Part shown: positions 1 to 59,162 of the stretch, piece by piece
Numbering within the stretch: position 1 is the first letter of the stretch
Layout: each line of letters begins with the position of its first letter
Origin: an uncultured Candidatus Saccharibacteria bacterium
GTDB lineage: Bacteria > Patescibacteriota > Minisyncoccia > Phycocordibacterales > CAIJYI01
Length of the DNA: 59,162 nt
Reading direction: 5' to 3'
Assembly (NCBI GenBank): GCA_964410165.1
Contig: CAYPFT010000003.1
Location: 1 to 59,162, forward strand
Translations under genes and position numbers: made by a program
The notes under the pieces: generated by a model
Seen by the model: the letters and a program-made list of their open reading frames with translations, nothing else
What the model was told of the DNA's origin: nothing
Databases searched by the model: none

Positions 1-146
1 CGCCAAAATTCAGCGCCAAAATCGGAGATTTGGCGGAGAGACCGCCAAAAGGGCGCGACCTGATTTTCTTGAGCGAAGCGATTAGAAAATGGAAGTACCC
101 GTGTGGCAGACTCACCGACCAAATCTTTCCCCAGTGCGTAAGTCCT
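1..146. repeat. Truncated copy of the ~180-bp TIR repeat family (terminus ...CAGTGCGTAAGTCCT at 132-146), cut by the window start
   Basis: Reverse complement of 75-146 matches 59091-59162 apart from a ~10-nt patch. It is also homologous to the full copy at 20563-20740, sharing ctgccacacgggtacttcc, ggtcgcgcc..ttggcgg..ccgccaaa and gaccaaatctttccccagtgcgtaagtcct. Confidence 0.7.
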
Positions 147-163
147 ATTTAAGTTTGGTGCTT

Positions 164-1144
164 TTAACCCTGCACTCCAACCTTCTTCCTCACCTCTAGC
201 ATTTTCGCGCGGGCAATCTCTTTCGCTCTTTCCCCGCCTTCTTTGAGAATTTTTTTGACAACGGTTTCGTCTTGCGCAATCTCTTTGCGTTTTTCCCGAA
301 GCGGCGCGATGAAAGTTTTCATATTTTCTATAAGTATGTCTTTGGATTCTTTGTAACCGATGCCGCCAATCCGGTATCTTTTTTCGAGACTTGCGAGCAT
401 TTCCGCATCGGCAAAGAGTGTATGAAGCGCGAAAACGTTATCCTGTCCCGGGTCTTTCGGCTCCTCGACGCCCTGCGAATTGGTCGGGATGCCCATGACC
501 GCTTTTTGGATTTCATTGTCTTCCGCAAAGAGGCCGATGGTATTGCCATAGCTTTTGCTCATTTTTCGCCCGTCAGTGCCGGGAACGGTTTTGACGGATT
601 CCAAAATAAGCGCGGAAGGGAGTTTGAAAGTTTCGCCGAAAATTCGATTGAATTTTTCCGCCGTGTCGCGCGCGTATTCAACGTGCTGTTTTTGGTCAAG
701 CCCGACGGGAACGACATCCGCGTCATGAATGAGAATATCCGCCGCCATGAGAAGCGGGTAGTCAAATACGCCGACGTTTATCTCCGCGTTCTTCGCCTGC
801 GCATCTTTATACGCGTGCGCTCGCATGAGATACGGCATCGTGGTAATGCAATTAAAAATCCACCCGAGCTCGCACACTTCAGGGCACTCGGACTGTTTGA
901 AGAGAAGCGTTTTCGCGGGGTCAATGCCGATGGCGAGATAATCAAGCGCGACGTCAAGCGCATTCCGGCCGAGTTCGCCCGCATTTTGCACGGTTGTGAG
1001 CGCGTGATAATCCGCGATAAAAACCCGAGCCTCGTACTCTTCTTGCAAATCCGCAAACTGCTTCATCGCGCCGAAATAATTGCCGATATGCGGCCGCCCC
1101 GTCGGCTTCACGCCGGAAATGAGAATTTTCTTTTTTGGTTCCAT
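164..1144 (-). CDS. trpS: Tryptophan--tRNA ligase
   Basis: 326-aa class I aaRS with HIGN (GRPHIGNYFG) and KMSKS (RKMSKSYGN) motifs. Size and sequence are typical of TrpRS. Confidence 0.9.
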   Translation of the reverse strand: MEPKKKILISGVKPTGRPHIGNYFGAMKQFADLQEEYEARVFIADYHALTTVQNAGELGRNALDVALDYLAIGIDPAKTLLFKQSECPEVCELGWIFNCITTMPYLMRAHAYKDAQAKNAEINVGVFDYPLLMAADILIHDADVVPVGLDQKQHVEYARDTAEKFNRIFGETFKLPSALILESVKTVPGTDGRKMSKSYGNTIGLFAEDNEIQKAVMGIPTNSQGVEEPKDPGQDNVFALHTLFADAEMLASLEKRYRIGGIGYKESKDILIENMKTFIAPLREKRKEIAQDETVVKKILKEGGERAKEIARAKMLEVRKKVGVQG

Positions 1145-1181
1145 CGCCTTATTCTACCAGAAAAATGAAAAACGCGGCATG

Positions 1182-1210
1182 TTGACAACAATATTGCTAT
1201 GTGGTAAGCT
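1182..1210 (+). promoter_or_regulatory. Sigma70-like promoter for the 1262 ORF
   Basis: TTGACA, 17-nt spacer, TGgTAAGCT (extended -10), about 50 nt upstream of the ATG at 1262. Confidence 0.4.
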
Positions 1211-1261
1211 ATTTTTGTAAAGCAGTACCTTACATTTTTTCACACAACCTAGGAAATAAAA

Positions 1262-1501
1262 ATGGCGGAAACAATACTGACAATAATAGATGGGATGAAA
1301 TCAAGTACTATTACCTGCACGCACTGTGCAGAAAATTTTAAACTTACCGGGGAGCATCTTGACCTGCTTAGGGGATATTACCCTGCCATTCAGACAATAA
1401 GTAAACTCCTTGTCATTCCGGTGAAATGCCCAAAATGTAACGAGGATACGCTTATGGAAATTAGAACAATTTCCGAGGAAGAATATCTCGCCGCGAGTTA
1501 G
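1262..1501 (+). CDS. Small zinc-ribbon protein (hypothetical)
   Basis: 79-aa ORF with two CxxC pairs (CTHC ... CPKC). Promoter upstream and terminator downstream. Confidence 0.5.
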   Translation: MAETILTIIDGMKSSTITCTHCAENFKLTGEHLDLLRGYYPAIQTISKLLVIPVKCPKCNEDTLMEIRTISEEEYLAAS

Positions 1502-1502
1502 T

Positions 1503-1531
1503 AAAAACGGGGACAAAATCCCCGTTTTTTT
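1503..1531. terminator. Bidirectional rho-independent terminator between convergent genes
   Basis: aaaaACGGGGAcaaaaTCCCCGTttttttt: 7-bp GC-rich stem flanked by an A-run and a T-run. Confidence 0.6.
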
Positions 1532-3590
1532 ATTTTCCGTCTTCATCCACGCCGAGCATTCCGCGCAGAACGTCTTCGGGGATCTCTTTTGGCGTGCGGG
1601 GTTCCGACATTGATGAAGATCGGTGCGGCTCTTGCCTCGCCTCCGGCTTCTTTTCTTGTTCGTCTTTTTTGGCTTCTTTCAAAATTCCGGAAAGCGCTTC
1701 TTTCAAAGTGTTTCTGTTCTCCGTCGGCTCCGGTGATTTCCATGCTTTCTCTCTTCGAAGCGTATCAAGCGATATCGGCGCCGGACGAGGAATAGCGGGA
1801 GCGGCCGGAATATCAGCCTCGGGAGCTCTCTCCTCTCGAGGAGGGGTATTTCGCGGTGAAAAACGCGGTTTCTCAGTCCATCCGGTTCTCTCTTCCGAAA
1901 ACGCAGGGTGCGGCGGCGTTTGCCTCAAATCCCGCGAAACGGCGGAAGAGCCGCCCGCCGCGTTTCCCTCCCGCCGCATTTCACTGCGGTTTTCCGTTCG
2001 AGGAGGAAAAGAACGTTCCCGCTCTCGAAAAGTATTTCCTCCGGCGGAAGCATCTCTTTGTGCGCTAAAATTCGTTCTCTCGTTTCCCGCATTTCCGAAG
2101 CGGCGAAAGGGTTCCGCTCTCGGAGGAAATGCCGGCGGCGCTCCTCTGTGCGTTTGCGACGGGGGACGGCTTGAAAAACCGGAGGATGGTGCCGGTGTTC
2201 GCAGAGGAGCAAAAGCGGCCGCCGGCGGCGCGCTCATTTTCGATCCGGCCTGTTCCGAAACGGAACTTGGGGGAAGGCGTTCAGGTTTCGGCTCCGCGAA
2301 ACTCATTTGGTGCCACGCCACGATTTCTCCTTCCACGTCGGCCCGTTTCCTTCCGAAAAATTCCCGCGAATGCGCGATGATGTGTTCCTTGAATGAATGC
2401 ACCCCGTGCGGTATCGGCGGAAGCGCTACGGCGGAGAACGGCTTTGACCCGACGCCGTCAATCATGAGCCGAAGATAGAGTTGATATTTATCGAGATTGA
2501 CGATGTCCTCGGCGGAAAATGCCGGCAAAAATTCCTTTTCCAACACTTCGGCGTCAAACGCTCCGACGCGAAATGTAATCATCGTTCCGACGTTCCCGAA
2601 CACCGCCGCGCGGACTTCTTCCTGCATCTGCTCGATATATTGGTGTGCTATCGTCAAATTCAAATGATATTTTCGCGCTTCGGAGAGAATGTCCGCGAAA
2701 GATTCGTTTGCAAATGATTGAAACTCGTCAACGAAAAAATAAAAATTCGGAAGATTTGACATTTCCTCGCGAGAAGCATCGGCGCGCGACATGGCGGCGA
2801 GATATATTTTTGTGATGAGCATGCTTCCGAGGAGGTTGGTGTTCTGCTCTCCGACCTTTCCTTTTGAAAGATTCATAATGAGAATCTTTTTTTGGTCCAT
2901 CATCTCGCGGATATTGAAGGTAGACTTCGGTTGTCCAATGATATTTCTGATTAATGGATTTGAAACAAACTGTCCGACTTTATTTTGGATGGCCGGCGTC
3001 GCTTCTTGCGTATAGCGATCGGTGTACTTCGCATACTCATCCACCCAGAAAGATTTAATGGACGGGTCGGTGATATGATCAACCACTTTTTTCCGGTAAT
3101 CTTTATCCGTAAACATGCGGTTGACGCCAAGCAACGTCGCGTCCGGATATTCGAGAAGCGCGAGGATCGTGTTGTTCAAAATATATTCCATGCGAGCGGA
3201 CCACGCATCCACCCATATTTTTTTGAACGCGCTCATAAGGCCGTTCGCCACGAGATGGCGCTTGTCGTGCCCCACGTCTTCCATGATATTGAAAGACACC
3301 GGATAATCGGTATCAAACGGCGCAAAATATACCACATCTTTAATGCGGTCTTCGGGGACGTAATCAAGCAGAAGCTCGGCGGTGCTTCCGTGCGGATCAA
3401 TGAACCCCATGCCTTCTCCGTTCCGGAGGTCTTGCACTGCCATGTTTTCCAAGAGAGTGGACTTCCCCATTCCCGTTTTCCCGATGACGTACACGTGCCG
3501 CGTGCGATCCGGCGCCTTTATGCCAAAAGGGGTGAGCTTGTTGCGGTAGTCCGCCTGCGCAAAATAGGTAACCCTGTTTTCGTTTTGCAT
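1530..3590 (-). CDS. VirD4/TraG/DUF87-like P-loop ATPase (type IV secretion coupling-protein-like) with a low-complexity C-terminal tail
   Basis: Walker A VIGKTGMGKSTLL. Start moved to MQNENRVTYF (ATG at 3590). The last ~230 aa are P/S/A/R/E-rich low complexity. Confidence 0.6.
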   Translation of the reverse strand: MQNENRVTYFAQADYRNKLTPFGIKAPDRTRHVYVIGKTGMGKSTLLENMAVQDLRNGEGMGFIDPHGSTAELLLDYVPEDRIKDVVYFAPFDTDYPVSFNIMEDVGHDKRHLVANGLMSAFKKIWVDAWSARMEYILNNTILALLEYPDATLLGVNRMFTDKDYRKKVVDHITDPSIKSFWVDEYAKYTDRYTQEATPAIQNKVGQFVSNPLIRNIIGQPKSTFNIREMMDQKKILIMNLSKGKVGEQNTNLLGSMLITKIYLAAMSRADASREEMSNLPNFYFFVDEFQSFANESFADILSEARKYHLNLTIAHQYIEQMQEEVRAAVFGNVGTMITFRVGAFDAEVLEKEFLPAFSAEDIVNLDKYQLYLRLMIDGVGSKPFSAVALPPIPHGVHSFKEHIIAHSREFFGRKRADVEGEIVAWHQMSFAEPKPERLPPSSVSEQAGSKMSAPPAAAFAPLRTPAPSSGFSSRPPSQTHRGAPPAFPPRAEPFRRFGNAGNERTNFSAQRDASAGGNTFRERERSFPPRTENRSEMRREGNAAGGSSAVSRDLRQTPPHPAFSEERTGWTEKPRFSPRNTPPREERAPEADIPAAPAIPRPAPISLDTLRREKAWKSPEPTENRNTLKEALSGILKEAKKDEQEKKPEARQEPHRSSSMSEPRTPKEIPEDVLRGMLGVDEDGK

Positions 3591-3690
3591 AAAAATATAG
3601 TACCACGAAAAGAAGCGGGGGCATATAGGTGTCAGGGTAACAACTTTCAAAATCTTCGGCATGATGGAATCGGCGTCCGATGACGCCGAC

Positions 3691-4032
3691 TCAAATTCCA
3701 AAAAGTATTTTTAGTTTTTTCTCAACCTCTTTCCGCACCGCTCCGTCAATATTCCCTAACTCTCCAAAACAAGTCTTCTTATCCAAGGTAGCAACCTTGT
3801 TCACTTTAATTACCGAGGAGGTTTTTAACCCCGTTGCCAAAAATGATTTTTCTCCTTCCTTCACCGGCACATCAAACGCGCCAATTTTTCCGGACCGAGA
3901 AGAGATAAAAGCGACGATTATGTCATCGCTTTTTATCGGTGCCGATGAAAGGATGAGCGCAGGGCGAAGTTTTTTGCCCGACAAATCGGTAAACGGAAAA
4001 GGGATAAGAACGACGCTTCCTTTCTTAAACAT
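3691..4032 (-). CDS. PemK/MazF-family type II toxin
   Basis: 113 aa. The N-terminus GSVVLIPFPFTDLSGKKLRPALILS is typical of MazF/PemK. Overlaps the upstream antitoxin ORF by 8 nt. Confidence 0.75.
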   Translation of the reverse strand: MFKKGSVVLIPFPFTDLSGKKLRPALILSSAPIKSDDIIVAFISSRSGKIGAFDVPVKEGEKSFLATGLKTSSVIKVNKVATLDKKTCFGELGNIDGAVRKEVEKKLKILFGI

Positions 4033-4303
4033 AGCGTTTTTTGAGATCTTTTACGCTATATAACTCCGGGTCATCTTTCAAAAAATCGAATGATGAAGAA
4101 TTGGCGTTAATGTTCGTTATTTCAGTGAGCTTCGGGTTAATGTTTTCGGGATATTTCATTACCACCACTTCAATTTTATTTCTTCTGCCGATACCGATAA
4201 CGCTATTCTCACGTTTTATCTGCTCGACAAAACCGGCGATGTTTCTCCTCACCTTCGTGGTTGTCATGAATGTGATTGCCTTGTTGGTTGTTTTGAGTTG
4301 CAT
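4025..4303 (-). CDS. Antitoxin, Phd/YefM-like (tentative)
   Basis: 92-aa ORF immediately upstream of and overlapping the toxin. TKVRRNIAGFVEQIKRENSVIGIGRRNK..VVVM resembles the Phd/YefM N-terminus. The start could be an internal Met. Confidence 0.55.
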   Translation of the reverse strand: MQLKTTNKAITFMTTTKVRRNIAGFVEQIKRENSVIGIGRRNKIEVVVMKYPENINPKLTEITNINANSSSFDFLKDDPELYSVKDLKKRYV

Positions 4304-4408
4304 AATTTTAGTTTACGTACATTTTGTACATTTAGCATAACAAATCATACGTTGTGGTCAAATTTGACAAACAAACTAAAATAAGCCTTTATCCTTTCGC
4401 TTCGCCAC

Positions 4409-6835
4409 TCAGTTCTGCTGAGTGGTTTTGTTTTGCGCCGCTTCTTCCTTTGCCACTTCGAGAATCATCGGCACGATGGAATCGGCGTTCAAAGAGACGG
4501 AATCAATGCCTTGCGAAATAAGAAAACGGAGAAAGTCGGGATAGTCCGACGGAGCCTGTCCGCAGAAGCCGATGTACTTGCCACGGCGGTGGCACGCTTC
4601 AATCGCCATCGTGATGAGCGCTTTCACGGATTTGTCGTTTTCGTTTGCAATCGGCGCGATGACGGCGTTGTCGCGATCCATGCCGAGCGTGAGCTGGGCG
4701 AGGTCGTTTGAGCCGATTGAGAAGCCGTCGAAGATGTTGAGGAAGTCGTCGGCGCGAATGATGTTCGTCGGTATCTCGCACATGACGTAAATTTTCAGGT
4801 CATTTTCATTTTGCGTGAGCCCGAAACTTTTCATGATGTCCACCACCTTTTGCCCTTCTTCCGGAGTACGGCAAAACGGCACCATCGGCTGTATGTTCAC
4901 CAGACCGAATTTTTCCCGCGCACGCTTGATGGCGATGCATTCGAGTTCGAAAGCGGGCGCGAAATCGGGATGCGCGTATCGCGATGCCCCGCGCCAGCCG
5001 ATCATTGGATTTTCTTCTTCGGGCTCATACGCTTCCCCTCCAAGGAGCGTGCGGTATTCGTTTGTCTTGAAATCCGAGAAACGCACGATGACTTGATGCG
5101 GATAAAACGCCGCGCCAATCTGCGCGATACCTTCCGCGAGTTTTTCAATATAAAATTCGCGCTTGTCCGGAAAGCCCGCCGTAATCTTCTCAATCTTCGC
5201 TTTCAGTTTGACATCTTTGATAGCTTTGAAATTCAAGAGCGCGAGGGGGTGCACTTGGATATGGGAAGCGATGATGAATTCCTCGCGAGCAAGCCCGACG
5301 CCTTTGTGCGGGAGGAATGAGTGCGAAAACGCGCCTTCCGGAGAGCCGACATTCAGGCAGACTTTCGTTTTCACTTCCGGAATATGTTCAAGATCGTAGG
5401 AACGCTTCTCGAATTTGAGTTCGCCTTTATAGACGCGCCCGACATCGCCGAGCGATGCGTCCACGGTAATGATGTCGCCGGTTTTTACTTTTGAGATAAT
5501 CCCCTCCGCGCCGACAACAGCCGGAATCCCGAGCTCGCGCGACACAATCGCCGCGTGCGAAGTGCGTCCGCCTTTCTCGGTAACAATGGCTTTCGCAATC
5601 TTCATAATCGGCTCCCAGTCCGGGTCGGTAATTTTCGTAATAAGAATCTCCCCTTCCTTGAACTCCGTGAGTTTTGCGGTTGAAAGAATGACGCGGGCTT
5701 TTCCGATAACGATTTTCTTCCCCACTGAAACGCCTTGCGCGAGGTGTTCTTTTTGTTCTTTCAGCGCGTATTCTTCCAGAGTGAAGCCTTTTTTCTCCGC
5801 CTGTACGGTTTCCGGCCGCGCCTGCACGATGTAGAGTTCGTTCTTCACTCCGTCTTTCGCCCATTCAATGTCCATCGGCATCGGATGTCCGACGCGGGCG
5901 GTATAGTGCTTCTCAATCGCCACGGCCCACTTGGCAAGCGTGAGTACTTCTTCATCCGAGAGCGAGAATTTGTTGCTGTCTTCTTTTTTCACTGCAATTT
6001 CTTTCACCGGCTTGACGCCCGCCGCATAAATCATCTTCACGGTCTTTGAACCGAGGGATTTTTTTATGATGGAAGCAAAACCTTTTTCGAGCGCCGGCTT
6101 AAACACGATAAATTCATCGGGGCTGACTTTCCCTTGCACCACCATCTCGCCGAGTCCGTACGAAGCGTTAATCTCCACCACATCGCGGAAGCCGGTTTCG
6201 GTATCAAGCGTAAACATCACTCCCGACGCGCCCTTATCCGAACGCACCATTTTTTGGATGCCCACGGAGAGCGCAATCGCCATATGATCGAACCCTTTAT
6301 CCGCGCGGTAAGAAATGGCGCGATCGGTAAAAAGGGACGCTATCGCCTTTCGGACGGCGATCATGATATTTTTATCGCCTGAGATATTCAAATAGGTTTC
6401 CATCTCGCCGGCAAACGACGCCCCCGGTAAATCTTCCGCCGTTGCTGATGAACGAACGGCGACATCGGTATTTTTTTCTCCCGAATCGGCGGAAAGCGTA
6501 TGGTACCCTTCAAGAATCTGCTCTTCCAAATCCTTCGGAAACGACGCTTTCAAAATCATTTCCCGAATCTTTTTCCCACGCTTCGCCAAATCTCTTAAAT
6601 TTTTCGTATCAAGTCCATCGAGCGTCCCGGTAATCTTTTCCTGCAGTCCGGAGTTGGACACAAAATACCGATACCCCGAAGCGGTCATCACGAGAGCATT
6701 CGGAATGCGAATACCTTGCGGCGTAAGCGCGTTGTACATTTCTCCGAGCGAAGCGTTCTTCCCGCCAACAAGCGCGACATCGTCATTTGATAAATCCGAG
6801 AGCCATAAAATATACTTGCTTGCTTTGTCGTTCAT
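4409..6835 (-). CDS. ppsA: Phosphoenolpyruvate synthase (pyruvate, water dikinase)
   Basis: ATP-grasp N-terminus, swivel phosphohistidine motif GGRTSHAAIVSRELGIPAVVG, and a C-terminal PEP-utilising TIM barrel. Start set at MNDKASKY (ATG 6835). The 48-codon upstream extension in the ORF track covers promoter/palindrome DNA. Confidence 0.9.
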   Translation of the reverse strand: MNDKASKYILWLSDLSNDDVALVGGKNASLGEMYNALTPQGIRIPNALVMTASGYRYFVSNSGLQEKITGTLDGLDTKNLRDLAKRGKKIREMILKASFPKDLEEQILEGYHTLSADSGEKNTDVAVRSSATAEDLPGASFAGEMETYLNISGDKNIMIAVRKAIASLFTDRAISYRADKGFDHMAIALSVGIQKMVRSDKGASGVMFTLDTETGFRDVVEINASYGLGEMVVQGKVSPDEFIVFKPALEKGFASIIKKSLGSKTVKMIYAAGVKPVKEIAVKKEDSNKFSLSDEEVLTLAKWAVAIEKHYTARVGHPMPMDIEWAKDGVKNELYIVQARPETVQAEKKGFTLEEYALKEQKEHLAQGVSVGKKIVIGKARVILSTAKLTEFKEGEILITKITDPDWEPIMKIAKAIVTEKGGRTSHAAIVSRELGIPAVVGAEGIISKVKTGDIITVDASLGDVGRVYKGELKFEKRSYDLEHIPEVKTKVCLNVGSPEGAFSHSFLPHKGVGLAREEFIIASHIQVHPLALLNFKAIKDVKLKAKIEKITAGFPDKREFYIEKLAEGIAQIGAAFYPHQVIVRFSDFKTNEYRTLLGGEAYEPEEENPMIGWRGASRYAHPDFAPAFELECIAIKRAREKFGLVNIQPMVPFCRTPEEGQKVVDIMKSFGLTQNENDLKIYVMCEIPTNIIRADDFLNIFDGFSIGSNDLAQLTLGMDRDNAVIAPIANENDKSVKALITMAIEACHRRGKYIGFCGQAPSDYPDFLRFLISQGIDSVSLNADSIVPMILEVAKEEAAQNKTTQQN

Positions 6836-6883
6836 GCGTTTAAAAATGAAAGAGTAAAGGGCTTCAAAGAGCCGCTTGTTTTT

Positions 6884-6912
6884 ATTATACCAACCCAAAC
6901 TCACGCAGGCAA
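6884..6912 (-). promoter_or_regulatory. Predicted ppsA promoter
   Basis: On the minus strand: TTGCCT, 17 nt, TATAAT, about 49 nt upstream of the ppsA ATG. Confidence 0.35.
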
Positions 6913-6920
6913 AAATTATA

Positions 6921-6960
6921 GTGCGGTCATAATCGTGCATATGCACGATTATGACCGCAC
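6921..6960. promoter_or_regulatory. Perfect 40-bp palindrome (candidate operator or cruciform)
   Basis: gtgcggtcataatcgtgcat|atgcacgattatgaccgcac is exactly self-complementary. It lies just upstream of the predicted ppsA promoter. Confidence 0.5.
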
Positions 6961-6963
6961 TAG

Positions 6964-7146
6964 TTACTGACCTTTCCATATTAGGTTAAGGAAAAATCTG
7001 CTATTTTCCCCGAGTACTTGCCATTCACCGAAAAAGCCATTTCACTGTACTGCCAGTACAGCTTATGCCTTTTTCGGCTCCATGGCGTCATACTCCGGAA
7101 AAATAACAAAATTTTACCTATTAACCTAATATGGAAAGGTCAGTAA
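6964..7146. mobile_element. MITE-like 183-bp element with 26-bp perfect terminal inverted repeats
   Basis: ttactgacctttccatattaggttaa (6964-6989) is the exact reverse complement of 7121-7146. The interior is itself a nested imperfect palindrome (ccgaaaaagc/gcctttttcgg, ctgtactg/cagtacag). No ORF. Confidence 0.5.
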
Positions 7147-7233
7147 ATGTTAAAACAAAAATGACGAGCAAAAAAATTGCCGCCCCTATGGACGGCACTT
7201 CAACAACGCCTTTCAACATTAAAAACGCTTACT

Positions 7234-7695
7234 TTATTTTAAATGCGTTAAATCCATACGTTGGGTAGTCCCCAACCATATTACAGCAAACGCGAATAAG
7301 ATAAAACACAAAGCGAGTATTTCCCGCCAATACGCAACAACTATTGCTCCGATCAATGCGCCTAAAGCAAGTACGATGATTGTTTTGACCCAAAACTCTA
7401 TCGGTCCGGAAAGCGTATCCTTAGCACAGTCTTCGTAGAGATTATCTCGTACAACGTCATCCCTTTCCCAGTTGCGTTTATTCCCCGCAATACAAATATT
7501 TTCCAGCTCAAAACGCTCTTTAATAAAAGCCGTGCGCCGCTTAAGTCCGCCTGGAATAAACCAAAGAACATCTTGCTTAAAAAGCTGAAAAATAAAGTAG
7601 GGATTCCATCCAATATCGCCATCATTGATCGAATATTCCAATCTAAAGTAAAGATACAACAAAACAAACGCGCCAATCGCGTGATATATGTGCAT
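7234..7695 (-). CDS. Hypothetical membrane protein
   Basis: 153-aa ORF with hydrophobic N- and C-terminal segments. No recognisable family. Confidence 0.5.
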   Translation of the reverse strand: MHIYHAIGAFVLLYLYFRLEYSINDGDIGWNPYFIFQLFKQDVLWFIPGGLKRRTAFIKERFELENICIAGNKRNWERDDVVRDNLYEDCAKDTLSGPIEFWVKTIIVLALGALIGAIVVAYWREILALCFILFAFAVIWLGTTQRMDLTHLK

Positions 7696-7865
7696 TTTCT
7701 TCTCCTTTTCAAAAGTTTATATTACAAGCCGCCAAGAAAGATAGTACTATATGAGGGTTTAAATGTCAAAAATTACCCCACCAACACAAAATAAAAATCC
7801 ACTACATTCGCTCCGGTTCGTCCGGTATCAATCTGTCCGCCGGACCAAATCGTGCGTAAGGCGAG

Positions 7866-8777
7866 TTAATCACGTAATTTTTCCGTGAGCATCCTCGGTA
7901 TTTTTCCTTTTGCGTCAATGTACAACAGGCTCTGAAGTATGAATTCTTTCACCTTTTCGGTTTTCACATGCCCTGATTTGGAATATGATTCAATAAAACG
8001 TTTATAATGCGGGGAACGCTTTTGTAATTCTTCTTCGGTTGGGAATGATTGTGTTTCTATGCCAAATTCCTTGAAGATTTTCTTTGCACGTGCCACTTAG
8101 CCGGATTAATTTGGTTGATAATCAACTCGGATTGCAGGTAATGTGCCTCGTACACCGGCTTCTTCTCTCCTCAAAACGAACGATTTTAAGCTCGCAACAC
8201 GATGATTTCGCATGTATTTTTTTTATACACGCGAATTGTTTCAAAAAAACGAAAAAAATGCTTACGCTACCGAACTAAAACGACTACGCTATCAACCAAA
8301 TTAATCCGGCTATTACGCACGTGCGGTATGAGATTCGGTTGTCATGAGGGCAAGTTTTTGCAATTCAGGATTTTCTTTTATAATTTCTGCTATTTTTTCC
8401 GCGTTTCCAACGGTGTCGGTTGATTTTTCTTCAAGAATAATTGCCGTTTCGGGAATATTGGGATATTTTTCCCTTAAATACACTGCCATTTGTTCGCTTT
8501 CCGATGGATATTCTTTGCCGGCAGTTTTTCCTCCTGAAAAAATAATCTTATCAATGAGACTCTCTTTGAACATTTCTCCCGCCGCAAGCACGGACATTTT
8601 TGCCTCAAGACTGAGGCGTAACTTAAATTCTCCCATTTTTTCTTTAGGAGGATATTCCCGCCAATTTTTCCCAAGAACAACGAGTGCATCAAATCGTTCG
8701 GGAAACTCTTTCGCTTCCTTGTTTTCGAGAGAATTAAAAGTGTGTGATTCAATTTTATTAACCATAACCAATGACAA
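7866..8777 (-). pseudogene. DUF218 (YdcF/ElyC/SanA-like) gene split in two by a MITE insertion
   Basis: ORF 8313-8777 carries the DUF218 core (IIFSGGKTAGKEYPSESEQMAVYL ... TTESHTARA*). ORF 7866-8096 continues it ((M)ARAKKIFKEFGIE...). Removing 8094-8324 restores ...HTARAKKIFKEFG in frame. Confidence 0.7.
8094..8316. mobile_element. 223-bp MITE with 23-bp perfect TIRs and an 8-bp target-site duplication
   Basis: TIR tagccggattaatttggttgata (8098-8120) pairs with 8290-8312. The element is flanked by direct GCACGTGC at 8086-8093 and 8317-8324. No ORF inside. Confidence 0.7.
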
Positions 8778-9138
8778 TTTATAACCACAAGCGAGGAGAA
8801 AACGAAAGATTTTCTTTCATTTTCTCGGAGTGCCGTGGTTATATACCCAAAAGATTCGCAAACCTGTGGCTTTTGGGTATATAATGCGTGAGGCTGACAA
8901 TAGCGAGCGTGGCGATACCGAAATCTTACCACAAATAAAGGTTAATGGCCAAAAAAGCTTCCATTGCACAGAACTCCCTTATTCAAATTACACCGTACAT
9001 TTTTCTAAACAATGGTGGCTTTGTTCCCTCTCGGCATTTGACCATATTTCATTATATGGTATAGCGAGAGTCTTTAGGTATATGATTACAGTATATACTA
9101 AAGAGTAAACGCATCCTGCGCAGAAGTTTCCATCGCAG

Positions 9139-10371
9139 TCAAAAACGCGTTCTTAGTTTTCTGTGGTACGCGATTGCGAAACGATGCGCCTCCGCGTTGC
9201 CGAGGAGAATTTCTTTTTCATATTTTCTGGCAAGCTTCTGGTCGCCGATTATTTTTCGCGGGCGATGGCGTTCGTCTTTCACCACACCGAGGACGGGAAT
9301 GACGATGCCGTATCGGAAAAGCGCCCCCTCCGCCGCATTTTTCTGTGCGACTCCCCCGTCAACGGCAATGAGATTCGGGAAACGCCATTCGGGGTGCCCA
9401 AGCCGCCGCTCCAGAACTTCTCTCAAGTGCGCGGTGTCGTTCACGCCTTGCGCTTTTTGGATTTTGAATTTTCGATATTCGCTTTTTTTCGCTTCGCCGT
9501 CTTCCACAACCGTCATCGCTCCAACGGTAAAGGCCCCGCTTATGTGCGCCACGTCATAACACTCTATCCGAAATTGTCTACTGTCAAACTTTGCATACGC
9601 GAAGTTTGACCGCGCGTTGTTTTTCAGAAGCGATACGTCGCGGATATGAGAAAGAGCAAAGAGCGTTTTTTTAATTTCCGCCGCTTTTTCAAATTTTTCT
9701 TTTTTTGCAAAGTCTTTCATCTCGCGCTCCAGTTTTTTCACCAAATCTTTTTTGCGCCCTTTGAAGAAGAGGGCAATGTTGCGAATGGTTTTCGCGTATT
9801 CTTGTTTTGTGATTGCCCCCGAACACACGCCGGGGCAAAGTCCGATCTGGGCGTTCCAGCACGATTTCCCCTGTCTGCCCGCCGGCGGAAGCGCGCACGT
9901 ATCGCGAAAAGGGAATATCTTGCGTACGAGCTTCATCGCTTCGCGGAGGATTCCGCCATTCGGAAACGGACCAAACTGGTAACTGATAACTGGTAACTGA
10001 TAACTGGTTACCAGTGTGCGCCCACGCACGAGCAACACGCGCGGAAAATCCTCTTTCGTAATGACGACAAAGTTGAAGCTCTTGTCGTCCTTCAGATCGG
10101 TGTTGTGTTTTGGTTTGTGTTTTTTGATAAGCTCGGCTTCAAGGAGGAGCGCTTCAAGGACGGAATCGGTTTGGATAAAATCCACTTTCTTCGCATTCTC
10201 GAGCATCGCCGCAAGAAGCGGTCCGCGGGTACTCATAATGTCAGACGAAAAATAACTTCGCACCCGCGAACGAAGCGATGTCGCTTTGCCGATGTACAAA
10301 ATCCCGCCTTTTGCGTCTTTGAAAAAATACACGCCGGGTGTATCCGGAAGTTTTTTGATGTTTTTTATCAT
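9139..10371 (-). CDS. uvrC: UvrC-like excinuclease, short form
   Basis: N-terminal GIY-YIG (GVYFFKDAKGGILYIGKATSLRSRVRSYF), a UVR-like helix (KEKFEKAAEIKK) and a C-terminal endonuclease-like region. At 410 aa it appears to lack the (HhH)2 tail. Confidence 0.75.
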   Translation of the reverse strand: MIKNIKKLPDTPGVYFFKDAKGGILYIGKATSLRSRVRSYFSSDIMSTRGPLLAAMLENAKKVDFIQTDSVLEALLLEAELIKKHKPKHNTDLKDDKSFNFVVITKEDFPRVLLVRGRTLVTSYQLPVISYQFGPFPNGGILREAMKLVRKIFPFRDTCALPPAGRQGKSCWNAQIGLCPGVCSGAITKQEYAKTIRNIALFFKGRKKDLVKKLEREMKDFAKKEKFEKAAEIKKTLFALSHIRDVSLLKNNARSNFAYAKFDSRQFRIECYDVAHISGAFTVGAMTVVEDGEAKKSEYRKFKIQKAQGVNDTAHLREVLERRLGHPEWRFPNLIAVDGGVAQKNAAEGALFRYGIVIPVLGVVKDERHRPRKIIGDQKLARKYEKEILLGNAEAHRFAIAYHRKLRTRF

Positions 10372-10452
10372 ATTTTACCGCATTCTTTTTTTATTTGTCG
10401 AGAAAAAGTGTTATACTCTCTTCAATAAGCCGCCGCGCGGACAACATGGGTT

Positions 10453-11463
10453 ATGATACCAGCGAAAAAAGCAATTATCAAAGTGGCCATTGTGTGTCTC
10501 GCAATAGCGGCGGGTTCCCTCCTTTTTGACGGGCGGCCGGAAGCGGCAGACCGAAACGAGCAAATCACTTTTGACTGCGGCGACCGAAAAAATTTTTCCC
10601 GTGATGGCTACGAGGCGCATTGTCTTGCAAAAAAGGAAGGAAACCAAAACGAGGGATACGTGAAAGGTCTTGCTTTTCTCTCAACGCCTCTTCCCGCGGA
10701 CAGCCTCTCTCCCGCCGCCGGAGCGTGTGCCTATCCTTCCGAAACAAACGTGATTCGCGTCGAAGTGAGCGCCGACGCTCCTTCTCCGCAATGCCAAAAA
10801 GTTTTCGCGAGAAAACAGCTTGCCGTAAAAAATAATACCGATCGGGAACTTTCTCTGTGGTTCGGCGAACAAAAAGATGTTTCCTTAAAAATTCCCGCGC
10901 AAGAAGAACTGCTGATACCCAAAGTGCTCGGGAAATTTCTCGGAGACGGCGTGCATGTACTCCATGGCGAACCATACCAAGGGCCGGAGATATGGATGAC
11001 CACGGAAACCACACCTTATTTATACCAGTTCGGAGACCACCTCGTCCCGGAGGAAGACATGTTTGCCGGCACGCCCGCCGATGTTTCTTTCGGCGCTTTT
11101 CCGCAGGCAAAAAATTCCGCCGCCCAAATTGAAAACGGCGCGCGGTTTGGCCCAAACTTTGCCGGACATTACACGGTTACGGAATGGGGGTGCGGGACAT
11201 CCTGCCAAACATACGCCATAGTGGAGGTAAAAACGGGTGCTATCATACACTACGGCGACCTCAAGAGCGTAATCGGCGCCGAGTACCGCCTTGATAGTTC
11301 TCTTCTCGTTATAAATCCGCCTTCGCACAGGAAAAAAACCGAAAAAAATCTTCTACCGTCAGGGGATGCCGCCACGGAGTATTACGCGCTTATCGGCGGG
11401 CGGCTGATATTCCTTGACCGTCAGTTGCCGGGAGAAAAAACCGCCGCCGCAGTCGACCGATGA
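10453..11463 (+). CDS. Secreted hypothetical protein
   Basis: 336 aa with a signal-peptide-like N-terminus (KVAIVCLAIAAGSLLF). Conserved-looking C-terminal FAGHYTVTEWGCGTSC motif. Confidence 0.6.
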   Translation: MIPAKKAIIKVAIVCLAIAAGSLLFDGRPEAADRNEQITFDCGDRKNFSRDGYEAHCLAKKEGNQNEGYVKGLAFLSTPLPADSLSPAAGACAYPSETNVIRVEVSADAPSPQCQKVFARKQLAVKNNTDRELSLWFGEQKDVSLKIPAQEELLIPKVLGKFLGDGVHVLHGEPYQGPEIWMTTETTPYLYQFGDHLVPEEDMFAGTPADVSFGAFPQAKNSAAQIENGARFGPNFAGHYTVTEWGCGTSCQTYAIVEVKTGAIIHYGDLKSVIGAEYRLDSSLLVINPPSHRKKTEKNLLPSGDAATEYYALIGGRLIFLDRQLPGEKTAAAVDR

Positions 11464-11666
11464 AACAAGCGAAAAAAAACTATTTCTTTTTCTTCGTTTT
11501 CACGGCAAGTTTTGCGTATTTTACCGCGAGACGTTTTTTCGTCTTTTTGGAACGCGATGCTTTATTCTTCGTATTAACACTCATTCTTTTTGCCATAACC
11601 TTTATTGTGTCTTATCCGGACGATTTTGTAAATCTTGCTTTCGCCGTACTCAGCGTGGTATCATAA
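11460..11666 (+). CDS. Small membrane protein (hypothetical)
   Basis: 68 aa with two hydrophobic helices. ATGA start/stop overlap with the upstream gene suggests translational coupling. Confidence 0.35.
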   Translation: MKQAKKNYFFFFVFTASFAYFTARRFFVFLERDALFFVLTLILFAITFIVSYPDDFVNLAFAVLSVVS

Positions 11667-11703
11667 ACACAAGATTACAAGATCATAAAATAAAAAAAAT
11701 TAT

Positions 11704-12013
11704 TATGGGCTTTTTTAAACCTGAGGGCGAGACCGTTGCCCCACAAAGCGAAGCGGAAATAAACGCTCTGCAAAAAGAGCTTGCGGATGTTCAATTGGGC
11801 ATAGAAAACATCGGTTCATTCCCAAATGAACCGCATCGGGATGACGGGAAAAACCTTGATGCGCTCCTCACACAAGAGGCGGGTCTTATGAACGAATTGG
11901 CGAAACTCGGCGTTCAAACGCAATCAGCATTTAACCCAAAACAAAAAGTGGAGCCAAAAGAAGGAGAAGAATATCTTCCGCCATCTCTGCGACAAGGAGG
12001 GATTCTCAATTAA
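11704..12013 (+). CDS. Hypothetical protein
   Basis: Internal ATG of ORF 11414-12013 (MGFFKPEGETVAPQSE...). The upstream part of that ORF overlaps the previous gene in a different frame. Confidence 0.4.
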
Positions 12014-12414
12014 TCTGCGTTTGCGTGGTCGGCCGGAGTTTTTATTTGATCGGTTACTCTTTTTACCAGATCGTCAAGACTCCAATCCACTTTCACCAGA
12101 AAATCGTAAACTCCGTGAGCGACGGCGTCCGAAACTTTGTCCGAATCGCTCAAATTCGTCAGAAAAATAACGTTTGCGGTCTTCCCCCACGCATCTTCGC
12201 GAATCTTCTTTAAGGCGCTCATTCCATCCATTATGGGCATAACGATGTCAAGAAGGATCATGTGAGGATGATGCAAAAGCGCAAGTTTAACGGCTTCCTC
12301 TCCGTTTTCCGCCGGAAAAACCGTAAAGCCTTCCTGCGTGAATCTGTCTTTCAGCCCCCGGAGCAAGGGTGTTTCATCCTCCGCAATAACGATTTTGTAT
12401 GAGTCCATGTTCAT
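12010..12414 (-). CDS. Stand-alone response-regulator receiver domain protein
   Basis: 134-aa CheY-like protein: IVIAEDE..., LLDIVMPIMDG (phospho-acceptor Asp), and a conserved downstream Lys. Confidence 0.8.
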   Translation of the reverse strand: MNMDSYKIVIAEDETPLLRGLKDRFTQEGFTVFPAENGEEAVKLALLHHPHMILLDIVMPIMDGMSALKKIREDAWGKTANVIFLTNLSDSDKVSDAVAHGVYDFLVKVDWSLDDLVKRVTDQIKTPADHANAD

Positions 12415-12516
12415 GATTTTAATACCCTTTGATAATCGACAAAAACTTACTTTCTTGTCTTTCAGTATACCACATATATCAAAAAAATAGGAACCGGAAA
12501 AGATGCCGGACGCGCT

Positions 12517-13179
12517 TCACTCCTGATTCTTTATCGTTCTCTTTTTCCATTCCTCAATTTTCTTATGATCTCCCGTGAGCAGTACTTTCGGAACGCGGTA
12601 TTTTTTATTTTTGTATTCCAAAATTTCCGGACGCGTATACACTTCATGGCTTGAAACGCGGCCATCTTCAAGCGATTCGAATTTCCCCAGCACGCCTTTG
12701 ATCTGGCGCGAGACGGCGTCCATAAAAACCATCGCCGGAAGCTCCCCCCCCGTCAAAACATATTCGCCGATGGACACCTCCTCCGCCTTGAGTATTTTTT
12801 TTACTCTCGCGTCTATTCCTTCATAGCGCCCGCAAATAAGAATAATATCCGTATAATTCTTTTCAACAAGATTTTTGGCGAAAGCATTGGTAAAACTCGC
12901 TCCTCCGGGCGAAAAAATAATGGTCTTCCATTTTTTTTTCTTCCCGGTTTTCCCTTTTACTTTTTCTACCGTCTTCAAAAGCGCCGATGCGAGTAAAATC
13001 ATTCCCGGTCCCCCGCCATAAGGACGTCCGTCAACTTTTTTCCACTTCCCTTCTCCGTATTTTCGGGGATCATAAAATTTTATGCCGATGAGCTTTTTCT
13101 CCCGAGCGCGCCTCAAAATGGATTCGTTGATGTACGAATCGAAACTGTGAGGAAAAAGAGAGATGATATGGAAAAGCAT
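12517..13179 (-). CDS. trmD: tRNA (guanine37-N1)-methyltransferase
   Basis: MLFHIISLFP start (ATG 13179). GRYEGIDARV and the SIGEYVLTGGELPAMV motif are typical of TrmD. Confidence 0.9.
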   Translation of the reverse strand: MLFHIISLFPHSFDSYINESILRRAREKKLIGIKFYDPRKYGEGKWKKVDGRPYGGGPGMILLASALLKTVEKVKGKTGKKKKWKTIIFSPGGASFTNAFAKNLVEKNYTDIILICGRYEGIDARVKKILKAEEVSIGEYVLTGGELPAMVFMDAVSRQIKGVLGKFESLEDGRVSSHEVYTRPEILEYKNKKYRVPKVLLTGDHKKIEEWKKRTIKNQE

Positions 13180-13211
13180 AAGGCGGTATGAATATCTCCG
13201 GCGTGGCGGCG

Positions 13212-13793
13212 TTATATCCCCAATTTCCCATAACATGCTATCTCTTTCTTGATCATTTCTTTTTTGGCATCAGACATCGTCTTGAGCGGCCCGATGCGCG
13301 AAACGCGAACCGGCCTGTACCCCGCAAAGCCGAGCGTCGCTTGTTTTATTTCATTCGCGGTATTTCCAAAAAGGAGTTCGGCGATTACCGGATGGTTGTC
13401 CATCGTAATGACCACGCGGGCGCTTCGACCCTTCAAAAGTCTGTCCCACCAGAACTTTCCCTTTGTAAACTTAAACGCGAAACCGGGAATGAACATTCGA
13501 TCAAACATGCCTTTCAAAAGCGCGGGCATCGCTCCCCACCAATTCGGATATACGAGAAAGAAGTGATCCGCCCATTTCATGTTTTCCTGAATAAGCAGGA
13601 GATCCGGCTCAAGAGCTTGAATGACTTTATATCCTTTATGCAAGATGGGGTCAAAGGTAAGCTCGCCGAGATTGAGGCGTTTGACTTCATGCCCCGCCGC
13701 TTTTGCTCCCTCTTCATACGCATTCGCAAGCGATCCGGACATGCTCTCCACATCCGGATGCCCGACGAGAATGAAAATTTTCTTTTTTGCCAT
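13212..13793 (-). CDS. Flavodoxin-like fold NAD(P)H dehydrogenase (quinone) family protein
   Basis: 193 aa. KIFILVGHPDVESMSGSLANAY and overall similarity to the Flavodoxin_2/KefF/MdaB-type family. Confidence 0.7.
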   Translation of the reverse strand: MAKKKIFILVGHPDVESMSGSLANAYEEGAKAAGHEVKRLNLGELTFDPILHKGYKVIQALEPDLLLIQENMKWADHFFLVYPNWWGAMPALLKGMFDRMFIPGFAFKFTKGKFWWDRLLKGRSARVVITMDNHPVIAELLFGNTANEIKQATLGFAGYRPVRVSRIGPLKTMSDAKKEMIKKEIACYGKLGI

Positions 13794-13923
13794 TTTTGTT
13801 TTTTATTTATCTTTATCTAAACAGTGTAACAAGAAAAAAGACAAGTGTACAATTTAACACAACAAACCCCGCCTTCTTACGGGCAGGGTTTGTATTTCTT
13901 TTTCCGAAACCGGCATTTTTGGA

Positions 13924-16900
13924 TTACGGGTTGTCCCAGAAAGGAAGGTTTGCGAGACTCTTTGAAAGAGCCGGGGTCGCTTTGCCTGTTGGAGGAAGAA
14001 GAGCGGGAATGGCGTTCCCGTCACCGCTCCCGTTGAATGCGTCAAGAACGGAAACAAAACTCATGATGGTATTCTTATTGGTGCCGGCATAAGCTGTGTC
14101 AGCAAGTGCAATCTGCCCTTGAACCGCCGCCGAACATCCGAACGCCGCGCAGTTCAATTTTGCCGCGAGAAGTTGCTGTAAGAGCGCAATGCGCGCTTGA
14201 TCAATCTGGGTGCGTTTTATGCCGGCGGTCGTCTTTGCTATCGGGGCGTAAAATCCGCCGAATATCTTCTCGACAGTTTCAACGGGACCCTTATGTGTTG
14301 CGCCATCTCCTACAAGCATTGTGCCGCCAAGCTGATTAGCAAAGACTGATGTCGTAAAGTCCGTATGCGTCTGCCAGAATCCGATTGTGCGAGTGGTACC
14401 GATAACTCTGATGACTATCGAATCCGCCTCAGAGGCGTACCCCGTATCCGGAGAAATATCATTTCCGAGTAAATCGTCTCCATGACCGGCAACGCTAAAC
14501 GTCGTATTCGCGCTAATCAAGAACTCCAGCGTCCAGACCCACGTTTCGCCGGGATCCATAACGCCGTCGTTGTCTGCGTCTCCAGAGAAGTTCGGACTGT
14601 TCTCATCAAGAACAATCGTGTTTAAGCCGTAGGTCAAGACGACCGTGTTTCCCGTAAGTGGCACTTCGCCGTCATTCGTGTCAGAAACAGTAAGGAGAAC
14701 ATTCTCACCGGGAAGAGTTTCGTATACGTCCGCCGTGATCGAAATAGTCGTATGCGGCTGTTTGAGGGTATTCGTTACCGAAGCCGTTCCTTGCACTCCC
14801 GCTTCCACATTCGTGTTTCCCTCTCCGCTTACCGTCCACGCAAGCCCCGGATCGGTTTCGGTTACGGTATAGGTTCCGGGAATCAGGTTTTCAAGTGTTT
14901 GTGTTCCGCTTACCACACCATTCGTTACGATGAAATTAAGCGGCGTGCCGGAAGGATATGACGGACCGGTAACAATAAGCGAGAAACTTCCGTTGACCGG
15001 CAGGGTATAGCCGCCCAAGACGAGATTCTTCGTCACTTCAAGCGAGCCGGCAACGTAGGTTTTTACGGCATCAACGGATGAGCTGTTTGTCCCGTCAGTC
15101 TCGCGATGCACTATTGTTGAACCAAAAGCGACGTCAACCATTGCGTGAATACTAATCGTTCCCGGAGTCGCGCTGTTGAGTACTATGATGCACTGCCCCG
15201 AAGCGTCAGTGTTTGCTCCGACATTGTCGCACGTGCTTGCGGCAGTATCGAGTACCGATACCGCTCCATCCGCATCGGTAAGAGTAAAGCCTACATGTTC
15301 TCCTGCGGCGACAATCCACGCGCCGCCATCGTTCTTCATTACCGTAACGGTAAAGGTGTGCGGGCTGTTTATGTCGTTCGTCGCCGTCAAAGGATCAATC
15401 GTAATGTTTGCACCGACGACTTTCACGGTCTGGCTGTCTTCGTCTGAGACCGAATTGTTCTCATCGTCCTCCACCGTCACCGAAGCCGTATTCGGATAGG
15501 TTCCGGCATCGGTATGATCTACCAAGTAAACGCAAGAAACAGTCTGCCCCGGAACAAGCGTCGTACCGATAAGCGCCAGACATTCCGGACTCAAAGCGTT
15601 GTCATCGGTGAGAGAAACAATTTCCACGTCTTCAACCGAGGTATTGGTAATCGTTACGGTGTAAGTGAACGTACCGCCCGGTTCAGGCAAAGCCGCGCTG
15701 TCAACCGACTTCACCAAGGCAACCGTCGGTAAGACATCAAGGAAGTTCACGGTGGCATCGTCGCTGTCAGTCGCGTCGCTTCCTTCATTATCAACGGCAT
15801 GCGCGGTAAAGACATTCGTGTGAGAAGTATTTCCGTTCCCGAGAATCGTAGCCGTGTAATCAAAAGTACAGAAACCGCCAACCGGAATGATAGTGCCGAC
15901 CTGACAGTCCGCGTCGCCCGAGAGCGTGCCGAATGTGTCGTCGGAAAGGCTGGTGATGGTAACCGCGTCAACGGAGCTTACGTTCGTAACGGTAAAGGTA
16001 TAGGTAACTGGTCCGCCCGGTTCATTCACTGAAGACACATTCGCCGTTTTATCAACAGTAATCACCGGAAGAATGTTTGAATCGTTGTTCGTGATCGTAC
16101 AAACCGCTGATTCGCCAAGCCCTAAAGTGATTGATGAGCCGCTCTGAACGCCGCCGCCTACACAGACCCATGCTGAAGGCGTGTAGCCTGCCGGACCGGC
16201 CGACTCAGACAAAATATACGTGCCGGCGGAAAAACCCGCCCCGCTTACCACATCCGCGTCCCCGGATGCGCCGGGGCCGGATAATGGAGTCGGGCCGGAG
16301 GCGGAAAGCGTCCATGCGGATTCGGGGGTATTTCCATCTTCATCATTAACAACAATCTTGTTCAAGGTGAGCGACGGCGCTTGGTTGTCCGGAACGAGAA
16401 TATCCGCGCCTTTGATTTGATTGTCCTGGCTTCCGAGAGATCCTCCGTCAAGAAGTTTGAGGTTGAAGTGGTACGGCCCGCCGTTGATTTGCCCCGACCC
16501 GTTTCCCGCTCCCCACGACATGCCGGCGCCATCGCCCGATACCGCCAAGTGTCCGCCCATTTCAATAAGCACTTGTGTGGAAGCGGATGTCCACGTCAAA
16601 ACGTAATTTATATCAGAATCTCCGGTATCGCCAAAATTTGCGACAGAGTGAGCGAGCGTAAGAGATGCCGAAACAATCGCCGCGTTTCCGTAAATCCGTA
16701 TGGTTCTGTTGCCATTGGCTGTTTCATACGCATTTATGCGATCTTGGGTCGAACCGTCCGCACTGACGAATGCATCATCGGGAACCGAGACATCAAGGAA
16801 AAATGATCCCGTCTTGAGAGCCGTACACGTTGCGCCAAGAGATCCGGGCGGCCCGATTGAGGGATCGCAGGCTTGCCCGTTTAAGTCGGTAAAAGCCACC

Positions 16901-17259
16901 CCCTCCGAAGCGGCGCTGGCAATCGCTTGATCGTAAGAAGTCAGCCAATCGTACGCATGAATCCCCGCCTTTGACGCTTGATGGCTGAAATTCAAAGTGT
17001 GCACATTGCCGGAGGTAGTGCCGATATTCGCGAATACCGTTCGTTGCGGAACACTCATTCCTTCGTAGTATTTTGAATTGCTTTGCTGAATGATTCCATT
17101 AATCCACTTGCAATCGCCTAAGGTCGAATTTTCATTTGAACACTGCTTGAAATCTACAATTTCCTGCGCGTTCGCGACCGCAACCGCTCCGAAAGCTCCA
17201 ACGAAAAGAATTTGTGCAAGAATGACGGTGCTTGCGAAAAGTCGTTTATACTCGTTCAT
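13924..17259 (-). CDS. Large secreted surface protein with repeated DUF11/Ig-like domains
   Basis: Start at MNEYKRLFASTVILAQ (signal peptide, cleavage near ANAQE). Multiple repeats of the ...VTYTFTVTNVS...VTITSLSDD... type. Confidence 0.7.
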   Translation of the reverse strand: MNEYKRLFASTVILAQILFVGAFGAVAVANAQEIVDFKQCSNENSTLGDCKWINGIIQQSNSKYYEGMSVPQRTVFANIGTTSGNVHTLNFSHQASKAGIHAYDWLTSYDQAIASAASEGVAFTDLNGQACDPSIGPPGSLGATCTALKTGSFFLDVSVPDDAFVSADGSTQDRINAYETANGNRTIRIYGNAAIVSASLTLAHSVANFGDTGDSDINYVLTWTSASTQVLIEMGGHLAVSGDGAGMSWGAGNGSGQINGGPYHFNLKLLDGGSLGSQDNQIKGADILVPDNQAPSLTLNKIVVNDEDGNTPESAWTLSASGPTPLSGPGASGDADVVSGAGFSAGTYILSESAGPAGYTPSAWVCVGGGVQSGSSITLGLGESAVCTITNNDSNILPVITVDKTANVSSVNEPGGPVTYTFTVTNVSSVDAVTITSLSDDTFGTLSGDADCQVGTIIPVGGFCTFDYTATILGNGNTSHTNVFTAHAVDNEGSDATDSDDATVNFLDVLPTVALVKSVDSAALPEPGGTFTYTVTITNTSVEDVEIVSLTDDNALSPECLALIGTTLVPGQTVSCVYLVDHTDAGTYPNTASVTVEDDENNSVSDEDSQTVKVVGANITIDPLTATNDINSPHTFTVTVMKNDGGAWIVAAGEHVGFTLTDADGAVSVLDTAASTCDNVGANTDASGQCIIVLNSATPGTISIHAMVDVAFGSTIVHRETDGTNSSSVDAVKTYVAGSLEVTKNLVLGGYTLPVNGSFSLIVTGPSYPSGTPLNFIVTNGVVSGTQTLENLIPGTYTVTETDPGLAWTVSGEGNTNVEAGVQGTASVTNTLKQPHTTISITADVYETLPGENVLLTVSDTNDGEVPLTGNTVVLTYGLNTIVLDENSPNFSGDADNDGVMDPGETWVWTLEFLISANTTFSVAGHGDDLLGNDISPDTGYASEADSIVIRVIGTTRTIGFWQTHTDFTTSVFANQLGGTMLVGDGATHKGPVETVEKIFGGFYAPIAKTTAGIKRTQIDQARIALLQQLLAAKLNCAAFGCSAAVQGQIALADTAYAGTNKNTIMSFVSVLDAFNGSGDGNAIPALLPPTGKATPALSKSLANLPFWDNP

Positions 17260-17506
17260 ATGTTTATCTGTGCTTATCTTGATAATCCCCGCATCAATTA
17301 CTCTGATCACTGTAACGCCAGCCGGGTAGCTAATAAAATTCAGTCAAAATATTATGGGAAATGGTATGCTTTTCGGCGTAAAAAGTCAAATTTTTGTATA
17401 AGGCCACTCCATTCTTAACACAAATGTCCACTGAAATTCGGCGGGAAAGGTGCAGAAAAAAACCTTGCCGAAGAAGATCGACAAGGTCTTTGAAAAATGC
17501 GACATT

Positions 17507-18319
17507 CTACCCGCCGCTTACCATTTCCGCCTTTTTCCGAAGCGGCAGGGTTTCTTTGAGGAATTTTATCAAAGCGGAAGCCGGGACGCCGCACGCTATT
17601 CCAGTGCTATCGCCTCTTGCGATCATCCCATTCACTTTATCCGACTCAAAATTATAAAGCGCGCCGCCGGAATTTCCTGAACTGATGAACATATCAACCA
17701 GAAAATATTTATGTCCCGGATCATTGCAATCATTGAGTCCAACTTTCATGGCGGATCCGGTGCGAAGAGTGTCCGATATGCCAAACGGGGACCCTGATAA
17801 CCCGAGAAGCGAAAAGGAAATTTCGCTCTCATCTTGAAGAACAAACCCTTCTCGCATAGGGCTGATTTTTTTGTCAAACCGCAAAAGAGCTATATCGTCC
17901 GTCGTGGATACTGCCACGACGAAAACGAGAAAAGTAATGCCGCTTACATCAACTGCTTTATAGCTCTCCCCCAAATGAAGGGTTACTCCTGGTGGAAAAT
18001 TGACGAGATTGCCGATGGCGTCTGTAGCTTCTTTTTTTATTTTATTGGAATCAGTAACATGCTTGTTTGTCAAAAGGTATCTGCCGTTGCACAATTCACA
18101 TTGAGGAATAAAGGCTGTTCCTTGTTTCCACCCCAGTTCCGTTACTTTTCCTTTGTTTTTTCCAGATTCCCCCGCGGTAACAACTGAATTCGGGATTGTG
18201 TAAAGAGTAAAACTGAATTTTCCAGAGCCGTTTTTATCCATAAGGGCTCGGTGCGCATCACCGATGGCTTTTAAGACTTTATGTCCTTTCAGCATCATTA
18301 TGGGCATGCGCGGTCGCAA
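17507..18319 (-). CDS. Trypsin-like (S1/S1C) serine protease; the 5' end is possibly frameshifted
   Basis: Catalytic Ser motif SSGNSGGALY. A signal-peptide-like mini-ORF (MKTSYLYKFTALFAFCFLSLFFATAHA, 18279-18383) overlaps the 5' end in another frame, next to a T8/A8 run. Confidence 0.7.
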   Translation of the reverse strand: MRPRMPIMMLKGHKVLKAIGDAHRALMDKNGSGKFSFTLYTIPNSVVTAGESGKNKGKVTELGWKQGTAFIPQCELCNGRYLLTNKHVTDSNKIKKEATDAIGNLVNFPPGVTLHLGESYKAVDVSGITFLVFVVAVSTTDDIALLRFDKKISPMREGFVLQDESEISFSLLGLSGSPFGISDTLRTGSAMKVGLNDCNDPGHKYFLVDMFISSGNSGGALYNFESDKVNGMIARGDSTGIACGVPASALIKFLKETLPLRKKAEMVSGG

Positions 18320-18472
18320 AAAAAAGAGAAAGGAAGCAGAACGCGAACAACGCGGTAAATTTGTAAAGGTATGATGTTTTCATGGTACGATAACTCCGAA
18401 AAATGTAGTCTGTCCTTACTATACTCCTTTTCAATGTACACAACAAGGAAAGAGTGCCAATATAGTTATGTG

Positions 18473-18544
18473 CGGGTCCGCCCGGACTCGAACCGGGAAT
18501 AGCGGTTTTGGAGACCGCCGTTTTACCATTGAAACTACAGACCC
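18473..18544 (-). tRNA. tRNA-Trp (anticodon CCA)
   Basis: Manual cloverleaf: GGGTCTG acceptor, anticodon loop CTCCAAA, T-loop TTCGAGT, 72 nt. 3' CCA is not encoded. Confidence 0.9.
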
Positions 18545-18606
18545 AGATGAAAACAAAAAAACAGCCCCGATTATGGTGCCATTTTATCACGATTCCTCCA
18601 AACAAT

Positions 18607-18765
18607 CTACTTTTTCGCCTCTTTATGCGGGGTGTGTTTTCGGCACCACAAACAATGCTTGGAAGGTTCAAGCTTCTTTTCCACGCGTTTTTTATTGCGC
18701 GTGGTCCAATAATTCACATGTTTGCATTTCGTGCAAGCCAGTTTGATAAGATGATCCTGCGACAT
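18607..18765 (-). CDS. rpmG: 50S ribosomal protein L33
   Basis: 52-aa ORF, too short for the ORF track: MSQDHLIKLACTKCKHVNYWTTRNKKRVEKKLEPSKHCLWCRKHTPHKEAKK. It has the CxxC..CxxC L33 pattern and sits next to tRNA-Trp. Confidence 0.85.
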   Translation of the reverse strand: MSQDHLIKLACTKCKHVNYWTTRNKKRVEKKLEPSKHCLWCRKHTPHKEAKK

Positions 18766-18799
18766 GGTAAGGAGAGTATACTATGCGCTTACAAAAAAA

Positions 18800-20539
18800 T
18801 CAAGCGCCTTCTTTCAGGTATTCCGGCGTATTGACCGCCATCCAATCCACCATCTGCCGCATCACATATGGCGCGCCGATGGGATTATGAAGCGGGCCTC
18901 GCTCCATTACCAGAGCGAAGGCGTATGTAGGTTTGTCGAACGGAAAGAAGCCGATAACCCACGAGTTTACGGCATCTTTCTTCGCACCGAGCTCGGCGGT
19001 GCCGGTCTTCGCGGCAATCTTCACGCTGTCCACATTCAAGGCGACCGCCGTACCGAGAAGCACCCCGCGCCGCATCCCCTCTTGAACAACCTCAAAATCC
19101 GCCTTCGGCAAGGAGAGTTGTGTTTTCGGCGCTTCTGCGTCAACCGCTACATGCGGCGTAACCAGCGTTCCGTACGAGGCAACAGAACTTACCGCCCGCA
19201 CCGCCTGAAGCGGCGTTATCTGAAAACCGTATTGCCCGATGGACGTGTGGTACGTATTACCGAGCAGCCACGGCGCTCCGTCGAAGTTTCGCGCTTTCCA
19301 CTCCGGGTTCGGGATCACGCCGCTCTTCTCTCCCGCAATATCAACGCCCGTAGTCGAACCGAATCCGAACATTCTCATATACTTTTCAATATTTGCAATC
19401 CCCAGACCCTTTTGCTCATTTTTGTATCCGCCGCCGATTTCGTAAAAGTAGACATCGGACGACACCGCGATAGCGTCGCGCATATCAACATACCCGTGCG
19501 CTTTCCAGTCCTTAAAAATGGTCGGCTTATCGGGAAAATACGGATTTGGTATGGAAATGGATCCGGTGGAAAGTATTTGTTTTTCCGGTGTAATGACATG
19601 CTCGTTGAGCGCGGCGAGCGCCATAAACGGCTTTACGATGGAACCCGGCGTATACAGTCCGGACACGGCGCGATCCAAAAAAGGCGTTCCTTTATCCGTT
19701 TGATATTTTACGATAGCTTCATGGTCATCTCCGTCGGTCAGTATCTGGGGACGGTATTCCGGAAAACTGGTGAGTGCAAGTATTTCACCGTTTTCCACGT
19801 CCATGATAACCCCCGCTCCGGCACGAAACCCGACTCTTCCGGCTGTTTCAGAAATAAGAGAATACATTTGTTTTTGCACGCGCGAGTCTATGGTAAGAGA
19901 GAGATCTTTTCCTGAAGAGGGGGGGTTGATTACGCTCTCGGACTGCACGCGAGAAAGCGCGTCCACTTCCTGAATTTTCGTGCCGGATACCCCGCTTATC
20001 TTCGTATTATAGACCTGCTCAACGCCGTCTTTCCCCTCGAAATCTTTTTTGTAATAAAATCCCGAAGAATCTTTTGCCGGATAACTCAAATAGCCGAGCA
20101 AGTGTCCGAAGCCCGGGTCCTCAGTATATCGCCTGAGCGGAAAATCATTGAGCGAGCTTCCGTCTTTTGCTTCTTTCGACGAAGCATCCGTCCGGTTCGT
20201 TTGCGTTTCCGGAAGCACATTCCACGCAAGCGGCACTTTGTTGCGATCGTAAATGGCGCCGCGGCTGCCAAAAATGAGCGAATGCTCAAGGCGGTTGTTT
20301 TCCGCGCGAGCGCGAAATTCCTGTCCGTGAGTAATCTGCAAAAGCCCGACTTTCCAGAGATACACGCCCTGTGCAAACAAGAAGAAAATACCGACGAAAG
20401 CGATCGTCAGCTTCGATATTGGCTTTTCAATCCGCCCTTCGAACTGATGCACATTGAAATTCGGCAAATTGCTTGAATCGAGGAATATCTCGTTCGGGTC
20501 GAGGTTTTGTCTTCGCTTTTTTCGGAAAATTGTTTTCAT
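18800..20539 (-). CDS. mrdA: Penicillin-binding protein 2 (peptidoglycan D,D-transpeptidase)
   Basis: 579 aa with an N-terminal TM helix. SxxK (GSIVKP) and KTG (AKTGTAE) motifs. Lies downstream of mreBCD. Confidence 0.85.
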   Translation of the reverse strand: MKTIFRKKRRQNLDPNEIFLDSSNLPNFNVHQFEGRIEKPISKLTIAFVGIFFLFAQGVYLWKVGLLQITHGQEFRARAENNRLEHSLIFGSRGAIYDRNKVPLAWNVLPETQTNRTDASSKEAKDGSSLNDFPLRRYTEDPGFGHLLGYLSYPAKDSSGFYYKKDFEGKDGVEQVYNTKISGVSGTKIQEVDALSRVQSESVINPPSSGKDLSLTIDSRVQKQMYSLISETAGRVGFRAGAGVIMDVENGEILALTSFPEYRPQILTDGDDHEAIVKYQTDKGTPFLDRAVSGLYTPGSIVKPFMALAALNEHVITPEKQILSTGSISIPNPYFPDKPTIFKDWKAHGYVDMRDAIAVSSDVYFYEIGGGYKNEQKGLGIANIEKYMRMFGFGSTTGVDIAGEKSGVIPNPEWKARNFDGAPWLLGNTYHTSIGQYGFQITPLQAVRAVSSVASYGTLVTPHVAVDAEAPKTQLSLPKADFEVVQEGMRRGVLLGTAVALNVDSVKIAAKTGTAELGAKKDAVNSWVIGFFPFDKPTYAFALVMERGPLHNPIGAPYVMRQMVDWMAVNTPEYLKEGA

Positions 20540-20562
20540 GTTTTTTTCATATTTTTAACAAT

Positions 20563-20740
20563 AGGACTTACGCACTGTTGCGACAGCGTACGATTTCGGC
20601 GAGGAATTTTGGTCGGTTTCTCTGCCACACGGGTACTTCCAATTTTATACTCCCTGCGGTCGTTAAAATTTAGGTCGCGCCTCTTGGCGGTGGAACCGCC
20701 AAAATAGAGCGACCAAATCTTTCCCCAGTGCGTAAGTCCT
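20563..20740. mobile_element. Full-length 178-bp MITE-like repeat with 15-bp TIR AGGACTTACGCACTG
   Basis: aggacttacgcactg (20563-20577) pairs with cagtgcgtaagtcct (20726-20740). Internal hairpin ttggcggtggaaccgccaa. Possible AACAA flanking duplication. Copies also occur at both window ends. Confidence 0.55.
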
Positions 20741-20831
20741 AAACAATACAAAAATAGAAGAATGGGGAAAATAGAAAGATAAAAAAACGGTTATTTTTTG
20801 TATTTTCTTATTTTGTATGTTTCTATTTACC

Positions 20832-21110
20832 TTACACCCGCAACTTTCCTTTTACAAACTTCGCCGCAAAAATAATAGCGAGAAAAACGGAAGAGAAAAT
20901 AAAACGAAAACCGTAGAGGCTCGCGATAGGGACGCCGTAGAGCATATCAAACAAAAGACCGAAAAAGAACGCTTCGTAGAAATTTTTAAAATACCAGACG
21001 CCGAAGAAAAGAGCTACCGCGACAAGCCACCCCGGCGCATACAGCACGGAAAAAAAGAGAAACATGTCCGCAATCACTCGTTTGCGAATTGAAGTTGTAT
21101 TGCTATTCAT
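20832..21110 (-). CDS. mreD: MreD-like small membrane protein (assigned by position)
   Basis: 92 aa with 3 hydrophobic helices. Its start overlaps the mreC stop, in the canonical mreB-mreC-mreD-mrdA order. Confidence 0.45.
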   Translation of the reverse strand: MNSNTTSIRKRVIADMFLFFSVLYAPGWLVAVALFFGVWYFKNFYEAFFFGLLFDMLYGVPIASLYGFRFIFSSVFLAIIFAAKFVKGKLRV

Positions 21111-21912
21111 TTACCGAAAGATAAGGAATAATCTGCACATACTTCAGTTCAAAGATATTAACCGGGCTTCGCAAGTAGAGTTTCTGGAAAAAATCGGCAA
21201 GATTTTCTTCTTTTGACTCAACATGCGCGAGAATGAACCCGTCCGATCCGGGGAGAATCGCGGCATCACCTTCCCGTATATCAAGATCGCGCGGAAGCTC
21301 CGCCATGTATGCCCCCCCTCCGAGACCGGTAAGCTGTGCCGGAATATTTTCAGGACCCAAAAACACGTCCGTTCTTTCTCCGGTAGAAGAAAATCCTTTA
21401 ATTTTTGAGGAATGGGAGTACGTTTCCACCACCTTCCCGAGAGCAAGATTTTGTCCGCTCAAAGCGATATCTCCATTCTTTATCCCTGCCGCACTTCCAA
21501 TATCCAACAGGAAAGTGTCAAAAGGAAGATGCCCGCCCGGATGTGCCAGAATTCCCGCGAAAACGCTTGACTCCTTTTTCCCGAAGAGAAGTTTTTTCAA
21601 TTCAAGATTTTCTTGCATGGAGAAATCATACCCTTTCAAGTCTACTGTAAGCGCATTGATTCTCTGTTTCAGCGCTTCGTTCTCTTTTGCGAGTTCTGTT
21701 TTTGAGCGAAACACCCCCCCGGCCGGCGGAAATGCATCGGCCACGAGCCCCGCCGTATTCCAAAAAGGCACGACGCCGATGTTAAGCCATGAAGATACGG
21801 CGCGAAAAGCACTGTGGTTTGCCCCAAAAAAAATAATGAGAAAAAGCGCGAAGAGGAAAAACAGCTTCCCGCCGTTTTTGTTTTGTTTTTTGCTTGGAAT
21901 AATTGGTCGCAT
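21103..21912 (-). CDS. mreC: Rod shape-determining protein MreC
   Basis: Start at MRPIIPSKKQ (ATG 21912). TM helix, a coiled-coil segment (ELAKENEALKQRINAL) and a beta-rich C-terminus. Located directly after mreB. Confidence 0.75.
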   Translation of the reverse strand: MRPIIPSKKQNKNGGKLFFLFALFLIIFFGANHSAFRAVSSWLNIGVVPFWNTAGLVADAFPPAGGVFRSKTELAKENEALKQRINALTVDLKGYDFSMQENLELKKLLFGKKESSVFAGILAHPGGHLPFDTFLLDIGSAAGIKNGDIALSGQNLALGKVVETYSHSSKIKGFSSTGERTDVFLGPENIPAQLTGLGGGAYMAELPRDLDIREGDAAILPGSDGFILAHVESKEENLADFFQKLYLRSPVNIFELKYVQIIPYLSVNE

Positions 21913-22103
21913 GTGTTGGTATATTTTTATTGCACTACCAGAAACAGGATTGAAACCACTTGCACGAGACGGGAATTTTCGATGCAATGTGCTTTTATTT
22001 TTCGAGGGGTTCGCGGAGCTGTATAGCAATACTGCTCCGCAACCCCGCAGAAAAATAGAAACACAGGGCGCGAAAATTACGGCGCGGGCAAAAGTATGGC
22101 ACA

Positions 22104-23159
22104 CTACGATGGTGGCGATTCGTCATCCTCATATATGAATGCTTCCCGATAAAGGTCAAGGCGTTCCAACACCATCCCTGTGCCGCGGACAACGCAAGTA
22201 AGCGGGTCATCGGCGATAAAAATCGGAATTTTCAGTTCTTCCGCCAAGAGCGCGTCAAGCCCGCGGATAAGCGCTCCTCCGCCGACGAGCACGATACCGC
22301 GATGCATGATGTCAGAGAGGACTTCGGGGGGAGTTTCTTCAAGCGTTTCTTTTATCGCTTCCACGAGCATCGCGATTGACTGCGAAATAGCTTCTCTGAT
22401 GTCGGAATCGGTTATCACTACTTCCCGCGGAAGCCCGGTAATAAGATCGCGACCGCGAAGCGGCGCTTCAAGCGGCGCGTCATTTTTGATTACTGAGCCG
22501 ATGGCAATTTTTACCGCTTCCGCCGTTTTCTCTCCCGTCAAAATCTTAAACTCATTTCTTATGTAAGAAACGATATCGCTATTCAACTTATCTCCCGCGA
22601 TGCGAAGATTTTTAGACTTCACAATACCGCCGAGAGATATGACCGCAATATCAGTCGTCCCGCCGCCGATATCAACCACCATGCTCCCGATCGGCTCGTT
22701 TACGGGAAGACGGATGCCGATTGCCGCCGCCATCGGTTCTTCAATGATGTACACCTCCCGCGCACCGGCATTCCGAGCGGCGTCTTTCACGGCGCGAGTT
22801 TCAACATTGGTGATGCCGGACGGAACGCCGATAACCACGCGGGGGCGCGCCATCTTGTGCGATATGGCGTTCGCTTTATTGAGAAAATACGAGAGCATTT
22901 CCTGCGTTACTTCAAAATCGGAAATGACGCCATCCACGAGCGGGCGGATGGCGACGATATGAGAAGGGGTTCGTCCGACCATTTCTTTCGCCGCGTGTCC
23001 CACCGCCACAACCTGCCCGGTCTTTTGATTGAGTGCCACAACGGACGGCTCATTGATGATAATCCCATGCCCGCGCGTATACACCAGTGTATTTGCCGTA
23101 CCGAGGTCAATACCGATATCGTTCGCAAACATTTTCCTGAGTTTTTCGAATCGTGCCAT
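22104..23159 (-). CDS. mreB: Rod shape-determining actin homologue MreB
   Basis: 351 aa with clear MreB sequence (IGIDLGTANTLVY..., DIGGGTTD..., VLVGGGALIRGLD). Confidence 0.95.
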   Translation of the reverse strand: MARFEKLRKMFANDIGIDLGTANTLVYTRGHGIIINEPSVVALNQKTGQVVAVGHAAKEMVGRTPSHIVAIRPLVDGVISDFEVTQEMLSYFLNKANAISHKMARPRVVIGVPSGITNVETRAVKDAARNAGAREVYIIEEPMAAAIGIRLPVNEPIGSMVVDIGGGTTDIAVISLGGIVKSKNLRIAGDKLNSDIVSYIRNEFKILTGEKTAEAVKIAIGSVIKNDAPLEAPLRGRDLITGLPREVVITDSDIREAISQSIAMLVEAIKETLEETPPEVLSDIMHRGIVLVGGGALIRGLDALLAEELKIPIFIADDPLTCVVRGTGMVLERLDLYREAFIYEDDESPPS

Positions 23160-23232
23160 AGTAGCCCAATTCTACTGGAAAGGGGTGTGTACGTCAAAAA
23201 TTTGACACATTTACTTTTGTATGATACATTAT

Positions 23233-23255
23233 ACTTCTGATTCTAACTCAGAAGT
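23233..23255. promoter_or_regulatory. Inverted repeat (candidate operator) upstream of the wHTH gene
   Basis: acttctga-ttctaac-tcagaagt lies 13 nt upstream of the 23268 ATG, downstream of a TTGACA box at 23198. Confidence 0.3.
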
Positions 23256-23267
23256 TGGTACATTATT

Positions 23268-23549
23268 ATGATGAGTATATTAAATGAAGAAATGGTAATT
23301 GAGGTTTTAAGCACGCGCGAACAAACTATGAGAGAAATCATGGATAAGCTTGAGCGTTACCATAAAAAAGAATTTACATTCGGGGTGCTTTATATGATTG
23401 TGAATGGACTGGAAAAGCAAGGAATTGTATGTGTTAAATTTCCTGAAACTCAGACGAAACCGCGTACCCCGATGAAAGTTCGTCTTACCGGAACTAAAAA
23501 ATCCGAAAACAAGGACAAAGTTGGTATCATGGAGCCGGTGTTTATGTAG
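23268..23549 (+). CDS. Small winged-helix (PadR-like) transcriptional regulator
   Basis: 93 aa. LSTREQTMREIMDKLERYHKKEFTFGVLYMIVNGLEKQGIV resembles a PadR/wHTH recognition region. Confidence 0.5.
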   Translation: MMSILNEEMVIEVLSTREQTMREIMDKLERYHKKEFTFGVLYMIVNGLEKQGIVCVKFPETQTKPRTPMKVRLTGTKKSENKDKVGIMEPVFM

Positions 23550-23577
23550 ATGCGTTTCCCTGTTAGGGGGTCGGTTC

Positions 23578-23607
23578 AAAGCCCAGCATATATGATGGGC
23601 TTTTTTT
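23578..23607 (+). terminator. Rho-independent terminator
   Basis: AGCCCA-gcatatatga-TGGGCT followed by ttttttt, between convergent genes. Confidence 0.5.
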
Positions 23608-24835
23608 ATTTTAACGACTTAAAAAGTTCATCCTCCGAAACCATCTTCACTTCCCCGCTTCTGCGCTCTTTGAGTTCAAACTTCCCCGCCGCGACGGTTT
23701 TCTCACTCACCACGATGCGGTACGGGATGCCGATGAGGTCGCTGTCTGCAAATTTTTCGCCCGGGCTCGTTTCCCGGTCATCGTACAAAACTTCCACTCC
23801 CATGCGCGTTAATTTTTCATACAATTCATCCGCTTCTTTTTTGGCGCGGATTTCAACGAGGTGTACGACAAACGGCGCGATTGATGCAGGCCATACCAGC
23901 CCGCGCACATCGGAGAGCGCTTCAGCCGCCACGCCCATGAGTCTTGAAATGCCAAGACCGAAACATCCCATAATCGGATGTTCGTCCGCTCCGTCTTTAT
24001 TTCTGAATGTCAGTGAAAAATCATTCGTGTATTTCTTGCCGAGGTCGAAAATATTTCCCACCTCGGATGCCTTTGCGCGCGAGAGTTTTCCCTTTCCGCA
24101 TCGGGTACAACCATCGCCTTCTTTTTGGTCGCTCACTTCCACGTTGGCGCAATACGAGCATTCATCGCAATACAAAATATCATCTTCTCCGGCATCGGTC
24201 AGCACCATGAATTCATACGAGAGCTTTTCGGTAAAACTCCCGCCGGAGGCTTCAGTGGCTTTGGCGACGAGTTCTGTGCGCGTGTAGATGCGCAAGTAAG
24301 CCTCTTTCGCTTTCTCATAAAACGCATCGAAATCTTCCTGCGTCTCATGGAACGAGTACATGTCTTTCATGGTAAACTCGCGCCCGCGCATGATGCCGGA
24401 CTTTGCGCGCAATTCGTCGCGGTATTTCTGCCCTATCTGATATATCGCGAGAGGCAAGTCTTTGTAGGAAGAAATGTATTCTCGCGCAATCGGGGTGACT
24501 ATTTCTTCTTCGCTCTGTCCGATGGTGTACTCTTTTTCTGTGCGGCTGTTGATCTTGAACACCACGTCCACCTTGTCCCACGCCCCCGTCTGTTTCCACG
24601 GCTCGCTCGGATGAAGCGTCGCCATCCGAATTTCCTGCCCGCCGATTTTGTTCATCTCGTCGCGCACGATGTTTTCAATTTTCTGCAATACGCGCATCCC
24701 AAGCGGAAGGTAAGAATACACCCCCGCCATTTCTTTATGCACGTACCCCGCCCGAATCAAAAGCTCCGCGTTCTTGGAAACCTCGTCCTTCGGCGCCTCT
24801 TTGCGTGTTTTTGTGAATAGATGTGTTTGTCGCAT
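23606..24835 (-). CDS. proS: Proline--tRNA ligase (short form without the INS editing domain)
   Basis: 409-aa class II aaRS with a ProRS-type N-terminus (HLFTKTRKEAPKDEVSKNAELLIRAGY). Cys-rich insert CDECSYC...CTRCGKG. C-terminal anticodon-binding domain. Confidence 0.9.
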   Translation of the reverse strand: MRQTHLFTKTRKEAPKDEVSKNAELLIRAGYVHKEMAGVYSYLPLGMRVLQKIENIVRDEMNKIGGQEIRMATLHPSEPWKQTGAWDKVDVVFKINSRTEKEYTIGQSEEEIVTPIAREYISSYKDLPLAIYQIGQKYRDELRAKSGIMRGREFTMKDMYSFHETQEDFDAFYEKAKEAYLRIYTRTELVAKATEASGGSFTEKLSYEFMVLTDAGEDDILYCDECSYCANVEVSDQKEGDGCTRCGKGKLSRAKASEVGNIFDLGKKYTNDFSLTFRNKDGADEHPIMGCFGLGISRLMGVAAEALSDVRGLVWPASIAPFVVHLVEIRAKKEADELYEKLTRMGVEVLYDDRETSPGEKFADSDLIGIPYRIVVSEKTVAAGKFELKERRSGEVKMVSEDELFKSLK

Positions 24836-24930
24836 GATGTGGAAAAGTTATGTTGACAAATAAAATGGTTTTGATATACTAAAAGTGTGATAATATTCTA
24901 AGGCCGTCCTCAGGGACGGTTTTATGATTT

Positions 24931-25461
24931 TTACGGAGAGGCATCTTCCCTGCTTATCTCTCCTCTCAATTTTTTCAAGTCTATATATTTATCCGCTCGT
25001 TCCAGCAACTCTTTCGAAATATGCCCGCGGGTCGAGCACGCAATAATGGTTTTATGCTCTTCATATTTGAGCGCATCAAGCGGCGTTGAAAAATCACTGT
25101 CGCCGGAAAAAAGAATAAGCGTATCGTATCTCTCTTTTATGCGGAACATTTCAAACGCAAGCTCAATGTCGAGATTATTTTTCCATTTATAGGTGCCGTC
25201 ATGCCGCCTGATTTTCTTGATTGATTTTGTCCTCACGACATACCCGTTTATTTCAAGCATGTCCAAAAACTTTTGCTGCCCCCTGCTCCCATCGTCTTTC
25301 CCCGTATAGAGAAAACATTTAACATCGCCGCCGCATTCTTTTTGAAGATACTGAATAAGTTTTTCATACGAAATTTTCCAGCCCAAAGTCCGCTGAGTAT
25401 AAAAAACATTCTCGGCATCTATAAAAACATATACCCGACCTTTCGTGAATTTTCCTATCAT
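24931..25461 (-). CDS. NYN (LabA/DUF88) domain protein
   Basis: VYVFIDAENVFYT ... LFSGDSDF are acidic NYN/PIN-like motifs. Confidence 0.75.
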   Translation of the reverse strand: MIGKFTKGRVYVFIDAENVFYTQRTLGWKISYEKLIQYLQKECGGDVKCFLYTGKDDGSRGQQKFLDMLEINGYVVRTKSIKKIRRHDGTYKWKNNLDIELAFEMFRIKERYDTLILFSGDSDFSTPLDALKYEEHKTIIACSTRGHISKELLERADKYIDLKKLRGEISREDASP

Positions 25462-25591
25462 GATTTTATCCTACACTAAAAAACATCCCTGTTGCAAACA
25501 GCAAAAGTATGCTATGCTTACAAGTAGCAAGGATGCGGTTCTTTATACGGAAATTCAAACATTTTCAACCTCATAGGATAAGGAGAGTGTC

Positions 25592-25738
25592 ATGAAAAAT
25601 GACAGAATAATTGCACAACCTATCAAAACGATAATCGCTCCGGCTCGTCGCTTTGAACCGGAGTGTGCCATTAAACCCGGTTTTGGTCCATGCGACCCAG
25701 ACAACATTTCACAAGGTTACGTCATACCTCGCATTTGA
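25592..25738 (+). CDS. Small hypothetical peptide (48 aa)
   Basis: ATG preceded by AAGGAGAG at optimal spacing. MKNDRIIAQPIKTIIAPARRFEPECAIKPGFGPCDPDNISQGYVIPRI. No family recognised. Confidence 0.3.
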   Translation: MKNDRIIAQPIKTIIAPARRFEPECAIKPGFGPCDPDNISQGYVIPRI

Positions 25739-25809
25739 GGGGCAAACTCGCCACAGGACTTTTTGTTTCTGCGGCATTTTTATGCAAGACTGGGATTTTC
25801 GACTCCGCG

Positions 25810-26910
25810 TTATCCCGCCACAAGCTTCATCACGTCATGAAACGTGATGACGATAATAAGGAGTATCAGCGCCGCGAAGCCGACCGCGTGCGCGGTGTTG
25901 GCGATTTTCGGTTTTATGGGAGAGCGTTTAATGACTTCTATTAAGAGGAAGAAAAGGCGTCCGCCGTCGAGGGCGGGAATGGGGAGGACGTTGATGACGG
26001 CGAGGTTTATGGAGATGAGTGCGGTAAGCCCGAGAAGGTAAACAAAACCCATGCCGCTCGCGTTCCCCACCATGCTGACGATTCCCACGGGACCGGAAAC
26101 AGCGGACATGTCGGCTTTGCCAAGTATCGCATCATGAAGAAGCGTATACAGTCCTTTGAATGTTTCGCCGGTATATTTGAACGTCAGCTTCCCTCCCCAA
26201 ATGAGCGCCGAGTACCACGGAAGCCGTACGACGCCGATCATATCCATGGCAATACCAACGGCGGGCTTTCCTTCAAGTACGCCCGATGCCGGGGTAACGG
26301 CAATAATTTTTTCTTCGCCTTTACGAACAAGATGCACTTGTATTTCTTCTGCCGGGTGGCTTGCAACAAATGACTGAAATCCTTCCGGGGTCATTTCCGT
26401 AAGAAAACTTTGCCCCGAAGAAAGCGAGGATATCTTATCGCCGTACATGATTCCCGCTTTTTCCGCCGGCGATTCTTTTAATACTTCAGTAACGACGAGC
26501 GTTGAATCGCTTATGGTTTGCCCCGGAAACGCGCTCTCCACCGATGCGGGAAGTCCGATCATAAATCCGAAAGAAATAAGAAACCACGCGAGAAGCAGAT
26601 TAAAAAAAACGCCGGCGGCGAGTACTGCGGCCTGTATGATTTTCGGCTTATGAACGAAACTCCGCGCGCGGTCGGGGCCGTTGGTGTTTTCTTCGTCGGG
26701 GTTCTCGCCGAAGATTTTCACAAAACCGCCGAGCGGTAGCGCATTTATGGTATATTCCGTTTCGCCGAATTTTTTTCCGTAGAGCTTCGGCGGAAATCCG
26801 ACGCCGAACTCGTCAACGCGGATGCCGGCTCTTTTCGCCACGATGAAATGCCCGAACTCATGGACGAGAATGAGAAGAGCGAGAATGATGATGAAAAGGA
26901 GGATACTCAT
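25810..26910 (-). CDS. rseP: RIP metalloprotease RseP (site-2 protease, M50)
   Basis: HEFGHF zinc motif in TM1, an internal PDZ-like region, and a C-terminal NVLPIPALDGG motif. Confidence 0.85.
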   Translation of the reverse strand: MSILLFIIILALLILVHEFGHFIVAKRAGIRVDEFGVGFPPKLYGKKFGETEYTINALPLGGFVKIFGENPDEENTNGPDRARSFVHKPKIIQAAVLAAGVFFNLLLAWFLISFGFMIGLPASVESAFPGQTISDSTLVVTEVLKESPAEKAGIMYGDKISSLSSGQSFLTEMTPEGFQSFVASHPAEEIQVHLVRKGEEKIIAVTPASGVLEGKPAVGIAMDMIGVVRLPWYSALIWGGKLTFKYTGETFKGLYTLLHDAILGKADMSAVSGPVGIVSMVGNASGMGFVYLLGLTALISINLAVINVLPIPALDGGRLFFLLIEVIKRSPIKPKIANTAHAVGFAALILLIIVITFHDVMKLVAG

Positions 26911-26912
26911 GC

Positions 26913-27464
26913 TTATTTCGATATTTCCTCTTCCTTTCGCGCCGCGTGTGCCTCCAATTTTTGATTTATCGCATCAACATACTTCTGCATTTCATCTTTC
27001 AGACGGAACTTCTCGTCTTCGGCGATAGTCCCCTCGCGCTCTTCGGCTTGAATATCGCTCCACACTTCGTCCCTTTCCGACCGCACTTTAATGCGCGCTT
27101 GTTCCAGTTTTTCACGCGTTACTTTCACAAGCGATGTGCGGCGCTCCGACGTAAGCTCCGGAAATGAAATGCGAAGCCCTTGGTCATCGGTCGATACCGA
27201 AAGTCCGAGGTTCGCTTCCATGACGGCCTTCTCCATCGACTTTATTTGCGACTTATCCCATGGGGTCAGGCGGAGAGTCTTTGCGTCTTCAATGGAAATG
27301 CTTGCGGCATGTTTCAGGGGCGTTCGCGCTCCGTAGGCTTCAACGGATACGCCATCAAGAATAGCCGGCGTTGCGCGCCCCGTACGCACGGACAAGTATT
27401 CGTCCCCGAGCCAGTCTTCAATTCCCTGCAATTGTTTTTTGAAATGTGAAAAATCGTATGACAT
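26913..27464 (-). CDS. frr: Ribosome recycling factor
   Basis: 183 aa with typical Frr sequence (RTGRATPAILDGVSVEAYG ... ISFPELTSERR). Confidence 0.95.
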   Translation of the reverse strand: MSYDFSHFKKQLQGIEDWLGDEYLSVRTGRATPAILDGVSVEAYGARTPLKHAASISIEDAKTLRLTPWDKSQIKSMEKAVMEANLGLSVSTDDQGLRISFPELTSERRTSLVKVTREKLEQARIKVRSERDEVWSDIQAEEREGTIAEDEKFRLKDEMQKYVDAINQKLEAHAARKEEEISK

Positions 27465-27536
27465 GGTTTTCTATTGATTGTTATCAGTATAGCAGAAAAA
27501 AATTTGCATGGACACCTTTGCGTAGTTTACGGCATA

Positions 27537-28274
27537 TTATTTTTCTATCTTCATCCTGCTTTGTTCAAGCGAATTTTTATTGTCCTCGCTATCGTTCCCT
27601 GAAAAAAGCAGGTCGATCAACTTTACCGCTTCTTCAACGGTCGCGGCTTTATATATCTGGCTACTCGAAGATTGGATCAGTGCCCCGAATCCGCTCTTGA
27701 GCATTTCATCGTATTGATCGCCGACAAAAATAACGGGCTTTGTCGGGAGTTTCATCATTGCCTTCAGCTTCTGATTGAAATGCAAATTGGCCATTACTTC
27801 TACTTGCGTTCCCGTATCTCCGGGCAATACGATGCAGGCACTACTATCCTCAATGAGCTTCCCCAAACGTACATAGACTCCGTATTTTCCCTCAACCGCT
27901 TCGGTTGAAACATTTTCACCGGCGGCAATCGGTCCCGGAAAATTTTCCGCGACAATACCCGTCGCCGCCGGATTGAAGAACGAAAGAAATCTCGCTTCGG
28001 CAGAATCATTTTTTATTTCTTGTATCGCCGAATCCGCGCCTTCGAGCGCGCCTTTCATGGCGCCGAAATTATAACCGCCGCTTGCAATGGAATACCATTC
28101 TTTCGTGAGCGCATGGCCGAGCGTCCGAGCGTCCGATTCCGAACTGTTTCCACCAAGAATGCTCACCCGAAAGTTTACTTTTTTGAACCGTTCTTTCGCA
28201 TCGGGGTCAGATTCAAAAAAAAGCTCCATCTGTTCTCCGGAACCTGCTTCAGTGCTTTGGTGCAAATTTTCCAT
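27537..28274 (-). CDS. LOG/TIGR00730-like Rossmann-fold protein (tentative)
   Basis: 245 aa. LPGDTGTQVEV resembles the PGGxGTxxE motif of the LOG/SLOG family. Confidence 0.45.
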   Translation of the reverse strand: MENLHQSTEAGSGEQMELFFESDPDAKERFKKVNFRVSILGGNSSESDARTLGHALTKEWYSIASGGYNFGAMKGALEGADSAIQEIKNDSAEARFLSFFNPAATGIVAENFPGPIAAGENVSTEAVEGKYGVYVRLGKLIEDSSACIVLPGDTGTQVEVMANLHFNQKLKAMMKLPTKPVIFVGDQYDEMLKSGFGALIQSSSSQIYKAATVEEAVKLIDLLFSGNDSEDNKNSLEQSRMKIEK

Positions 28275-28309
28275 ATTTTTTTATTTGTTATTCTTTTAAC
28301 ATTAAGATT

Positions 28310-29701
28310 TTACATGTGTTCTTTTTTCACTTTTTCCAATAAATCTTTCAGTGCCGGACTAACGGAAGGCTTATACTCGTGCGTTTTATCAACCTGCAAA
28401 AACTCTTCCGGGAGAAGCGCCACCTGCTCGGCTGTGTACTCTCGTATTTCGTTCAAACCTTTCCGTTCATAAACCAGTTTTCCGTTTCGGAAAATTTCTA
28501 TCAATTGCGGTTCGCCAAGATTTTCATCCTCAAGCCCTATCACATCGCTTACAAATTTCCCGTTCTTGATAGTTCGAAATACTTGCTTCTTCCCCGGGTA
28601 ACTTTCTTTTCCGGGAGAAAACTTTGCGCATTGCTTCACGTTTCCGTTTGAACAAATTTCAGCAAGTTTGTAAACCGTTTCAAGTTTCGGAGAATCAGTG
28701 AGATTGATAACTTCCGTAGTGACGAGAAAGTTATCTGCCGCAATGCCTCTTGTCATATAATCTTTGATCTTGTATTCATCAAGATTACTTGCGATAGTGA
28801 TTTTCACTTCCGAAAGCCCCGCCGTATCAAGCATCTTTCTCGCCGTAGCCGAGCGTTCAAAGAGATCTCCGCTGTCTATGATGATATTCGGGAGGCCTTT
28901 CTTTTTTTGTTTCAGTTCGTTTGTGACAGTGATGGCGTTCTTCATGCCCTGTTCAAAATCATACGTGTCCACCATGAGATTGATCATCCCTTCAAACAAA
29001 GTGGACATGGTTCTCATTGCGTCGATCTCGCTCGGGAAAGATTTGATCACTGCGTGATACGCATTGGTGAGAGCGTGGACGACGGGCAATCCGAATTTTC
29101 GCGAAAAAGCAGGGATAGAATCAGATCCAACCAATCCGGCAATATAGGCGGCGCGGCTTCCCTTCATGGCCGTTTCAAAACTCGTCGCGCGGATACCGGC
29201 TAGACCGATGCACTTTTTCGGCCGAGCGGCAATGACACACCGAATCGCTTTTGAGAGAAAAGCGGTATTCCCGGTAAGCGCGTTCATAAAAAACATAGTA
29301 AAGAGATTCGACTCAATTATCGGAGCCGTTATCCGCACGACTGGACCGCTGCCAGGGAAAAAGACGCTTCCTTCGGAGAGGGCAGAGAGAGAACCGGTAA
29401 AGCGGAAAGTTCTCAAGTACTCGGCAAAGTTTGCGGTAATGGCTTTCGCCTCAAGAAGCGTTTGAACTTGATCTTCCGTGTACTTCCAATCAAGAAGCCC
29501 GCCAATAATTTCATCAAGTCCGCCGAAAAGAAGAAAATTTCTGTTTGGCGGAGCGTCCCTCACCATGAGATCAAACGTGGCGATATCGTCTTTCATTCCG
29601 CTCTCATACCACGCCGCAGATGCCGCAAAAATCTGCGGAAGCTCGTAGAGATTAAGATCCTCTTCAGTGAAAAGATACGATTCCGGAAAGTTGTTATTCA
29701 T
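28310..29701 (-). CDS. Nicotinate phosphoribosyltransferase family protein (copy 2)
   Basis: 463 aa, long archaeal/CPR-type NAPRT architecture. Conserved C-terminal KxSPGKESYPGKKQVFR block. Paralogous to the adjacent gene. Confidence 0.8.
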   Translation of the reverse strand: MNNNFPESYLFTEEDLNLYELPQIFAASAAWYESGMKDDIATFDLMVRDAPPNRNFLLFGGLDEIIGGLLDWKYTEDQVQTLLEAKAITANFAEYLRTFRFTGSLSALSEGSVFFPGSGPVVRITAPIIESNLFTMFFMNALTGNTAFLSKAIRCVIAARPKKCIGLAGIRATSFETAMKGSRAAYIAGLVGSDSIPAFSRKFGLPVVHALTNAYHAVIKSFPSEIDAMRTMSTLFEGMINLMVDTYDFEQGMKNAITVTNELKQKKKGLPNIIIDSGDLFERSATARKMLDTAGLSEVKITIASNLDEYKIKDYMTRGIAADNFLVTTEVINLTDSPKLETVYKLAEICSNGNVKQCAKFSPGKESYPGKKQVFRTIKNGKFVSDVIGLEDENLGEPQLIEIFRNGKLVYERKGLNEIREYTAEQVALLPEEFLQVDKTHEYKPSVSPALKDLLEKVKKEHM

Positions 29702-29734
29702 GGTTTTATGGTTTTTATGTTTCTAAATAATTTT

Positions 29735-31162
29735 TTACTCTTTCGCCAGTATTTCACCCCCATGCTTCTTCTTCACTTCCGCGAGCATCTTCCTCAAGCC
29801 CTTGCTGATTGAAACGGGATATATCTTTTGCTTATTCACATCTTTGTACGCATGCGGAAGTTTCGCCAGCTCTTCGTGAAGATACTTCTTCGTTTCTCCC
29901 AGCGTCGGGAGCGGTTTTACCAACTTTCCATTCTCAATAAATTTCTGAAGTAGCGGCTCGCCGAGATTTTCATCTTCAAGCCCAATAATGTCGCCGACCA
30001 TCTTTCCTTTCTTGTCATAAGTACGAAATACCTGTTTTCTGCCCGGGTAACTTTCTTTGCCTTTGGCAAGCTTCGCTTTCTGTTCAACCGTGCCGTCTGT
30101 GCGCCGAAGTTCTGCCATTTTGTAAATGATCTCAAGCTTCGGCGCATCGGAAGTATTCACAAATTCTGTAACCGCTACAAAGAGACTCACGGGAATTTTC
30201 TTTGACATATAACGAGAGATCGAATACTCATCAAGATTGCTGGCTATAACTATCCCTACATCTTGCATCTTTGCTTTGTCGAGCGTCTTTCGCGCATATA
30301 CGGCGCGCTTGTACAAATCTCCGCTGTCAATAGTGACGATCACGCGCCGCCAATCATTTTTCCCGATATGTGAAAGCTCTCTTATAAAGAGAGAAAGCCC
30401 ATGTTCAAAATGATAGGTATCAACCATGACATTCATGCTGGCGGCTCCGGGAAGAAGCTCTTTAAGCGCGTATTGAAACGCTTCTTTTTCAGACGGAAAC
30501 GACTTGATAACCGCGTGATTAACGTTGACGGTAAATTTTGACGGGGGCGGAAACTCCGGAAATTTTCTCGTAAATATCGGCGCCACATGCGGAAAAGCAT
30601 CAAAGAAAAACGCCGTTTTAGAAGCAAAGATACTTTGTTCAAACCCGGGAATGCGGGTCACGGCGAGCATAAGCATTTTGTCTTTCGCCGCTTCTTTAAG
30701 CCGTGCGCCTTTTGTCAGTACGCGGATGGGATAGCTGAAAGAATTAAGGAGAAAAGCGGTAAGGATATTCGCTTCCAAGAGCGGCGCCGTGATGCGAACG
30801 ATGGGTTCGCCGGGGAAAAATAGCGTGCCATCGCGAAGAGCACGGACATCGCCGGTGAAAGAAAAACTCTTGTAAAAATTCTTGAGTTCAGGAGAATTCA
30901 AAAACCCCATCTTCTCTAAAAGCGCCAGGGCATCGTCGTCGAAACGGTATGCCTCAAGAATTGCCAAGAATCGATCAATCCCATGCATGATGAAGTAATT
31001 CCACCTTGGAGGCAGGTCGCGCACAACAAGGTCGAAAGTCGCTATTGCATTGCCGAGGCCACGCTTCATAAAAGCCATGTTGGCCACAAAGATATTTGTG
31101 TATTCCATCAGCGGAATATCCGATACATCTACTTGATAGCATTTGAGAGTTTTATCGTCCAT
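29735..31162 (-). CDS. Nicotinate phosphoribosyltransferase family protein (copy 1)
   Basis: 475 aa, collinear with 28310-29701 (FDLVVRD, VIKSFPSE, MVDTYxFEXG, IDSGDL, KGKESYPGRKQVFR). Confidence 0.75.
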   Translation of the reverse strand: MDDKTLKCYQVDVSDIPLMEYTNIFVANMAFMKRGLGNAIATFDLVVRDLPPRWNYFIMHGIDRFLAILEAYRFDDDALALLEKMGFLNSPELKNFYKSFSFTGDVRALRDGTLFFPGEPIVRITAPLLEANILTAFLLNSFSYPIRVLTKGARLKEAAKDKMLMLAVTRIPGFEQSIFASKTAFFFDAFPHVAPIFTRKFPEFPPPSKFTVNVNHAVIKSFPSEKEAFQYALKELLPGAASMNVMVDTYHFEHGLSLFIRELSHIGKNDWRRVIVTIDSGDLYKRAVYARKTLDKAKMQDVGIVIASNLDEYSISRYMSKKIPVSLFVAVTEFVNTSDAPKLEIIYKMAELRRTDGTVEQKAKLAKGKESYPGRKQVFRTYDKKGKMVGDIIGLEDENLGEPLLQKFIENGKLVKPLPTLGETKKYLHEELAKLPHAYKDVNKQKIYPVSISKGLRKMLAEVKKKHGGEILAKE

Positions 31163-31394
31163 GAAATTATTATTACATTTTCATTATTCAAGTTTGGATT
31201 GAAAAATACTTCCCTAGCTTGCTACAATGATAGTGAAAATTCCGCAAACAAGCAATGATAAAGGAAGTTCCTTAACCTTTTCCGCGCAGGGATGGAAGCG
31301 GCAAGGAATAGATTTTGAAGTCCACCGAAGAAATTGGTAGTCCAAGCGAGCAATGGCGGTGTTTGCTCAGTGGCTTCGAAAACTAACCGGGAGT

Positions 31395-32015
31395 TTAGTT
31401 TGCCAAATACTCAATGGCTTTGCCTTTCTTTCCGTTGGTTTTAATCTTTTGCTCTTTTATCAGCTGTAAAAGATACCGCTCTGCCGTTTTATCCGAAACA
31501 TGTAAAAGTTTTTCCACTTCGTCATTTGTGATTTTTCCTTTCTTGGTAATTTCTACCAAAATCCGATCAAGTTTCTTTCGTTTCCGAAATTGCAATTTCT
31601 CCCTTGCTTGCGCGAGGAGAGAAAGAGCAAAGCTTTTTTTATTCTCCTCTGGAGAAACGACAACCGCCACGGGCGGAACGATCACTCCGCCAGCTGGCGG
31701 ATGCGTATTTTCACCGCTTCGCGGTTCAGGCGTTACCGCCTGTGAACTTGGCGCAGTCGCGCTTTCAACCGTTTCGGTTTGCGCCGAAATCGGTTCGGAG
31801 GCACCTCCCTCGCCCGTGGAAGCTTCCACCAAAGGAGGGAAGGCAATCGGGTCAATTACCCCTAATTGACCCGATTCGCTTGACGGCGGTTCGGCAATTT
31901 TCGGTTCATTTTGAGCCGTTTCCGGCACGCTTAGAGCAACCGAAACGGCTTCGCCGTTCGTCGTTCCGGCTTCGTCGGGTTTAGAATTTTCTGTTTCTGG
32001 TGACATAGGGAACAT
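31395..32015 (-). CDS. Hypothetical protein with a low-complexity N-terminus and a C-terminal winged-helix-like domain
   Basis: 206 aa. The C-terminus ILVEITKKGKITNDEVEKLLHVSDKTAERYLLQLIKEQKI looks like a wHTH. Confidence 0.5.
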   Translation of the reverse strand: MFPMSPETENSKPDEAGTTNGEAVSVALSVPETAQNEPKIAEPPSSESGQLGVIDPIAFPPLVEASTGEGGASEPISAQTETVESATAPSSQAVTPEPRSGENTHPPAGGVIVPPVAVVVSPEENKKSFALSLLAQAREKLQFRKRKKLDRILVEITKKGKITNDEVEKLLHVSDKTAERYLLQLIKEQKIKTNGKKGKAIEYLAN

Positions 32016-32088
32016 TTTCCTGTAAAATTTGGCCGGGCGCCGGCGAGCGATTTTTTGAGCCCTTGCTCAAAAAATTATCGCTCCGCCG

Positions 32089-32134
32089 TTCAAGCCCTCA
32101 CGAAAGCCAAGCAGTTGGCTTTCTTCCTCGGCAC
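32089..32134 (+). repeat. Inverted copy of the tRNA-Leu(UAG) 3' end, interrupted by a GCAG-loop hairpin (distal unit)
   Basis: TTCAAGCCCTC-ac-[gaaagccaaGCAGttggctttc]-t-TCCTCGGCAC. Followed by CTCGCTTTGCTC and a 24-nt direct copy of the tRNA-Leu 3' end plus 5 trailer nt (32156-32179). Confidence 0.7.
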
Positions 32135-32250
32135 AAAAATCTCGCTTTGCTCTATTTTTGTGCCGAGGAGAGGACTTGACCGTTACACGGTCAGTACCCG
32201 TTTCCCATTTTTTCGCCATCAAAGATGGCTCAAAAATATGGGGGAACGGC

Positions 32251-32296
32251 TTCAAGCCCTCTCTCGCAAGTGAAGCAGTTCACTTGCTCTCGACAC
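32251..32296 (+). repeat. Inverted copy of the tRNA-Leu(UAG) 3' end, interrupted by a GCAG-loop hairpin (proximal unit)
   Basis: TTCAAGCCCTCTCTCG-[caagtgaaGCAGttcacttg]-CTCTCGACAC. It faces the real tRNA-Leu 3' end 27 nt away. Confidence 0.7.
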
Positions 32297-32323
32297 CAAA
32301 AATACGCAGAGCGTATTATTTTG

Positions 32324-32405
32324 TGCCGAGGAGAGGACTTGAACCTCCATGGGTTGCCCCGTCTGCTCCTAAGGCAGGTGCGTCTACCAATTTCGCCACC
32401 TCGGC
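32324..32405 (-). tRNA. tRNA-Leu (anticodon TAG)
   Basis: GCCGAGGTGGCGAAATTGGTAGACGC..CTTAGGA..long variable arm..GGTTCAAGTCCTCTCCTCGGCA, 82 nt. No encoded CCA. Confidence 0.9.
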
Positions 32406-32518
32406 ATGAGCAACTTCACTACGGAATTTCTCCCTCGACTAAACTTTTCTACAGAAAAGTTTGTCTGGGCACCGCCTCACCCGTTTTGTCCGACCTCGGA
32501 CAAAACATGGCTCCGGCG

Positions 32519-32563
32519 TTCGAATCCTAACGGAAGCAAAGCAGTTTGCTTCCTCTGAGCGAC
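32519..32563 (+). repeat. Inverted copy of the tRNA-Lys 3' end, interrupted by a GCAG-loop hairpin (distal unit)
   Basis: TTCGAATCCTAac-[ggaagcaaaGCAGtttgcttcc]-tcTGAGCGAC. Followed by CTCGCTTTGCTC and a 15-nt direct copy of the tRNA-Lys 3' end (32581-32595). Confidence 0.7.
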
Positions 32564-32674
32564 CCTCCTCGCTTTGCTCAGTCCGCCCAGTAGGAATTTC
32601 TCTCCTTACAGGAGCAGTACACCTTTTCGACTTGTTCATCCGCCTTTGGCGGACTCACAAGTAACGAAAAGCTC

Positions 32675-32720
32675 TTCGAATCCTAACGGAAGCAAAGCAG
32701 TTTGCTTCCTCTGGGCGGAC
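32675..32720 (+). repeat. Inverted copy of the tRNA-Lys 3' end, interrupted by a GCAG-loop hairpin (proximal unit)
   Basis: TTCGAATCCTAac-[ggaagcaaaGCAGtttgcttcc]-tcTGGGCGGAC. The real tRNA-Lys 3' end (GTCCGCCCAGTAGGATTCGAA) starts 18 nt downstream. Confidence 0.75.
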
Positions 32721-32738
32721 ATTCCGCTTCGCTTCCTG

Positions 32739-32811
32739 TCCGCCCAGTAGGATTCGAACCTACGACCTTCTCGTTAAGAGCGAGCAGCTCTACCAACTGA
32801 GCTATGGGCGG
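32739..32811 (-). tRNA. tRNA-Lys (anticodon CTT)
   Basis: CCGCCCA/TGGGCGG acceptor (C1:G72), anticodon loop CTCTTAA, T-loop TTCGAAT, 73 nt. No encoded CCA. Confidence 0.85.
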
Positions 32812-33070
32812 CAGATAAAAAATTAAAATTGAAAAAGTTAAAACTTGTACTCCAAAATTAACTTTCTCTACTATACTGTATTTTCAGATATTTCTCAACT
32901 TGTCTTTATAACCTTTTTCATTTTTCACTTTCAGATTTTCATTTAACAAAGTGCGCTTGAAAGGATTGGATTGGAACAAGGTTTGGCAGGAACTCCGCTT
33001 TTGGCAGGGAGTTTTGCAGCCATCCTATCAAGCAATATAGTCATTTTATCAGAAATAGACACTTCTTTCT

Positions 33071-33739
33071 ATGACAGACCAAGACATACCAATACAGACC
33101 AGTAATACGAAGAAGTTTTCTTTTTACGAAAACTTTGACGGACATTACCACAAGATTGGCGAGATAAGAGAACTTATCCCGCAGTTTAAGGTTTTCTACT
33201 ATTCCGAGCGGCAAAATGACCCAGAACGAAGCGCTATCAAGATTATCAATGACTTCAACAGGAAAATCTCTCCGCTCACTTTCTTCCCTTGGGAGAAACA
33301 ATATCGCCTCTGGCGTAAAAAATGGGATGCAGACCTTCTCATAGAGCGGGGCTACAAACAGCAGCAACGTCAGATTATTAAGCTACGAGACGAGCAAAAC
33401 GGGCTTATCGTGCCAGATGAGCATTCCCTTGAGATTGGGACGCATACCCTCGCTGGGGAGCTTCTGAACGACGCTATGACCCTACTCAAAAGAGACCAGG
33501 AGGATGAAAGTTTCTATGATGAGGAAATCTTGGTTAAACGGAGAACCTATATCCTCAACGTCTTCAACTACGTTACAAGGGCTGTTCACGGCAAGGAAGC
33601 TCTTAAAATAAAATCTAACGCCGAAAAGCGCGAGACCTTCGGTTTTCTTACGGAACTCATCAATAGGTCAACCGCAGGCAAAATTACAAGCGATGAAATG
33701 GCATTGCTAAAACAATCAATAGGTCAGGACAAAAATTAG
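33071..33739 (+). CDS. Hypothetical protein (island cargo)
   Basis: 222-aa ORF, the only plus-strand gene in the left part of the island. No family recognised. Confidence 0.5.
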   Translation: MTDQDIPIQTSNTKKFSFYENFDGHYHKIGEIRELIPQFKVFYYSERQNDPERSAIKIINDFNRKISPLTFFPWEKQYRLWRKKWDADLLIERGYKQQQRQIIKLRDEQNGLIVPDEHSLEIGTHTLAGELLNDAMTLLKRDQEDESFYDEEILVKRRTYILNVFNYVTRAVHGKEALKIKSNAEKRETFGFLTELINRSTAGKITSDEMALLKQSIGQDKN

Positions 33740-33927
33740 CCCTGCTTTTGTTCGCCATCCTTCTTTTCAAGCTCATCAACCCATTCTTTCTTGATGGGTC
33801 TGTAAATAGCATCGAACATCGTTAGAAGATTTATACCTTCTTCGGCTGCCTTCTCGTCGGAGATGTCCTCGCCAAACTGCTCCTTCCAGATTTTTTTGAA
33901 CTCTTTTAGTGCTTTATTGGACAGCAT
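33736..33927 (-). CDS. Small hypothetical protein (last gene of the R-M operon)
   Basis: 63 aa starting at MLSNKALKEFKKIWKEQFG. Overlaps the upstream membrane-protein gene by 14 nt. Confidence 0.4.
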   Translation of the reverse strand: MLSNKALKEFKKIWKEQFGEDISDEKAAEEGINLLTMFDAIYRPIKKEWVDELEKKDGEQKQG

Positions 33928-34405
33928 AGTATTTTTTATAAACGATGTAGCCAATACCAAATACGATTAAAGATATGCCGAGCGGTGGGAATAGATACAA
34001 GATGAGATTAAAAATGTTGTAGAAAAAAGAGATGATGGTATTTAGCACATCTACAATGAACGGAATAATCACAAAATACATTCCGAGTATTAAGCCCCAC
34101 CATATCAAATCCTTCATTTCGTTATACTTTCTCCAGCCGCCGCGTGTGCCACGATAGAGAGAATAAAGAAACTTATAGAAACCCGTAGCAAACAAAAAAG
34201 CGCCGAGTGTTACATAAACCAACGCACTATAAAATAGTCGCGGTAATAATCCTGGCGCTTCTACGGGGTTTATAGATTGCCACTCAAAGCCCTTTTCCGT
34301 GAAGAAATGCCATAGCAACACAGCCAAAGCAAAAACGACGGCGAACGCCGCCGAAAATGTAACTTCTTTCCATTTTGTTTTCAAAACATTTCGATACCAG
34401 GTCAT
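33914..34405 (-). CDS. Multi-pass membrane protein (hypothetical)
   Basis: 163 aa with 4-5 hydrophobic helices. Starts 11 nt after the PHP-ATPase stop. Confidence 0.55.
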   Translation of the reverse strand: MTWYRNVLKTKWKEVTFSAAFAVVFALAVLLWHFFTEKGFEWQSINPVEAPGLLPRLFYSALVYVTLGAFLFATGFYKFLYSLYRGTRGGWRKYNEMKDLIWWGLILGMYFVIIPFIVDVLNTIISFFYNIFNLILYLFPPLGISLIVFGIGYIVYKKYYAVQ

Positions 34406-34416
34406 TATATTGACTA

Positions 34417-37086
34417 TTAAATGTGGAGCTTCTCACCACGTTTTTTGAACGCTTCTCTACCTCCCTCTAATTTCAACAACTCATCTCTGTTTTCTAAATC
34501 CTCGATGGTTGTTTCTATAAACTCTGTAATACCAGTTTCGTTTTTAAGTATGAAGATTTTTTCCGAATCTCCGTTCACTACGAAGTTAGCATTGTGAGTT
34601 GCAAAAATAATTTGTCTATTATTCTTTTTTCTCCTTATCAACGGGACAAGATAATTGGCAATAAGTGAGCCATCCAGATGAGCTTCTGGTTCGTCAATTA
34701 TCAGCGGATAATTACCAAACAAAAGCAGGACGACCATCACAGCTGTGCATTTTTGTCCAAAAGATGCGCGTTCTATATCCTTACCGTCATACAACACCTG
34801 GATGCGTTTATGTTTTGAAACATCATTGAGGTGTTTATCTCTTATGAACTGGAATACTTTGTAGTTAGATTCGTCCGCAAAAACATCCTTCAAGAACTTC
34901 ATATACCCAACTTTCTTTTCTTCTTTGGCAAGAAATGAAAGTATTTTTTCTTGGTTTTCTGCAAAGATTTCCTTGTTTTCAACAATGTATCCTTTCAACA
35001 GGTCGGTTCTTTCGCTATCGTGGTGTTCAGCGAAATAGGAATAAAAATCGCTGGCGATTTCTTTCCACGCTTGTTGCAGGTCGAAGAAGTAAGCCAAGCC
35101 AATATCCTTGATGTCTTCTTTGTCGTTTTCTTTTGCTTGTTCCTCTAATGTAGTTACAAGCGGCTTTATGGAGTCGCCAATAACTTTTTCGTATTCCAAT
35201 TTAACCCTTTTTGCTTCTTCGAGAATTGAATTATATTCACCCAGCTCTTTCTTTTTATCTTCGATTCTCTTTTTAATTTTAGACAACTCATCATTGACCT
35301 TAACGAGTTTTTGTGGAGCACTCTTAACCTGTAAGATGTTCTCATCCGAAAGTCCAGCTTTTTTTAGTAATTTTGAGAGTTCTTTTTCTTGAGTTTCGAT
35401 TTCTTTGGACAATCCTTCCTCTTTTTGAATTAGCGCCTTAAAGTTTTTTCTATCAAGAACCTCTCCTGCTTTTTCGATGTTTGCTTGAGCTTTGGAATAT
35501 GCCTCTTGATATTGTTTGGTTATATCGTCAGTGTCTGCCGTTGCTTGAGAATCTTCAGAGTTGTTATCGTTCGATGAATCCAAAACAAAGTGCTGCTCCT
35601 TGAGACCGCTTATTGACTCTCTTAACTCATCAACAGCGGTTCTCCAGCTCTCCAGTTGTTGTTTCTGATTACTTTTCTTTGTGATTATTCCTATGATGTC
35701 AGCGTATTCCTGGCTTTGTGTTACTTTAATGCTGTTTTCTAATGTTTTCTTTTCTTTCTCTTTGGCTTCCATCTCGGTGGCTGATTCCTTAATGGATTCA
35801 ATCACAAACTGAAAGGAAGCAATCTTTTTTAGAAGTTGGGAGAGCTTAAGCTCATCCTTCTCAAGCAAGCCATCGCTTAAAATGTTCGCTCGTTCGTAAA
35901 TTGCATCGGTAAATGCCTCTTTGTTGGTAGCGAAACTTTCAACTTCACTTTGCCCGATGAACTCAAATACCTCCACCCCATCAAATGTAAAAAAGTTTCT
36001 GTCCGCAGTGTTGAAAGATGGCTGGATTTTTTCCCAGAAAAAGTTTGAAGAACTGGGGTCTTTTGAGTGCTGACCTAAAAAATTAAGAACAGTGCTTTTA
36101 CCCGAACCTCTGCCTCCAATAAAACAATTTAGAAATGGACTTAAGAAAAATGTATCTTGTATGTTGGCAAAACAGAACGGCTCCTCCTTTTCAGTGCCAT
36201 CTTTCTGTTTGACGTTTATTTTTGCCCCCTTTGGTATCTTGAAAGTAATGCTGTCTATTGCGTTATTCGGTTTAATTGGCTCTTTCTCCTGTGTAGCAAC
36301 GCGCGATTGAGGGTCGTAAATAATTTGCTTAAGTCCTTCGTATGTTTTCTCGGACTTAATCCAAGTAAAGCCATCACCAACAACTGATGCCTGGTGAGCG
36401 TCAGAAGTTTTTATTAGGGCAAAGTGGTTTGGGTCGAAACTCCAACTTTTTATAATTTTTATTGTCTCACTTAAATCATCATCGGTTTTGTGGTCGAGAG
36501 CAAAATAATACTTTCCTCCAACCGCATTATCAAAGAACTTCTTTCGGTTCGCGCCCGTTGTTTTCTTAAACAGACCTTTGTTGCTTTGAGAATGCGCAAA
36601 GATTGGTAAGCCAATATCTTCCTTGTAAATCTTGTCCAGGATTTCGTGAATGTCGCCATTTATTGATTCCGCTTGTCCATTAGCATTAAAAACAGGTGAT
36701 GATAGATGACATATGTTATTCAAAAAATGTTCAATAGTTTCTTTCCAGGTCTGCTTGCCAATTTTTTCCTTATACAAGGGGTTGAAAACTACGAGTATTT
36801 GATAACCCGTATTTACATCTATCTCCACGCCAGCCAAAACCGTAATATCGAGCTTTTCTCCTTCGACAATCTCTAATGCCCTATCAATGGCAACTCCACA
36901 GTTATGGTCAGTTATAGCAACAACCGATATACCCTTCTCAATCGCTTTTTTTAGATAATCCCGTGTAGCATTAGTGATTTCGGCGGTCTTATTTGCCAAA
37001 TCTGAAAACCACTCATCCTTAATTGGCTGAATTTGCAAATCCCACTTTCTCCATTCTGAACCCCTGTTTTGTGATGTTTGACTCAT
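34417..37086 (-). CDS. PHP-domain phosphoesterase fused to an SMC/Rad50/SbcC-like ABC ATPase with a coiled-coil insert
   Basis: N-terminal PHP motifs (VVAITDHNCG, LAGVEIDV, FAHSQS, IKTSDAHQ). Walker A FIGGRGSGKSTVLNFLG. A ~300-aa Lys/Glu-rich coiled coil. Walker B PLIIDEPEAHLD, then IFATHNANF. Confidence 0.75.
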   Translation of the reverse strand: MSQTSQNRGSEWRKWDLQIQPIKDEWFSDLANKTAEITNATRDYLKKAIEKGISVVAITDHNCGVAIDRALEIVEGEKLDITVLAGVEIDVNTGYQILVVFNPLYKEKIGKQTWKETIEHFLNNICHLSSPVFNANGQAESINGDIHEILDKIYKEDIGLPIFAHSQSNKGLFKKTTGANRKKFFDNAVGGKYYFALDHKTDDDLSETIKIIKSWSFDPNHFALIKTSDAHQASVVGDGFTWIKSEKTYEGLKQIIYDPQSRVATQEKEPIKPNNAIDSITFKIPKGAKINVKQKDGTEKEEPFCFANIQDTFFLSPFLNCFIGGRGSGKSTVLNFLGQHSKDPSSSNFFWEKIQPSFNTADRNFFTFDGVEVFEFIGQSEVESFATNKEAFTDAIYERANILSDGLLEKDELKLSQLLKKIASFQFVIESIKESATEMEAKEKEKKTLENSIKVTQSQEYADIIGIITKKSNQKQQLESWRTAVDELRESISGLKEQHFVLDSSNDNNSEDSQATADTDDITKQYQEAYSKAQANIEKAGEVLDRKNFKALIQKEEGLSKEIETQEKELSKLLKKAGLSDENILQVKSAPQKLVKVNDELSKIKKRIEDKKKELGEYNSILEEAKRVKLEYEKVIGDSIKPLVTTLEEQAKENDKEDIKDIGLAYFFDLQQAWKEIASDFYSYFAEHHDSERTDLLKGYIVENKEIFAENQEKILSFLAKEEKKVGYMKFLKDVFADESNYKVFQFIRDKHLNDVSKHKRIQVLYDGKDIERASFGQKCTAVMVVLLLFGNYPLIIDEPEAHLDGSLIANYLVPLIRRKKNNRQIIFATHNANFVVNGDSEKIFILKNETGITEFIETTIEDLENRDELLKLEGGREAFKKRGEKLHI

Positions 37087-37092
37087 ATCATT

Positions 37093-39576
37093 TTATTCGC
37101 CCCACACTTCGGCGATTTTGTTTTCTACTTTATCCTCGTAAAGCTGAATCATCCTTTGAGCTGATTCTATATGTCCCTGTTCGTCTCGAAGTTGTTGCAC
37201 AATCTGCTTCTGTGTATCTAAATCTGGTAACGGGATTTTGAACTTCTTTATTTGGTCAGTGGTAAGATTCTTAAAAACAGCGCCTATTGATTGTGAATTG
37301 TTTAGCTGCTTTTGATTCAAGAACACATAGTATAAGAACTCTGGCAGTATGTCTTTTGAAAGTTCCCTAAACCCAACAAAGCCGTCGTGTATGCACGCGT
37401 CAACATTGAGAATTGACGGCAAGCCAGGGTTGCCGCTAACCGCCATAACTACCTCTCCTTTTTTCATTGGTCGGCTCAATTTTGCTCCTTCTTCCGTTAA
37501 AAAATCAGTTTGCGGGGTAACATACATTCCATCTCTTGTTACATCAGAAATCATCAAGCGCGGCACGCTGCCCCCATAATAGCGTTTATCTCCTTGTGGT
37601 CGCGGCGAACTGCCACGAACCAATTTGCATATACCATCAATCGCAATTTCTTTCCATTCGGGACTAATCTTTATTGTTGGTTTGTGGTGCGTAATGATTT
37701 GCTTCGCACCATCAATGACTTTTTGATAGCTATCGAGTTCGTCAGCAATTTCTTTTTGAAGTTCGGGCGGAGGGAGAGGGATTTTGTATTTTGACAACCA
37801 AACGGTGCTTAAGTTCTTTTGAGCAACACCATTTGATGATGCAATACACTCATTCTCAAAGGCATCGGCGTTTAGGAGATGAAATAAAAATCGTGTGGTG
37901 ATTTTTTCGGGATTGACCCGCAGGCAAGCTACTCTTTGATTTAGTGCAGCGGGTAAAAGTTCCCTCGTCATTAGCCCAACCCTACCAACATTTCCCGTTA
38001 AAGAAATCAACAGGTCATTTTCAAACAATTCGTATTTTTCGATAGATTCTTTAGAAACAAGTGGATAAAACTTTGGGTTGTCATCAACTATTTCTCCTTT
38101 TTGAACGTTGGTTATTCGTATTACGCGGACACCTTTATTAGTATAGTTATCACTCTTAAACGCATATCCGTTTACTATGTCGCAAACATCGCCAAGTTTT
38201 ACCATTTCCCATTTGTGGTTAAAAACTTTGGCAATGTGATTATATCTATCGCCAGAAAGATTGTATTCTCCGTCTTCAGCGATTTGAGTTTTTGGAACAG
38301 CCCACGCAAACAAACTACCTTCTTTGAGCAAATGGTTCTTTTTACCTGTTCTTATTATCTCGTGCTGTGTTTTAAGGATTTCAACGGCGTGTGGTAAATC
38401 GTTGCGGTCAATTGGCTTCCGCTGTGCCCCCAAATCAAAGCCATCATTGAGAATCTTGATGAATAGAATATCTTTTGATTGTTTTGCCAGCTGGTTATCA
38501 AAAAAAAGAATACTCGTTCTCACGCCAGAGTAAGGATTGAAAACTCCAGCAGGCAAAGACACAATCGCATACAATCCATCTTCAACAAGAAGTTTTCGCA
38601 ATTGCTTGTAGGAAGTCGCGGCAGTAAAAACAATCCCTTCGGGCACAATGATACCCGCCCGTCCTTTATTGTTGAGATGCTCTAATATGTAATCAACAAA
38701 AAGCACTTCAGAGCGGTTGGCTTGCACCATAAAGCGCTTATGTGGACGGATACCGCCTCTTGGTGTCATAAATGGCGGATTTGCCATCATTACATCGAAG
38801 CGCTCATCCCACTTTTCTTCGCTTGTAAGCGTGTCGTATTCGTGGATTTTTGGACTTGGGAAGCCGTGGAGATACATATTCACCAGGGAGAGCTTCACCA
38901 TATCTGGTGATATGTCGTATCCCGCGAGATTTGCCATCAGACGCTTTTTTTCATCAGGAGTCAGGGGTTTGTTCTTGTTGGATTTCAGAATGTGCTTATA
39001 GGCGGAAATCAAAAATCCAGCCGTGCCACAAGCGGGGTCAAGGATGGTTTCGTCTTTCTTTGGGTCAACCACTTCAACAATAAAATCAATGATGTGGCGC
39101 GGCGTTCGGAACTGTCCCGCTTCACCCTGTGAGCCAAGCACAGACAGCAGATACTCAAAAGCGTCGCCAAGATTCTCGCTGTGGTCGTAAGAAAAAGTGT
39201 TTATGTCCTTTAGGAACAGGTTTAGTGTTTCTGGGTCGCGGTATGGCAAAAAGGCATCTTTGAAGACATCACGGAAGAGTTGTGGCAGGTGTGGATTCTT
39301 CGACATCTTCGTTATGGCTTCCACATAGAGATTCAGACGCTCCTGCCCGCCAAGTTTCGCATCCATCATTTTGCTCCAAGCGTATTTCTCAAATCCGTTC
39401 GTAAAAAACTGCGGCTTGCCTTTTGGCAATGATGCGGCTTGCTTATCCATATCGTCCATAAACTTATAGATAAGTGCCGTGGTGATTTGCTCTACCTGGG
39501 CTTTTGGGTCTGGGACTTTGCCAACCAATACATCCCGCGCCGAATCAATTTTCTTTTTTATTTCTTGGGTCAACAT
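37093..39576 (-). CDS. hsdM: Type I restriction-modification methyltransferase fused to a specificity subunit (HsdM-HsdS fusion)
   Basis: HsdM N-terminus (VGKVPDPKAQVEQITTALIYKFMDD), AdoMet motif DPACGTAGFL, catalytic MANPPF. Followed by two TRD-like halves (WEMVKLGDVCDIVNGYAF..., WKEIAIDGICKLVRGSSPRP...). Confidence 0.85.
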   Translation of the reverse strand: MLTQEIKKKIDSARDVLVGKVPDPKAQVEQITTALIYKFMDDMDKQAASLPKGKPQFFTNGFEKYAWSKMMDAKLGGQERLNLYVEAITKMSKNPHLPQLFRDVFKDAFLPYRDPETLNLFLKDINTFSYDHSENLGDAFEYLLSVLGSQGEAGQFRTPRHIIDFIVEVVDPKKDETILDPACGTAGFLISAYKHILKSNKNKPLTPDEKKRLMANLAGYDISPDMVKLSLVNMYLHGFPSPKIHEYDTLTSEEKWDERFDVMMANPPFMTPRGGIRPHKRFMVQANRSEVLFVDYILEHLNNKGRAGIIVPEGIVFTAATSYKQLRKLLVEDGLYAIVSLPAGVFNPYSGVRTSILFFDNQLAKQSKDILFIKILNDGFDLGAQRKPIDRNDLPHAVEILKTQHEIIRTGKKNHLLKEGSLFAWAVPKTQIAEDGEYNLSGDRYNHIAKVFNHKWEMVKLGDVCDIVNGYAFKSDNYTNKGVRVIRITNVQKGEIVDDNPKFYPLVSKESIEKYELFENDLLISLTGNVGRVGLMTRELLPAALNQRVACLRVNPEKITTRFLFHLLNADAFENECIASSNGVAQKNLSTVWLSKYKIPLPPPELQKEIADELDSYQKVIDGAKQIITHHKPTIKISPEWKEIAIDGICKLVRGSSPRPQGDKRYYGGSVPRLMISDVTRDGMYVTPQTDFLTEEGAKLSRPMKKGEVVMAVSGNPGLPSILNVDACIHDGFVGFRELSKDILPEFLYYVFLNQKQLNNSQSIGAVFKNLTTDQIKKFKIPLPDLDTQKQIVQQLRDEQGHIESAQRMIQLYEDKVENKIAEVWGE

Positions 39577-39578
39577 AA

Positions 39579-42095
39579 TTACATATAGGCGTTAAGAGAC
39601 ACGTAATCCTTAACATATTCGGGCACACGCTCAATCCAGCCGTTGAGAGCATCAAGGTCAGAGAGGGTTAGTTTTGGATTTGTGGCAAGCCGTGTGTATT
39701 CTCCTTTTTCGATAACATCTCGAATCTCGTTATCGGTAATATACGCCTTGAGATAGTTTTTAATCGGCATTACGAATTGGCTTTCTGGTTTGTTGATTGC
39801 AATAAACTTCTCAAACTCGTCTTCAAGCAATTCGTCCTTCGACTTGAAATTAGTAATGCCACCGAATACTTTTTCGATAAACTCGCGTAAGCTGATTCTT
39901 CGGTCAGCTTTCACAGATTTGCGGAGTTTTTCCAGATTGAAAAAATCTTCGGGTTTATCGAAAATCTTATCCTTCACATAACCCTCGATAGTGTCCAGGT
40001 CTCCTTCTTCGTATTTTTGTTTGATAAACGAGTCATCCTTTACTGCCGCCTCAAACTTCTCGAAAAGTTTTCGGTCAATCTTCATCCCTTCAACCCCAAC
40101 CGCTTTTTCCGCAAATGTCTTTAATGGGTCTGGTTGAGTGATGCTAATTTCGTCAATGTTGATTCCTGGCTCGCCGCCTTCTCCGCCCATCCCCGTTTTA
40201 GCAGGTAGATGCAAAACTTCGTCATAATCGTATTTTTCCTCGAAATACTCACAGTTAGCAAAGTAATCAAATAATTTGAACTTATCCTTTGCCACTTGAG
40301 CTTGTTGAACATCTCCAGCTTCTTTTATCTGATGAGAAAACTTGTATTTGCGTGTGCCACGACCCTTGATTTGGATAAAGTCGGTTGGAGAAAAAATCGG
40401 GCGCATCAAAACAACATTAAGAATATCCTCACAGTCATACCCAGTCGTCATCATTCCAACTGTTACACATATGCGCGTCTTACTTGAGCGGTAGCCATCC
40501 AAAAACTTGGTATGACCATTGAGATTGTTGTTGGCAAAACTCACTGTAAAACTCTGGGCATCGGTGATATTAGAGGTAACTTGCACTGCAAAATCAGAAT
40601 TGTATTTACCAGGGTAGAGTTGGTCGGCAAACTGGTTGAGGATTTGTGTTACTTTCGAGGCGTGTTTTTGGCTTACGCAAAAAACAATACTCTTACCCAT
40701 TTCGTCCGTTATAGGGTCTTTCAGGGCGTTTTCAAAAAATGTTTTGCAAAAAATCTGATTGGTTTTGTCGGAGAAAAACTTGCGCTCGAAGTCAGTATGG
40801 AAAAAAGTTTGTTCCTCCTCTTTGCCGTTTTCATCTTCAACCATCATTGCGTAGCCCTTTTCTGAAAGTAATTCGGTTGTAATTTCCGTGCGGGCATCTG
40901 CAACAATGGGATTCACCAAGTAGCCATCTTTAACGCCATCGAGTAGGGAGTAGCGGAATGTCGGCTCGCCAGTTTCGCAACCGAAAGTTTTATACGTATC
41001 CAAAAGTTGACGGCGTTCCCACGCTCGCGGGTCTCGTGAATTGAGTTTGGCTGGGTCAATACCCTTGAGATAATTTTTGGGAGTTGCGGTAAGCCCCAAC
41101 TTATAACCAACAAAGTATTCAAAGACGGCGCGGCTGTTACCACCTATTGAACGATGAGCTTCATCTGAAATAAGCAGGTCAAAATCAGTTGGAGAAAAAA
41201 GTTTCTGGTATTTGTTATTGAAAGACAAACTTTGCACCGTTGAGACAACAATTTCTGCCTTTCTCCAATCATCCTTATTCTCTTTATAGATAACCGCGGT
41301 GTAATCTTTTGAAAGCCATTTTTTGAAGTTTTTGTGTGCTTGGTCTTCCAATTCCAAACGGTCAACTAAAAATAAGATTCGTTTAGCATTACCGCTTTTC
41401 AAAAAAAGTTTAATGACGGCTGCTGAAACAAGTGTTTTGCCCGTGCCAGTAGCCATTTCGAAAAGATAGCGGTCATTTCCAGTTGCGGCGGATTCTTGTA
41501 GCGCCTTTATAGCACGTAACTGGTAAGGGCGTAGGAACTTTAGTGCCTCTGCATCAATAAGGTCTTGGCGCTGTGCCTCATCTGCCCAACGCGGGTCGCT
41601 TTTATAATCTGATTTTTGTGTAAGGACGATGTAATCTTCATCAACTTTTTCATCAGCTATGCGCTTTGAGTTTGGTTTGAATTGTTCAAAATGTTCAAGA
41701 GAATCTGGCGTTGGAAACTGGATTATTACTGTCGGGTTGCCGCGTTCCAAATCCCAAAAATAATGTAGGTTTCCGTTCGACAGAATGATAAAACGAACAT
41801 TGAGTGATTGAGCATACTTTCGCGCTTGTTCCTTGCCGTCGAGTGGGTCTTTATCTTCGGATTTTGCCTCAAGAACTACATACGGAAATCCCTTTCCATC
41901 GAGTAGTAAAAAATCTATGAATCCATTTTTTGTTTTTTCAAAGTCAGCTCCAAACTCATCAACTTCTTTTTTAGTAAGTTTAGTGTTCAGTTCCAGAACA
42001 ATGTTTGCTTTGCCTTTTTCATTATCAAAAAATCTCCAACCAGATTTCTGGAGTAAGTCGTTTATCTTGATTCTGGCTTTTGCTTCCTTTTGCAT
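39579..42095 (-). CDS. hsdR: Type I restriction enzyme R subunit-like endonuclease/helicase
   Basis: N-terminal restriction-endonuclease-like region (ARIKINDLLQKSGW). SF2 helicase motifs MATGTGKT and SDEAHRS, then QIKGRGTR. Confidence 0.85.
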   Translation of the reverse strand: MQKEAKARIKINDLLQKSGWRFFDNEKGKANIVLELNTKLTKKEVDEFGADFEKTKNGFIDFLLLDGKGFPYVVLEAKSEDKDPLDGKEQARKYAQSLNVRFIILSNGNLHYFWDLERGNPTVIIQFPTPDSLEHFEQFKPNSKRIADEKVDEDYIVLTQKSDYKSDPRWADEAQRQDLIDAEALKFLRPYQLRAIKALQESAATGNDRYLFEMATGTGKTLVSAAVIKLFLKSGNAKRILFLVDRLELEDQAHKNFKKWLSKDYTAVIYKENKDDWRKAEIVVSTVQSLSFNNKYQKLFSPTDFDLLISDEAHRSIGGNSRAVFEYFVGYKLGLTATPKNYLKGIDPAKLNSRDPRAWERRQLLDTYKTFGCETGEPTFRYSLLDGVKDGYLVNPIVADARTEITTELLSEKGYAMMVEDENGKEEEQTFFHTDFERKFFSDKTNQIFCKTFFENALKDPITDEMGKSIVFCVSQKHASKVTQILNQFADQLYPGKYNSDFAVQVTSNITDAQSFTVSFANNNLNGHTKFLDGYRSSKTRICVTVGMMTTGYDCEDILNVVLMRPIFSPTDFIQIKGRGTRKYKFSHQIKEAGDVQQAQVAKDKFKLFDYFANCEYFEEKYDYDEVLHLPAKTGMGGEGGEPGINIDEISITQPDPLKTFAEKAVGVEGMKIDRKLFEKFEAAVKDDSFIKQKYEEGDLDTIEGYVKDKIFDKPEDFFNLEKLRKSVKADRRISLREFIEKVFGGITNFKSKDELLEDEFEKFIAINKPESQFVMPIKNYLKAYITDNEIRDVIEKGEYTRLATNPKLTLSDLDALNGWIERVPEYVKDYVSLNAYM

Positions 42096-42098
42096 AAT

Positions 42099-42278
42099 TT
42101 ACTTGTGTATGTTGGAGCTACGTCGAATAAAATCTTGCAGGTCTTCCTCGTATATGCGCCATCTGCCGATTTTTGTCGCTTTCAGCTTCTTCGCCTCGAT
42201 ATAGCGATAGACAGTGCGCTCTCCAACCTGGAGTCGCTTTGCTACTTTTTCTATTGTTAGAAACTTCTTTTTTGGCAT
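42099..42278 (-). CDS. Small HTH (excisionase/MerR-like, HTH_17-type) protein heading the R-M operon
   Basis: 59-aa ORF not in the track: MPKKKFLTIEKVAKRLQVGERTVYRYIEAKKLKATKIGRWRIYEEDLQDFIRRSSNIHK. Its stop lies 4 nt before the hsdR ATG. Confidence 0.6.
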   Translation of the reverse strand: MPKKKFLTIEKVAKRLQVGERTVYRYIEAKKLKATKIGRWRIYEEDLQDFIRRSSNIHK

Positions 42279-42511
42279 AGCTACCAGTTATGATTTGTTA
42301 TGACTTGATATAACGAATCATAACGCTTCATAACTCTTATGTCAAAAATGTTCAAAACTGACAACTGGTTTTTTCTGCACAATTTTATTTTTTTCAGAGC
42401 TGTGGATAAGTATTCTATAACTTTCTTATACTCTTATGCACTTTGGATAACGCGCTTATACATCAAAAAACTTGTTGCAATTTTATGAACTGGTAAAATT
42501 AAATTGACAGT

Positions 42512-42724
42512 TACGTAGTTGCCGAGAGAAAACGGCAACTATCGAGCAGCAGAAGTAACGTCGCCAATACAATCGTATCCAGCTGCGATTGTCTACGTGA
42601 AAACGTAGCGCGACTCTTTCGATTCGCTGGTGGCGATAAACTTCTGCTGATGCACAAAGCCCGTTAGCGGCTTTGCGGGTCGCCTCAAAGCAGAAGCCCC
42701 GCCAAGCCATTAGCGGGTTTTTTC
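42512..42724 (+). ncRNA. Candidate structured RNA (cloverleaf-like four-way junction plus terminator); family unknown
   Basis: Nested helices. Outer pair: cagcagaagt (42547-56) with acttctgctg (42640-49). Next pair: cgtcgcca (42559-66) with tggtggcg (42628-35), enclosing three hairpins, including ctacgt-GAAA-acgtag. Then caaagccg-ttag-cggctttg and cccgc..gcggg + T7. A TGgTAAAAT -10-like box lies upstream. Confidence 0.35.
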
Positions 42725-42725
42725 T

Positions 42726-42980
42726 ATGCTCACTGTCGAACAATGTAAAAAAATCCTTGGCGAAAAAACCAAGAATTATACAGACGAACAAATCGAAGCA
42801 ATACGAGATGAGCTTTATATAGCTGCGAACCTTTCTTTTGAACATTGGAGAAAAAGCCATTGTCTGACTTCGGGAGATTCCAACACGTCTCCCGAAGTGA
42901 GCCAACGGCTCGCGCCTAACCCACTCCCTGTCGGAGACCCTGTGGGCGTAAAAAAACAGGGGGAAGATAAGCCAAGATAA
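42726..42980 (+). CDS. Hypothetical small protein (uncertain)
   Basis: 84-aa ORF. The first ~40 aa look protein-like (LTVEQCKKILGEKTKNYTDEQIEAIRDELYIAANLSFEHW). The 3' half overlaps hairpin-rich DNA. No SD. Confidence 0.3.
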   Translation: MLTVEQCKKILGEKTKNYTDEQIEAIRDELYIAANLSFEHWRKSHCLTSGDSNTSPEVSQRLAPNPLPVGDPVGVKKQGEDKPR

Positions 42981-43273
42981 CGGATTCCTTAGTTGCACTG
43001 GTAATTGTGAGGTCTCCAGCTGGAGACGCAGCCGAGCGAGGCGGTAATCCTCGCCGATGGGAAAGAATAAAAAAAATCGCCGTCCGATTTTTCTCAACCC
43101 TTTCCCTGCTCCTTGAGAGACACCACCGCGCGTGGGACATAGACCAAGACAGATACAGGTATAGACATACAACAGATACCAGGTATCAAGGACAACGGCT
43201 CGTGGGCGGTGGGGGTATGTAATGGCAATAGCAATTAAAGGTCGAGATTATTTAATAATCCAAAAATAACTTT

Positions 43274-43444
43274 ATGAGAGACCAGCATTACTCAAATAAA
43301 ACAATTAGGATGGCTGATAAAACCTGGGAGACATTGAAACATAAGCGGAAAAAATCTGGCAAAACCTGGAACTTATATCTGCTGGATTTGCTCAAGAAAA
43401 AAAGTCAGTCAAAAAGTTTTGAACCAGAAAAATCCGAGTTGTAG
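43274..43444 (+). CDS. Hypothetical small basic protein (56 aa)
   Basis: MRDQHYSNKTIRMADKTWETLKHKRKKSGKTWNLYLLDLLKKK... Possibly a ribbon-helix-helix-like DNA binder. Not in the ORF track (under 60 aa). Confidence 0.3.
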   Translation: MRDQHYSNKTIRMADKTWETLKHKRKKSGKTWNLYLLDLLKKKSQSKSFEPEKSEL

Positions 43445-43831
43445 AGGGCATCCCCGCCGCCTTCAGAAGGGTTAAAAGGAGAACTACGACCACCCAAATG
43501 TGGTTTTACGCAAAAATAGTAAGGGATTAGAAGGGTCTATACCTCTACAAGCCATCACGGTATAACGCGGAATAACCCTTGTAATACGTGTCTGTGTAGG
43601 CAAGAGGAGAATTACTACCCCAGACGTGGAAAGCCCAGAAATAAAAACAGCCCTCGTGGGGCAATGGCATTAAATAGACATTTTATTTCGTTCACTCGAA
43701 TCAAATACAAACTTTCACTTACAAACTAATCATAGCAAAGCTACCCACTGCGTCAAGTGGATAACTTATACAAACTTTCAGCTCATCCTACCGCATTAAA
43801 TGTCTATTAAGAGAAACGCCAACAAAAAATT

Positions 43832-44050
43832 ATGAACAAGCCATTAGAACAATCCAGTCCACTAAACGCTACGAGCGAAGTCGAAACCATCGGGGTGAGT
43901 GCTGTATCAAAATCCCTTGGTGTATCACGCGCTACTGTTTTGCGTTGGATTCAGGCGAAAAAAATTGATGGTTTCTTTCGCATCGGCAGCAAGTGGCTTA
44001 TTCGCAAGATTGATTTTGATACTTTCATCAATAAAAAAATTAGCAGCTAA
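43832..44050 (+). CDS. Excisionase-family HTH (HTH_17) DNA-binding protein
   Basis: 72 aa. VSAVSKSLGVSRATVLRWIQAKKIDGFFRIGSKWLIRKIDFDTFI. Confidence 0.65.
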   Translation: MNKPLEQSSPLNATSEVETIGVSAVSKSLGVSRATVLRWIQAKKIDGFFRIGSKWLIRKIDFDTFINKKISS

Positions 44051-44060
44051 TAATAAAGTT

Positions 44061-44525
44061 ATGAACGAGCACAACAAAGAGTCAGCTGAAAAAGGAGGTC
44101 ATTATTTCAAATACGTTATAGGCATTCTGTTTTTAGCTTTTGTAAGTAGTTTAATATCGCTTGCCTTACTGGATACTTTGGGATATGAGGACATCTCTAT
44201 TTACGTCCTCTGGGGAATCTGGGTAGTGATTTTATCTCTTTATTGCTGGAATGCAGAGCCAGAAAAATACCCGCAATATACGGAGACCCCGTGGGAAGCA
44301 AGGGCAAGGTATGTTGGAGAACTTTGTATCTATACTTTTTTTGGATTCTTGGGCACTATCGGGTCGCTGGCTGTATTGGGAATGTTGCTGCAATGGATTT
44401 TAGAAATAGACATCAGTGAAATGGGAAATACTTATCGTCTTATTTTCCTTGCTTGGGGCGGGTGGATAATAGGGTTGCACATATGGTTTAAGGAGCAGGA
44501 AAAAAGGAAATCTCAAAAACAATGA
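44061..44525 (+). CDS. Membrane protein (hypothetical)
   Basis: 154 aa starting at MNEHNKESAEKGGHYF, with 4 hydrophobic helices. Its stop overlaps the recombinase start (ATGA). Confidence 0.5.
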   Translation: MNEHNKESAEKGGHYFKYVIGILFLAFVSSLISLALLDTLGYEDISIYVLWGIWVVILSLYCWNAEPEKYPQYTETPWEARARYVGELCIYTFFGFLGTIGSLAVLGMLLQWILEIDISEMGNTYRLIFLAWGGWIIGLHIWFKEQEKRKSQKQ

Positions 44526-45412
44526 GTAACTACATCACACAATTTTTACATTACCTTGCCGTTGAACGCGCCTTCTCGCCGCGAACTATTGCCGCATACC
44601 AACACGACTTGGATAAGTTCGAGGAGTTTTTAATGACTGAAAACAAAACGGACATTATCCATATTACAAAGGAAGATGTGCGCCACTTTTTATCGCAACA
44701 AGCCAAAACAAACGGAGCTGTTACGCGTGCCCGCAAACTTTCTTCAATAAAATCTTTTTTCAAATACCTTGGACACGAGGGAGTTATTGCTGCAAACCCT
44801 GTAAGCGACATAGAAGCTCCGAAGTTACCAGAAAAAGAACCCTCTTATCTTACAGAGATTGAATACCGAGACCTTATATCAGCAGTCAGATTCAAAGCAA
44901 CGCCATACTACCTTCCGCGTGATATGGCTATCGTTATCTTGTTCTTGGGCACTGGTATTCGTTTGTCAGAACTTGTTGGATTGACACTGGATAGAGTAAA
45001 TCTTGAGGGCAACGACAGAAACATCATAGTGAAAGGCAAGGGCAACAAAGAGCGAACTATTCCTCTAACAAATGAGGTTGTAAATGTTCTTCGGCAGTAT
45101 TTGAAGGAACGTCGAGATGTAGCAAGTAACCATCTCTTCATAAGTCGGTTCGATGATGAGCTTCACGCCCGTAGCGTATACGGTCTCGTAAAGAAATACC
45201 TAAAAGTCGCTGACATCAAAAAGAACAAAGCGGCAGTTCATACACTACGCCACACATTCGGCGCATCTCTTTTGAACAGTGGAGCTAACCTTGTAGTTAT
45301 TCAAGAGCTTTTAGGGCATAAAAAGCTGGAAACCACCAGACGTTATTTGCATATCAATAACGTTGACCTACGTAACGCGGTAGATAAATTAGTTTTGAAC
45401 AAACCACAATGA
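44522..45412 (+). CDS. Tyrosine recombinase/integrase (XerC/XerD-like)
   Basis: 296 aa with an N-terminal SAM-like core-binding domain. Catalytic-domain motifs GTGIRLSEL, HTLRHTFG, LLGHKKLETTRRYLH. Confidence 0.85.
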   Translation: MSNYITQFLHYLAVERAFSPRTIAAYQHDLDKFEEFLMTENKTDIIHITKEDVRHFLSQQAKTNGAVTRARKLSSIKSFFKYLGHEGVIAANPVSDIEAPKLPEKEPSYLTEIEYRDLISAVRFKATPYYLPRDMAIVILFLGTGIRLSELVGLTLDRVNLEGNDRNIIVKGKGNKERTIPLTNEVVNVLRQYLKERRDVASNHLFISRFDDELHARSVYGLVKKYLKVADIKKNKAAVHTLRHTFGASLLNSGANLVVIQELLGHKKLETTRRYLHINNVDLRNAVDKLVLNKPQ

Positions 45413-47057
45413 GCCACACACCGACAAAACCAAAAGCAATAATTTACCTGCGAGTATCCTCGAAGGAGCAGCTCAAGGGTAAAAGTATGGAAACCCAAAA
45501 AGCCGACTGTAAAAAATACTGTGCAGAGCAAGGGTTTGAGGTTGTAGAGATTTTCATAGAGGAAGGAGAATCTGCAAAGAACGATGACAGAACCCAACTG
45601 CAACGCTTGCTGGCATACTGCCGAGAACACAAAAAACAAATCAGTTATCTTGTTATTTGGAAGGTTGACAGGTTAGCAAGAAACATCGGCGATTTCTACG
45701 AAATACAAAAAACCTTAATGGCGCACGGAGTAGTTATTCATTCCGCTACTGAAACAGGCATCAATGGAGAAGGTATTACCGCCGAAGTAATGACGGGATT
45801 TCTCGCTATATTCGCCCGCATAGACAATAAGATAAAATCCGATAGAAGCAGAACTAATTTGCGGGCGCTATTACGCTCTGGCATATACCCCTTATCCCCT
45901 CCGCTCGGTTACATTTCGAGACAAAATAAAAAGCACTCGCAAAAGAAACGGCTTCCAGACCCCATAGATGAGGAGCGATTTTTCATAATCCAGCGCGGGT
46001 TAAAAGAGTTCTCCACGGGAATACACACGGTGAAAAGTTTGACGATGAGATTTAGGGAATTGGAGCTGACTTCTCGCACTGGTAAAAAAATCTATCCTCA
46101 AATGGTGGATGTGATGCTCACAAACGTATTCTATGCTGGTTGGATTGAAGATAAGCACTGGACACCAGAAGATTTACCAGATGAGAAACTTGTTAGAGGT
46201 CTACATACCCCAGCGATTACGCTTGAGGAGTTTCAAAAAAACCAGCTCATTAAAGCTGGACGTTCAGTGAATGCGAAACCACGCTCACGAGCCAATCCAG
46301 ATTTTCCCTTACGTGATTTTGCACGATGCTACGAGTGTAAAGGCACTCTGACGGGCAGCTGGTCTCGTGGACACGGCGGGCGATATGCCTATTATCACTG
46401 CAAAAATAGAAAGTGTGCCCGCTATGGGAAAGGAAACTCAAAAACAGACGTTGAAAAATCTTTTATTACTTTACTTGAAAAAGTAGCGCCAACGGAAGTT
46501 GCTCTTACTCTTTTCAAAGAAATTGCCCTGGATGTTTGGGAAACAAATCGCAAGGCACTCAATGCTGATGGTGAGCGCCACGAAAAGAAGATTGCGGAGA
46601 TAAAAACTCAAATCGCCGAATTGATTACAATGCGAGGTCGTGGTCTTATCACTGATGAGCAATTACTGGAAGGGAAACAGCCGTTGGAAGAGGCAAAAAT
46701 CATAGCCCAGCTTGCTCTCAATGAAACTCGTATCGAGGAATGGGACATTGAAGCTGCCATTAGCTACGCAACGCAGTTTATGCGTGATTTGCCGCGGCAA
46801 TGGTTGGATTACTCGCTTGAAAACAAGCAAAGGTTCCAACAAATGGCATTTCCAGAAGGAGTTATTTACGAAAAGGAAAAAGTTTGTCGAACCCAAAAGT
46901 TAGGGCTTATTTACGAACTTTTGCAGGGCGTTGATACCCCTAATTTTGATTTGGTGCCCGGGGCGGGAGTCGAACCCGCAAGAGCTTATGCCCACGACAT
47001 TTTAAGTGTCGCGTGTCTACCAATTTCACCACTCGGGCATTCATTATCTCAAACTTG

Positions 47058-47058
<1 letters not shown>
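45409..47058 (+). CDS. Large serine recombinase; the annotated 3' end runs antisense through tRNA-Leu(UAA)
   Basis: Resolvase-type N-terminus (AIIYLRVSSKEQ ... VDRLARN), recombinase domain, zinc ribbon CYECKG...HCKNRKC, coiled coil. The last ~36 codons are the antisense translation of the tRNA gene. Confidence 0.8.
46952..47038 (-). tRNA. tRNA-Leu (anticodon TAA), 3' CCA encoded
   Basis: GCCCGAGTGGTGAAATTGGTAGACAC..CTTAAAA..long variable arm..GGTTCGACTCCCGCCCCGGGCACCA, 87 nt. Confidence 0.9.
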
Positions 47059-47129
<71 letters not shown>

Positions 47130-47145
47130 GCGGTGTAATCTTATG

Positions 47146-47469
47146 CTACGTTTCCCGCAAAAGCTCGTCAATGCGCTGGCGGAATTTTTCGCCTTTATCA
47201 ATTTCAAAATCAACGCGGGGAATGGTTTTTATGCGCGCGTTTTTCTTTATATGCTCCCGCAATTCGGTGCGTTTTCTTTTAGTAAAAGCAAGCGCCGTTT
47301 CTGATTGGTCTTCCGGGAAAATGCTTAAAAGAATGACGGCGCTTCGTTCGCGGTCTTGCATCTTTACATCGGTAACGGTGATAAGCGAAGTGCGGTTGGA
47401 TTCGCGGGAAAGAAACTCGGAGGCGAGCCGCTTGACGATATTTCCGACTTTTTCCTCTCTGTCCGCCAT
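47146..47469 (-). CDS. rbfA: Ribosome-binding factor A
   Basis: 107 aa (VGNIVKRLASEFLSRE...LITVTDVKMQDRERSAVILLSIF), directly downstream of infB. Confidence 0.85.
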   Translation of the reverse strand: MADREEKVGNIVKRLASEFLSRESNRTSLITVTDVKMQDRERSAVILLSIFPEDQSETALAFTKRKRTELREHIKKNARIKTIPRVDFEIDKGEKFRQRIDELLRET

Positions 47470-47480
47470 GGTATTTTCGA

Positions 47481-48998
47481 TTATTTCTTTATTAAGACAA
47501 ACGCTTCCAAAACATCGCCGGGGGCTATCTCTTGCTTTGTTTCCACTTTCGCGCCAAACTCGAGGCCTTCATTCACTTGTTTTGATTTTATTTTTTGCTG
47601 TTGGAGTTCGATGATTTTCCCGCGGCCGATTTCAAAATCACGCCGAAGTATTTTTACAGTATCGCCGAGAGAGAGCAGGCCTTCCTCTACCCGGCCTCCG
47701 ACGATATAAGAGCCTTTGGAACCGCCGAATATACGTATAATTTTCGCGAGGCCTTCTTTCTCTTCGACTTCAATTCGCGGGCGTCTCTTCTCCAGTTCTT
47801 CCGCGAGCCATTCCGCGAGCTTGTAAATGATATCAAAAAGCGCTATGACAACGCCGAAGCGTTCGGCAGACGCTTTCGCTTGCGCATCGGGTTTTACGCT
47901 GAAACCAAGCACGATCGCGTCCCCGCCGGCTGAAGCGCTCCGAATATCATTCTCGGTAATCATGCCGGCCCCCGCGGCGAGAATTTTTAGCGCCACTCCT
48001 TCCACTTTGATTTTTTCAATCTCATGAAGAATCGCATCAACGGCGCCGAGCGCGTCGGCTTTAATAACGATCGGGACAGTGACGCGGCCTGCCTTTTCTT
48101 CTTGCGCGGCATTGCCGGAAAAAGCGCCTGCGGCAAAAGCGTCGGTGCGGACCGCCTTTTCGGCTTCTTTCTTCGTTTTGTGCGACGCAAATTCGTCTCC
48201 CGCTTTCGGCGGCTCGCCAAAACCGCCTATGCGTACCGGCATGGAAAATTGCGCTTCGTTTATCGGCGCTCCAATGAAGTTTTCAAGAGCCCGTATCGGA
48301 GCGACGGTTTTTCCGGACGTAATGAACATTCCTTTTTTTAAGGAGCCGTCTTTTATGAGCAGAGTCGCACTCACGCCTTTTTTCGGATCCACGCTTGATT
48401 CAAGCACTATTCCTTCCGCATTTTTTGAAGGGTCGCCGGAAAACTCCTCCATGTCCGCGATGAGAAGCACCATGTCAAGAAGCTCCGACACGCCGGTGCC
48501 TGTTTTTGCGGAAACAGCCACGCACGGAACGGCACCGCCGTGTCCTTCCAAATATATTTCGTGTTCCGTGAGAGTTTGCTTTGTCTTCTCGATGTTTGCA
48601 TTCGGACGATCAATCTTGTTGATCGCGACGACAAAAGGAATGGAACTTTCTTTGATTGCTTTGTACGCTTCCATGGTTTGCGCTTTGACGCCGTCTTCCG
48701 CGGAAACGATCAGTATGGCGATGTCGGCCGCAAAGGCCGAATGGTAGCGCATTTTTACGAAGGCTTCATGCCCCGGCGTATCAAGGAAAGTGATTTTTCT
48801 TTCCCGTCCCTCCCCGTCCGTATGCACCGCTTCATAGGCGCTCAACCGCTGGGTTATACCGCCGACTTCTTCCGCGACAACGGCGGATTTCCGAATGTAA
48901 TCCAAAAGAGTGGATTTGCCATGATCAATATGCCCCATAATTGTAACGACGGGGGGGCGTGGAAAAGACTTCTTTTCTTGAGAATTTTTTATCGGCAT
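47481..48998 (-). CDS. infB: Translation initiation factor IF-2 (short form)
   Basis: G domain VVTIMGHIDHGKSTLLD, DTPGHEAF, NKID. C-terminal IF-2 domains. Lacks the long N-terminal extension. Confidence 0.9.
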   Translation of the reverse strand: MPIKNSQEKKSFPRPPVVTIMGHIDHGKSTLLDYIRKSAVVAEEVGGITQRLSAYEAVHTDGEGRERKITFLDTPGHEAFVKMRYHSAFAADIAILIVSAEDGVKAQTMEAYKAIKESSIPFVVAINKIDRPNANIEKTKQTLTEHEIYLEGHGGAVPCVAVSAKTGTGVSELLDMVLLIADMEEFSGDPSKNAEGIVLESSVDPKKGVSATLLIKDGSLKKGMFITSGKTVAPIRALENFIGAPINEAQFSMPVRIGGFGEPPKAGDEFASHKTKKEAEKAVRTDAFAAGAFSGNAAQEEKAGRVTVPIVIKADALGAVDAILHEIEKIKVEGVALKILAAGAGMITENDIRSASAGGDAIVLGFSVKPDAQAKASAERFGVVIALFDIIYKLAEWLAEELEKRRPRIEVEEKEGLAKIIRIFGGSKGSYIVGGRVEEGLLSLGDTVKILRRDFEIGRGKIIELQQQKIKSKQVNEGLEFGAKVETKQEIAPGDVLEAFVLIKK

Positions 48999-49027
48999 GG
49001 CAAGAATGAAACATCGACTTTTCGATT

Positions 49028-49480
49028 TTACTTTTTTATTTTTTCGAGTACCTCTTTCTCTTCATCAGAGAGATTGAATTCCGAATTGAAAGTCTTGATG
49101 GGTTTCGCGTAGACGCTGACGCTGTCCCGGGCATAGATGCCGGAAACGATGACGCCGTTTCCCTCTTCATCCGTAAATGCGGTAACAAAGCTCTGATTCC
49201 CTCCGGAACCGGTTCCCCGAAACGGGTTGAAGCGGACGGTTTCAATGCGGCTTATGCTTCGTCGCAGACGTTCACGAAGATCGGCATATCGCATATCTCC
49301 ATGTTTTCGCGCAAGACGCAATTCGTCAACGCCGCTCTTTATGGAAAGGATGCTCTCTTCCAAACTTTTTCCGTTTTTTCCGGAAAGAAGGCGGCGTATC
49401 CGTACTTCCAAACGAATAACCCAGATGGCCAAAATAGCCGTAACGCCCGCAAGAATAGAGAGAAAACTGATTGTATCCAT
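49028..49480 (-). CDS. DUF4446 family protein
   Basis: Start at MDTISFLSILAG (TM helix). RFNPFRGTGSGGNQSFVTAFTDEEGNGVIVSGIYARD is typical of DUF4446. Confidence 0.65.
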   Translation of the reverse strand: MDTISFLSILAGVTAILAIWVIRLEVRIRRLLSGKNGKSLEESILSIKSGVDELRLARKHGDMRYADLRERLRRSISRIETVRFNPFRGTGSGGNQSFVTAFTDEEGNGVIVSGIYARDSVSVYAKPIKTFNSEFNLSDEEKEVLEKIKK

Positions 49481-49588
49481 AATTTTTACATTGTATAACA
49501 AAAAACCGTTTTCTGCAAAAAAAATGCCGATGGGATTCACAACCTTTTTTGGAAAAAGCCCGGCATTGCAGAATGTCGGGCATCAATC

Positions 49589-49960
49589 TTACTTAAAATC
49601 CATACGAAACTCTTTTCCAAATTTGAAGAAACCGAGACGAATATACCATGCATGAACCTCCGGCCGCTCGTCCCGGCTTGTAGCAAGGAGTTTGTAACAT
49701 CCCGCTTCTTTGGCATTCTGTATAACTTGTTCCACAATTCTTGTGCCAAATCCTCGTTTTTGAAACCCCGTATCGGTTTCTACGCCGCTCAAAAGACCAA
49801 AAGGTTTTGAGTGTTCATCGTCCCGGCATATAAAAAGATACGCCCTTGCAACCGTTTTGCCTTCCACATCAAAGCTGAATTTTTTCCCTTCGCACCATGC
49901 ATCGGAAATGCGAGCCGGAGCCGTGTGTTCGCTGTCTTCTTTGGTATGTATTGTCGCCAT
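49589..49960 (-). CDS. GNAT family N-acetyltransferase
   Basis: 123 aa with the acetyl-CoA binding motif FQKRGFGTRIVEQVIQ. Confidence 0.75.
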   Translation of the reverse strand: MATIHTKEDSEHTAPARISDAWCEGKKFSFDVEGKTVARAYLFICRDDEHSKPFGLLSGVETDTGFQKRGFGTRIVEQVIQNAKEAGCYKLLATSRDERPEVHAWYIRLGFFKFGKEFRMDFK

Positions 49961-50044
49961 GCTGTTCTCCTTCGTATGTACCCTGCAAATACTGCTACAT
50001 TACACACTAACGAAAAGCGCTTCTCATGTCAATGTGCCGGAATG

Positions 50045-50153
50045 TAAGTCCTCACGCCATAAAAATAAGTTTTCAAAACTTGCTATCGAATCCCGCCTAA
50101 ACATTTCGGAGCAGGGTACAACCCTGCTCCGGCGACAGGGCGTGAGGAGTTAC
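50045..50153. mobile_element. 109-bp MITE-like element with ~14-bp TIRs and a 9-bp target-site duplication
   Basis: taagtcctcacgcc ... ggcgtgaggagtta(c), with one mismatch. Flanked by direct GCCGGAATG at 50036-50044 and 50154-50162. Internal hairpin ggagcagggt-aca-accctgctcc. Confidence 0.55.
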
Positions 50154-50174
50154 GCCGGAATGAACATGTACCCA

Positions 50175-51068
50175 TCATTCGCGCCCGTAATAGGCGAGGA
50201 TCGCCTGTATGCCGGAAAGATTCTCTTTCCATTCAACAGACTCGTGCGTGGTTAATTCTACCGTGATGGCCGGAATGCCGATGGAGGCAAGCCATCCTTC
50301 GGAGTCGCCGGTAATCTCATAGGCATCAAATGTTTTCACCGCTCCATATCCGGATGCTTTTGCGTAAGCATTCATAATGTCAAGCGTTTCCGGTAAAATG
50401 CCGTTTCGGCATTCCGATGCGTATACGAAGCCCGACTTGCTGTGCCAAAACACCGCCGCCGCCGGCTTATTTTTTAGAATAAAATTCCTGAGAGCGACCG
50501 CTTCCGGTTCGGAGAACGGCGCGGTTCCGGCACTTACCGGATTTCCTTTCCATGTACTCTCCGGTTTCCATTTGCAATCAAAATTTCTATTCAAATCAAC
50601 CGTATGCGCATTAAATCGCCCGGGGATTGCGGCATCCGCGGCTTGCGGAACATCGGCGAGCAAGAAACGCCCTTCTTTGCCGACAACTTTGTACACTCCA
50701 TCGGGATTAAGAGAGGGGATCACCGTAACGGTTACATTCTTTGGCAGAGCGTCCTGATTCGCGTTCAAGTAATCTAAAAATTGATAGGCGAGCAATACGC
50801 TGTTCCATTCATATCCGCCATGCATCCCGCCGGCAAAAACAAGATGCGTTTTGCCGTTGCCATACGCATATGCTTCAATCTTGCGCCCCTCGACGGATAC
50901 GCCGATGATGTCATATTTCGGGCCGGTATTCGTTGTTGCCGAGAGCTCGACAAGTACCTGCTCAGGAGCTTTTCCAATGGAGAAAAAGAAAAACGCAAAC
51001 ACGCCGGCGAGAAGAAGCGCGAGGAAAATAAGAATGAACAACGTGAGCTTCGAAGAAAGGGGTGGCAT
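50175..51068 (-). CDS. M14-family zinc carboxypeptidase-like protein (copy 2)
   Basis: Signal/TM N-terminus. GGMHGGYEWNS and DLNRNFDCKW motifs. Paralogous to the upstream gene. Confidence 0.7.
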   Translation of the reverse strand: MPPLSSKLTLFILIFLALLLAGVFAFFFFSIGKAPEQVLVELSATTNTGPKYDIIGVSVEGRKIEAYAYGNGKTHLVFAGGMHGGYEWNSVLLAYQFLDYLNANQDALPKNVTVTVIPSLNPDGVYKVVGKEGRFLLADVPQAADAAIPGRFNAHTVDLNRNFDCKWKPESTWKGNPVSAGTAPFSEPEAVALRNFILKNKPAAAVFWHSKSGFVYASECRNGILPETLDIMNAYAKASGYGAVKTFDAYEITGDSEGWLASIGIPAITVELTTHESVEWKENLSGIQAILAYYGRE

Positions 51069-52012
51069 TATTCCGCGTAATGTTTTAACAGAGCATCAAT
51101 CCCCGCTTGGTTTTTGCTCCATTCCGTATCGGTGTGATTCGTGAGGAGAACGCTCACGGCGGGAATTTTTTTCTTGGCGAACCAATTGACCATATCGCCG
51201 GTTATTTTATAGAAATCAAAACTTTTATATGCCGGGTATCCGGAAGCGGCGGCGTACGCTTTCACAATCTCGGCCGTTTCCGGAAGCACGCCGTCATGGC
51301 AGTTCGATGCAAAGACGCCGCCGGCGGAACTGTACCAGACTACCGCCGCGGATAAACTGCGCGTCTCCGCATAATTTTTTATCGCGAGCGATTCCGGCTC
51401 GGAAAACGCCGCGCCCCCGCCACTCACTTTCGCGGTTTTCCACACGCCGGATTCCTGCCAGTCGCAGTCAAAATTTCGGTTCAGGTCAACGCTGTTTGCG
51501 TTGAACCGCCCGGGTACGGTCGCCGCTTCCCCTGCCGGCACATCCGATGCGGAGAAACGCCCTTCTTTGCCGGTAACTTTATAGATCCCATCGGGATTGA
51601 GCGCCGGGATGACCGTTGCTTTTATGCCTGCCGGGAGAGCGCTTTCGTTTTTTTCAAAATAATCCATCGCCTCATAAGCAACCAATGCGGTGTTCCATTC
51701 GTATCCGCCGTGAATGCCGCCGATAAATAAAATTTCTCTCTCCCCTTTCCCGTAGTGATACGCGACAATATCTCTCCCCTCGACAGATTTCCCGATAACC
51801 GTTTTTGTTTCATCCGCTATCGGTTCGACAGCCGACGGCGGTTCGGTTTGCGGTGTGCTCGTTTGCCGGTTTAATCTTTTCCCGCCGGTATCCGGCATTG
51901 CCACATTTTGATCTTCGACCATTTCCAACGTATCGAATGAACTTCCCTTCCAAAAATACGCGCCAAGACCCAAAAGAACAACGACTATAAGTATGATGAT
52001 GGTGTTTTTCAT
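51068..52012 (-). CDS. M14-family zinc carboxypeptidase-like protein (copy 1)
   Basis: Signal/TM N-terminus. GGIHGGYEWNT and DLNRNFDCDW motifs. Its stop overlaps the start of copy 2. Confidence 0.7.
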   Translation of the reverse strand: MKNTIIILIVVVLLGLGAYFWKGSSFDTLEMVEDQNVAMPDTGGKRLNRQTSTPQTEPPSAVEPIADETKTVIGKSVEGRDIVAYHYGKGEREILFIGGIHGGYEWNTALVAYEAMDYFEKNESALPAGIKATVIPALNPDGIYKVTGKEGRFSASDVPAGEAATVPGRFNANSVDLNRNFDCDWQESGVWKTAKVSGGGAAFSEPESLAIKNYAETRSLSAAVVWYSSAGGVFASNCHDGVLPETAEIVKAYAAASGYPAYKSFDFYKITGDMVNWFAKKKIPAVSVLLTNHTDTEWSKNQAGIDALLKHYAE

Positions 52013-52066
52013 ATGCTTTTAGTATACCATGCGTTTGAAAAAATATCTCCTGAGATCCTGTTCAGA

Positions 52067-52197
52067 TAGGACTTACGCAAACGGATGAGATTCGCGTTTT
52101 TCCGCCCGGATGATCGCGGAGAAGCTGTACGAACCAGTACTGCTTCCCGAGTCGTCCGGGAGAAAAATGCGAAGATCGCCGTTTTGCGTAGGTCCTA
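52067..52197. mobile_element. 131-bp MITE-like element related to the AGGACTTACGCA family
   Basis: taggacttacgcaaacgg (52067-84) pairs with ccgttttgcgtaggtccta (52179-97), an imperfect TIR. Lies between convergently or tandemly arranged genes. Confidence 0.45.
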
Positions 52198-52198
52198 T

Positions 52199-52723
52199 TT
52201 ATGTCGCTTCGAATTCCGCTTTAATAATGCCGCCGTCCGAGGACTCATTCATTGCGGGAAGATCGTTTCCGGGAAGGAAAAATCCGTCGCCGTTATCAAA
52301 ATGAATCGTAGCGGTATGTTTTTCTCCTTTGAGGAGAGGTTCCCGAAGGGTAATCTCGATATTTTCCGACTCCCCTGCCGGAAGAAGCGCGCTTGAACCG
52401 ATGATCTTCCCGAGCATTTCGCCATCCATTCGATGCACGATGACAAACCCTTTTCGAGCGAGAGAAACAGACGCCACCATAACCGCACTTCCGGCTTTCT
52501 GATCTTTTACGGCAAGAGCGCTCCGCCCTCCGCCGCCGGAAACCGCAGGAACAACGTGGGAATCAATATCACCCGCGGTTGCGACCGCCGCTTGCTCCTT
52601 TTCCGCGCTTTGCAAAAATTGCGGCAATTGTATGCCGCGCCGCAAGAGCACCGACGAAGAAAGAAGGATGATGAGGGCGACGGCGCTTACGCGCACATTC
52701 TTGTTCATAAATTCTTTATTCAT
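52199..52723 (-). CDS. Secreted hypothetical protein
   Basis: 174 aa with a signal-peptide-like N-terminus (VRVSAVALIILLSSSVLL). No family recognised. Confidence 0.55.
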   Translation of the reverse strand: MNKEFMNKNVRVSAVALIILLSSSVLLRRGIQLPQFLQSAEKEQAAVATAGDIDSHVVPAVSGGGGRSALAVKDQKAGSAVMVASVSLARKGFVIVHRMDGEMLGKIIGSSALLPAGESENIEITLREPLLKGEKHTATIHFDNGDGFFLPGNDLPAMNESSDGGIIKAEFEAT

Positions 52724-52746
52724 TTTTTTGTCAGCAGATTATTAGT

Positions 52747-52882
52747 TGCGGGACTAGGAACTCGCCCCATTGCGGGGCGGGGATTTTTTGCCTCGCTTTG
52801 CTCAGCATAAAAAATCCCTTCGAGCCCTAGGCGGAAGTGAAGCAGTTCACTTCCTTCCCGCAGGAAAAAACTTCGTTTTTTA
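52747..52882. repeat. tRNA-Gln trailer unit: a direct copy and a hairpin-split inverted copy of the tRNA-Gln 3' end
   Basis: tgcgggactagg (52747-58) equals 52884-95. Hairpins cgcccc-attgc-ggggcg and gggatttttt..CTCGCTTTGCTC..aaaaaatccc. Then TTCGAGCCCTAG-gc-[ggaagtgaaGCAGttcacttcc]-t-TCCCGCAG (52819-63). Confidence 0.75.
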
Positions 52883-52953
52883 CTGCGGGACTAGGGCTCG
52901 AACCTAGATACTCAGGACCAAAACCTGATGTCCTACCATTAGACGATCCCGCA
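52883..52953 (-). tRNA. tRNA-Gln (anticodon TTG)
   Basis: TGCGGGA/TCCCGCA acceptor (U1:A72, as in bacterial tRNA-Gln), anticodon loop TTTTGGT, T-loop TTCGAGC, 71 nt. No encoded CCA. Confidence 0.9.
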
Positions 52954-53122
52954 ATGAATTTTTTACAAAGTTCTCGTCTTCACAATGAGGCGTCCGTTTT
53001 TGCGACTTCACTCGAACCTACTTTATCAAAAATTCCTGAATGACGAAAGCCCCGCCACCGCCTCGCTCCGCTCGGCAACCCCAAAGAAGTTCTGGGCAGT
53101 GTGGCGGGGCTTTAATGCGGAC

Positions 53123-53159
53123 TCGTCTGTATCCCCGCCCGCAGGGTCTGGGGAGGAAT
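53123..53159. repeat. Left 37-bp inverted repeat of the cassette
   Basis: ctcgtctgtatccccgcccgcagggtctggggaggaat is the exact reverse complement of 56129-56165. An imperfect extension (tgcggactcgtct) mimics the tRNA-Gln 5' end. Confidence 0.8.
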
Positions 53160-53176
53160 GCGGGCGGGGGGTTGCT

Positions 53177-54229
53177 TCAATTTTTCGATTCTGCGAATTT
53201 CAAAATGTATGGATAAACTTCCGCGATTTCACCCATCGTTGATTTGTAGAGGTGTTGAGATTCTACATCGTTGCTCCCAAGATTGAGGTACTTGTATCCA
53301 AGAAGTTTGGCGCGCGCCGCCAAACTGAAAAATTGATATTGGATAAGTCCCTCGTACTCAACATCGCAAAAACTGGCATTTACCGCCAAGCAATTTTGAT
53401 TGATCGGGTATGCCGACGTAAACGCAACAGGTCGGTTATTAAAAAATGTTATATACGCAATTATATTTTCATTATCAACTTTATCAGCGTACTCGTCAAT
53501 GAAATGTGGGTAGTAGACACCACCCATCCACTTTTTAATCTCTTTTACATCGGCACCCTTTTCAAACTGCTTGGCGGTTCTTTCTGCTATATCTGAACTC
53601 CACCGGTCTACCAGTTCACGAAATGACTCTTGTAAATTTTTTGTAAGACTTCTCTCTTGCGCCTCGTATTCTCCAAAAAATATTTTCCTCTTGATTTTTC
53701 GTATGTGATTTCTAAAGCTATCCATCTTCACACTCGGAACAAAACCAAATGTGGCCTTGATTATGTCGTCAACGCTACAAACGATTTCAGGATATTTGTC
53801 ATCATCAAGTTTCTTAAAATCCGTATTGCCGCTAGAAGGCACTTCCTGAAAACAATTTTTGAGCAAATAATCTTTGTTTTCATCACTGTATATTTTCTTC
53901 GCAAAAATCTCTTGTCCCAAAACTCCTGAAAGCTCTTTTGCTAAAAACGGAACACTTTGAATTGCATTAACGCCAAGCGGTAGAAAAATATAATTCGGTA
54001 CGGTTTTGCCCCAATTCGGAGCGATAGTAATAAGGTGTTCTTTTTTCTTATCGAAATACTTAATGCCTCGTCCGTTTGATATTTGCTTGATGAAAACCCA
54101 ACTGCGTGAATAGTGATAGGGATATTTCTTCCCTTCGGATTTCAAAAACTCCTCATACAATGTCTTGTCAGAGTCAGTGATTTTTGAGCAGTTTGGTATT
54201 GAGGAAATTATTTTTTCTATAGTATCCAT
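53177..54229 (-). CDS. Putative aminoacyl-tRNA-dependent transferase (DUF2156/LPG-synthase-C or FemXAB-like GNAT fold; tentative)
   Basis: 350 aa. The pattern resembles DUF2156: YSRSWVFIKQ..., MDSFRNHIRKIKRK..., ELVDRWSSD..., and a C-terminal YLNLGSNDVESQHLYKSTMG (compare the NLG/DLGG motif). Assignment is from memory of family motifs, not a search. Confidence 0.4.
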   Translation of the reverse strand: MDTIEKIISSIPNCSKITDSDKTLYEEFLKSEGKKYPYHYSRSWVFIKQISNGRGIKYFDKKKEHLITIAPNWGKTVPNYIFLPLGVNAIQSVPFLAKELSGVLGQEIFAKKIYSDENKDYLLKNCFQEVPSSGNTDFKKLDDDKYPEIVCSVDDIIKATFGFVPSVKMDSFRNHIRKIKRKIFFGEYEAQERSLTKNLQESFRELVDRWSSDIAERTAKQFEKGADVKEIKKWMGGVYYPHFIDEYADKVDNENIIAYITFFNNRPVAFTSAYPINQNCLAVNASFCDVEYEGLIQYQFFSLAARAKLLGYKYLNLGSNDVESQHLYKSTMGEIAEVYPYILKFAESKN

Positions 54230-54236
54230 ACTTTTT

Positions 54237-54309
54237 TGGTGCGGGGGGAAAGATTTGCACTTTCATCCCACGTCTGGAAGACGCATGTGCTACTTTGCAC
54301 CACCCCCGC
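54237..54309 (-). tRNA. Non-canonical tRNA-Gly (anticodon TCC), 3' CCA encoded
   Basis: GCGGGGG-TG-GTGC-AAAGTA-GCAC-A-TGCGT-CTTCCAG-ACGTG-GGAT-GAAAG-TGCAAAT-CTTTC-CCCCCGC-A-CCA. Gly identity pairs G1:C72, C2:G71, G3:C70 and C35 C36 are present. The 6-nt D-loop lacks GG, and the T-loop has G at position 55. Confidence 0.65.
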
Positions 54310-54326
54310 GTACATGTTTGATTTTA

Positions 54327-56057
54327 TCATTTTTCTGGCTCCTTTGAAACCAGAAAATCTTGAATAGCAAGGTAGTCCATTTTTGTTCTTTTGAAAGTTA
54401 TTACCGCGTCAAGAGGCGAGCAAACAATCGGTTCGTTTTCATTAAACGACGTATTGAGCACCATTGGTACTCCAGTGATTTTCTTAAATTCTAAAATTAG
54501 CGAATGATATTTTGGATTTATTTCCCTTCTCACAACTTGAATTCTACTTGTTCCATCTACATGTGTTACTGCAGGAACAGCAGCTCTCTTTTCTTTCTTT
54601 ACGGGAAAGGCAAACTCCATAAACTCTGTTGAGATCGAGGCACAGTTTTTTGGAATTTCAAACCAATCATTTGTATCCTCGCTTAAAACGCTCGGCGCGA
54701 AAGGACGAAATGGTTCCCGCTTCTTGATTCGTATATTCAAAGTTTCTTTCATCGTTATATTCCTTGGATCAACAAGAAGAGAACGATTGCCGAGTGCTCG
54801 TGGTCCCCATTCCATCTTTCCTTGAAACCAGCCGACGATATTTCCTTCGGAAATGAGTTTTGCCGTTGTTTCTTCTATATTCGCCAATTTTTTATATCGG
54901 ACACCTTCGGTGATTAAGATATTCTCAATTTCACTTTCGGAATAGTCTGGTCCCCAAAAAGCATGTTCCATCACAAATTCTCTGTTTTGAGATTGTAGGT
55001 CATTCCAAAGGTAGTACGCGGCACCTAGCGCGGTACCCGCATCATGCGCCGCTGGTTGGATATAAATATTCTCAAAATATCCTCCACGCATGATTTCAAA
55101 ATTTGATACGCAGTTCAATGCGACACCTCCGGCAAGACAAAGATTTTTCGATTTGGTAGTCTCGGATAAATATTTAGCGAGATTGAGCACAGCATCATTC
55201 GTAATTGCCTGAAGTCCAGCCGCCACGTCTTCGTGTGCAGTTGTCCTTTCGTCTGGACTATTCAATCTCTTTACTTCAAACAACTTTTCTAGTGGTTCAT
55301 AATCATTCGATCTGAAACGCAAAACATCCTCATCAACTCTAAAATTTCCGTCTGGCTCGATACTGATGATTTTCTGAAAAAGCGAATGGAATCTCTTTTT
55401 CTCTCCAAACGAGGCAAGTCCCATTACCTTTGCCGCATCATATTCGGAAAATCCTAGAAACTTTGAGAGTTTTTCCCACAAAAAGCCGATTGAATTCGGA
55501 TAGGCGATTTCTTTTATAACAGACATTTTGTTTCCTTTTCCCACGCCAAGCCACGTCGTCGTGATTTCGCCAATCCCATCTATTGACAGCACGGCCGATT
55601 CCTTGAATGGTGAAACATAGTAAGCACTTCCAGCGTGGGAAATGTGATGAGGAACCCAGATGGTCTTATTGGTTAAATCTATCCCCGCATACTCACTAAG
55701 GAGTTTTGGAACATTCATTATTTTTTCGTAAAAAAGTTCCTCGCCGAATTTGCTCCCCCAGTCGCCTTCGGTGAAATATTTATCAATGCCGACATTTTTA
55801 AGACGCTCTTTCGGACAAAAAGAAATTCCAATTTTGTCTATTTCAGTAAATGTGATCCCGGCTTTCCGCAAACAAAAATCGATGGCTTGTTTAGGTATCA
55901 CATCAGGGTTACTAACTAACGCTGGTTTGCCGTGCTTGATTCGCGTAAATCGCTCTTCCTCAACGGCAACAACTAACTGCCCGTCTTTTAGAAGACAGGC
56001 CGAGAGTTCATGATACGTTGTGTTGATTCCCAAAATGTAGGAAGTTTTCATTTGCAT
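54327..56057 (-). CDS. NodU/CmcH/TobZ-family carbamoyltransferase
   Basis: 576 aa. N-terminus ILGINTTYHELSACLLKDGQLVVAVEEERFTRIKHGK, plus a Kae1-like core and a YrdC-like C-terminal half typical of this family. Confidence 0.8.
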   Translation of the reverse strand: MQMKTSYILGINTTYHELSACLLKDGQLVVAVEEERFTRIKHGKPALVSNPDVIPKQAIDFCLRKAGITFTEIDKIGISFCPKERLKNVGIDKYFTEGDWGSKFGEELFYEKIMNVPKLLSEYAGIDLTNKTIWVPHHISHAGSAYYVSPFKESAVLSIDGIGEITTTWLGVGKGNKMSVIKEIAYPNSIGFLWEKLSKFLGFSEYDAAKVMGLASFGEKKRFHSLFQKIISIEPDGNFRVDEDVLRFRSNDYEPLEKLFEVKRLNSPDERTTAHEDVAAGLQAITNDAVLNLAKYLSETTKSKNLCLAGGVALNCVSNFEIMRGGYFENIYIQPAAHDAGTALGAAYYLWNDLQSQNREFVMEHAFWGPDYSESEIENILITEGVRYKKLANIEETTAKLISEGNIVGWFQGKMEWGPRALGNRSLLVDPRNITMKETLNIRIKKREPFRPFAPSVLSEDTNDWFEIPKNCASISTEFMEFAFPVKKEKRAAVPAVTHVDGTSRIQVVRREINPKYHSLILEFKKITGVPMVLNTSFNENEPIVCSPLDAVITFKRTKMDYLAIQDFLVSKEPEK

Positions 56058-56128
56058 TCATTGTAGCAAAATTTTCTGGTCTTTGAAATTTCGCCGAACC
56101 AAAAAATTGAAGATCGAAGACCGCGCGG

Positions 56129-56165
56129 ATTCCTCCCCAGACCCTGCGGGCGGGGATACAGACGA
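56129..56165. repeat. Right 37-bp inverted repeat of the cassette
   Basis: attcctccccagaccctgcgggcggggatacagacga(g) is the reverse complement of 53123-53159. Overlaps the right 22-bp direct repeat. Confidence 0.8.
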
Positions 56166-56184
56166 TCCCGCAATGAATTTTCGG

Positions 56185-56257
56185 AGCCGCTTCTCGGGCT
56201 TGAACCGAGGACCTACGGTTTACAAAACCGTTGCTCTACCAACTGAGCTAAAGCGGC
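56185..56257 (-). tRNA. tRNA-Thr (anticodon TGT)
   Basis: GCCGCTT/AAGCGGC acceptor, anticodon loop TTTGTAA, T-loop TTCAAGC, 73 nt. No encoded CCA. Confidence 0.9.
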
Positions 56258-56380
56258 ACGAACTTTTCCTGAGCCTACCAAAACAGCTAAAGCGGCGTGA
56301 ACTTCTCCTGAGCCTACCAAAACAGCTAAAGCGGCGTGAACTTCTCCTGAGCCTACCAAAACAGCTAAAGCGGCGTGAAA
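56248..56380. repeat. 39-bp tandem repeat (3.4 copies) seeded by the 5' end of tRNA-Thr
   Basis: ctaaagcggc(a/g)(c/t)gaactt(t/c)tcctgagcctaccaaaacag starts at 56248, 56287, 56326 and 56365 (partial). Read on the minus strand, each unit starts with GCCGCTTTAGCTGTTTTGGTAGGC, a diverged copy of the tRNA-Thr acceptor plus D-arm. Confidence 0.85.
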
Positions 56381-56416
56381 TAATGATGCAGGTGCATAAG
56401 TATTTTGTATACGGTA

Positions 56417-56815
56417 TTATACCTTATTCTTCTGCTTCATCCGTTTCTTATGTTCAGCGATATCTTTCAGAAAAAACGACGAGGCGCCTTGCCCTTGCGA
56501 TCCTTCGCTCATGCGTTTTTTCACAAGCGCCTCTTCCGTCAATGCGATGAGTCGGCGCATGAGCTTCCTTGTTTTATCCACCACCGAAACGCTGGACGTA
56601 AGGGACGATGCAAGGAGGCGAAGTGCGGTTCTTTTCCCCTCTTCCCACATCTTTTTTTCCCATACGGCAAAGATGTGAAGTTGTTTTGAAAACTCTTTCC
56701 GATCAGGAAACGGGATCTTTCCTTTTTCAAGCTCCCGAAGACGGAAAAATACCATGAAAAGAGCCGCAATGGCGGAAAAAGAAAATATGGAATAGAGAAG
56801 ATACATGGGAGTCAT
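56417..56815 (-). CDS. Hypothetical membrane protein
   Basis: 132-aa ORF with an N-terminal TM helix (MYLLYSIFSFSAIAALFMVFF). Lies upstream of nothing recognisable. Confidence 0.45.
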   Translation of the reverse strand: MTPMYLLYSIFSFSAIAALFMVFFRLRELEKGKIPFPDRKEFSKQLHIFAVWEKKMWEEGKRTALRLLASSLTSSVSVVDKTRKLMRRLIALTEEALVKKRMSEGSQGQGASSFFLKDIAEHKKRMKQKNKV

Positions 56816-56837
56816 ACTTGCCCCTTATGCGTTTCGC

Positions 56838-57425
56838 TTATCGCGCGACGGTGAAGCGCGAAAATTTCGCCACTTCCGTTCTTTCGCCGAACTTTTGGAC
56901 GGCGGTTTCGAGAAGCTGTTTTATAGTTTGGCTTTCGTCCTTAATGAAAGGTTGTTCAAGCAAAACCTTTGTTTTCAAGTAGTCGGAAATCTTTCCTTCA
57001 AGAATCTTTGCGCGAATATCCGCCGGCTTGTCTTTTGGTATTTCATTCTCAAGCACTTCGGTAACACGAGAAAGTTCTTCTGCCGGCATGTCTTCTCTCT
57101 TCAAGTACGGAGGATTCGTCGCGGCAATGTGCATGGCGATATCGTATGCGAGCTTCTGAAACTCTTCGTTCTTTGACACGAAATCCGTTTCCGAGGAAAG
57201 GATAACCATCGCGCCGACGCTTTTATTGTTGTGGATATAAGAAGCGACTGTCCCCGCGCCAAGCTCTCGCTCGGCTTTTTTAGAAGCGACATCCCCGCTT
57301 TTTTTACGAAGAAGAAGGATGGCTTTCTCGGTGTCGCCGAGAGCTTCTTCCAGGGCTTTTTTGCATTGCATAACGGACACGCCGGTAATGTCCCGCAGTT
57401 CTTTAATTTGGTCGGTGGTAATCAT
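56838..57425 (-). CDS. tsf: Elongation factor Ts (short form)
   Basis: Start at MITTDQIKELRDITGVSVMQCKKALEEA (UBA-like EF-Ts N-terminus; ATG 57425). 195 aa. Downstream of rpsB. Confidence 0.9.
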   Translation of the reverse strand: MITTDQIKELRDITGVSVMQCKKALEEALGDTEKAILLLRKKSGDVASKKAERELGAGTVASYIHNNKSVGAMVILSSETDFVSKNEEFQKLAYDIAMHIAATNPPYLKREDMPAEELSRVTEVLENEIPKDKPADIRAKILEGKISDYLKTKVLLEQPFIKDESQTIKQLLETAVQKFGERTEVAKFSRFTVAR

Positions 57426-57450
57426 AATCTTAAAAGCCTGCTCCTTTATT

Positions 57451-58146
57451 TTACTCTCCTTTGAATGCTGAAACAAGCTCGTTCGTGATAAAACGAATGC
57501 TTCCGGCAGAGGCATCGTTCCCCGGAATCGGGAAATCCGCATCGTGGAAATTACAGTCGGAGTTGAGAAGAGCGATAACGGGAATCCCCATTTTTCTCGC
57601 CTCGGCAATGGCGAGTTTTTCTTTTTTCGTGTCAATGACGAATATGGCCGCCGGCAATTGATTCATATCGGCAAGCCCGCCGAAAAGCTTCGCCAAGCGG
57701 TCTTCTTCCCGCGAAAAAAGAAGCCGCTCTTTTTTGGTATACCTATCAAGCTCGCCTTTTTCTTTCTTCTCTTGAAGTTCCTTCATGCGGGCAATGCGTT
57801 TTTTTATCTCTTCAAAATTCGTGAAAATGCCTCCGACCCACCGCTCCACAACATAGGGCATGCCGGCGAGCTCGGCCGCGCTTCGCACCGCCATCCGCGA
57901 TTCATTCTTTGTCCCGACAAAAAGCACTGTTTTCCCTCCCGCCGCGAGCGTCCGCATAAAAGCTTTTGCTTTTTCGAGATATTCGCGAGTTTTTTCAAGG
58001 TTGATAATCTCTACGCGGTTCTTCATCCCGTAAATTACCGGTTTCATTGACGGATGACGGCTCGAACGAGAATAGCCAAAATGCACCCCCGCTTGAAACA
58101 TGGCGTCTAAAACACTTTCTCCGGTTTTGATTTCTTTTTCATTCAT
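57451..58146 (-). CDS. rpsB: 30S ribosomal protein S2
   Basis: Start at MNEKEIKTGESVLDAMFQAGVHFGYSRS (ATG 58146). Typical S2 sequence. Confidence 0.9.
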   Translation of the reverse strand: MNEKEIKTGESVLDAMFQAGVHFGYSRSSRHPSMKPVIYGMKNRVEIINLEKTREYLEKAKAFMRTLAAGGKTVLFVGTKNESRMAVRSAAELAGMPYVVERWVGGIFTNFEEIKKRIARMKELQEKKEKGELDRYTKKERLLFSREEDRLAKLFGGLADMNQLPAAIFVIDTKKEKLAIAEARKMGIPVIALLNSDCNFHDADFPIPGNDASAGSIRFITNELVSAFKGE

Positions 58147-58198
58147 TGCTTCCCATCCTAGCAAAAATATCAAAAACGCGCAACATCACGTGAAAAGA

Positions 58199-59068
58199 TT
58201 AGCTCTTGGTAAGAAAAACCTTGAGTTGCTCTTCAATGACTTTTTCCATCTCAAATACCGCGTTTTCCATTATCTTGTACGGCGCAAGCTCTTCCGTTTC
58301 CGCTTTTAGCGTCTTTTCAAGCGCGTGCCTGAAAGCAATGCGGATTTCGGTACTGATATGGATAATGGATACTCCCGCGAGTATCGCCCGCCTAAAGTCA
58401 TGGTTCGTGATGCCGGATCCGCCATGAAGAACTATCGGTACGCCGGCACTCTCCCGTATGGCTTTGATGCGGTCGATGTCAAGCGCGGGGTTCGGGCTGT
58501 TTTTCAGCATGCCGTGGATATTCCCCACCGCCGGCGCCAGCAAGTCAACGCCCGTTTCTTTCACAAATCGTTCGGCATCTTCCGGCTTCGTGAGTGTGTC
58601 CGGAGAGAGGTGAACGTCGCTTGGCAAAATATCATATACTTTTGAGGAAGCGCCGATATAGCCGAGCTCCCCTTCCATGAGAACGTCCGCATTTTTACTT
58701 TTCGCGTACTCAACGCACTTTTTCGCCAGTTCTACGTTTTCATCAAACGGAAGTTTTGCGCCGTCAAAAATCACCGCGTCATACCCCGCATCCACGACCT
58801 CTTTCACTTTTTCAAAAGAATACGTGTGGTCCGCATTTAAGAAAACCGGATAACCGAATTCTTCGCGCAGGCTTTTTACCAAAGCAACGCACTGCCGAAC
58901 ACCCATGAAAGCCCGCTCCTTTTCCGATGTTCCGATGATAACCGGCACCTTCATCCTCTTTGCCGCATGGAATATCGCCCACATTCCTTCAATATTCGAC
59001 ATATTAAAGTGTCCGACAATGGAATGTTTTTCGTCCGCTTCTTGTATGTATTGTTTGAGGGTCTGCAT
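58199..59068 (-). CDS. fba: Class II fructose/tagatose-bisphosphate aldolase family protein
   Basis: 289 aa. VPVIIGTS..., FLNADHTYS, IVLHGGSG are class II aldolase motifs. Confidence 0.85.
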   Translation of the reverse strand: MQTLKQYIQEADEKHSIVGHFNMSNIEGMWAIFHAAKRMKVPVIIGTSEKERAFMGVRQCVALVKSLREEFGYPVFLNADHTYSFEKVKEVVDAGYDAVIFDGAKLPFDENVELAKKCVEYAKSKNADVLMEGELGYIGASSKVYDILPSDVHLSPDTLTKPEDAERFVKETGVDLLAPAVGNIHGMLKNSPNPALDIDRIKAIRESAGVPIVLHGGSGITNHDFRRAILAGVSIIHISTEIRIAFRHALEKTLKAETEELAPYKIMENAVFEMEKVIEEQLKVFLTKS

Positions 59069-59090
59069 GGCGCGTGGGTGTTTTTTATGC

Positions 59091-59162
59091 AGGACTTATG
59101 TACAGGTGAAAGATTTGGTCGGTGAGTCTGCCACACGGGTACTTCCATTTTCTAATCGCTTC
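59091..59162. repeat. Truncated copy of the ~180-bp TIR repeat family, cut by the window end
   Basis: aggacttatgtacaggtgaaagatttggtcggtgagtctgccacacgggtacttccattttctaatcgcttc. This is the inverted counterpart of 75-146 and is homologous to the left arm of 20563-20740. Confidence 0.7.

Follow-up and report, generated by a model that had tools for sequence, protein, structure and literature searches.

Among the closest described systems are the integrative elements that recombine into tRNA and tmRNA genes at the T-loop and 3' end (tyrosine-integrase phages, islands, and ICEs). The short units described here, exemplified by one behind tRNA-Gln in the window (the whole stretch of DNA that was analyzed, 59,162 nt), resemble them in several respects: tRNA and tmRNA genes are targeted in their 3' part; the target gene is left intact, with a replacement 3' end supplied by the insert; a direct repeat at the far border runs from the T-loop to or past the gene end; repeat arrays occur; and occupied and empty sites are found in relatives (for the units, between species). 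A 2002 paper by Williams in Nucleic Acids Res reportedly describes tRNA and tmRNA 3' ends as attB sites at which a direct repeat is left. Integrative elements carry an integrase, whereas the units measure about 110–200 nt, contain no ORF, and have no integrase nearby. The units further differ in their lack of a counterpart in viral collections, in their inverted, hairpin-split copy of the target combined with a covarying folded interior, and in the use of a single conserved core at many tRNAs.

Bacterial MITEs and REP/BIME sequences are, like the units, short, non-coding, hairpin-rich, multi-copy, and intergenic, have covarying stems, and are presumably moved in trans. The fixed terminal inverted repeats and fixed-length target duplication by which MITEs are recognized are, however, absent from the units, which strictly target tRNA/tmRNA ends and have part of their sequence specific to each site.

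Integron attC sites are built from R and L boxes (R''-L''...L'-R') and served by IntI; attP sites used by Xer contain dif-like XerC/XerD half-sites. The likeness of the units to attC and to the CTX-phi attP (XerCD) lies in a structure-defined site with imperfect palindromes, and we take it to be topological only. Two further parallels are presumably of the same kind: a strand-marking asymmetry (extrahelical bases in attC, an extruded hairpin in the units) and tandem cassette-like arrays at one locus, as formed by attC-type sites and units alike. Unlike attC, the units have no IntI nearby, and the implied crossover would lie at the palindrome's inner end, in the T-loop.

Two target-matched segments flanking a conserved hairpin are also seen in guide RNAs (the H/ACA pocket; the loops of IS110 bridge RNA and IS1111 seekRNA). 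As in the units, the target segments vary, the scaffold is conserved, and target and RNA would form a three-way junction. H/ACA RNAs leave two target bases unpaired, have a lower stem, an ACA box, and a Cbf5/L7Ae context, and are archaeal or eukaryotic, whereas the antisense segments of the units cover tRNA nt 54–73 gap-free, in bacterial hosts; Rfam H/ACA models gave no match at threshold (SNORA49, 20 bits against a gathering score of 35). The IS110/IS1111 guides read opposite strands around a core dinucleotide and are adjacent to a gene for a DEDD (RuvC-like) transposase. In the units, by contrast, both halves are collinear on one continuous strand, and no DEDD transposase gene was found near them, in the window or among the neighboring ORFs of the at least 119 loci described below. 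tRNA 3'ETS RNAs (for instance the 3'ETS-leuZ sponge of Escherichia coli) presumably share with the units only their nature as non-coding RNA from a tRNA trailer; we take these sponges to differ in pairing with other small RNAs and in having no tRNA-end copies, no repetition at many tRNAs, and no insertion polymorphism.

A full-text search of the published literature gave no description of a tRNA-end insert family, and Rfam 15 (gathering score and E <=10; window regions and 12 further loci) returned only tRNA and tmRNA, apart from hits at chance level. The insert family at tRNA/tmRNA 3' ends has apparently not been described before.

The tRNA-Gln unit and its sister units

Units consist of four parts: spacer; inverted copy split by a hairpin; structured interior, of at least two flavors; and direct repeat. 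The parts of the tRNA-Gln unit are as follows, starting from the tRNA.

52882–52954, minus strand: tRNA-Gln(ttg) (ARAGORN; Rfam tRNA, 58.8 bits at 52883–52953)
52864–52881, minus strand: spacer from tRNA-Gln to the unit, A/T palindrome AAAAAAC-GAAG-TTTTTT
52856–52863, plus strand: inverted copy, part Y, TCCCGCAG; tRNA-Gln acceptor 3' strand and discriminator
52833–52854, plus strand: conserved 9-bp hairpin GGAAGTGAA-GCAG-TTCACTTCC, five copies in the window
52819–52830, plus strand: inverted copy, part X, TTCGAGCCCTAG; T-loop and T-stem 3' strand (nt 54–65) of tRNA-Gln
52780–52818, minus strand: interior arm P2, stem GGGATTTTTT / AAAAAATCCC (inverted repeat I9)
52761–52781, minus strand: interior arm P3, GC hairpin, plus strand CGCCCC-ATTGC-GGGGCG
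52747–52758, plus strand: direct repeat TGCGGGACTAGG, equal to 52884–52895 at 12/12 positions (repeat D4)

An earlier note on this DNA had read 52819–52863 as a split copy of the last 20 nt of tRNA-Gln, and base for base this is what the plus strand contains: TTCGAGCCCTAG / gc / GGAAGTGAA-GCAG-TTCACTTCC / t / TCCCGCAG, in which TTCGAGCCCTAG and TCCCGCAG joined give the exact tRNA end, TTCGAGCCCTAGTCCCGCAG (T-loop, T-stem 3' strand, acceptor 3' strand, and discriminator). The outer pieces are in inverted orientation, with the split point between T-stem and acceptor strands; the linkers to the hairpin are gc (52831–52832) and t (52855). On the minus (tRNA-sense) strand, part Y reads antisense to the tRNA and the hairpin loop reads CUGC. 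Part X is 100% complementary to 52891–52902 (inverted repeat I5, 12 nt). The spacer palindrome prolongs the palindrome of tRNA end and inverted copy, with a CGAAG mini-loop at the apex (inverted repeat I1, 52856–52871 / 52875–52890, 94% complementary).

The direct repeat, which the earlier note had also seen, is the far border of the unit, and its pairing with the inverted copy closes the unit. Its proposed role as an alternative partner of the inverted copy agrees with the possible pairing and with the greater in silico stability of the trailer-paired conformer; it is not merely a pairing partner but a repeat with its start in the T-loop that frequently passes the tRNA end.

The interior is of type 2. 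In the type 2 consensus, arm P2 has its counterpart in the CUUUUCC...GGAAAAG arm and arm P3 in the short hairpin beside the direct repeat. The loop of P2 holds the 12-mer CTCGCTTTGCTC (52792–52803; tRNA-sense reading GAGCAAAGCGAG), to which the earlier note had drawn attention. The 12-mer does lie in a loop, that of hairpin 52780–52789/52809–52818; it is one case of a looser loop motif and not a fixed word.

Sister units in the window are the following.

32581–32737, minus strand: tRNA-Lys(ctt), proximal unit; type 2 interior; hairpin 32688–32709
32413–32580, minus strand: tRNA-Lys, distal unit; type 1 interior; hairpin 32532–32553
32156–32322, minus strand: tRNA-Leu(tag), proximal unit; type 2 interior; hairpin 32266–32287
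32016–32155, minus strand: tRNA-Leu(tag), distal unit; type 1 interior; hairpin 32102–32123

Acceptor copy and far repeat are both degenerate in the distal tRNA-Lys unit. The proximal tRNA-Leu(tag) unit has a 24-nt direct repeat (D3, 32156–32179 = 32319–32342), and in the distal one the 12-mer at 32141–32152 forms the apex of a palindrome (inverted repeat I5). Five exact copies of the hairpin pattern AAGNNAAGCAGTTNNCTT occur in the window, each of them following tRNA-Leu(tag), tRNA-Lys, or tRNA-Gln; at up to two mismatches, seven matches were found against 0.47 expected, a number reached by none of 100 shuffles. The Gln and Lys stems differ at two positions, both compensated, as the paired changes reported earlier had implied. 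A unit follows three of the eight tRNAs of the window. A promoter-like site is present only upstream of tRNA-Lys, and the window recombinases (44522–47058) belong to a separate island at tRNA-Leu(taa).

Distribution, occupancy, and neighborhood of the family

Species-representative genomes were searched with an 18-base pattern of the GCAG hairpin; this strict pattern gave at least 119 loci and under-samples the diversity and decay of the family. Nearly all loci among the matches listed are from Patescibacteria, spread over many classes. Recurring at three tRNAs in the window and, by the pattern search, at no fewer than 119 loci in other genomes, matched to the tRNA or tmRNA next to it, the arrangement is systematic and no local accident, as had been supposed from the window.

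Among the matches listed, a tRNA gene lies on the opposite strand within 60 nt of 75/132 hairpin instances, and a tRNA 3' end in convergent placement within 400 nt of 92/132. The hosts (again among the matches listed) comprise about 20 tRNA identities and tmRNA; two tmRNA genes followed by a unit were verified. The hairpin flanks copy the T-loop/T-stem and acceptor 3' strands of the neighboring tRNA: among the matches listed, X agrees with the local tRNA at no fewer than 10 of its 12 positions in 56 of the 76 tRNA-adjacent copies, and Y at six or more of eight positions in 47 of the 76. The acceptor strand copied in Y is the 3' and not the 5' strand; at G-U positions the copies retain the 3'-strand base (11/11 informative cases). 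Insertion at the 65/66 junction, taken earlier as a constant feature, is that of the majority (50/76 tRNA-adjacent copies within ±1 nt, among the matches listed); in one subfamily the hairpin splits a copy of the tRNA's 3' flank.

The direct repeat was found 85–200 nt away in a third to half of the units, at times in arrays. It starts in the T-loop (about C56), often ends 1 to more than 40 nt beyond the tRNA end, and measures from 12 to more than 50 nt. The variable length speaks against a target duplication of the transposase type. At other loci, the spacer is frequently a bidirectional terminator-like hairpin.

Orthologous spacers were compared between species, not strains, so that gain is not separable from loss. 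The spacer from tRNA-Cys to tRNA-Leu(taa) measures 18, 24, or 37 nt when empty and 116–390 nt when filled; that from tRNA-Lys to tRNA-Leu(tag) measures 3 or 65 nt elsewhere, whereas in the window, where it holds two units, it spans 332 nt. The empty orthologous sites in related species mark the unit as a gained-and-lost insert and not as a fixed part of the tRNA trailer. Interior types differ at orthologous sites, and stacks at one tRNA combine different interior types; read as independent insertions, these stacks are counted in support of an inserting element.

Near-identical cores occur at different tRNAs (loci L121, Arg, and L228, Glu, 91% over 58 nt; L140, Leu, and L172, Gly, 92% over 52 nt; L133, Leu, and L188, Arg, 97% over 35 nt). 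The two members of every pair differ in their T-stem, acceptor, and repeat segments, and their flanks match the local tRNA. Acceptor copies diverge without compensation and the direct repeat remains tRNA-like; this divergence, read as decay after insertion, is likewise counted in support.

Clustering of the 1103 neighboring ORFs of the at least 119 loci showed no enrichment of a recombinase, transposase, or reverse transcriptase; the neighbors are housekeeping genes in conserved synteny. Across 2.9 million viral contigs, the strict 18-base pattern gave no match; a 16-base pattern gave 40 matches, only four of them palindromic and in a different, tRNA-free context; a loose 14-base pattern gave matches that, as listed, are at chance level. 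Two units had no match in 50,697 phage GenBank records, and a 27-mer spanning a unit/flank junction had none in metagenome contigs. Exact-protein look-ups for strain-level empty sites returned only short contigs ending near repeats.

Folding, covariation, and strand

The tRNA-Gln unit folds far better than shuffled sequences on both strands (z of −5.8 and −5.0). The hairpin (144 instances in at least 119 loci) has compensated changes at stem positions 2, 6, and 7. Compensatory changes were found in 24/33 pairs; cells are paired in 90% of cases, against 34–42% in slid controls, and the covariation score is 0.572 against 0.191, with the observed value reached by none of 500 shuffles. The type 2 helices are also supported by compensatory changes. 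Unpaired bases of the interior are in part invariant (CGGAG...CGAG, GGGGUC).

The tRNA-sense strand folds better in 52/55 type 1 units and 36/49 type 2 units, and isolated mismatches are G-U in 25 cases against A-C in 11 (p = 0.03). The strand bias is 15 against 13 in the consensus helices, and closing-stem mismatches (19 against 15) have none. As far as sequence can tell, the figures lean toward the tRNA-sense strand as the one transcribed, less so for type 2 units, the tRNA-Gln unit included.

Folding of tRNA together with its trailer, proposed in the earlier note, gave a more stable trailer-paired conformer for each of the three tRNAs than the cloverleaf with self-folded trailer: −107.1 against −86.5 kcal/mol for Gln, −113.9 against −104.2 kcal/mol for Lys, and −116.8 against −108.5 kcal/mol for Leu (all in silico).

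Explanations and their meaning

We favor, with a rough probability of 45%, a non-autonomous element whose insertion sites are the ends of tRNA/tmRNA genes and which is co-transcribed with the tRNA; target recognition is the probable task of its split antisense copy. In its favor count the association with tRNA ends, the locally matched flanks, the direct repeat, the empty and filled orthologous sites, the near-identical cores at different tRNAs, the covarying fold, the lean toward the tRNA-sense strand, and the promoter-like site upstream of tRNA-Lys alone. Read in the tRNA direction, such an element would be laid out as intact tRNA; palindromic or terminator-like spacer; antisense nt 66–73; CUGC hairpin; antisense nt 54–65; two-arm interior; and direct repeat from about C56 onward. 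Entry would be by recombination in or near the T-loop, and the element would bring a replacement tRNA 3' end, with the old end displaced to the far border, a geometry shared with integrative elements that target the T-loop; insertion at a tRNA gene end would leave behind a repeat that runs from the T-loop past the tRNA end. The element may be moved by a factor encoded elsewhere. Joint transcription with the tRNA is suggested because no room is left for a promoter of the element's own, and because some units separate tRNAs that in relatives are directly adjacent and presumably co-transcribed. The split antisense copy could act as a bipartite guide-like module that clamps the tRNA 3'-end sequence in a three-way junction. 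To our knowledge, nothing described explains why an integrative element should need a hairpin-split inverted copy of its target; we also know of nothing that explains how, on the move of a core to another tRNA, at least 13 target-specific bases come to be replaced at three sites. The lack of an enriched recombinase, transposase, or reverse transcriptase beside the units and the weak strand evidence for type 2 units also speak against this reading. The strong cross-phylum conservation of the interior and its covariation could equally reflect a cellular RNA function.

A guide-directed variant of this element, without a resident gene, seems unlikely to us as it stands. The split copy, either a single DNA strand in folded form or an RNA whose transcription starts at the tRNA promoter, would pair with nt 54–73; the partner would be the tRNA gene or its transcript, and a trans-encoded enzyme that recognizes the three-way junction would carry out the T-loop insertion. 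With every insertion, the target itself would supply new target-matched segments, and this would account for a single conserved core at about 20 tRNAs and tmRNA.

Also unlikely, in our judgment, is a cis-acting tRNA trailer RNA in which the split antisense copy pairs with the nascent tRNA 3' strand and the direct copy competes for it, the switch controlling 3' maturation (RNase Z/exonucleases, CCA addition), tRNA yield, or termination. In essence, the earlier note had this idea. Units do follow the tRNA immediately, on its own strand, and leave no space for a promoter, their structure covaries, the tRNA-sense strand is favored, and for Gln, Lys, and Leu the conformer that pairs tRNA 3' strand and inverted copy is the stabler one in silico. 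A regulator of tRNA maturation fits poorly, however, with a unit at only three of eight window tRNAs, with related species whose orthologous tRNAs manage without one, with the terminator-like hairpin between tRNA and unit at many loci, and with acceptor copies that decay uncompensated. No regulatory logic is obvious for stacked units of mixed type or for remote distal units, and sequestration of the tRNA 3' strand, unless under tight control, would do harm and not regulate.

We give little credence to the view of the unit as a small, independent structured RNA that has a function in the cell and whose closing stem happens to use the tRNA end. Such an RNA, possibly tRNA-like, could be excised by RNase P and RNase Z and serve as decoy, sponge, or protein partner, and would have spread via duplication and gene conversion, not transposition. 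The deeply conserved interior, with its invariant unpaired bases and covarying helices, speaks for this; the ends of the unit do fold into an acceptor-like stem and a T-stem-like helix, one stacked on the other, and the units are widespread across many Patescibacteria classes. The acceptor mimic is, however, the reverse complement of the 3' strand, with loss of identity elements such as G3-U70 of tRNA-Ala, and the closing helix has 19–20 bp against the 12 bp of an acceptor/T minihelix. It also decays. Occupancy is patchy across species and tRNAs, and orthologous sites differ in interior type.

Scars of integrase-mediated integration (attL/attR and arm remnants of phages or islands, the interior later lost) are very improbable, even though repeats begin in the T-loop and pass the tRNA end and the window has a recombinase-bearing island at tRNA-Leu(taa). 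The 3' ends of tRNA and tmRNA genes are well known as attB sites, where an integration event leaves the tRNA's 3' part directly repeated (PMC9897764). Independent deletions would nevertheless not produce one covarying architecture of 110–200 nt at 119 or more loci and about 20 tRNA identities. The viral contigs lack the strict hairpin pattern, the two units compared with phage records found no match there, and integrases are not enriched in the neighborhood.

Template switching during replication, at tRNA-terminator palindromes, giving a miniature inverted triplication without function or mobility, is hardly credible and already largely excluded by the conserved core: a yeast study (PMC11790251) describes the template switching by which inverted triplications arise, the direct-inverted-direct order has their topology, and the palindromic junctions at the spacer and interior hairpins would suit it, but a 22-nt hairpin conserved across genomes amid the inverted copy, the conserved and covarying interior, and near-identical cores at different tRNAs in different genomes are left unexplained.

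Some other candidates were tried and rejected: an acceptor-identity mimic for aminoacylation (in a reverse complement of the 3' strand, G3-U70 of tRNA-Ala becomes A-U); the primer-binding site of a tRNA-primed retroelement (CCA complement absent, copy interrupted by the hairpin); arms of a hammerhead-like trans ribozyme (linkers of 1–2 nt leave no space for a catalytic core); an SD-ATG start within type 1 units (ATG not conserved); and a K-turn in the GGA/GA internal loop (3-nt bulge missing).

For genome work, the units break short-read assemblies at tRNA loci, their partial tRNA copies can confuse annotation, and they are a ready marker of strain-level variation. Patescibacteria make up a large share of bacterial diversity. 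Little non-coding DNA would be expected in their tiny genomes; across the group, a module that is conserved, folded, and non-coding turns up at many tRNA/tmRNA genes. If the units are the mobile element that we favor, it would be gene-less and strictly targeted, with a bipartite target copy around a conserved scaffold and the design logic of programmable guide systems, and it would imply a trans-acting enzyme and a means of rewriting target specificity. Guide-directed insertion, if true, would be naturally programmable and a new way to choose an integration site. If the units are instead a cellular RNA, they would represent a class of tRNA-linked RNA that is both new and widespread and that could in principle sequester the tRNA 3' strand, which would bear on the maturation of CCA-less tRNAs.

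The unit behind tRNA-Gln

The unit, a folded non-coding insert behind the tRNA 3′ end, comprises the following features together with its host gene.

52747-52758: direct copy of the tRNA-Gln end, 12 nt
52780-52818: hairpin with the 12-mer CTCGCTTTGCTC in its loop
52819-52863, plus strand: split inverted copy of the tRNA-Gln end, TTCGAGCCCTAG-gc-GGAAGTGAAGCAGTTCACTTCC-t-TCCCGCAG
52882-52954, minus strand: tRNA-Gln(ttg)

Without its middle 25 nt, 52819-52863 equals the last 20 nt of tRNA-Gln exactly, in inverted orientation (T-loop, T-stem 3′ strand, acceptor 3′ strand, and discriminator). The split copy described in the earlier note is thereby borne out base by base, and the direct copy and the 12-mer in a hairpin loop are both present; the spacer between tRNA-Gln and the unit is palindromic too. 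Five copies of the hairpin pattern are present in the window, two behind tRNA-Leu(tag), two behind tRNA-Lys, and one behind tRNA-Gln, and nowhere else; with up to two mismatches, seven matches were found in the window versus 0.47 expected. No unit lies at the remaining five tRNAs of the window.

The comparison of cloverleaf and trailer-paired conformers proposed in that note was run in silico, and the trailer-paired form is the more stable for all three tRNAs. For the tRNA-Gln plus trailer transcript (52735-52954, minus strand), the minimum-energy structure has -107.1 kcal/mol versus -86.5 for the cloverleaf with a separately folded trailer, the inverted copy being paired with the tRNA 3′ strand and the far direct repeat with the 5′ strands of acceptor and T-stem; the values are -113.9 versus -104.2 kcal/mol for Lys and -116.8 versus -108.5 kcal/mol for Leu. 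The conformer in the cell would be set by co-transcriptional folding and processing. In the folded view, the whole tRNA-Gln locus would be a tRNA gene with an insert that starts in the T-loop and bears a replacement 3′ end. Because tRNA-Lys and tRNA-Leu(tag) are adjacent in relatives, the units between them are most likely transcribed together with these tRNAs; a promoter-like site was seen upstream of tRNA-Lys only.

Several other repeats were observed nearby. Upstream of tRNA-Gln are a 10-nt copy of its T-arm (CTCGAACCTA, 53011-53020), a hairpin with a 13-bp stem and the 12-mer variant CTCGCTCCGCTC (two mismatches) in its loop (53046-53113), and a GC-rich hairpin segment of about 50 nt (53118-53168) starting with a fragment like the tRNA-Gln 5′ end. 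The last segment recurs inverted at 56125-56182, just downstream of tRNA-Thr, fused to the exact tRNA-Gln 5′ end and upstream flank (gacgatcccgcaatgaatttt = 52941-52961). Directly upstream of tRNA-Thr, a tandem array (56246-56379; period 39, 3.4 copies, 96% identity) has as its unit the tRNA-Thr 5′ end (AGCTAAAGCGGC, plus strand) with upstream flank; duplication here extends to a tRNA gene's 5′ side as well. Two short-read contigs with the window's own genes (Logan SRR4343430; L240, L241) end near the tRNA-Gln repeat region, which suggests that the units break assemblies.

Among the genes, 53177-54229, just upstream of tRNA-Gln, weakly matches (34 bits) the phosphatidylglycerol lysyltransferase C-terminal domain, an aminoacyl-tRNA-using fold; its adjacency to tRNA-Gln may be coincidental. 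The 723-aa ORF at 1530-3701 has domain matches to type IV secretion coupling proteins (TrwB/TraG/VirD4-like), which is unusual in an organism with a small genome. An island of about 13 kb (33900-47058) separates tRNA-Leu(taa) from tRNA-Lys(ctt), which are close together in relatives L140 and L232 (L numbers, loci of other genomes or contigs). It encodes an AAA/PHP-domain protein (34417-37086) and a type I restriction-modification system (37093-42095), as well as two recombinases, one a Xer-like tyrosine recombinase (44522-45412) and the other a large serine recombinase (45409-47058). At its 3′ end, the serine recombinase gene overlaps tRNA-Leu(taa), which is on the other strand.

Family, hosts, and target matching

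The 18-base hairpin pattern CGNAAGNNAAGCAGTTNNCTTNCT matches at least 119 loci elsewhere in one-genome-per-species contigs, with about 17 chance matches expected by a rough base-frequency estimate; the claim that the recurrence exceeds a local accident stands, the finding being real and highly non-random. Among the matches listed, almost all record titles bear Patescibacteria names, the named groups being Paceibacteria, Saccharibacteria, Kaiser-, Vogel-, Uhr-, Taylor-, Nomura-, and Moranbacteria; a few carry other labels (Elusimicrobia, Parachlamydiales, Gammaproteobacteria, Campylobacterales, Leptospira, or Bdellovibrionales). Some of these latter labels may be binning errors, since at least one contig labelled 'Gammaproteobacteria' (L121) has conserved gene order in common with Patescibacteria loci.

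Among the matches listed, an opposite-strand tRNA gene starts within 60 nt after the hairpin in 75 of 132 instances and within 400 nt in 92 of 132. Where no tRNA had been called, two loci that were checked have a tmRNA gene as neighbour, and several further loci have tmRNA-like ends. Units directly 3′ of a tmRNA gene were observed at L186 4141-4711 (Rfam tmRNA, 124 bits) and L147 1491-1967 (92 bits), with flanks matching the tmRNA T-arm and acceptor end.

The left flank of the hairpin is TTCRANNCC plus the T-stem 3′ strand of its own neighbouring tRNA, the right flank the acceptor 3′ strand, as seen for Arg, Ser, Cys, Gly, Leu, Ile, Val, Tyr, Glu, Thr, Ala, Asp, Lys, Phe, Gln, His, Pro, Trp, and Asn; at the sole tRNA-Met neighbour (L130) the flanks do not match tRNA-Met. 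In 56 of 76 copies, at least 10 of the 12 positions copied from nucleotides 54–65 match the tRNA, and in 47 of 76 at least 6 of the 8 copied from nucleotides 66–73. Insertion at the 65/66 junction, as the earlier note had it, is typical (50 of 76 copies, ±1) but not obligatory: in a subfamily (L125, L138, L210, L217, L129) the copy consists of acceptor end and 3′ flank, with the hairpin inside the flank copy. At G-U acceptor positions the copy keeps the 3′-strand base (11 of 11, including U70 of tRNA-Ala); the inverted copy derives from the gene's 3′ strand, and a 5′-strand mimic is rejected on the same count.

No Rfam 15 family matches the units; two units had no match in 50,697 phage records, the strict hairpin pattern had none in 2.9 million viral contigs, and a literature search found no description of such an element. 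The exact 22-nt hairpin GAAAGCCAAGCAGTTGGCTTTC was observed in four viral contigs from high-GC hosts (L101 5523-5544; L261, L265, L268), within a longer stem CCCCCTCCG...CGGAGGGGG and with no tRNA on the stretch examined; the match may reflect distant kinship or mere coincidence.

Anatomy, fold, and strand

The order in the tRNA direction is tRNA, spacer, antisense nt 66–73, one linker base, hairpin, two linker bases, antisense nt 54–65, interior, and direct repeat. The spacer takes one of two forms, a terminator-like hairpin flanked by A/T or a short loop that contains the motif GA-RC-GNA-GY-GA; the 12-mer is GAGCAAAGCGAG in tRNA-sense orientation. The unit hairpin has 9 bp and, on the tRNA-sense strand, the loop CUGC. 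At least two interior flavours occur: type 1 has two arms, one with a conserved internal loop CGGAG...CGAG and one framed by GGUC/GACC; in type 2, a CUUUUCC...GGAAAAG arm is joined by a short hairpin, with GUA-type loop, beside the repeat. The tRNA-Gln unit is a somewhat atypical type 2. The direct repeat, found in a third to half of units, 85–200 nt off and at times in arrays, starts in the T-loop, typically at C56 (junction GUGAC|CGA in type 1), and continues past the tRNA end by 1 to more than 40 nt, sometimes including the whole terminator.

The 12-mer belongs to a looser motif, tRNA-sense GA-RC-GNA-GY-GA (GAGCGAAGCGAG, GAACGAAGUGA, GAACGUAGUGA), a two-base-pair mini-hairpin with GNA triloop between GA dinucleotides that caps the spacer palindrome or interior arms (window 32141-32152, 32568-32579, 52792-52803; L173, L176, L224). 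By eye, about a quarter of units have TTCTCRTCC, not TTCGARTCC, as the T-loop copy (L121, L128, L144, L148, L153, L154, L164, L176, L200, L204, L208, L226, and others), G57-A58 being replaced by its reverse complement, TC. This would give tandem G-A/A-G opposite the direct repeat on RNA and would break identity with the real T-loop on DNA.

Among 144 hairpin instances in the matches listed, stem position 2 shows all four Watson-Crick pair types and positions 6 and 7 several. RNAalifold on 17 type 1 units, aligned tRNA-sense, gave six helices with compensatory changes in 24 of 33 pairs; 90.0% of cells are paired versus 34–42% with partners slid, and the covariation score is 0.572 versus 0.191 on shuffling, with none of 500 shuffles attaining the observed value. 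Type 2 has compensatory changes in 13 of 22 pairs.

Folding leans towards tRNA-sense as the transcript strand, the better fold lying on it for 52 of the 55 units of type 1 and 36 of the 49 of type 2; the interior z-score is -3.16 versus -2.11 in type 1, and the strands are equal in type 2. G-U exceeds A-C among isolated mismatches within Watson-Crick helices (25 versus 11, p = 0.03), with 15 versus 13 in consensus helices and 19 versus 15 in closing stems. The tRNA-Gln unit folds at -60.2 kcal/mol (z -5.8) tRNA-sense versus -56.3 (z -5.0) on the other strand.

Site occupancy, portable cores, and interpretation

Patescibacteria have in common the gene order IF-2, RbfA, tRNA-Cys, tRNA-Leu(taa), tRNA-Lys(ctt), tRNA-Leu(tag), in which spacers were compared at species level.

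Empty and filled spacers
Cys to Leu(taa), empty: 18 nt (window), 24 nt (L161), 37 nt (L234)
Cys to Leu(taa), filled: 116-390 nt (L140, L222, L165, L232, L196, L123)
Lys to Leu(tag), empty: 3 nt (L140), 65 nt (L165)
Lys to Leu(tag), filled: 332 nt, two units (window)

Of the six filled sites between Cys and Leu(taa), four (L222, L232, L196, L123) owe their extra DNA to one or two clear units; in L222 an 18-nt spacer of ordinary length follows the direct repeat. At Lys and Leu(tag) in the window and Leu(taa) in L222, a proximal type 2 is stacked with a distal type 1 unit, and this difference in interior argues for separate events, not tandem duplication.

Near-identical interiors occur at different tRNAs across genomes: L121 (Arg) and L228 (Glu), 91% over 58 nt, the hairpins being identical and some similarity spanning about 110 nt; L140 (Leu) and L172 (Gly), 92% over 52 nt; L133 (Leu) and L188 (Arg), 97% over 35 nt; L181 (Arg) and L204 (Ser), 91% over 44 nt. 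Similarity ends exactly at the T-stem copy, returns in the hairpin, and is lost once more at both the acceptor copy and the direct repeat. A core changing from one tRNA to another would need 13 or more site-specific bases renewed, in three places. The acceptor copy has often drifted, uncompensated, while the direct repeat remains tRNA-like.

We give a probability of about 0.45 to the reading that the units are a non-autonomous element with insertion specificity for the ends of tRNA and tmRNA genes. Such an element would insert at the gene end, starting in the T-loop, and supply a replacement 3′ end, leaving the tRNA intact and the direct repeat displaced to the far side; it would be mobilised in trans and transcribed along with its host tRNA. 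The location strictly at tRNA/tmRNA 3′ ends, the intact tRNA with its displaced repeat from the T-loop, the variable repeat length and arrays, the sites empty or filled at species level, and the portable cores with an acceptor copy that decays after insertion point this way. Among 1103 ORFs within 3.5 kb of hairpins, recurrent neighbours are housekeeping genes (IF-2/LepA-type GTPases, RbfA, CCA-adding-type nucleotidyltransferase, YraN), and no recombinase, transposase, or reverse transcriptase is among the recurrent families.

In this reading, the units insert with the same geometry as integrative elements that target the T-loop; the classes of integration sublocation reportedly stem from Williams 2002. 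Fragments of tRNA genes originate from integration by such elements [PMC9897764]. That the units are instead cis-regulatory trailer RNAs is less probable, and that they are a tRNA-like cellular RNA slightly less probable again. Integration scars are an unlikely account of the units, and replication by-products a very unlikely one. We know of no precedent for a conserved hairpin between two target-matched antisense segments, or for the conserved, covarying interior.

Within the insertion-element reading, the hairpin and its two antisense segments may be read as a target-recognition module, because their topology (guide, hairpin, guide against one continuous target strand) resembles an H/ACA pocket. 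The features that define H/ACA RNAs, and those that define IS110 bridge RNAs, are absent from the unit. The tRNA-Gln unit is the local instance of a widespread, structured, and apparently undescribed family.

Follow-up and report, generated by a model that had tools for sequence, protein, structure and literature searches.

The window analyzed here is a stretch of 59,162 nucleotides from an uncultured Candidatus Saccharibacteria bacterium (GCA_964410165.1, CAYPFT010000003.1:1-59162). Between positions 53,177 and 56,057, it holds three genes which, as an earlier sequence-only reading had stated, all lie on one strand, the minus strand, according to ORF and tRNA calls. These are a NovN/GdmN/TobZ/NodU-type carbamoyltransferase (CT) of 576 aa (54327..56057; Pfam and PDB matches), a putative carrier RNA of the tRNA-Gly(UCC) type, 73 nt long with its CCA encoded (54237..54309; ARAGORN, Rfam and covariance model), and a soluble, free-standing DUF2156-type protein of 350 aa with a tandem GNAT architecture (53177..54229; Pfam, AF2 and Foldseek). 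The 97-nt gap between the two coding sequences was recovered as first described, whereas the spacers around the tRNA, given as 18 and 8 nt, are actually 17 nt (54310-54326) and 7 nt (54230-54236). The true start of CT may be M3, at 56051. A consensus scan detected two promoter-like sequences on the minus strand, a weakly supported one (TTCAAA-16-TG-TACAAT, 56060..56087) directly upstream of the CT gene and another (TTCAAA-16-TG-TAAAAT, 54321..54348) within the CT 3' end, 12 nt before the tRNA 5' end; the count of such sites in the region does not exceed the shuffled expectation. The TGATAAAAT element of the latter site is kept in close relatives only, where it overlaps the CT stop codon.

Two canonical host tRNA genes on the minus strand are the landmarks of the insertion: tRNA-Thr(UGU) upstream (56183..56257; ARAGORN, Rfam 72.4 bits) and tRNA-Gln(UUG) downstream (52882..52954; ARAGORN, Rfam 58.8 bits). 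A repeat search revealed that the cassette is bracketed by an inverted repeat with a left arm at 53111..53205 (segments 53111-53167 and 53175-53205) and a right arm at 56082..56177. This repeat falls into two parts, 57 nt at 89 % and 31 nt at 81 %, and the window contains just two copies of its 31-nt exact core. A G+C-rich hairpin (53133-53169) lies in the left arm, which reaches into the 3' end of the 350-aa gene. The same search found a 22-nt direct repeat with two 100 % identical copies. The left copy (52941..52962) consists of the first 14 nt of tRNA-Gln(UUG) and the 8 nt upstream of it, and the right copy (56160..56181), directly after the tRNA-Thr(UGU) 3' end, marks the insertion boundary. 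GC content is 0.37-0.42 between the copies and 0.47-0.53 outside. According to the ORF calls, the window's repeats enclose no recombinase or transposase; only in locus L006 does a serine recombinase lie right beside the cassette. The cassette of locus L002 is bracketed by a homologous, longer inverted repeat (~335 nt), and insertion beside tRNA genes is also seen in L002, L006, L010 and L020. Moreover, the cassette is found in three CPR phyla (Portnoybacteria, Saccharibacteria and Moraniibacteriota), in unrelated neighbourhoods. GC content, flanking repeats and varied neighbourhoods thus support the roughly 3-kb unit as a horizontally acquired mobile cassette, the status that the sequence-only reading had assigned to it.

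CT is a full-length member of its family, with Kae1-like N-terminal and YrdC-like C-terminal domains matching Carbam_trans_N (E 2e-63, positions 2-345 of 346) and Carbam_trans_C (E 3e-69, positions 1-170 of 170). These matches, together with those to the solved structures of NovN, GdmN and TobZ (E 1e-92 to 4e-81), uphold its initial description as a TobZ/NodU-type carbamoyltransferase. The best PDB match is NovN (9s2t, E 1e-92, residues 11-574), with the HHxxH and DAG motifs aligned. Similarity to the tRNA-modifying TsaD/Kae1 enzymes is weak (E 0.0027 in Pfam, 4e-4 in NCBIfam). NodU orthology was rejected, the NCBIfam equivalog scoring 142 bits where 1000 are required. The family is very large, an identity continuum with more than 7600 homologues at E<=1e-100, so CT cannot be regarded as particular to this module.

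The 350-aa protein belongs to a tiny family, with 22 homologues in 5.8 billion clusters; beyond them the score falls from 444 bits to the 144 bits of the next relatives. It had been described as DUF2156/Fem-like. The DUF2156 part holds at the profile level, with a match to PF09924 (LPG_synthase_C / DUF2156) at 34.4 bits (cut-off 27.5, E 1.6e-8) that is partial, residues 165-318 aligning with profile positions 112-244 of 298. The Fem part does not, no match to Pfam FemAB (PF02388) being found at E<=1, and the likeness to FemX lies at the level of the fold (E 7e-10). The AlphaFold (AF2) model (pLDDT 91.6, pTM 0.88) shows the expected tandem GNAT fold, and its best Foldseek match is the DUF2156 structure 2hqy (E 1e-14, TM 0.73 relative to target), followed by MprF, FemX, Sba18/Sbb17, L-PGS, A-PGS and 5vrv. 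All top matches are tandem-GNAT aminoacyl-tRNA transferases, and sequence identity to solved members is 8-16 %. A helix (170-184) lies between the GNAT domains of the model, and residues 168-188 carry a net charge of +5 (+2 to +10 across 21 homologues). This helix matches the positively charged inter-domain helix with which DUF2156 domains are described as binding tRNA (PMC7334510). With a Kyte-Doolittle 19-residue mean of at most 1.3, the protein has no hydrophobic, membrane segment. Taken together, the model and matches support a predicted aminoacyl-tRNA transferase of the DUF2156 branch.

The cassette tRNA is called by ARAGORN and scores 54.8 bits against Rfam RF00005 (gathering 29) and 102 bits against the family covariance model. 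Its cloverleaf shows 100 % pairing across 13 homologues, with compensatory changes at 10 pairs, and its covariation score was reached by none of 500 shuffles. The molecule is nonetheless odd in both loops, as had been noticed at the outset: the D-loop (AAAGUA) contains a single G and no G18, and the T-loop (UGCAAAU) has a G at position 55, so that neither the G18-G19 nor the U54-U55-C56 of a canonical elongator tRNA is present. The G18-less D-loop is shared by 10 of the 11 Gly-type RNAs, the exception being that of L031, which has GG. G55 occurs in nine of them (the window RNA and eight others); it is not universal, since the Gly-type RNAs of L034 and L031 have U55. Conversely, G1-C72, C2-G71, G3-C70, C35 and C36 are invariant in all 11. 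Position 73 varies among the Gly-type RNAs: the window, L020, L021 and L005 have A, the others U. The identity rules of bacterial GlyRS include U73 (PMC9976931), with which the A73 of the window's RNA is at odds. A tRNA-Gly(GCC) that is also present on the contig of L002 is canonical in both loops (GG and UUCGA). A paired 32-38 was considered as a sign of specialisation and rejected, being also present in ordinary tRNA-Gly. Given its intact UCC anticodon in a normal-looking loop, the window's tRNA may still do some decoding.

The triplet suspected from a single locus proved to be conserved: ten distinct versions of the CT-tRNA-DUF2156 arrangement are spread over about nine chromosomal sites, with DUF2156 proteins 55-100 % identical to that of the window. 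The CT gene adjoins the DUF2156 gene in every locus with enough sequence, except L033 and L026. The adjacency extends even to L008 and L019, in which CT comes from a different lineage (41-47 % identity) while the DUF2156 protein is 61-62 % identical. In L019/L032 and L031, the DUF2156 gene is immediately preceded by homologous RNAs. These Ala-type RNAs bear the Ala identity set (G2-C71, G3·U70, G4-C69 and A73) and have an anticodon arm closed by a CUU triloop or a GAAA tetraloop; in L031, a Gly-type and an Ala-type RNA stand in tandem. The RNA of L033, which has a long variable arm and probably Ser identity, carries an anticodon arm made of an 8-bp stem capped by a UUCG tetraloop. Partner RNAs incapable of decoding are the decisive evidence for the explanation that we favor below. 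L008, L012, L014 and L029 have no partner RNA, so a private RNA can be dispensed with. Loss of the anticodon is confined to RNAs whose synthetase does not read it, which argues for private carriers rather than housekeeping tRNAs. Since such anticodon-less versions occur in related cassettes, the cassette RNA most likely gives amino acids outside protein synthesis.

We consider it probable that the cassette carries out aminoacyl transfer outside the ribosome with its own carrier RNA, plus carbamoylation. CT, the tRNA and the 350-aa gene would be co-transcribed, given the short spacers (17 and 7 nt, with just 3 nt from the CT stop to the tRNA in one relative), and RNase P and 3' processing would free the tRNA. 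Host glycyl-tRNA synthetase would then charge the RNA, whose acceptor pairs G1-C72, C2-G71 and G3-C70 and anticodon bases C35 and C36 are kept. By analogy with the staphylococcal non-proteogenic tRNA-Gly, the deviant elbow (no G18, G55 for U55) may bar or disadvantage the RNA in the EF-Tu/ribosome route. With its basic inter-domain helix, the 350-aa enzyme would grip the acceptor arm and move glycine onto a hydroxyl or amino group of the putative acceptor. CT would convert carbamoyl phosphate and ATP to carbamoyl-AMP and carbamoylate either the same acceptor or the newly added glycyl amine. Our best guess for the acceptor, the weakest step of this scheme, is a soluble precursor that bears a sugar, for instance a nucleotide-sugar or a precursor of the cell wall, because both enzymes are soluble and the RNA identities (Gly, Ala, probably Ser) correspond to the peptidoglycan cross-bridge amino-acid set; none of the neighbouring genes in the CPR-type loci hints at it.

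Other explanations have to be weighed. That an ordinary translational tRNA-Gly(UCC) lies in the cassette by chance, with enzymes indifferent to it, is the least probable of those considered. Such a tRNA could be a housekeeping copy or, in a codon-supply variant, aid expression of AT-rich foreign genes. The intact UCC anticodon and regular cloverleaf would fit, as would the position of the cassette within a tRNA gene cluster and the lack of a second tRNA-Gly within the 59-kb window (ARAGORN, family covariance model). GGA makes up 46 % of cassette Gly codons and 25 % of those in flanking genes, although the use of GGA and GGG together is similar (59 % vs 52 %). An ordinary tRNA accords poorly with an RNA that travels with both genes to about nine unrelated sites, that mostly lacks G18 and carries G55 while the housekeeping tRNA-Gly on the L002 contig is canonical, and whose homologous partners without an anticodon loop are unable to supply any codon. 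That the RNA is the target or regulator of the enzymes rather than a donor to a third molecule would explain equally well why the two are physically linked; we find this possibility highly doubtful. In one variant, the Kae1/YrdC-related CT would N-carbamoylate Gly-tRNA or modify the RNA, in keeping with its weak TsaD/Kae1 matches; in another, the GNAT-type protein would act on charged tRNA like GNAT toxins, the RNA being a decoy or antidote, and GNAT enzymes with tRNA as substrate are known (PMC13219725). Nevertheless, the best structural matches are tandem-GNAT transferases with aminoacyl-tRNA as donor and not single-domain GNAT toxins, and CT belongs, over its full length, to the small-molecule O-carbamoyltransferases (E 1e-92 to NovN). 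Moreover, several relatives retain both enzymes without the partner RNA, and the Ala-type RNAs offer no A37-containing anticodon loop for modification.

Finally, the target could be neither envelope nor metabolic, with the pair modifying a nucleobase, nucleoside or nucleic acid in a genetic-conflict system similar to that of Mom of phage Mu, for which there is precedent (PMC13219725). This is unlikely as well, although it ranks first among the three alternatives. Two genes invariably accompany the pair in a distant subfamily of 38-48 % identity (loci L012, L014/L018, L028 and L029): one for a Vut_1/YhhQ-type transporter, the other for a TIR protein whose C-terminus is PLD/Zucchini-like. Integrative or conjugative elements carry L012 and L014, and the pair of L008 comes after a PnrA-type nucleoside ABC importer. 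None of those partner genes, however, turned up in the window or the CPR-type loci, and the cassette contains no base-exchange or DNA-binding component. PADLOC defence models match neither cassette enzyme (0 families, their distant homologues included), no relative was found on viral contigs, and the structural neighbours are lipid, peptidoglycan and amino-sugar transferases.

In a broader proposition, for and against which we see the case as evenly balanced, CPR bacteria and relatives would harbor a family of operon-encoded "carrier tRNAs" no longer serving translation. Identity would have been swapped between Gly and Ala within one homologous RNA family, in one relative a separate, probably Ser RNA with a long variable arm would serve as such a carrier, and the anticodon loop would have given way to a tri- or tetraloop wherever the cognate synthetase ignores the anticodon. 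Such RNAs would serve DUF2156 transferases as carrier proteins serve NRPS/PKS enzymes, and the product would be a new glycyl (or alanyl, seryl) plus carbamoyl decoration of a cell-wall precursor or metabolite. No paper on this CT-tRNA-DUF2156 system was found in the literature.

Several known systems resemble parts of the cassette. CT shares the full-length Carbam_trans_N plus Carbam_trans_C architecture of NovN, GdmN, TobZ and NodU; unlike them, it is genetically coupled to a predicted aminoacyl-tRNA transferase, and it is the orthologue of none. The tRNA-like domain of tmRNA and viral tRNA-like structures are charged by host synthetases without an anticodon, as the partner RNAs would be, and G3·U70 is common to tmRNA and the Ala-type partner RNAs. 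The partner RNAs differ in being stand-alone cloverleaves of 71-90 nt with a tri- or tetraloop-closed anticodon arm, encoded beside the transferase gene, with no ribosome-rescue or viral role implied. Mom of phage Mu, also mobile-element-borne and of the GNAT superfamily, takes glycine from Gly-tRNA-Gly for a non-translational modification (PMC13219725). In contrast to the system described here, Mom consists of one small GNAT whose target is adenine in DNA; it draws on every host isoacceptor and has neither a private tRNA nor a CT.

The C-terminal domain of MprF/aaPGS (DUF2156, PF09924) and fungal ErdS have the same above-threshold PF09924 match, double-GNAT fold and basic inter-domain helix, and the aminoacyl-tRNA donor would be shared too. 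The 350-aa protein departs from MprF in having no membrane flippase domain or hydrophobic segment, and from both in its partial profile match, its 8-16 % identity, its tiny family and the tRNA and CT partner of its cassette. Sba18/Sbb17 (Orf11) of BD-12/streptothricin-type pathways perform Gly-tRNA-Gly-dependent glycylation of the amino-sugar intermediate streptothrisamine (PMC12945691). They are structural neighbours of the 350-aa protein (E 1e-9), but belong to large actinomycete biosynthetic clusters using host tRNA, whereas a stand-alone two-enzyme cassette with a private RNA is found here, in hosts with minimal metabolism. In streptothricins, the sugar of the scaffold is carbamoylated as well, which would match a glycyl plus carbamoyl pair of decorations.

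The closest parallel for the RNA is that drawn by the sequence-only reading, the staphylococcal FemXAB enzymes (FmhB/FemA/FemB) with their tRNA-Gly(UCC). In staphylococcal non-proteogenic tRNA-Gly genes, TGC or TGT replaces TTC in the T-loop (PMC7826273); the cassette RNA has UGC there, which bears the likeness out for this loop, and the combination of a UCC anticodon with a TGC/TGT T-loop is found in the window RNA and eight other versions. The six-pair anticodon stem and five-base loop are also the same (PMC7826273), as is the proposed donation of glycine by a tandem-GNAT aminoacyl-tRNA transferase off the ribosome. The enzyme itself lies in the DUF2156 branch, without a Pfam FemAB match. 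Unlike in staphylococci, the tRNA lies inside the enzyme operon and moves with a mobile cassette of CPR bacteria, CT is coupled to the transferase, and relatives have Ala-type and class-II-type RNAs without an anticodon.

The carbamoyltransferase (CT; NovN/TobZ-type, 576 aa, 54327-56057), the 73-nt tRNA-Gly(UCC) detected by both ARAGORN and Rfam (54237-54309) and the gene of the 350-aa DUF2156 protein, a predicted aminoacyl-tRNA-dependent transferase (53177-54229), all lie on the minus strand of the window. This common strand and the 97-nt gap between the two coding sequences are as described in the sequence-only reading, which had proposed a tRNA-dependent modification module with a private tRNA; the spacers on either side of the tRNA measure 17 and 7 nt rather than 18 and 8 nt. 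The triplet is conserved elsewhere. In a tblastn survey of all relatives' loci (numbered L001, L002 and so on), the CT gene adjoins the DUF2156 gene almost everywhere, and the order CT-tRNA-DUF2156 occurs in ten distinct versions (window/L001, L020, L021, L002, L005, L023, L006, L025, L010 and L034), whose DUF2156 proteins are 55-100 % identical to that of the window and which all (10/10) carry a tRNA in the gap. Because the tRNA lies 7-13 nt from the ATG in these versions, and only 3 nt after the CT stop in L010, co-transcription is the simplest reading of the arrangement. An internal promoter before the tRNA was dropped as evidence, being kept in close relatives only and overlapping the CT stop codon. 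Upstream of CT, a promoter-like site (56060-56087) ends 3 nt before the annotated start, and CT homologues align only from residue 4-6 on; the true start is probably M3 (56051), and the CT mRNA is possibly leaderless.

The tRNA is odd, as first noticed. It scores 54.8 bits in Rfam (gathering score 29), has an encoded CCA and a usable-looking anticodon, and carries a D-loop AAAGUA with one G in place of G18-G19 and a T-loop UGCAAAU in which G55 replaces U55. In a first alignment of nine Gly-type RNAs, the loops read AAAG(U/C)A and UGCAANU, every stem is kept by compensatory changes, and G1-C72, C2-G71, G3-C70, C35 and C36, which are bacterial Gly identity elements (PMC9976931, Table 1), are retained. 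At position 73 the Gly-type RNAs have either A or U; the A73 of the window RNA is unusual for bacterial tRNA-Gly (PMC9976931). G55 is missing in two Gly-type versions. Canonical loops, GG and UUCGA, are present in the housekeeping tRNA-Gly(GCC) of the L002 contig, and in Staphylococcus aureus the non-proteogenic tRNA-Gly genes have TGC or TGT replacing TTC in the T-loop and bind EF-Tu weakly (PMC7826273). Watson-Crick covariation between positions 32 and 38 (C-G, G-C, A-U), initially taken to indicate a five-base loop unable to decode, was dropped: the same pairing occurs in the L002 housekeeping tRNA-Gly(GCC), and the S. aureus proteogenic P1 has more pairs.

The strongest evidence for a private donor comes from non-decoding RNAs conserved beside the transferase gene. 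A covariance model built from the cassette RNAs and run with filters off detected a homologue of 71 nt immediately before the DUF2156 gene of L019 (66 bits, E 7e-15), which both ARAGORN and Rfam had missed. It shares the D- and T-arm sequences common to cassette RNAs; its acceptor stem, GGGGAGA/UCUCUCC with A73, gives G2-C71, G3·U70 and G4-C69, the Ala identity set (PMC9976931), and in its anticodon arm a CUU triloop closes a stem of 6 bp. The same RNA is present in L032. In L031, two tandem partner RNAs (197-269 and 340-410) precede DUF2156-CT: a Gly-type RNA with UCC, a T-loop CUCAAUU and a D-loop with GG, and an Ala-type RNA with the acceptor stem of L019, including G3·U70, and a GAAA tetraloop. 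Gene callers translated the second of these RNAs as an N-terminal protein extension ('SEGSIPS'). Finally, L033 has a 90-nt RNA with a long variable arm (class-II tRNA-like; 1818-1907) located 49 nt upstream of a DUF2156 gene without CT neighbour. The anticodon stem of this RNA has 8 bp and a UUCG cap; Ser would be the most compatible identity, though U73 is atypical. The RNA sits between a HepT/MNT toxin-antitoxin pair and a thymidylate kinase.

Aligned together, 13 cassette-type RNAs show 100 % pairing with 10 compensatory pairs, and an anticodon is kept only in the Gly-type RNAs. GlyRS reads C35 and C36, and AlaRS, SerRS and LeuRS would not need the anticodon (PMC9976931); the anticodon is thus lost where the synthetase would not need it and kept where it is read. 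Partner RNAs without an anticodon loop cannot decode, and we infer that the whole family, including the tRNA of the window, serves as a private aminoacyl donor. Codon supply was considered and rejected: GGA is enriched in the cassette, but GGA and GGG together amount to only 59 % versus 52 %, and homologous RNAs without anticodon make it inadequate as a general explanation. The private RNA is dispensable in several relatives that keep the enzymes without it: even with filters off, no partner RNA was found in L008, L012, L014/L018, L026, L028 and L029 (best 12 bits), and L008 has only a plain hairpin upstream of its DUF2156 gene. In L026, which has no CT within 6 kb upstream, the DUF2156 gene is followed by an SRP RNA (7175-7437; best Rfam match archaeal SRP, 80 bits, below the gathering score).

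The view of the 350-aa protein as a DUF2156/Fem-like transferase is supported by sequence and fold. It passes the Pfam DUF2156 threshold (34.4 bits against 27.5), matching part of the model only, and has no NCBIfam match. Fold comparison was needed because a PDB sequence-profile search gave only an insignificant match to 2hqy (E 0.6). The AlphaFold model (pLDDT 91.6, pTM 0.88, built on 21 homologues) has as its best PDB matches exclusively aminoacyl-tRNA-dependent tandem-GNAT transferases, namely DUF2156 2hqy (E 1e-14), Pseudomonas aeruginosa MprF, FemX, Sba18/Sbb17, L-PGS and A-PGS. Sba18/Sbb17 were deposited in the PDB as aminoacyl-tRNA-dependent peptide synthases complexed with streptothrisamine, and the corresponding glycylation step of the BD-12 pathway is Gly-tRNA-dependent (PMC12945691). 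Between the two GNAT halves, a helix (residues 168-188) carries a net charge of +5 (+2 to +10 across the family), in agreement with the alpha(+) helix that has been described as the tRNA-binding element of DUF2156 domains (PMC7334510). The protein belongs to a very small family, with 22 homologues among 5.8 billion clusters; an exhaustive search recovered three clusters at 50 % identity, after which scores fall from 444 to 144 bits, and public names are limited to 'hypothetical protein' or 'BioF2-like acetyltransferase domain'. Among more distant relatives, the DUF2156 domain is fused to a TrmB domain (P0037) or to response-regulator or HTH_3 domains, or lies within an NRPS (P0076). TrmB-type HTH regulators also recur adjoining the cassette (L005 5324-6154, L032 3196-3987).

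CT has full-length Carbam_trans_N and Carbam_trans_C domains (E 2e-63 and 3e-69) and is closely related to solved O-carbamoyltransferases, NovN (E 1e-92) coming before GdmN and TobZ; it is not orthologous to NodU, its 142 bits falling short of the cut-off of 1000. CT belongs to a huge, continuous family (more than 7600 homologues at E<=1e-100), and a cassette-specific clade was ruled out by the smooth identity continuum across CPR (the uncultivated bacterial group of the host), cyanobacteria and an endosymbiont. Given this size and continuity, a widespread CT seems to have been supplemented with the rare DUF2156 protein and its RNA. In the order DUF2156-CT (L008, L019), the DUF2156 protein is 61-62 % identical and CT 41-47 % identical; this CT is of another lineage than that of CT-tRNA-DUF2156, and the partnership has therefore been put together more than once.

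Horizontal mobility of the cassette, also proposed earlier, is supported by composition, repeats and distribution. GC content is 0.37-0.42 over the three genes versus 0.47-0.53 on both flanks. An inverted repeat brackets the genes, with an outer segment of 57 nt (53111-53167 with 56121-56177, 89 %) and an inner segment (53175-53205 with 56082-56112); its exact 31-nt core has no further occurrence within the window. A perfect 22-nt direct repeat (52941-52962 = 56160-56181) comprises the first 14 nt of tRNA-Gln and 8 nt upstream, its right copy lying directly after tRNA-Thr. Because of the GC step and both repeats, the cassette looks inserted between tRNA-Thr and tRNA-Gln. The window and L002 (Portnoybacteria) are homologous at the DNA level from a point ~80 nt before the CT gene through to the stop codon of the 350-aa ORF. 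In L002, CT-tRNA-DUF2156 is bracketed by a ~335-nt terminal inverted repeat (5324-5659 and 8537-8870, 88-92 % complementary) that starts directly after the housekeeping tRNA-Gly(GCC); L005 and L021 have no terminal inverted repeat of this kind. The cassette follows tRNA-Ser in L006, with a serine recombinase abutting, and lies near tRNA-Gln(CUG) in L010. Neighbourhoods are all unrelated across loci, and carriers include Portnoybacteria, Saccharibacteria and Moraniibacteriota, with a distant version in Bacteroidales.

Around the site, the direct repeat contains tRNA-Gln sequence from the 5' end, whereas integrase att sites usually contain the 3' end of a tRNA; the left arm of the inverted repeat has at its outer end a diverged inverted copy of this tRNA-Gln 5' sequence (53111-53127). 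Three tandem 39-nt copies (56236-56379, 91-100 % identical; repeat family D1) repeat the 5' 22 nt of tRNA-Thr(UGU) and its upstream sequence; these are partial duplications of the tRNA, and the intact tRNA-Thr(UGU) follows directly. Two tandem M14-like zinc carboxypeptidase paralogues, recognized by sequence motifs only, lie just beyond tRNA-Gln (50175-52012); since the cassette is an apparent insertion, this adjacency is probably accidental.

What the module modifies could be a nucleobase or nucleic acid, an alternative raised by its distant relatives. These proteins (38-48 % identity) have no partner RNA; in L012, L014/L018, L028 and L029 they are part of a recurrent four-gene module made up of Vut_1 (a YhhQ-type transporter), a TIR protein, DUF2156 and CT (L012 5780-10777; L029 424-5437; L014 5300-11134; L028 2107-4153), with Vut_1 77-84 % identical between loci and the TIR protein only 32-36 %. 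The model of the TIR protein (pLDDT 84.9) has an N-terminal domain matching TIR-STING effectors and a C-terminal domain with weak likeness to PLD/Zucchini nucleases; the elements carrying L012 and L014 also have integrases, a relaxase and T4SS genes. In L008, DUF2156-CT follows a PnrA-type nucleoside ABC importer, and the phage Mu Mom protein offers a precedent of Gly-tRNA-dependent DNA modification (PMC13219725). Nevertheless, the transporter, TIR and importer genes are absent from the window and the CPR-type loci, and PADLOC returned no match for either enzyme. A role as a defence system was rejected on the same PADLOC result and because searches with the protein and with the RNA pattern located no relative on viral contigs.

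We lean instead, with low confidence, towards modification of a soluble precursor. The three genes would be co-transcribed and the RNA processed out, host GlyRS would charge it, and the charged RNA would be kept out of translation; the DUF2156 enzyme would then transfer the glycyl group, and CT would work through carbamoyl-AMP chemistry. NodU-type enzymes carbamoylate GlcNAc-type sugars. Considering such sugar carbamoylation, the predicted solubility of both enzymes, neither of which has a hydrophobic segment, and the fact that Gly, Ala and (Ser) are peptidoglycan cross-bridge amino acids, we tentatively suggest as acceptor a soluble sugar-bearing cell-wall or nucleotide-sugar precursor.

Our literature search, covering 8 million papers, found none that links DUF2156 either to tRNA-like RNAs or to a carbamoyltransferase, or that gives an account of operon-encoded or anticodon-less donor RNAs for aminoacyl-tRNA transferases. 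Each component is of a known kind; the novelty lies in a private carrier RNA encoded together with its transferase, in relatives of this RNA that have switched identity and lost the anticodon, and in the link with a carbamoyltransferase. The relatives suggest that a tRNA turned step by step into an RNA that does nothing but carry an aminoacyl group, first switching identity and then losing the anticodon. If true, they would represent a natural experiment on the needs of a tRNA freed from the ribosome and a new class of aminoacylatable small RNAs missed by standard tRNA finders, as ARAGORN and Rfam missed that of L019. The cassette also points to a modification chemistry of CPR bacteria that is yet to be characterised, in a group whose envelope biology is, to our knowledge, poorly understood, and suggests compact orthogonal RNA/transferase pairs, possibly useful for engineering. 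As far as we know, the documented cases of dedicated non-proteogenic tRNAs essentially all come from peptidoglycan synthesis in staphylococci; those tRNAs are scattered among ordinary tRNA genes, whereas here the putative donor RNA is packed with its transferase in a mobile operon.
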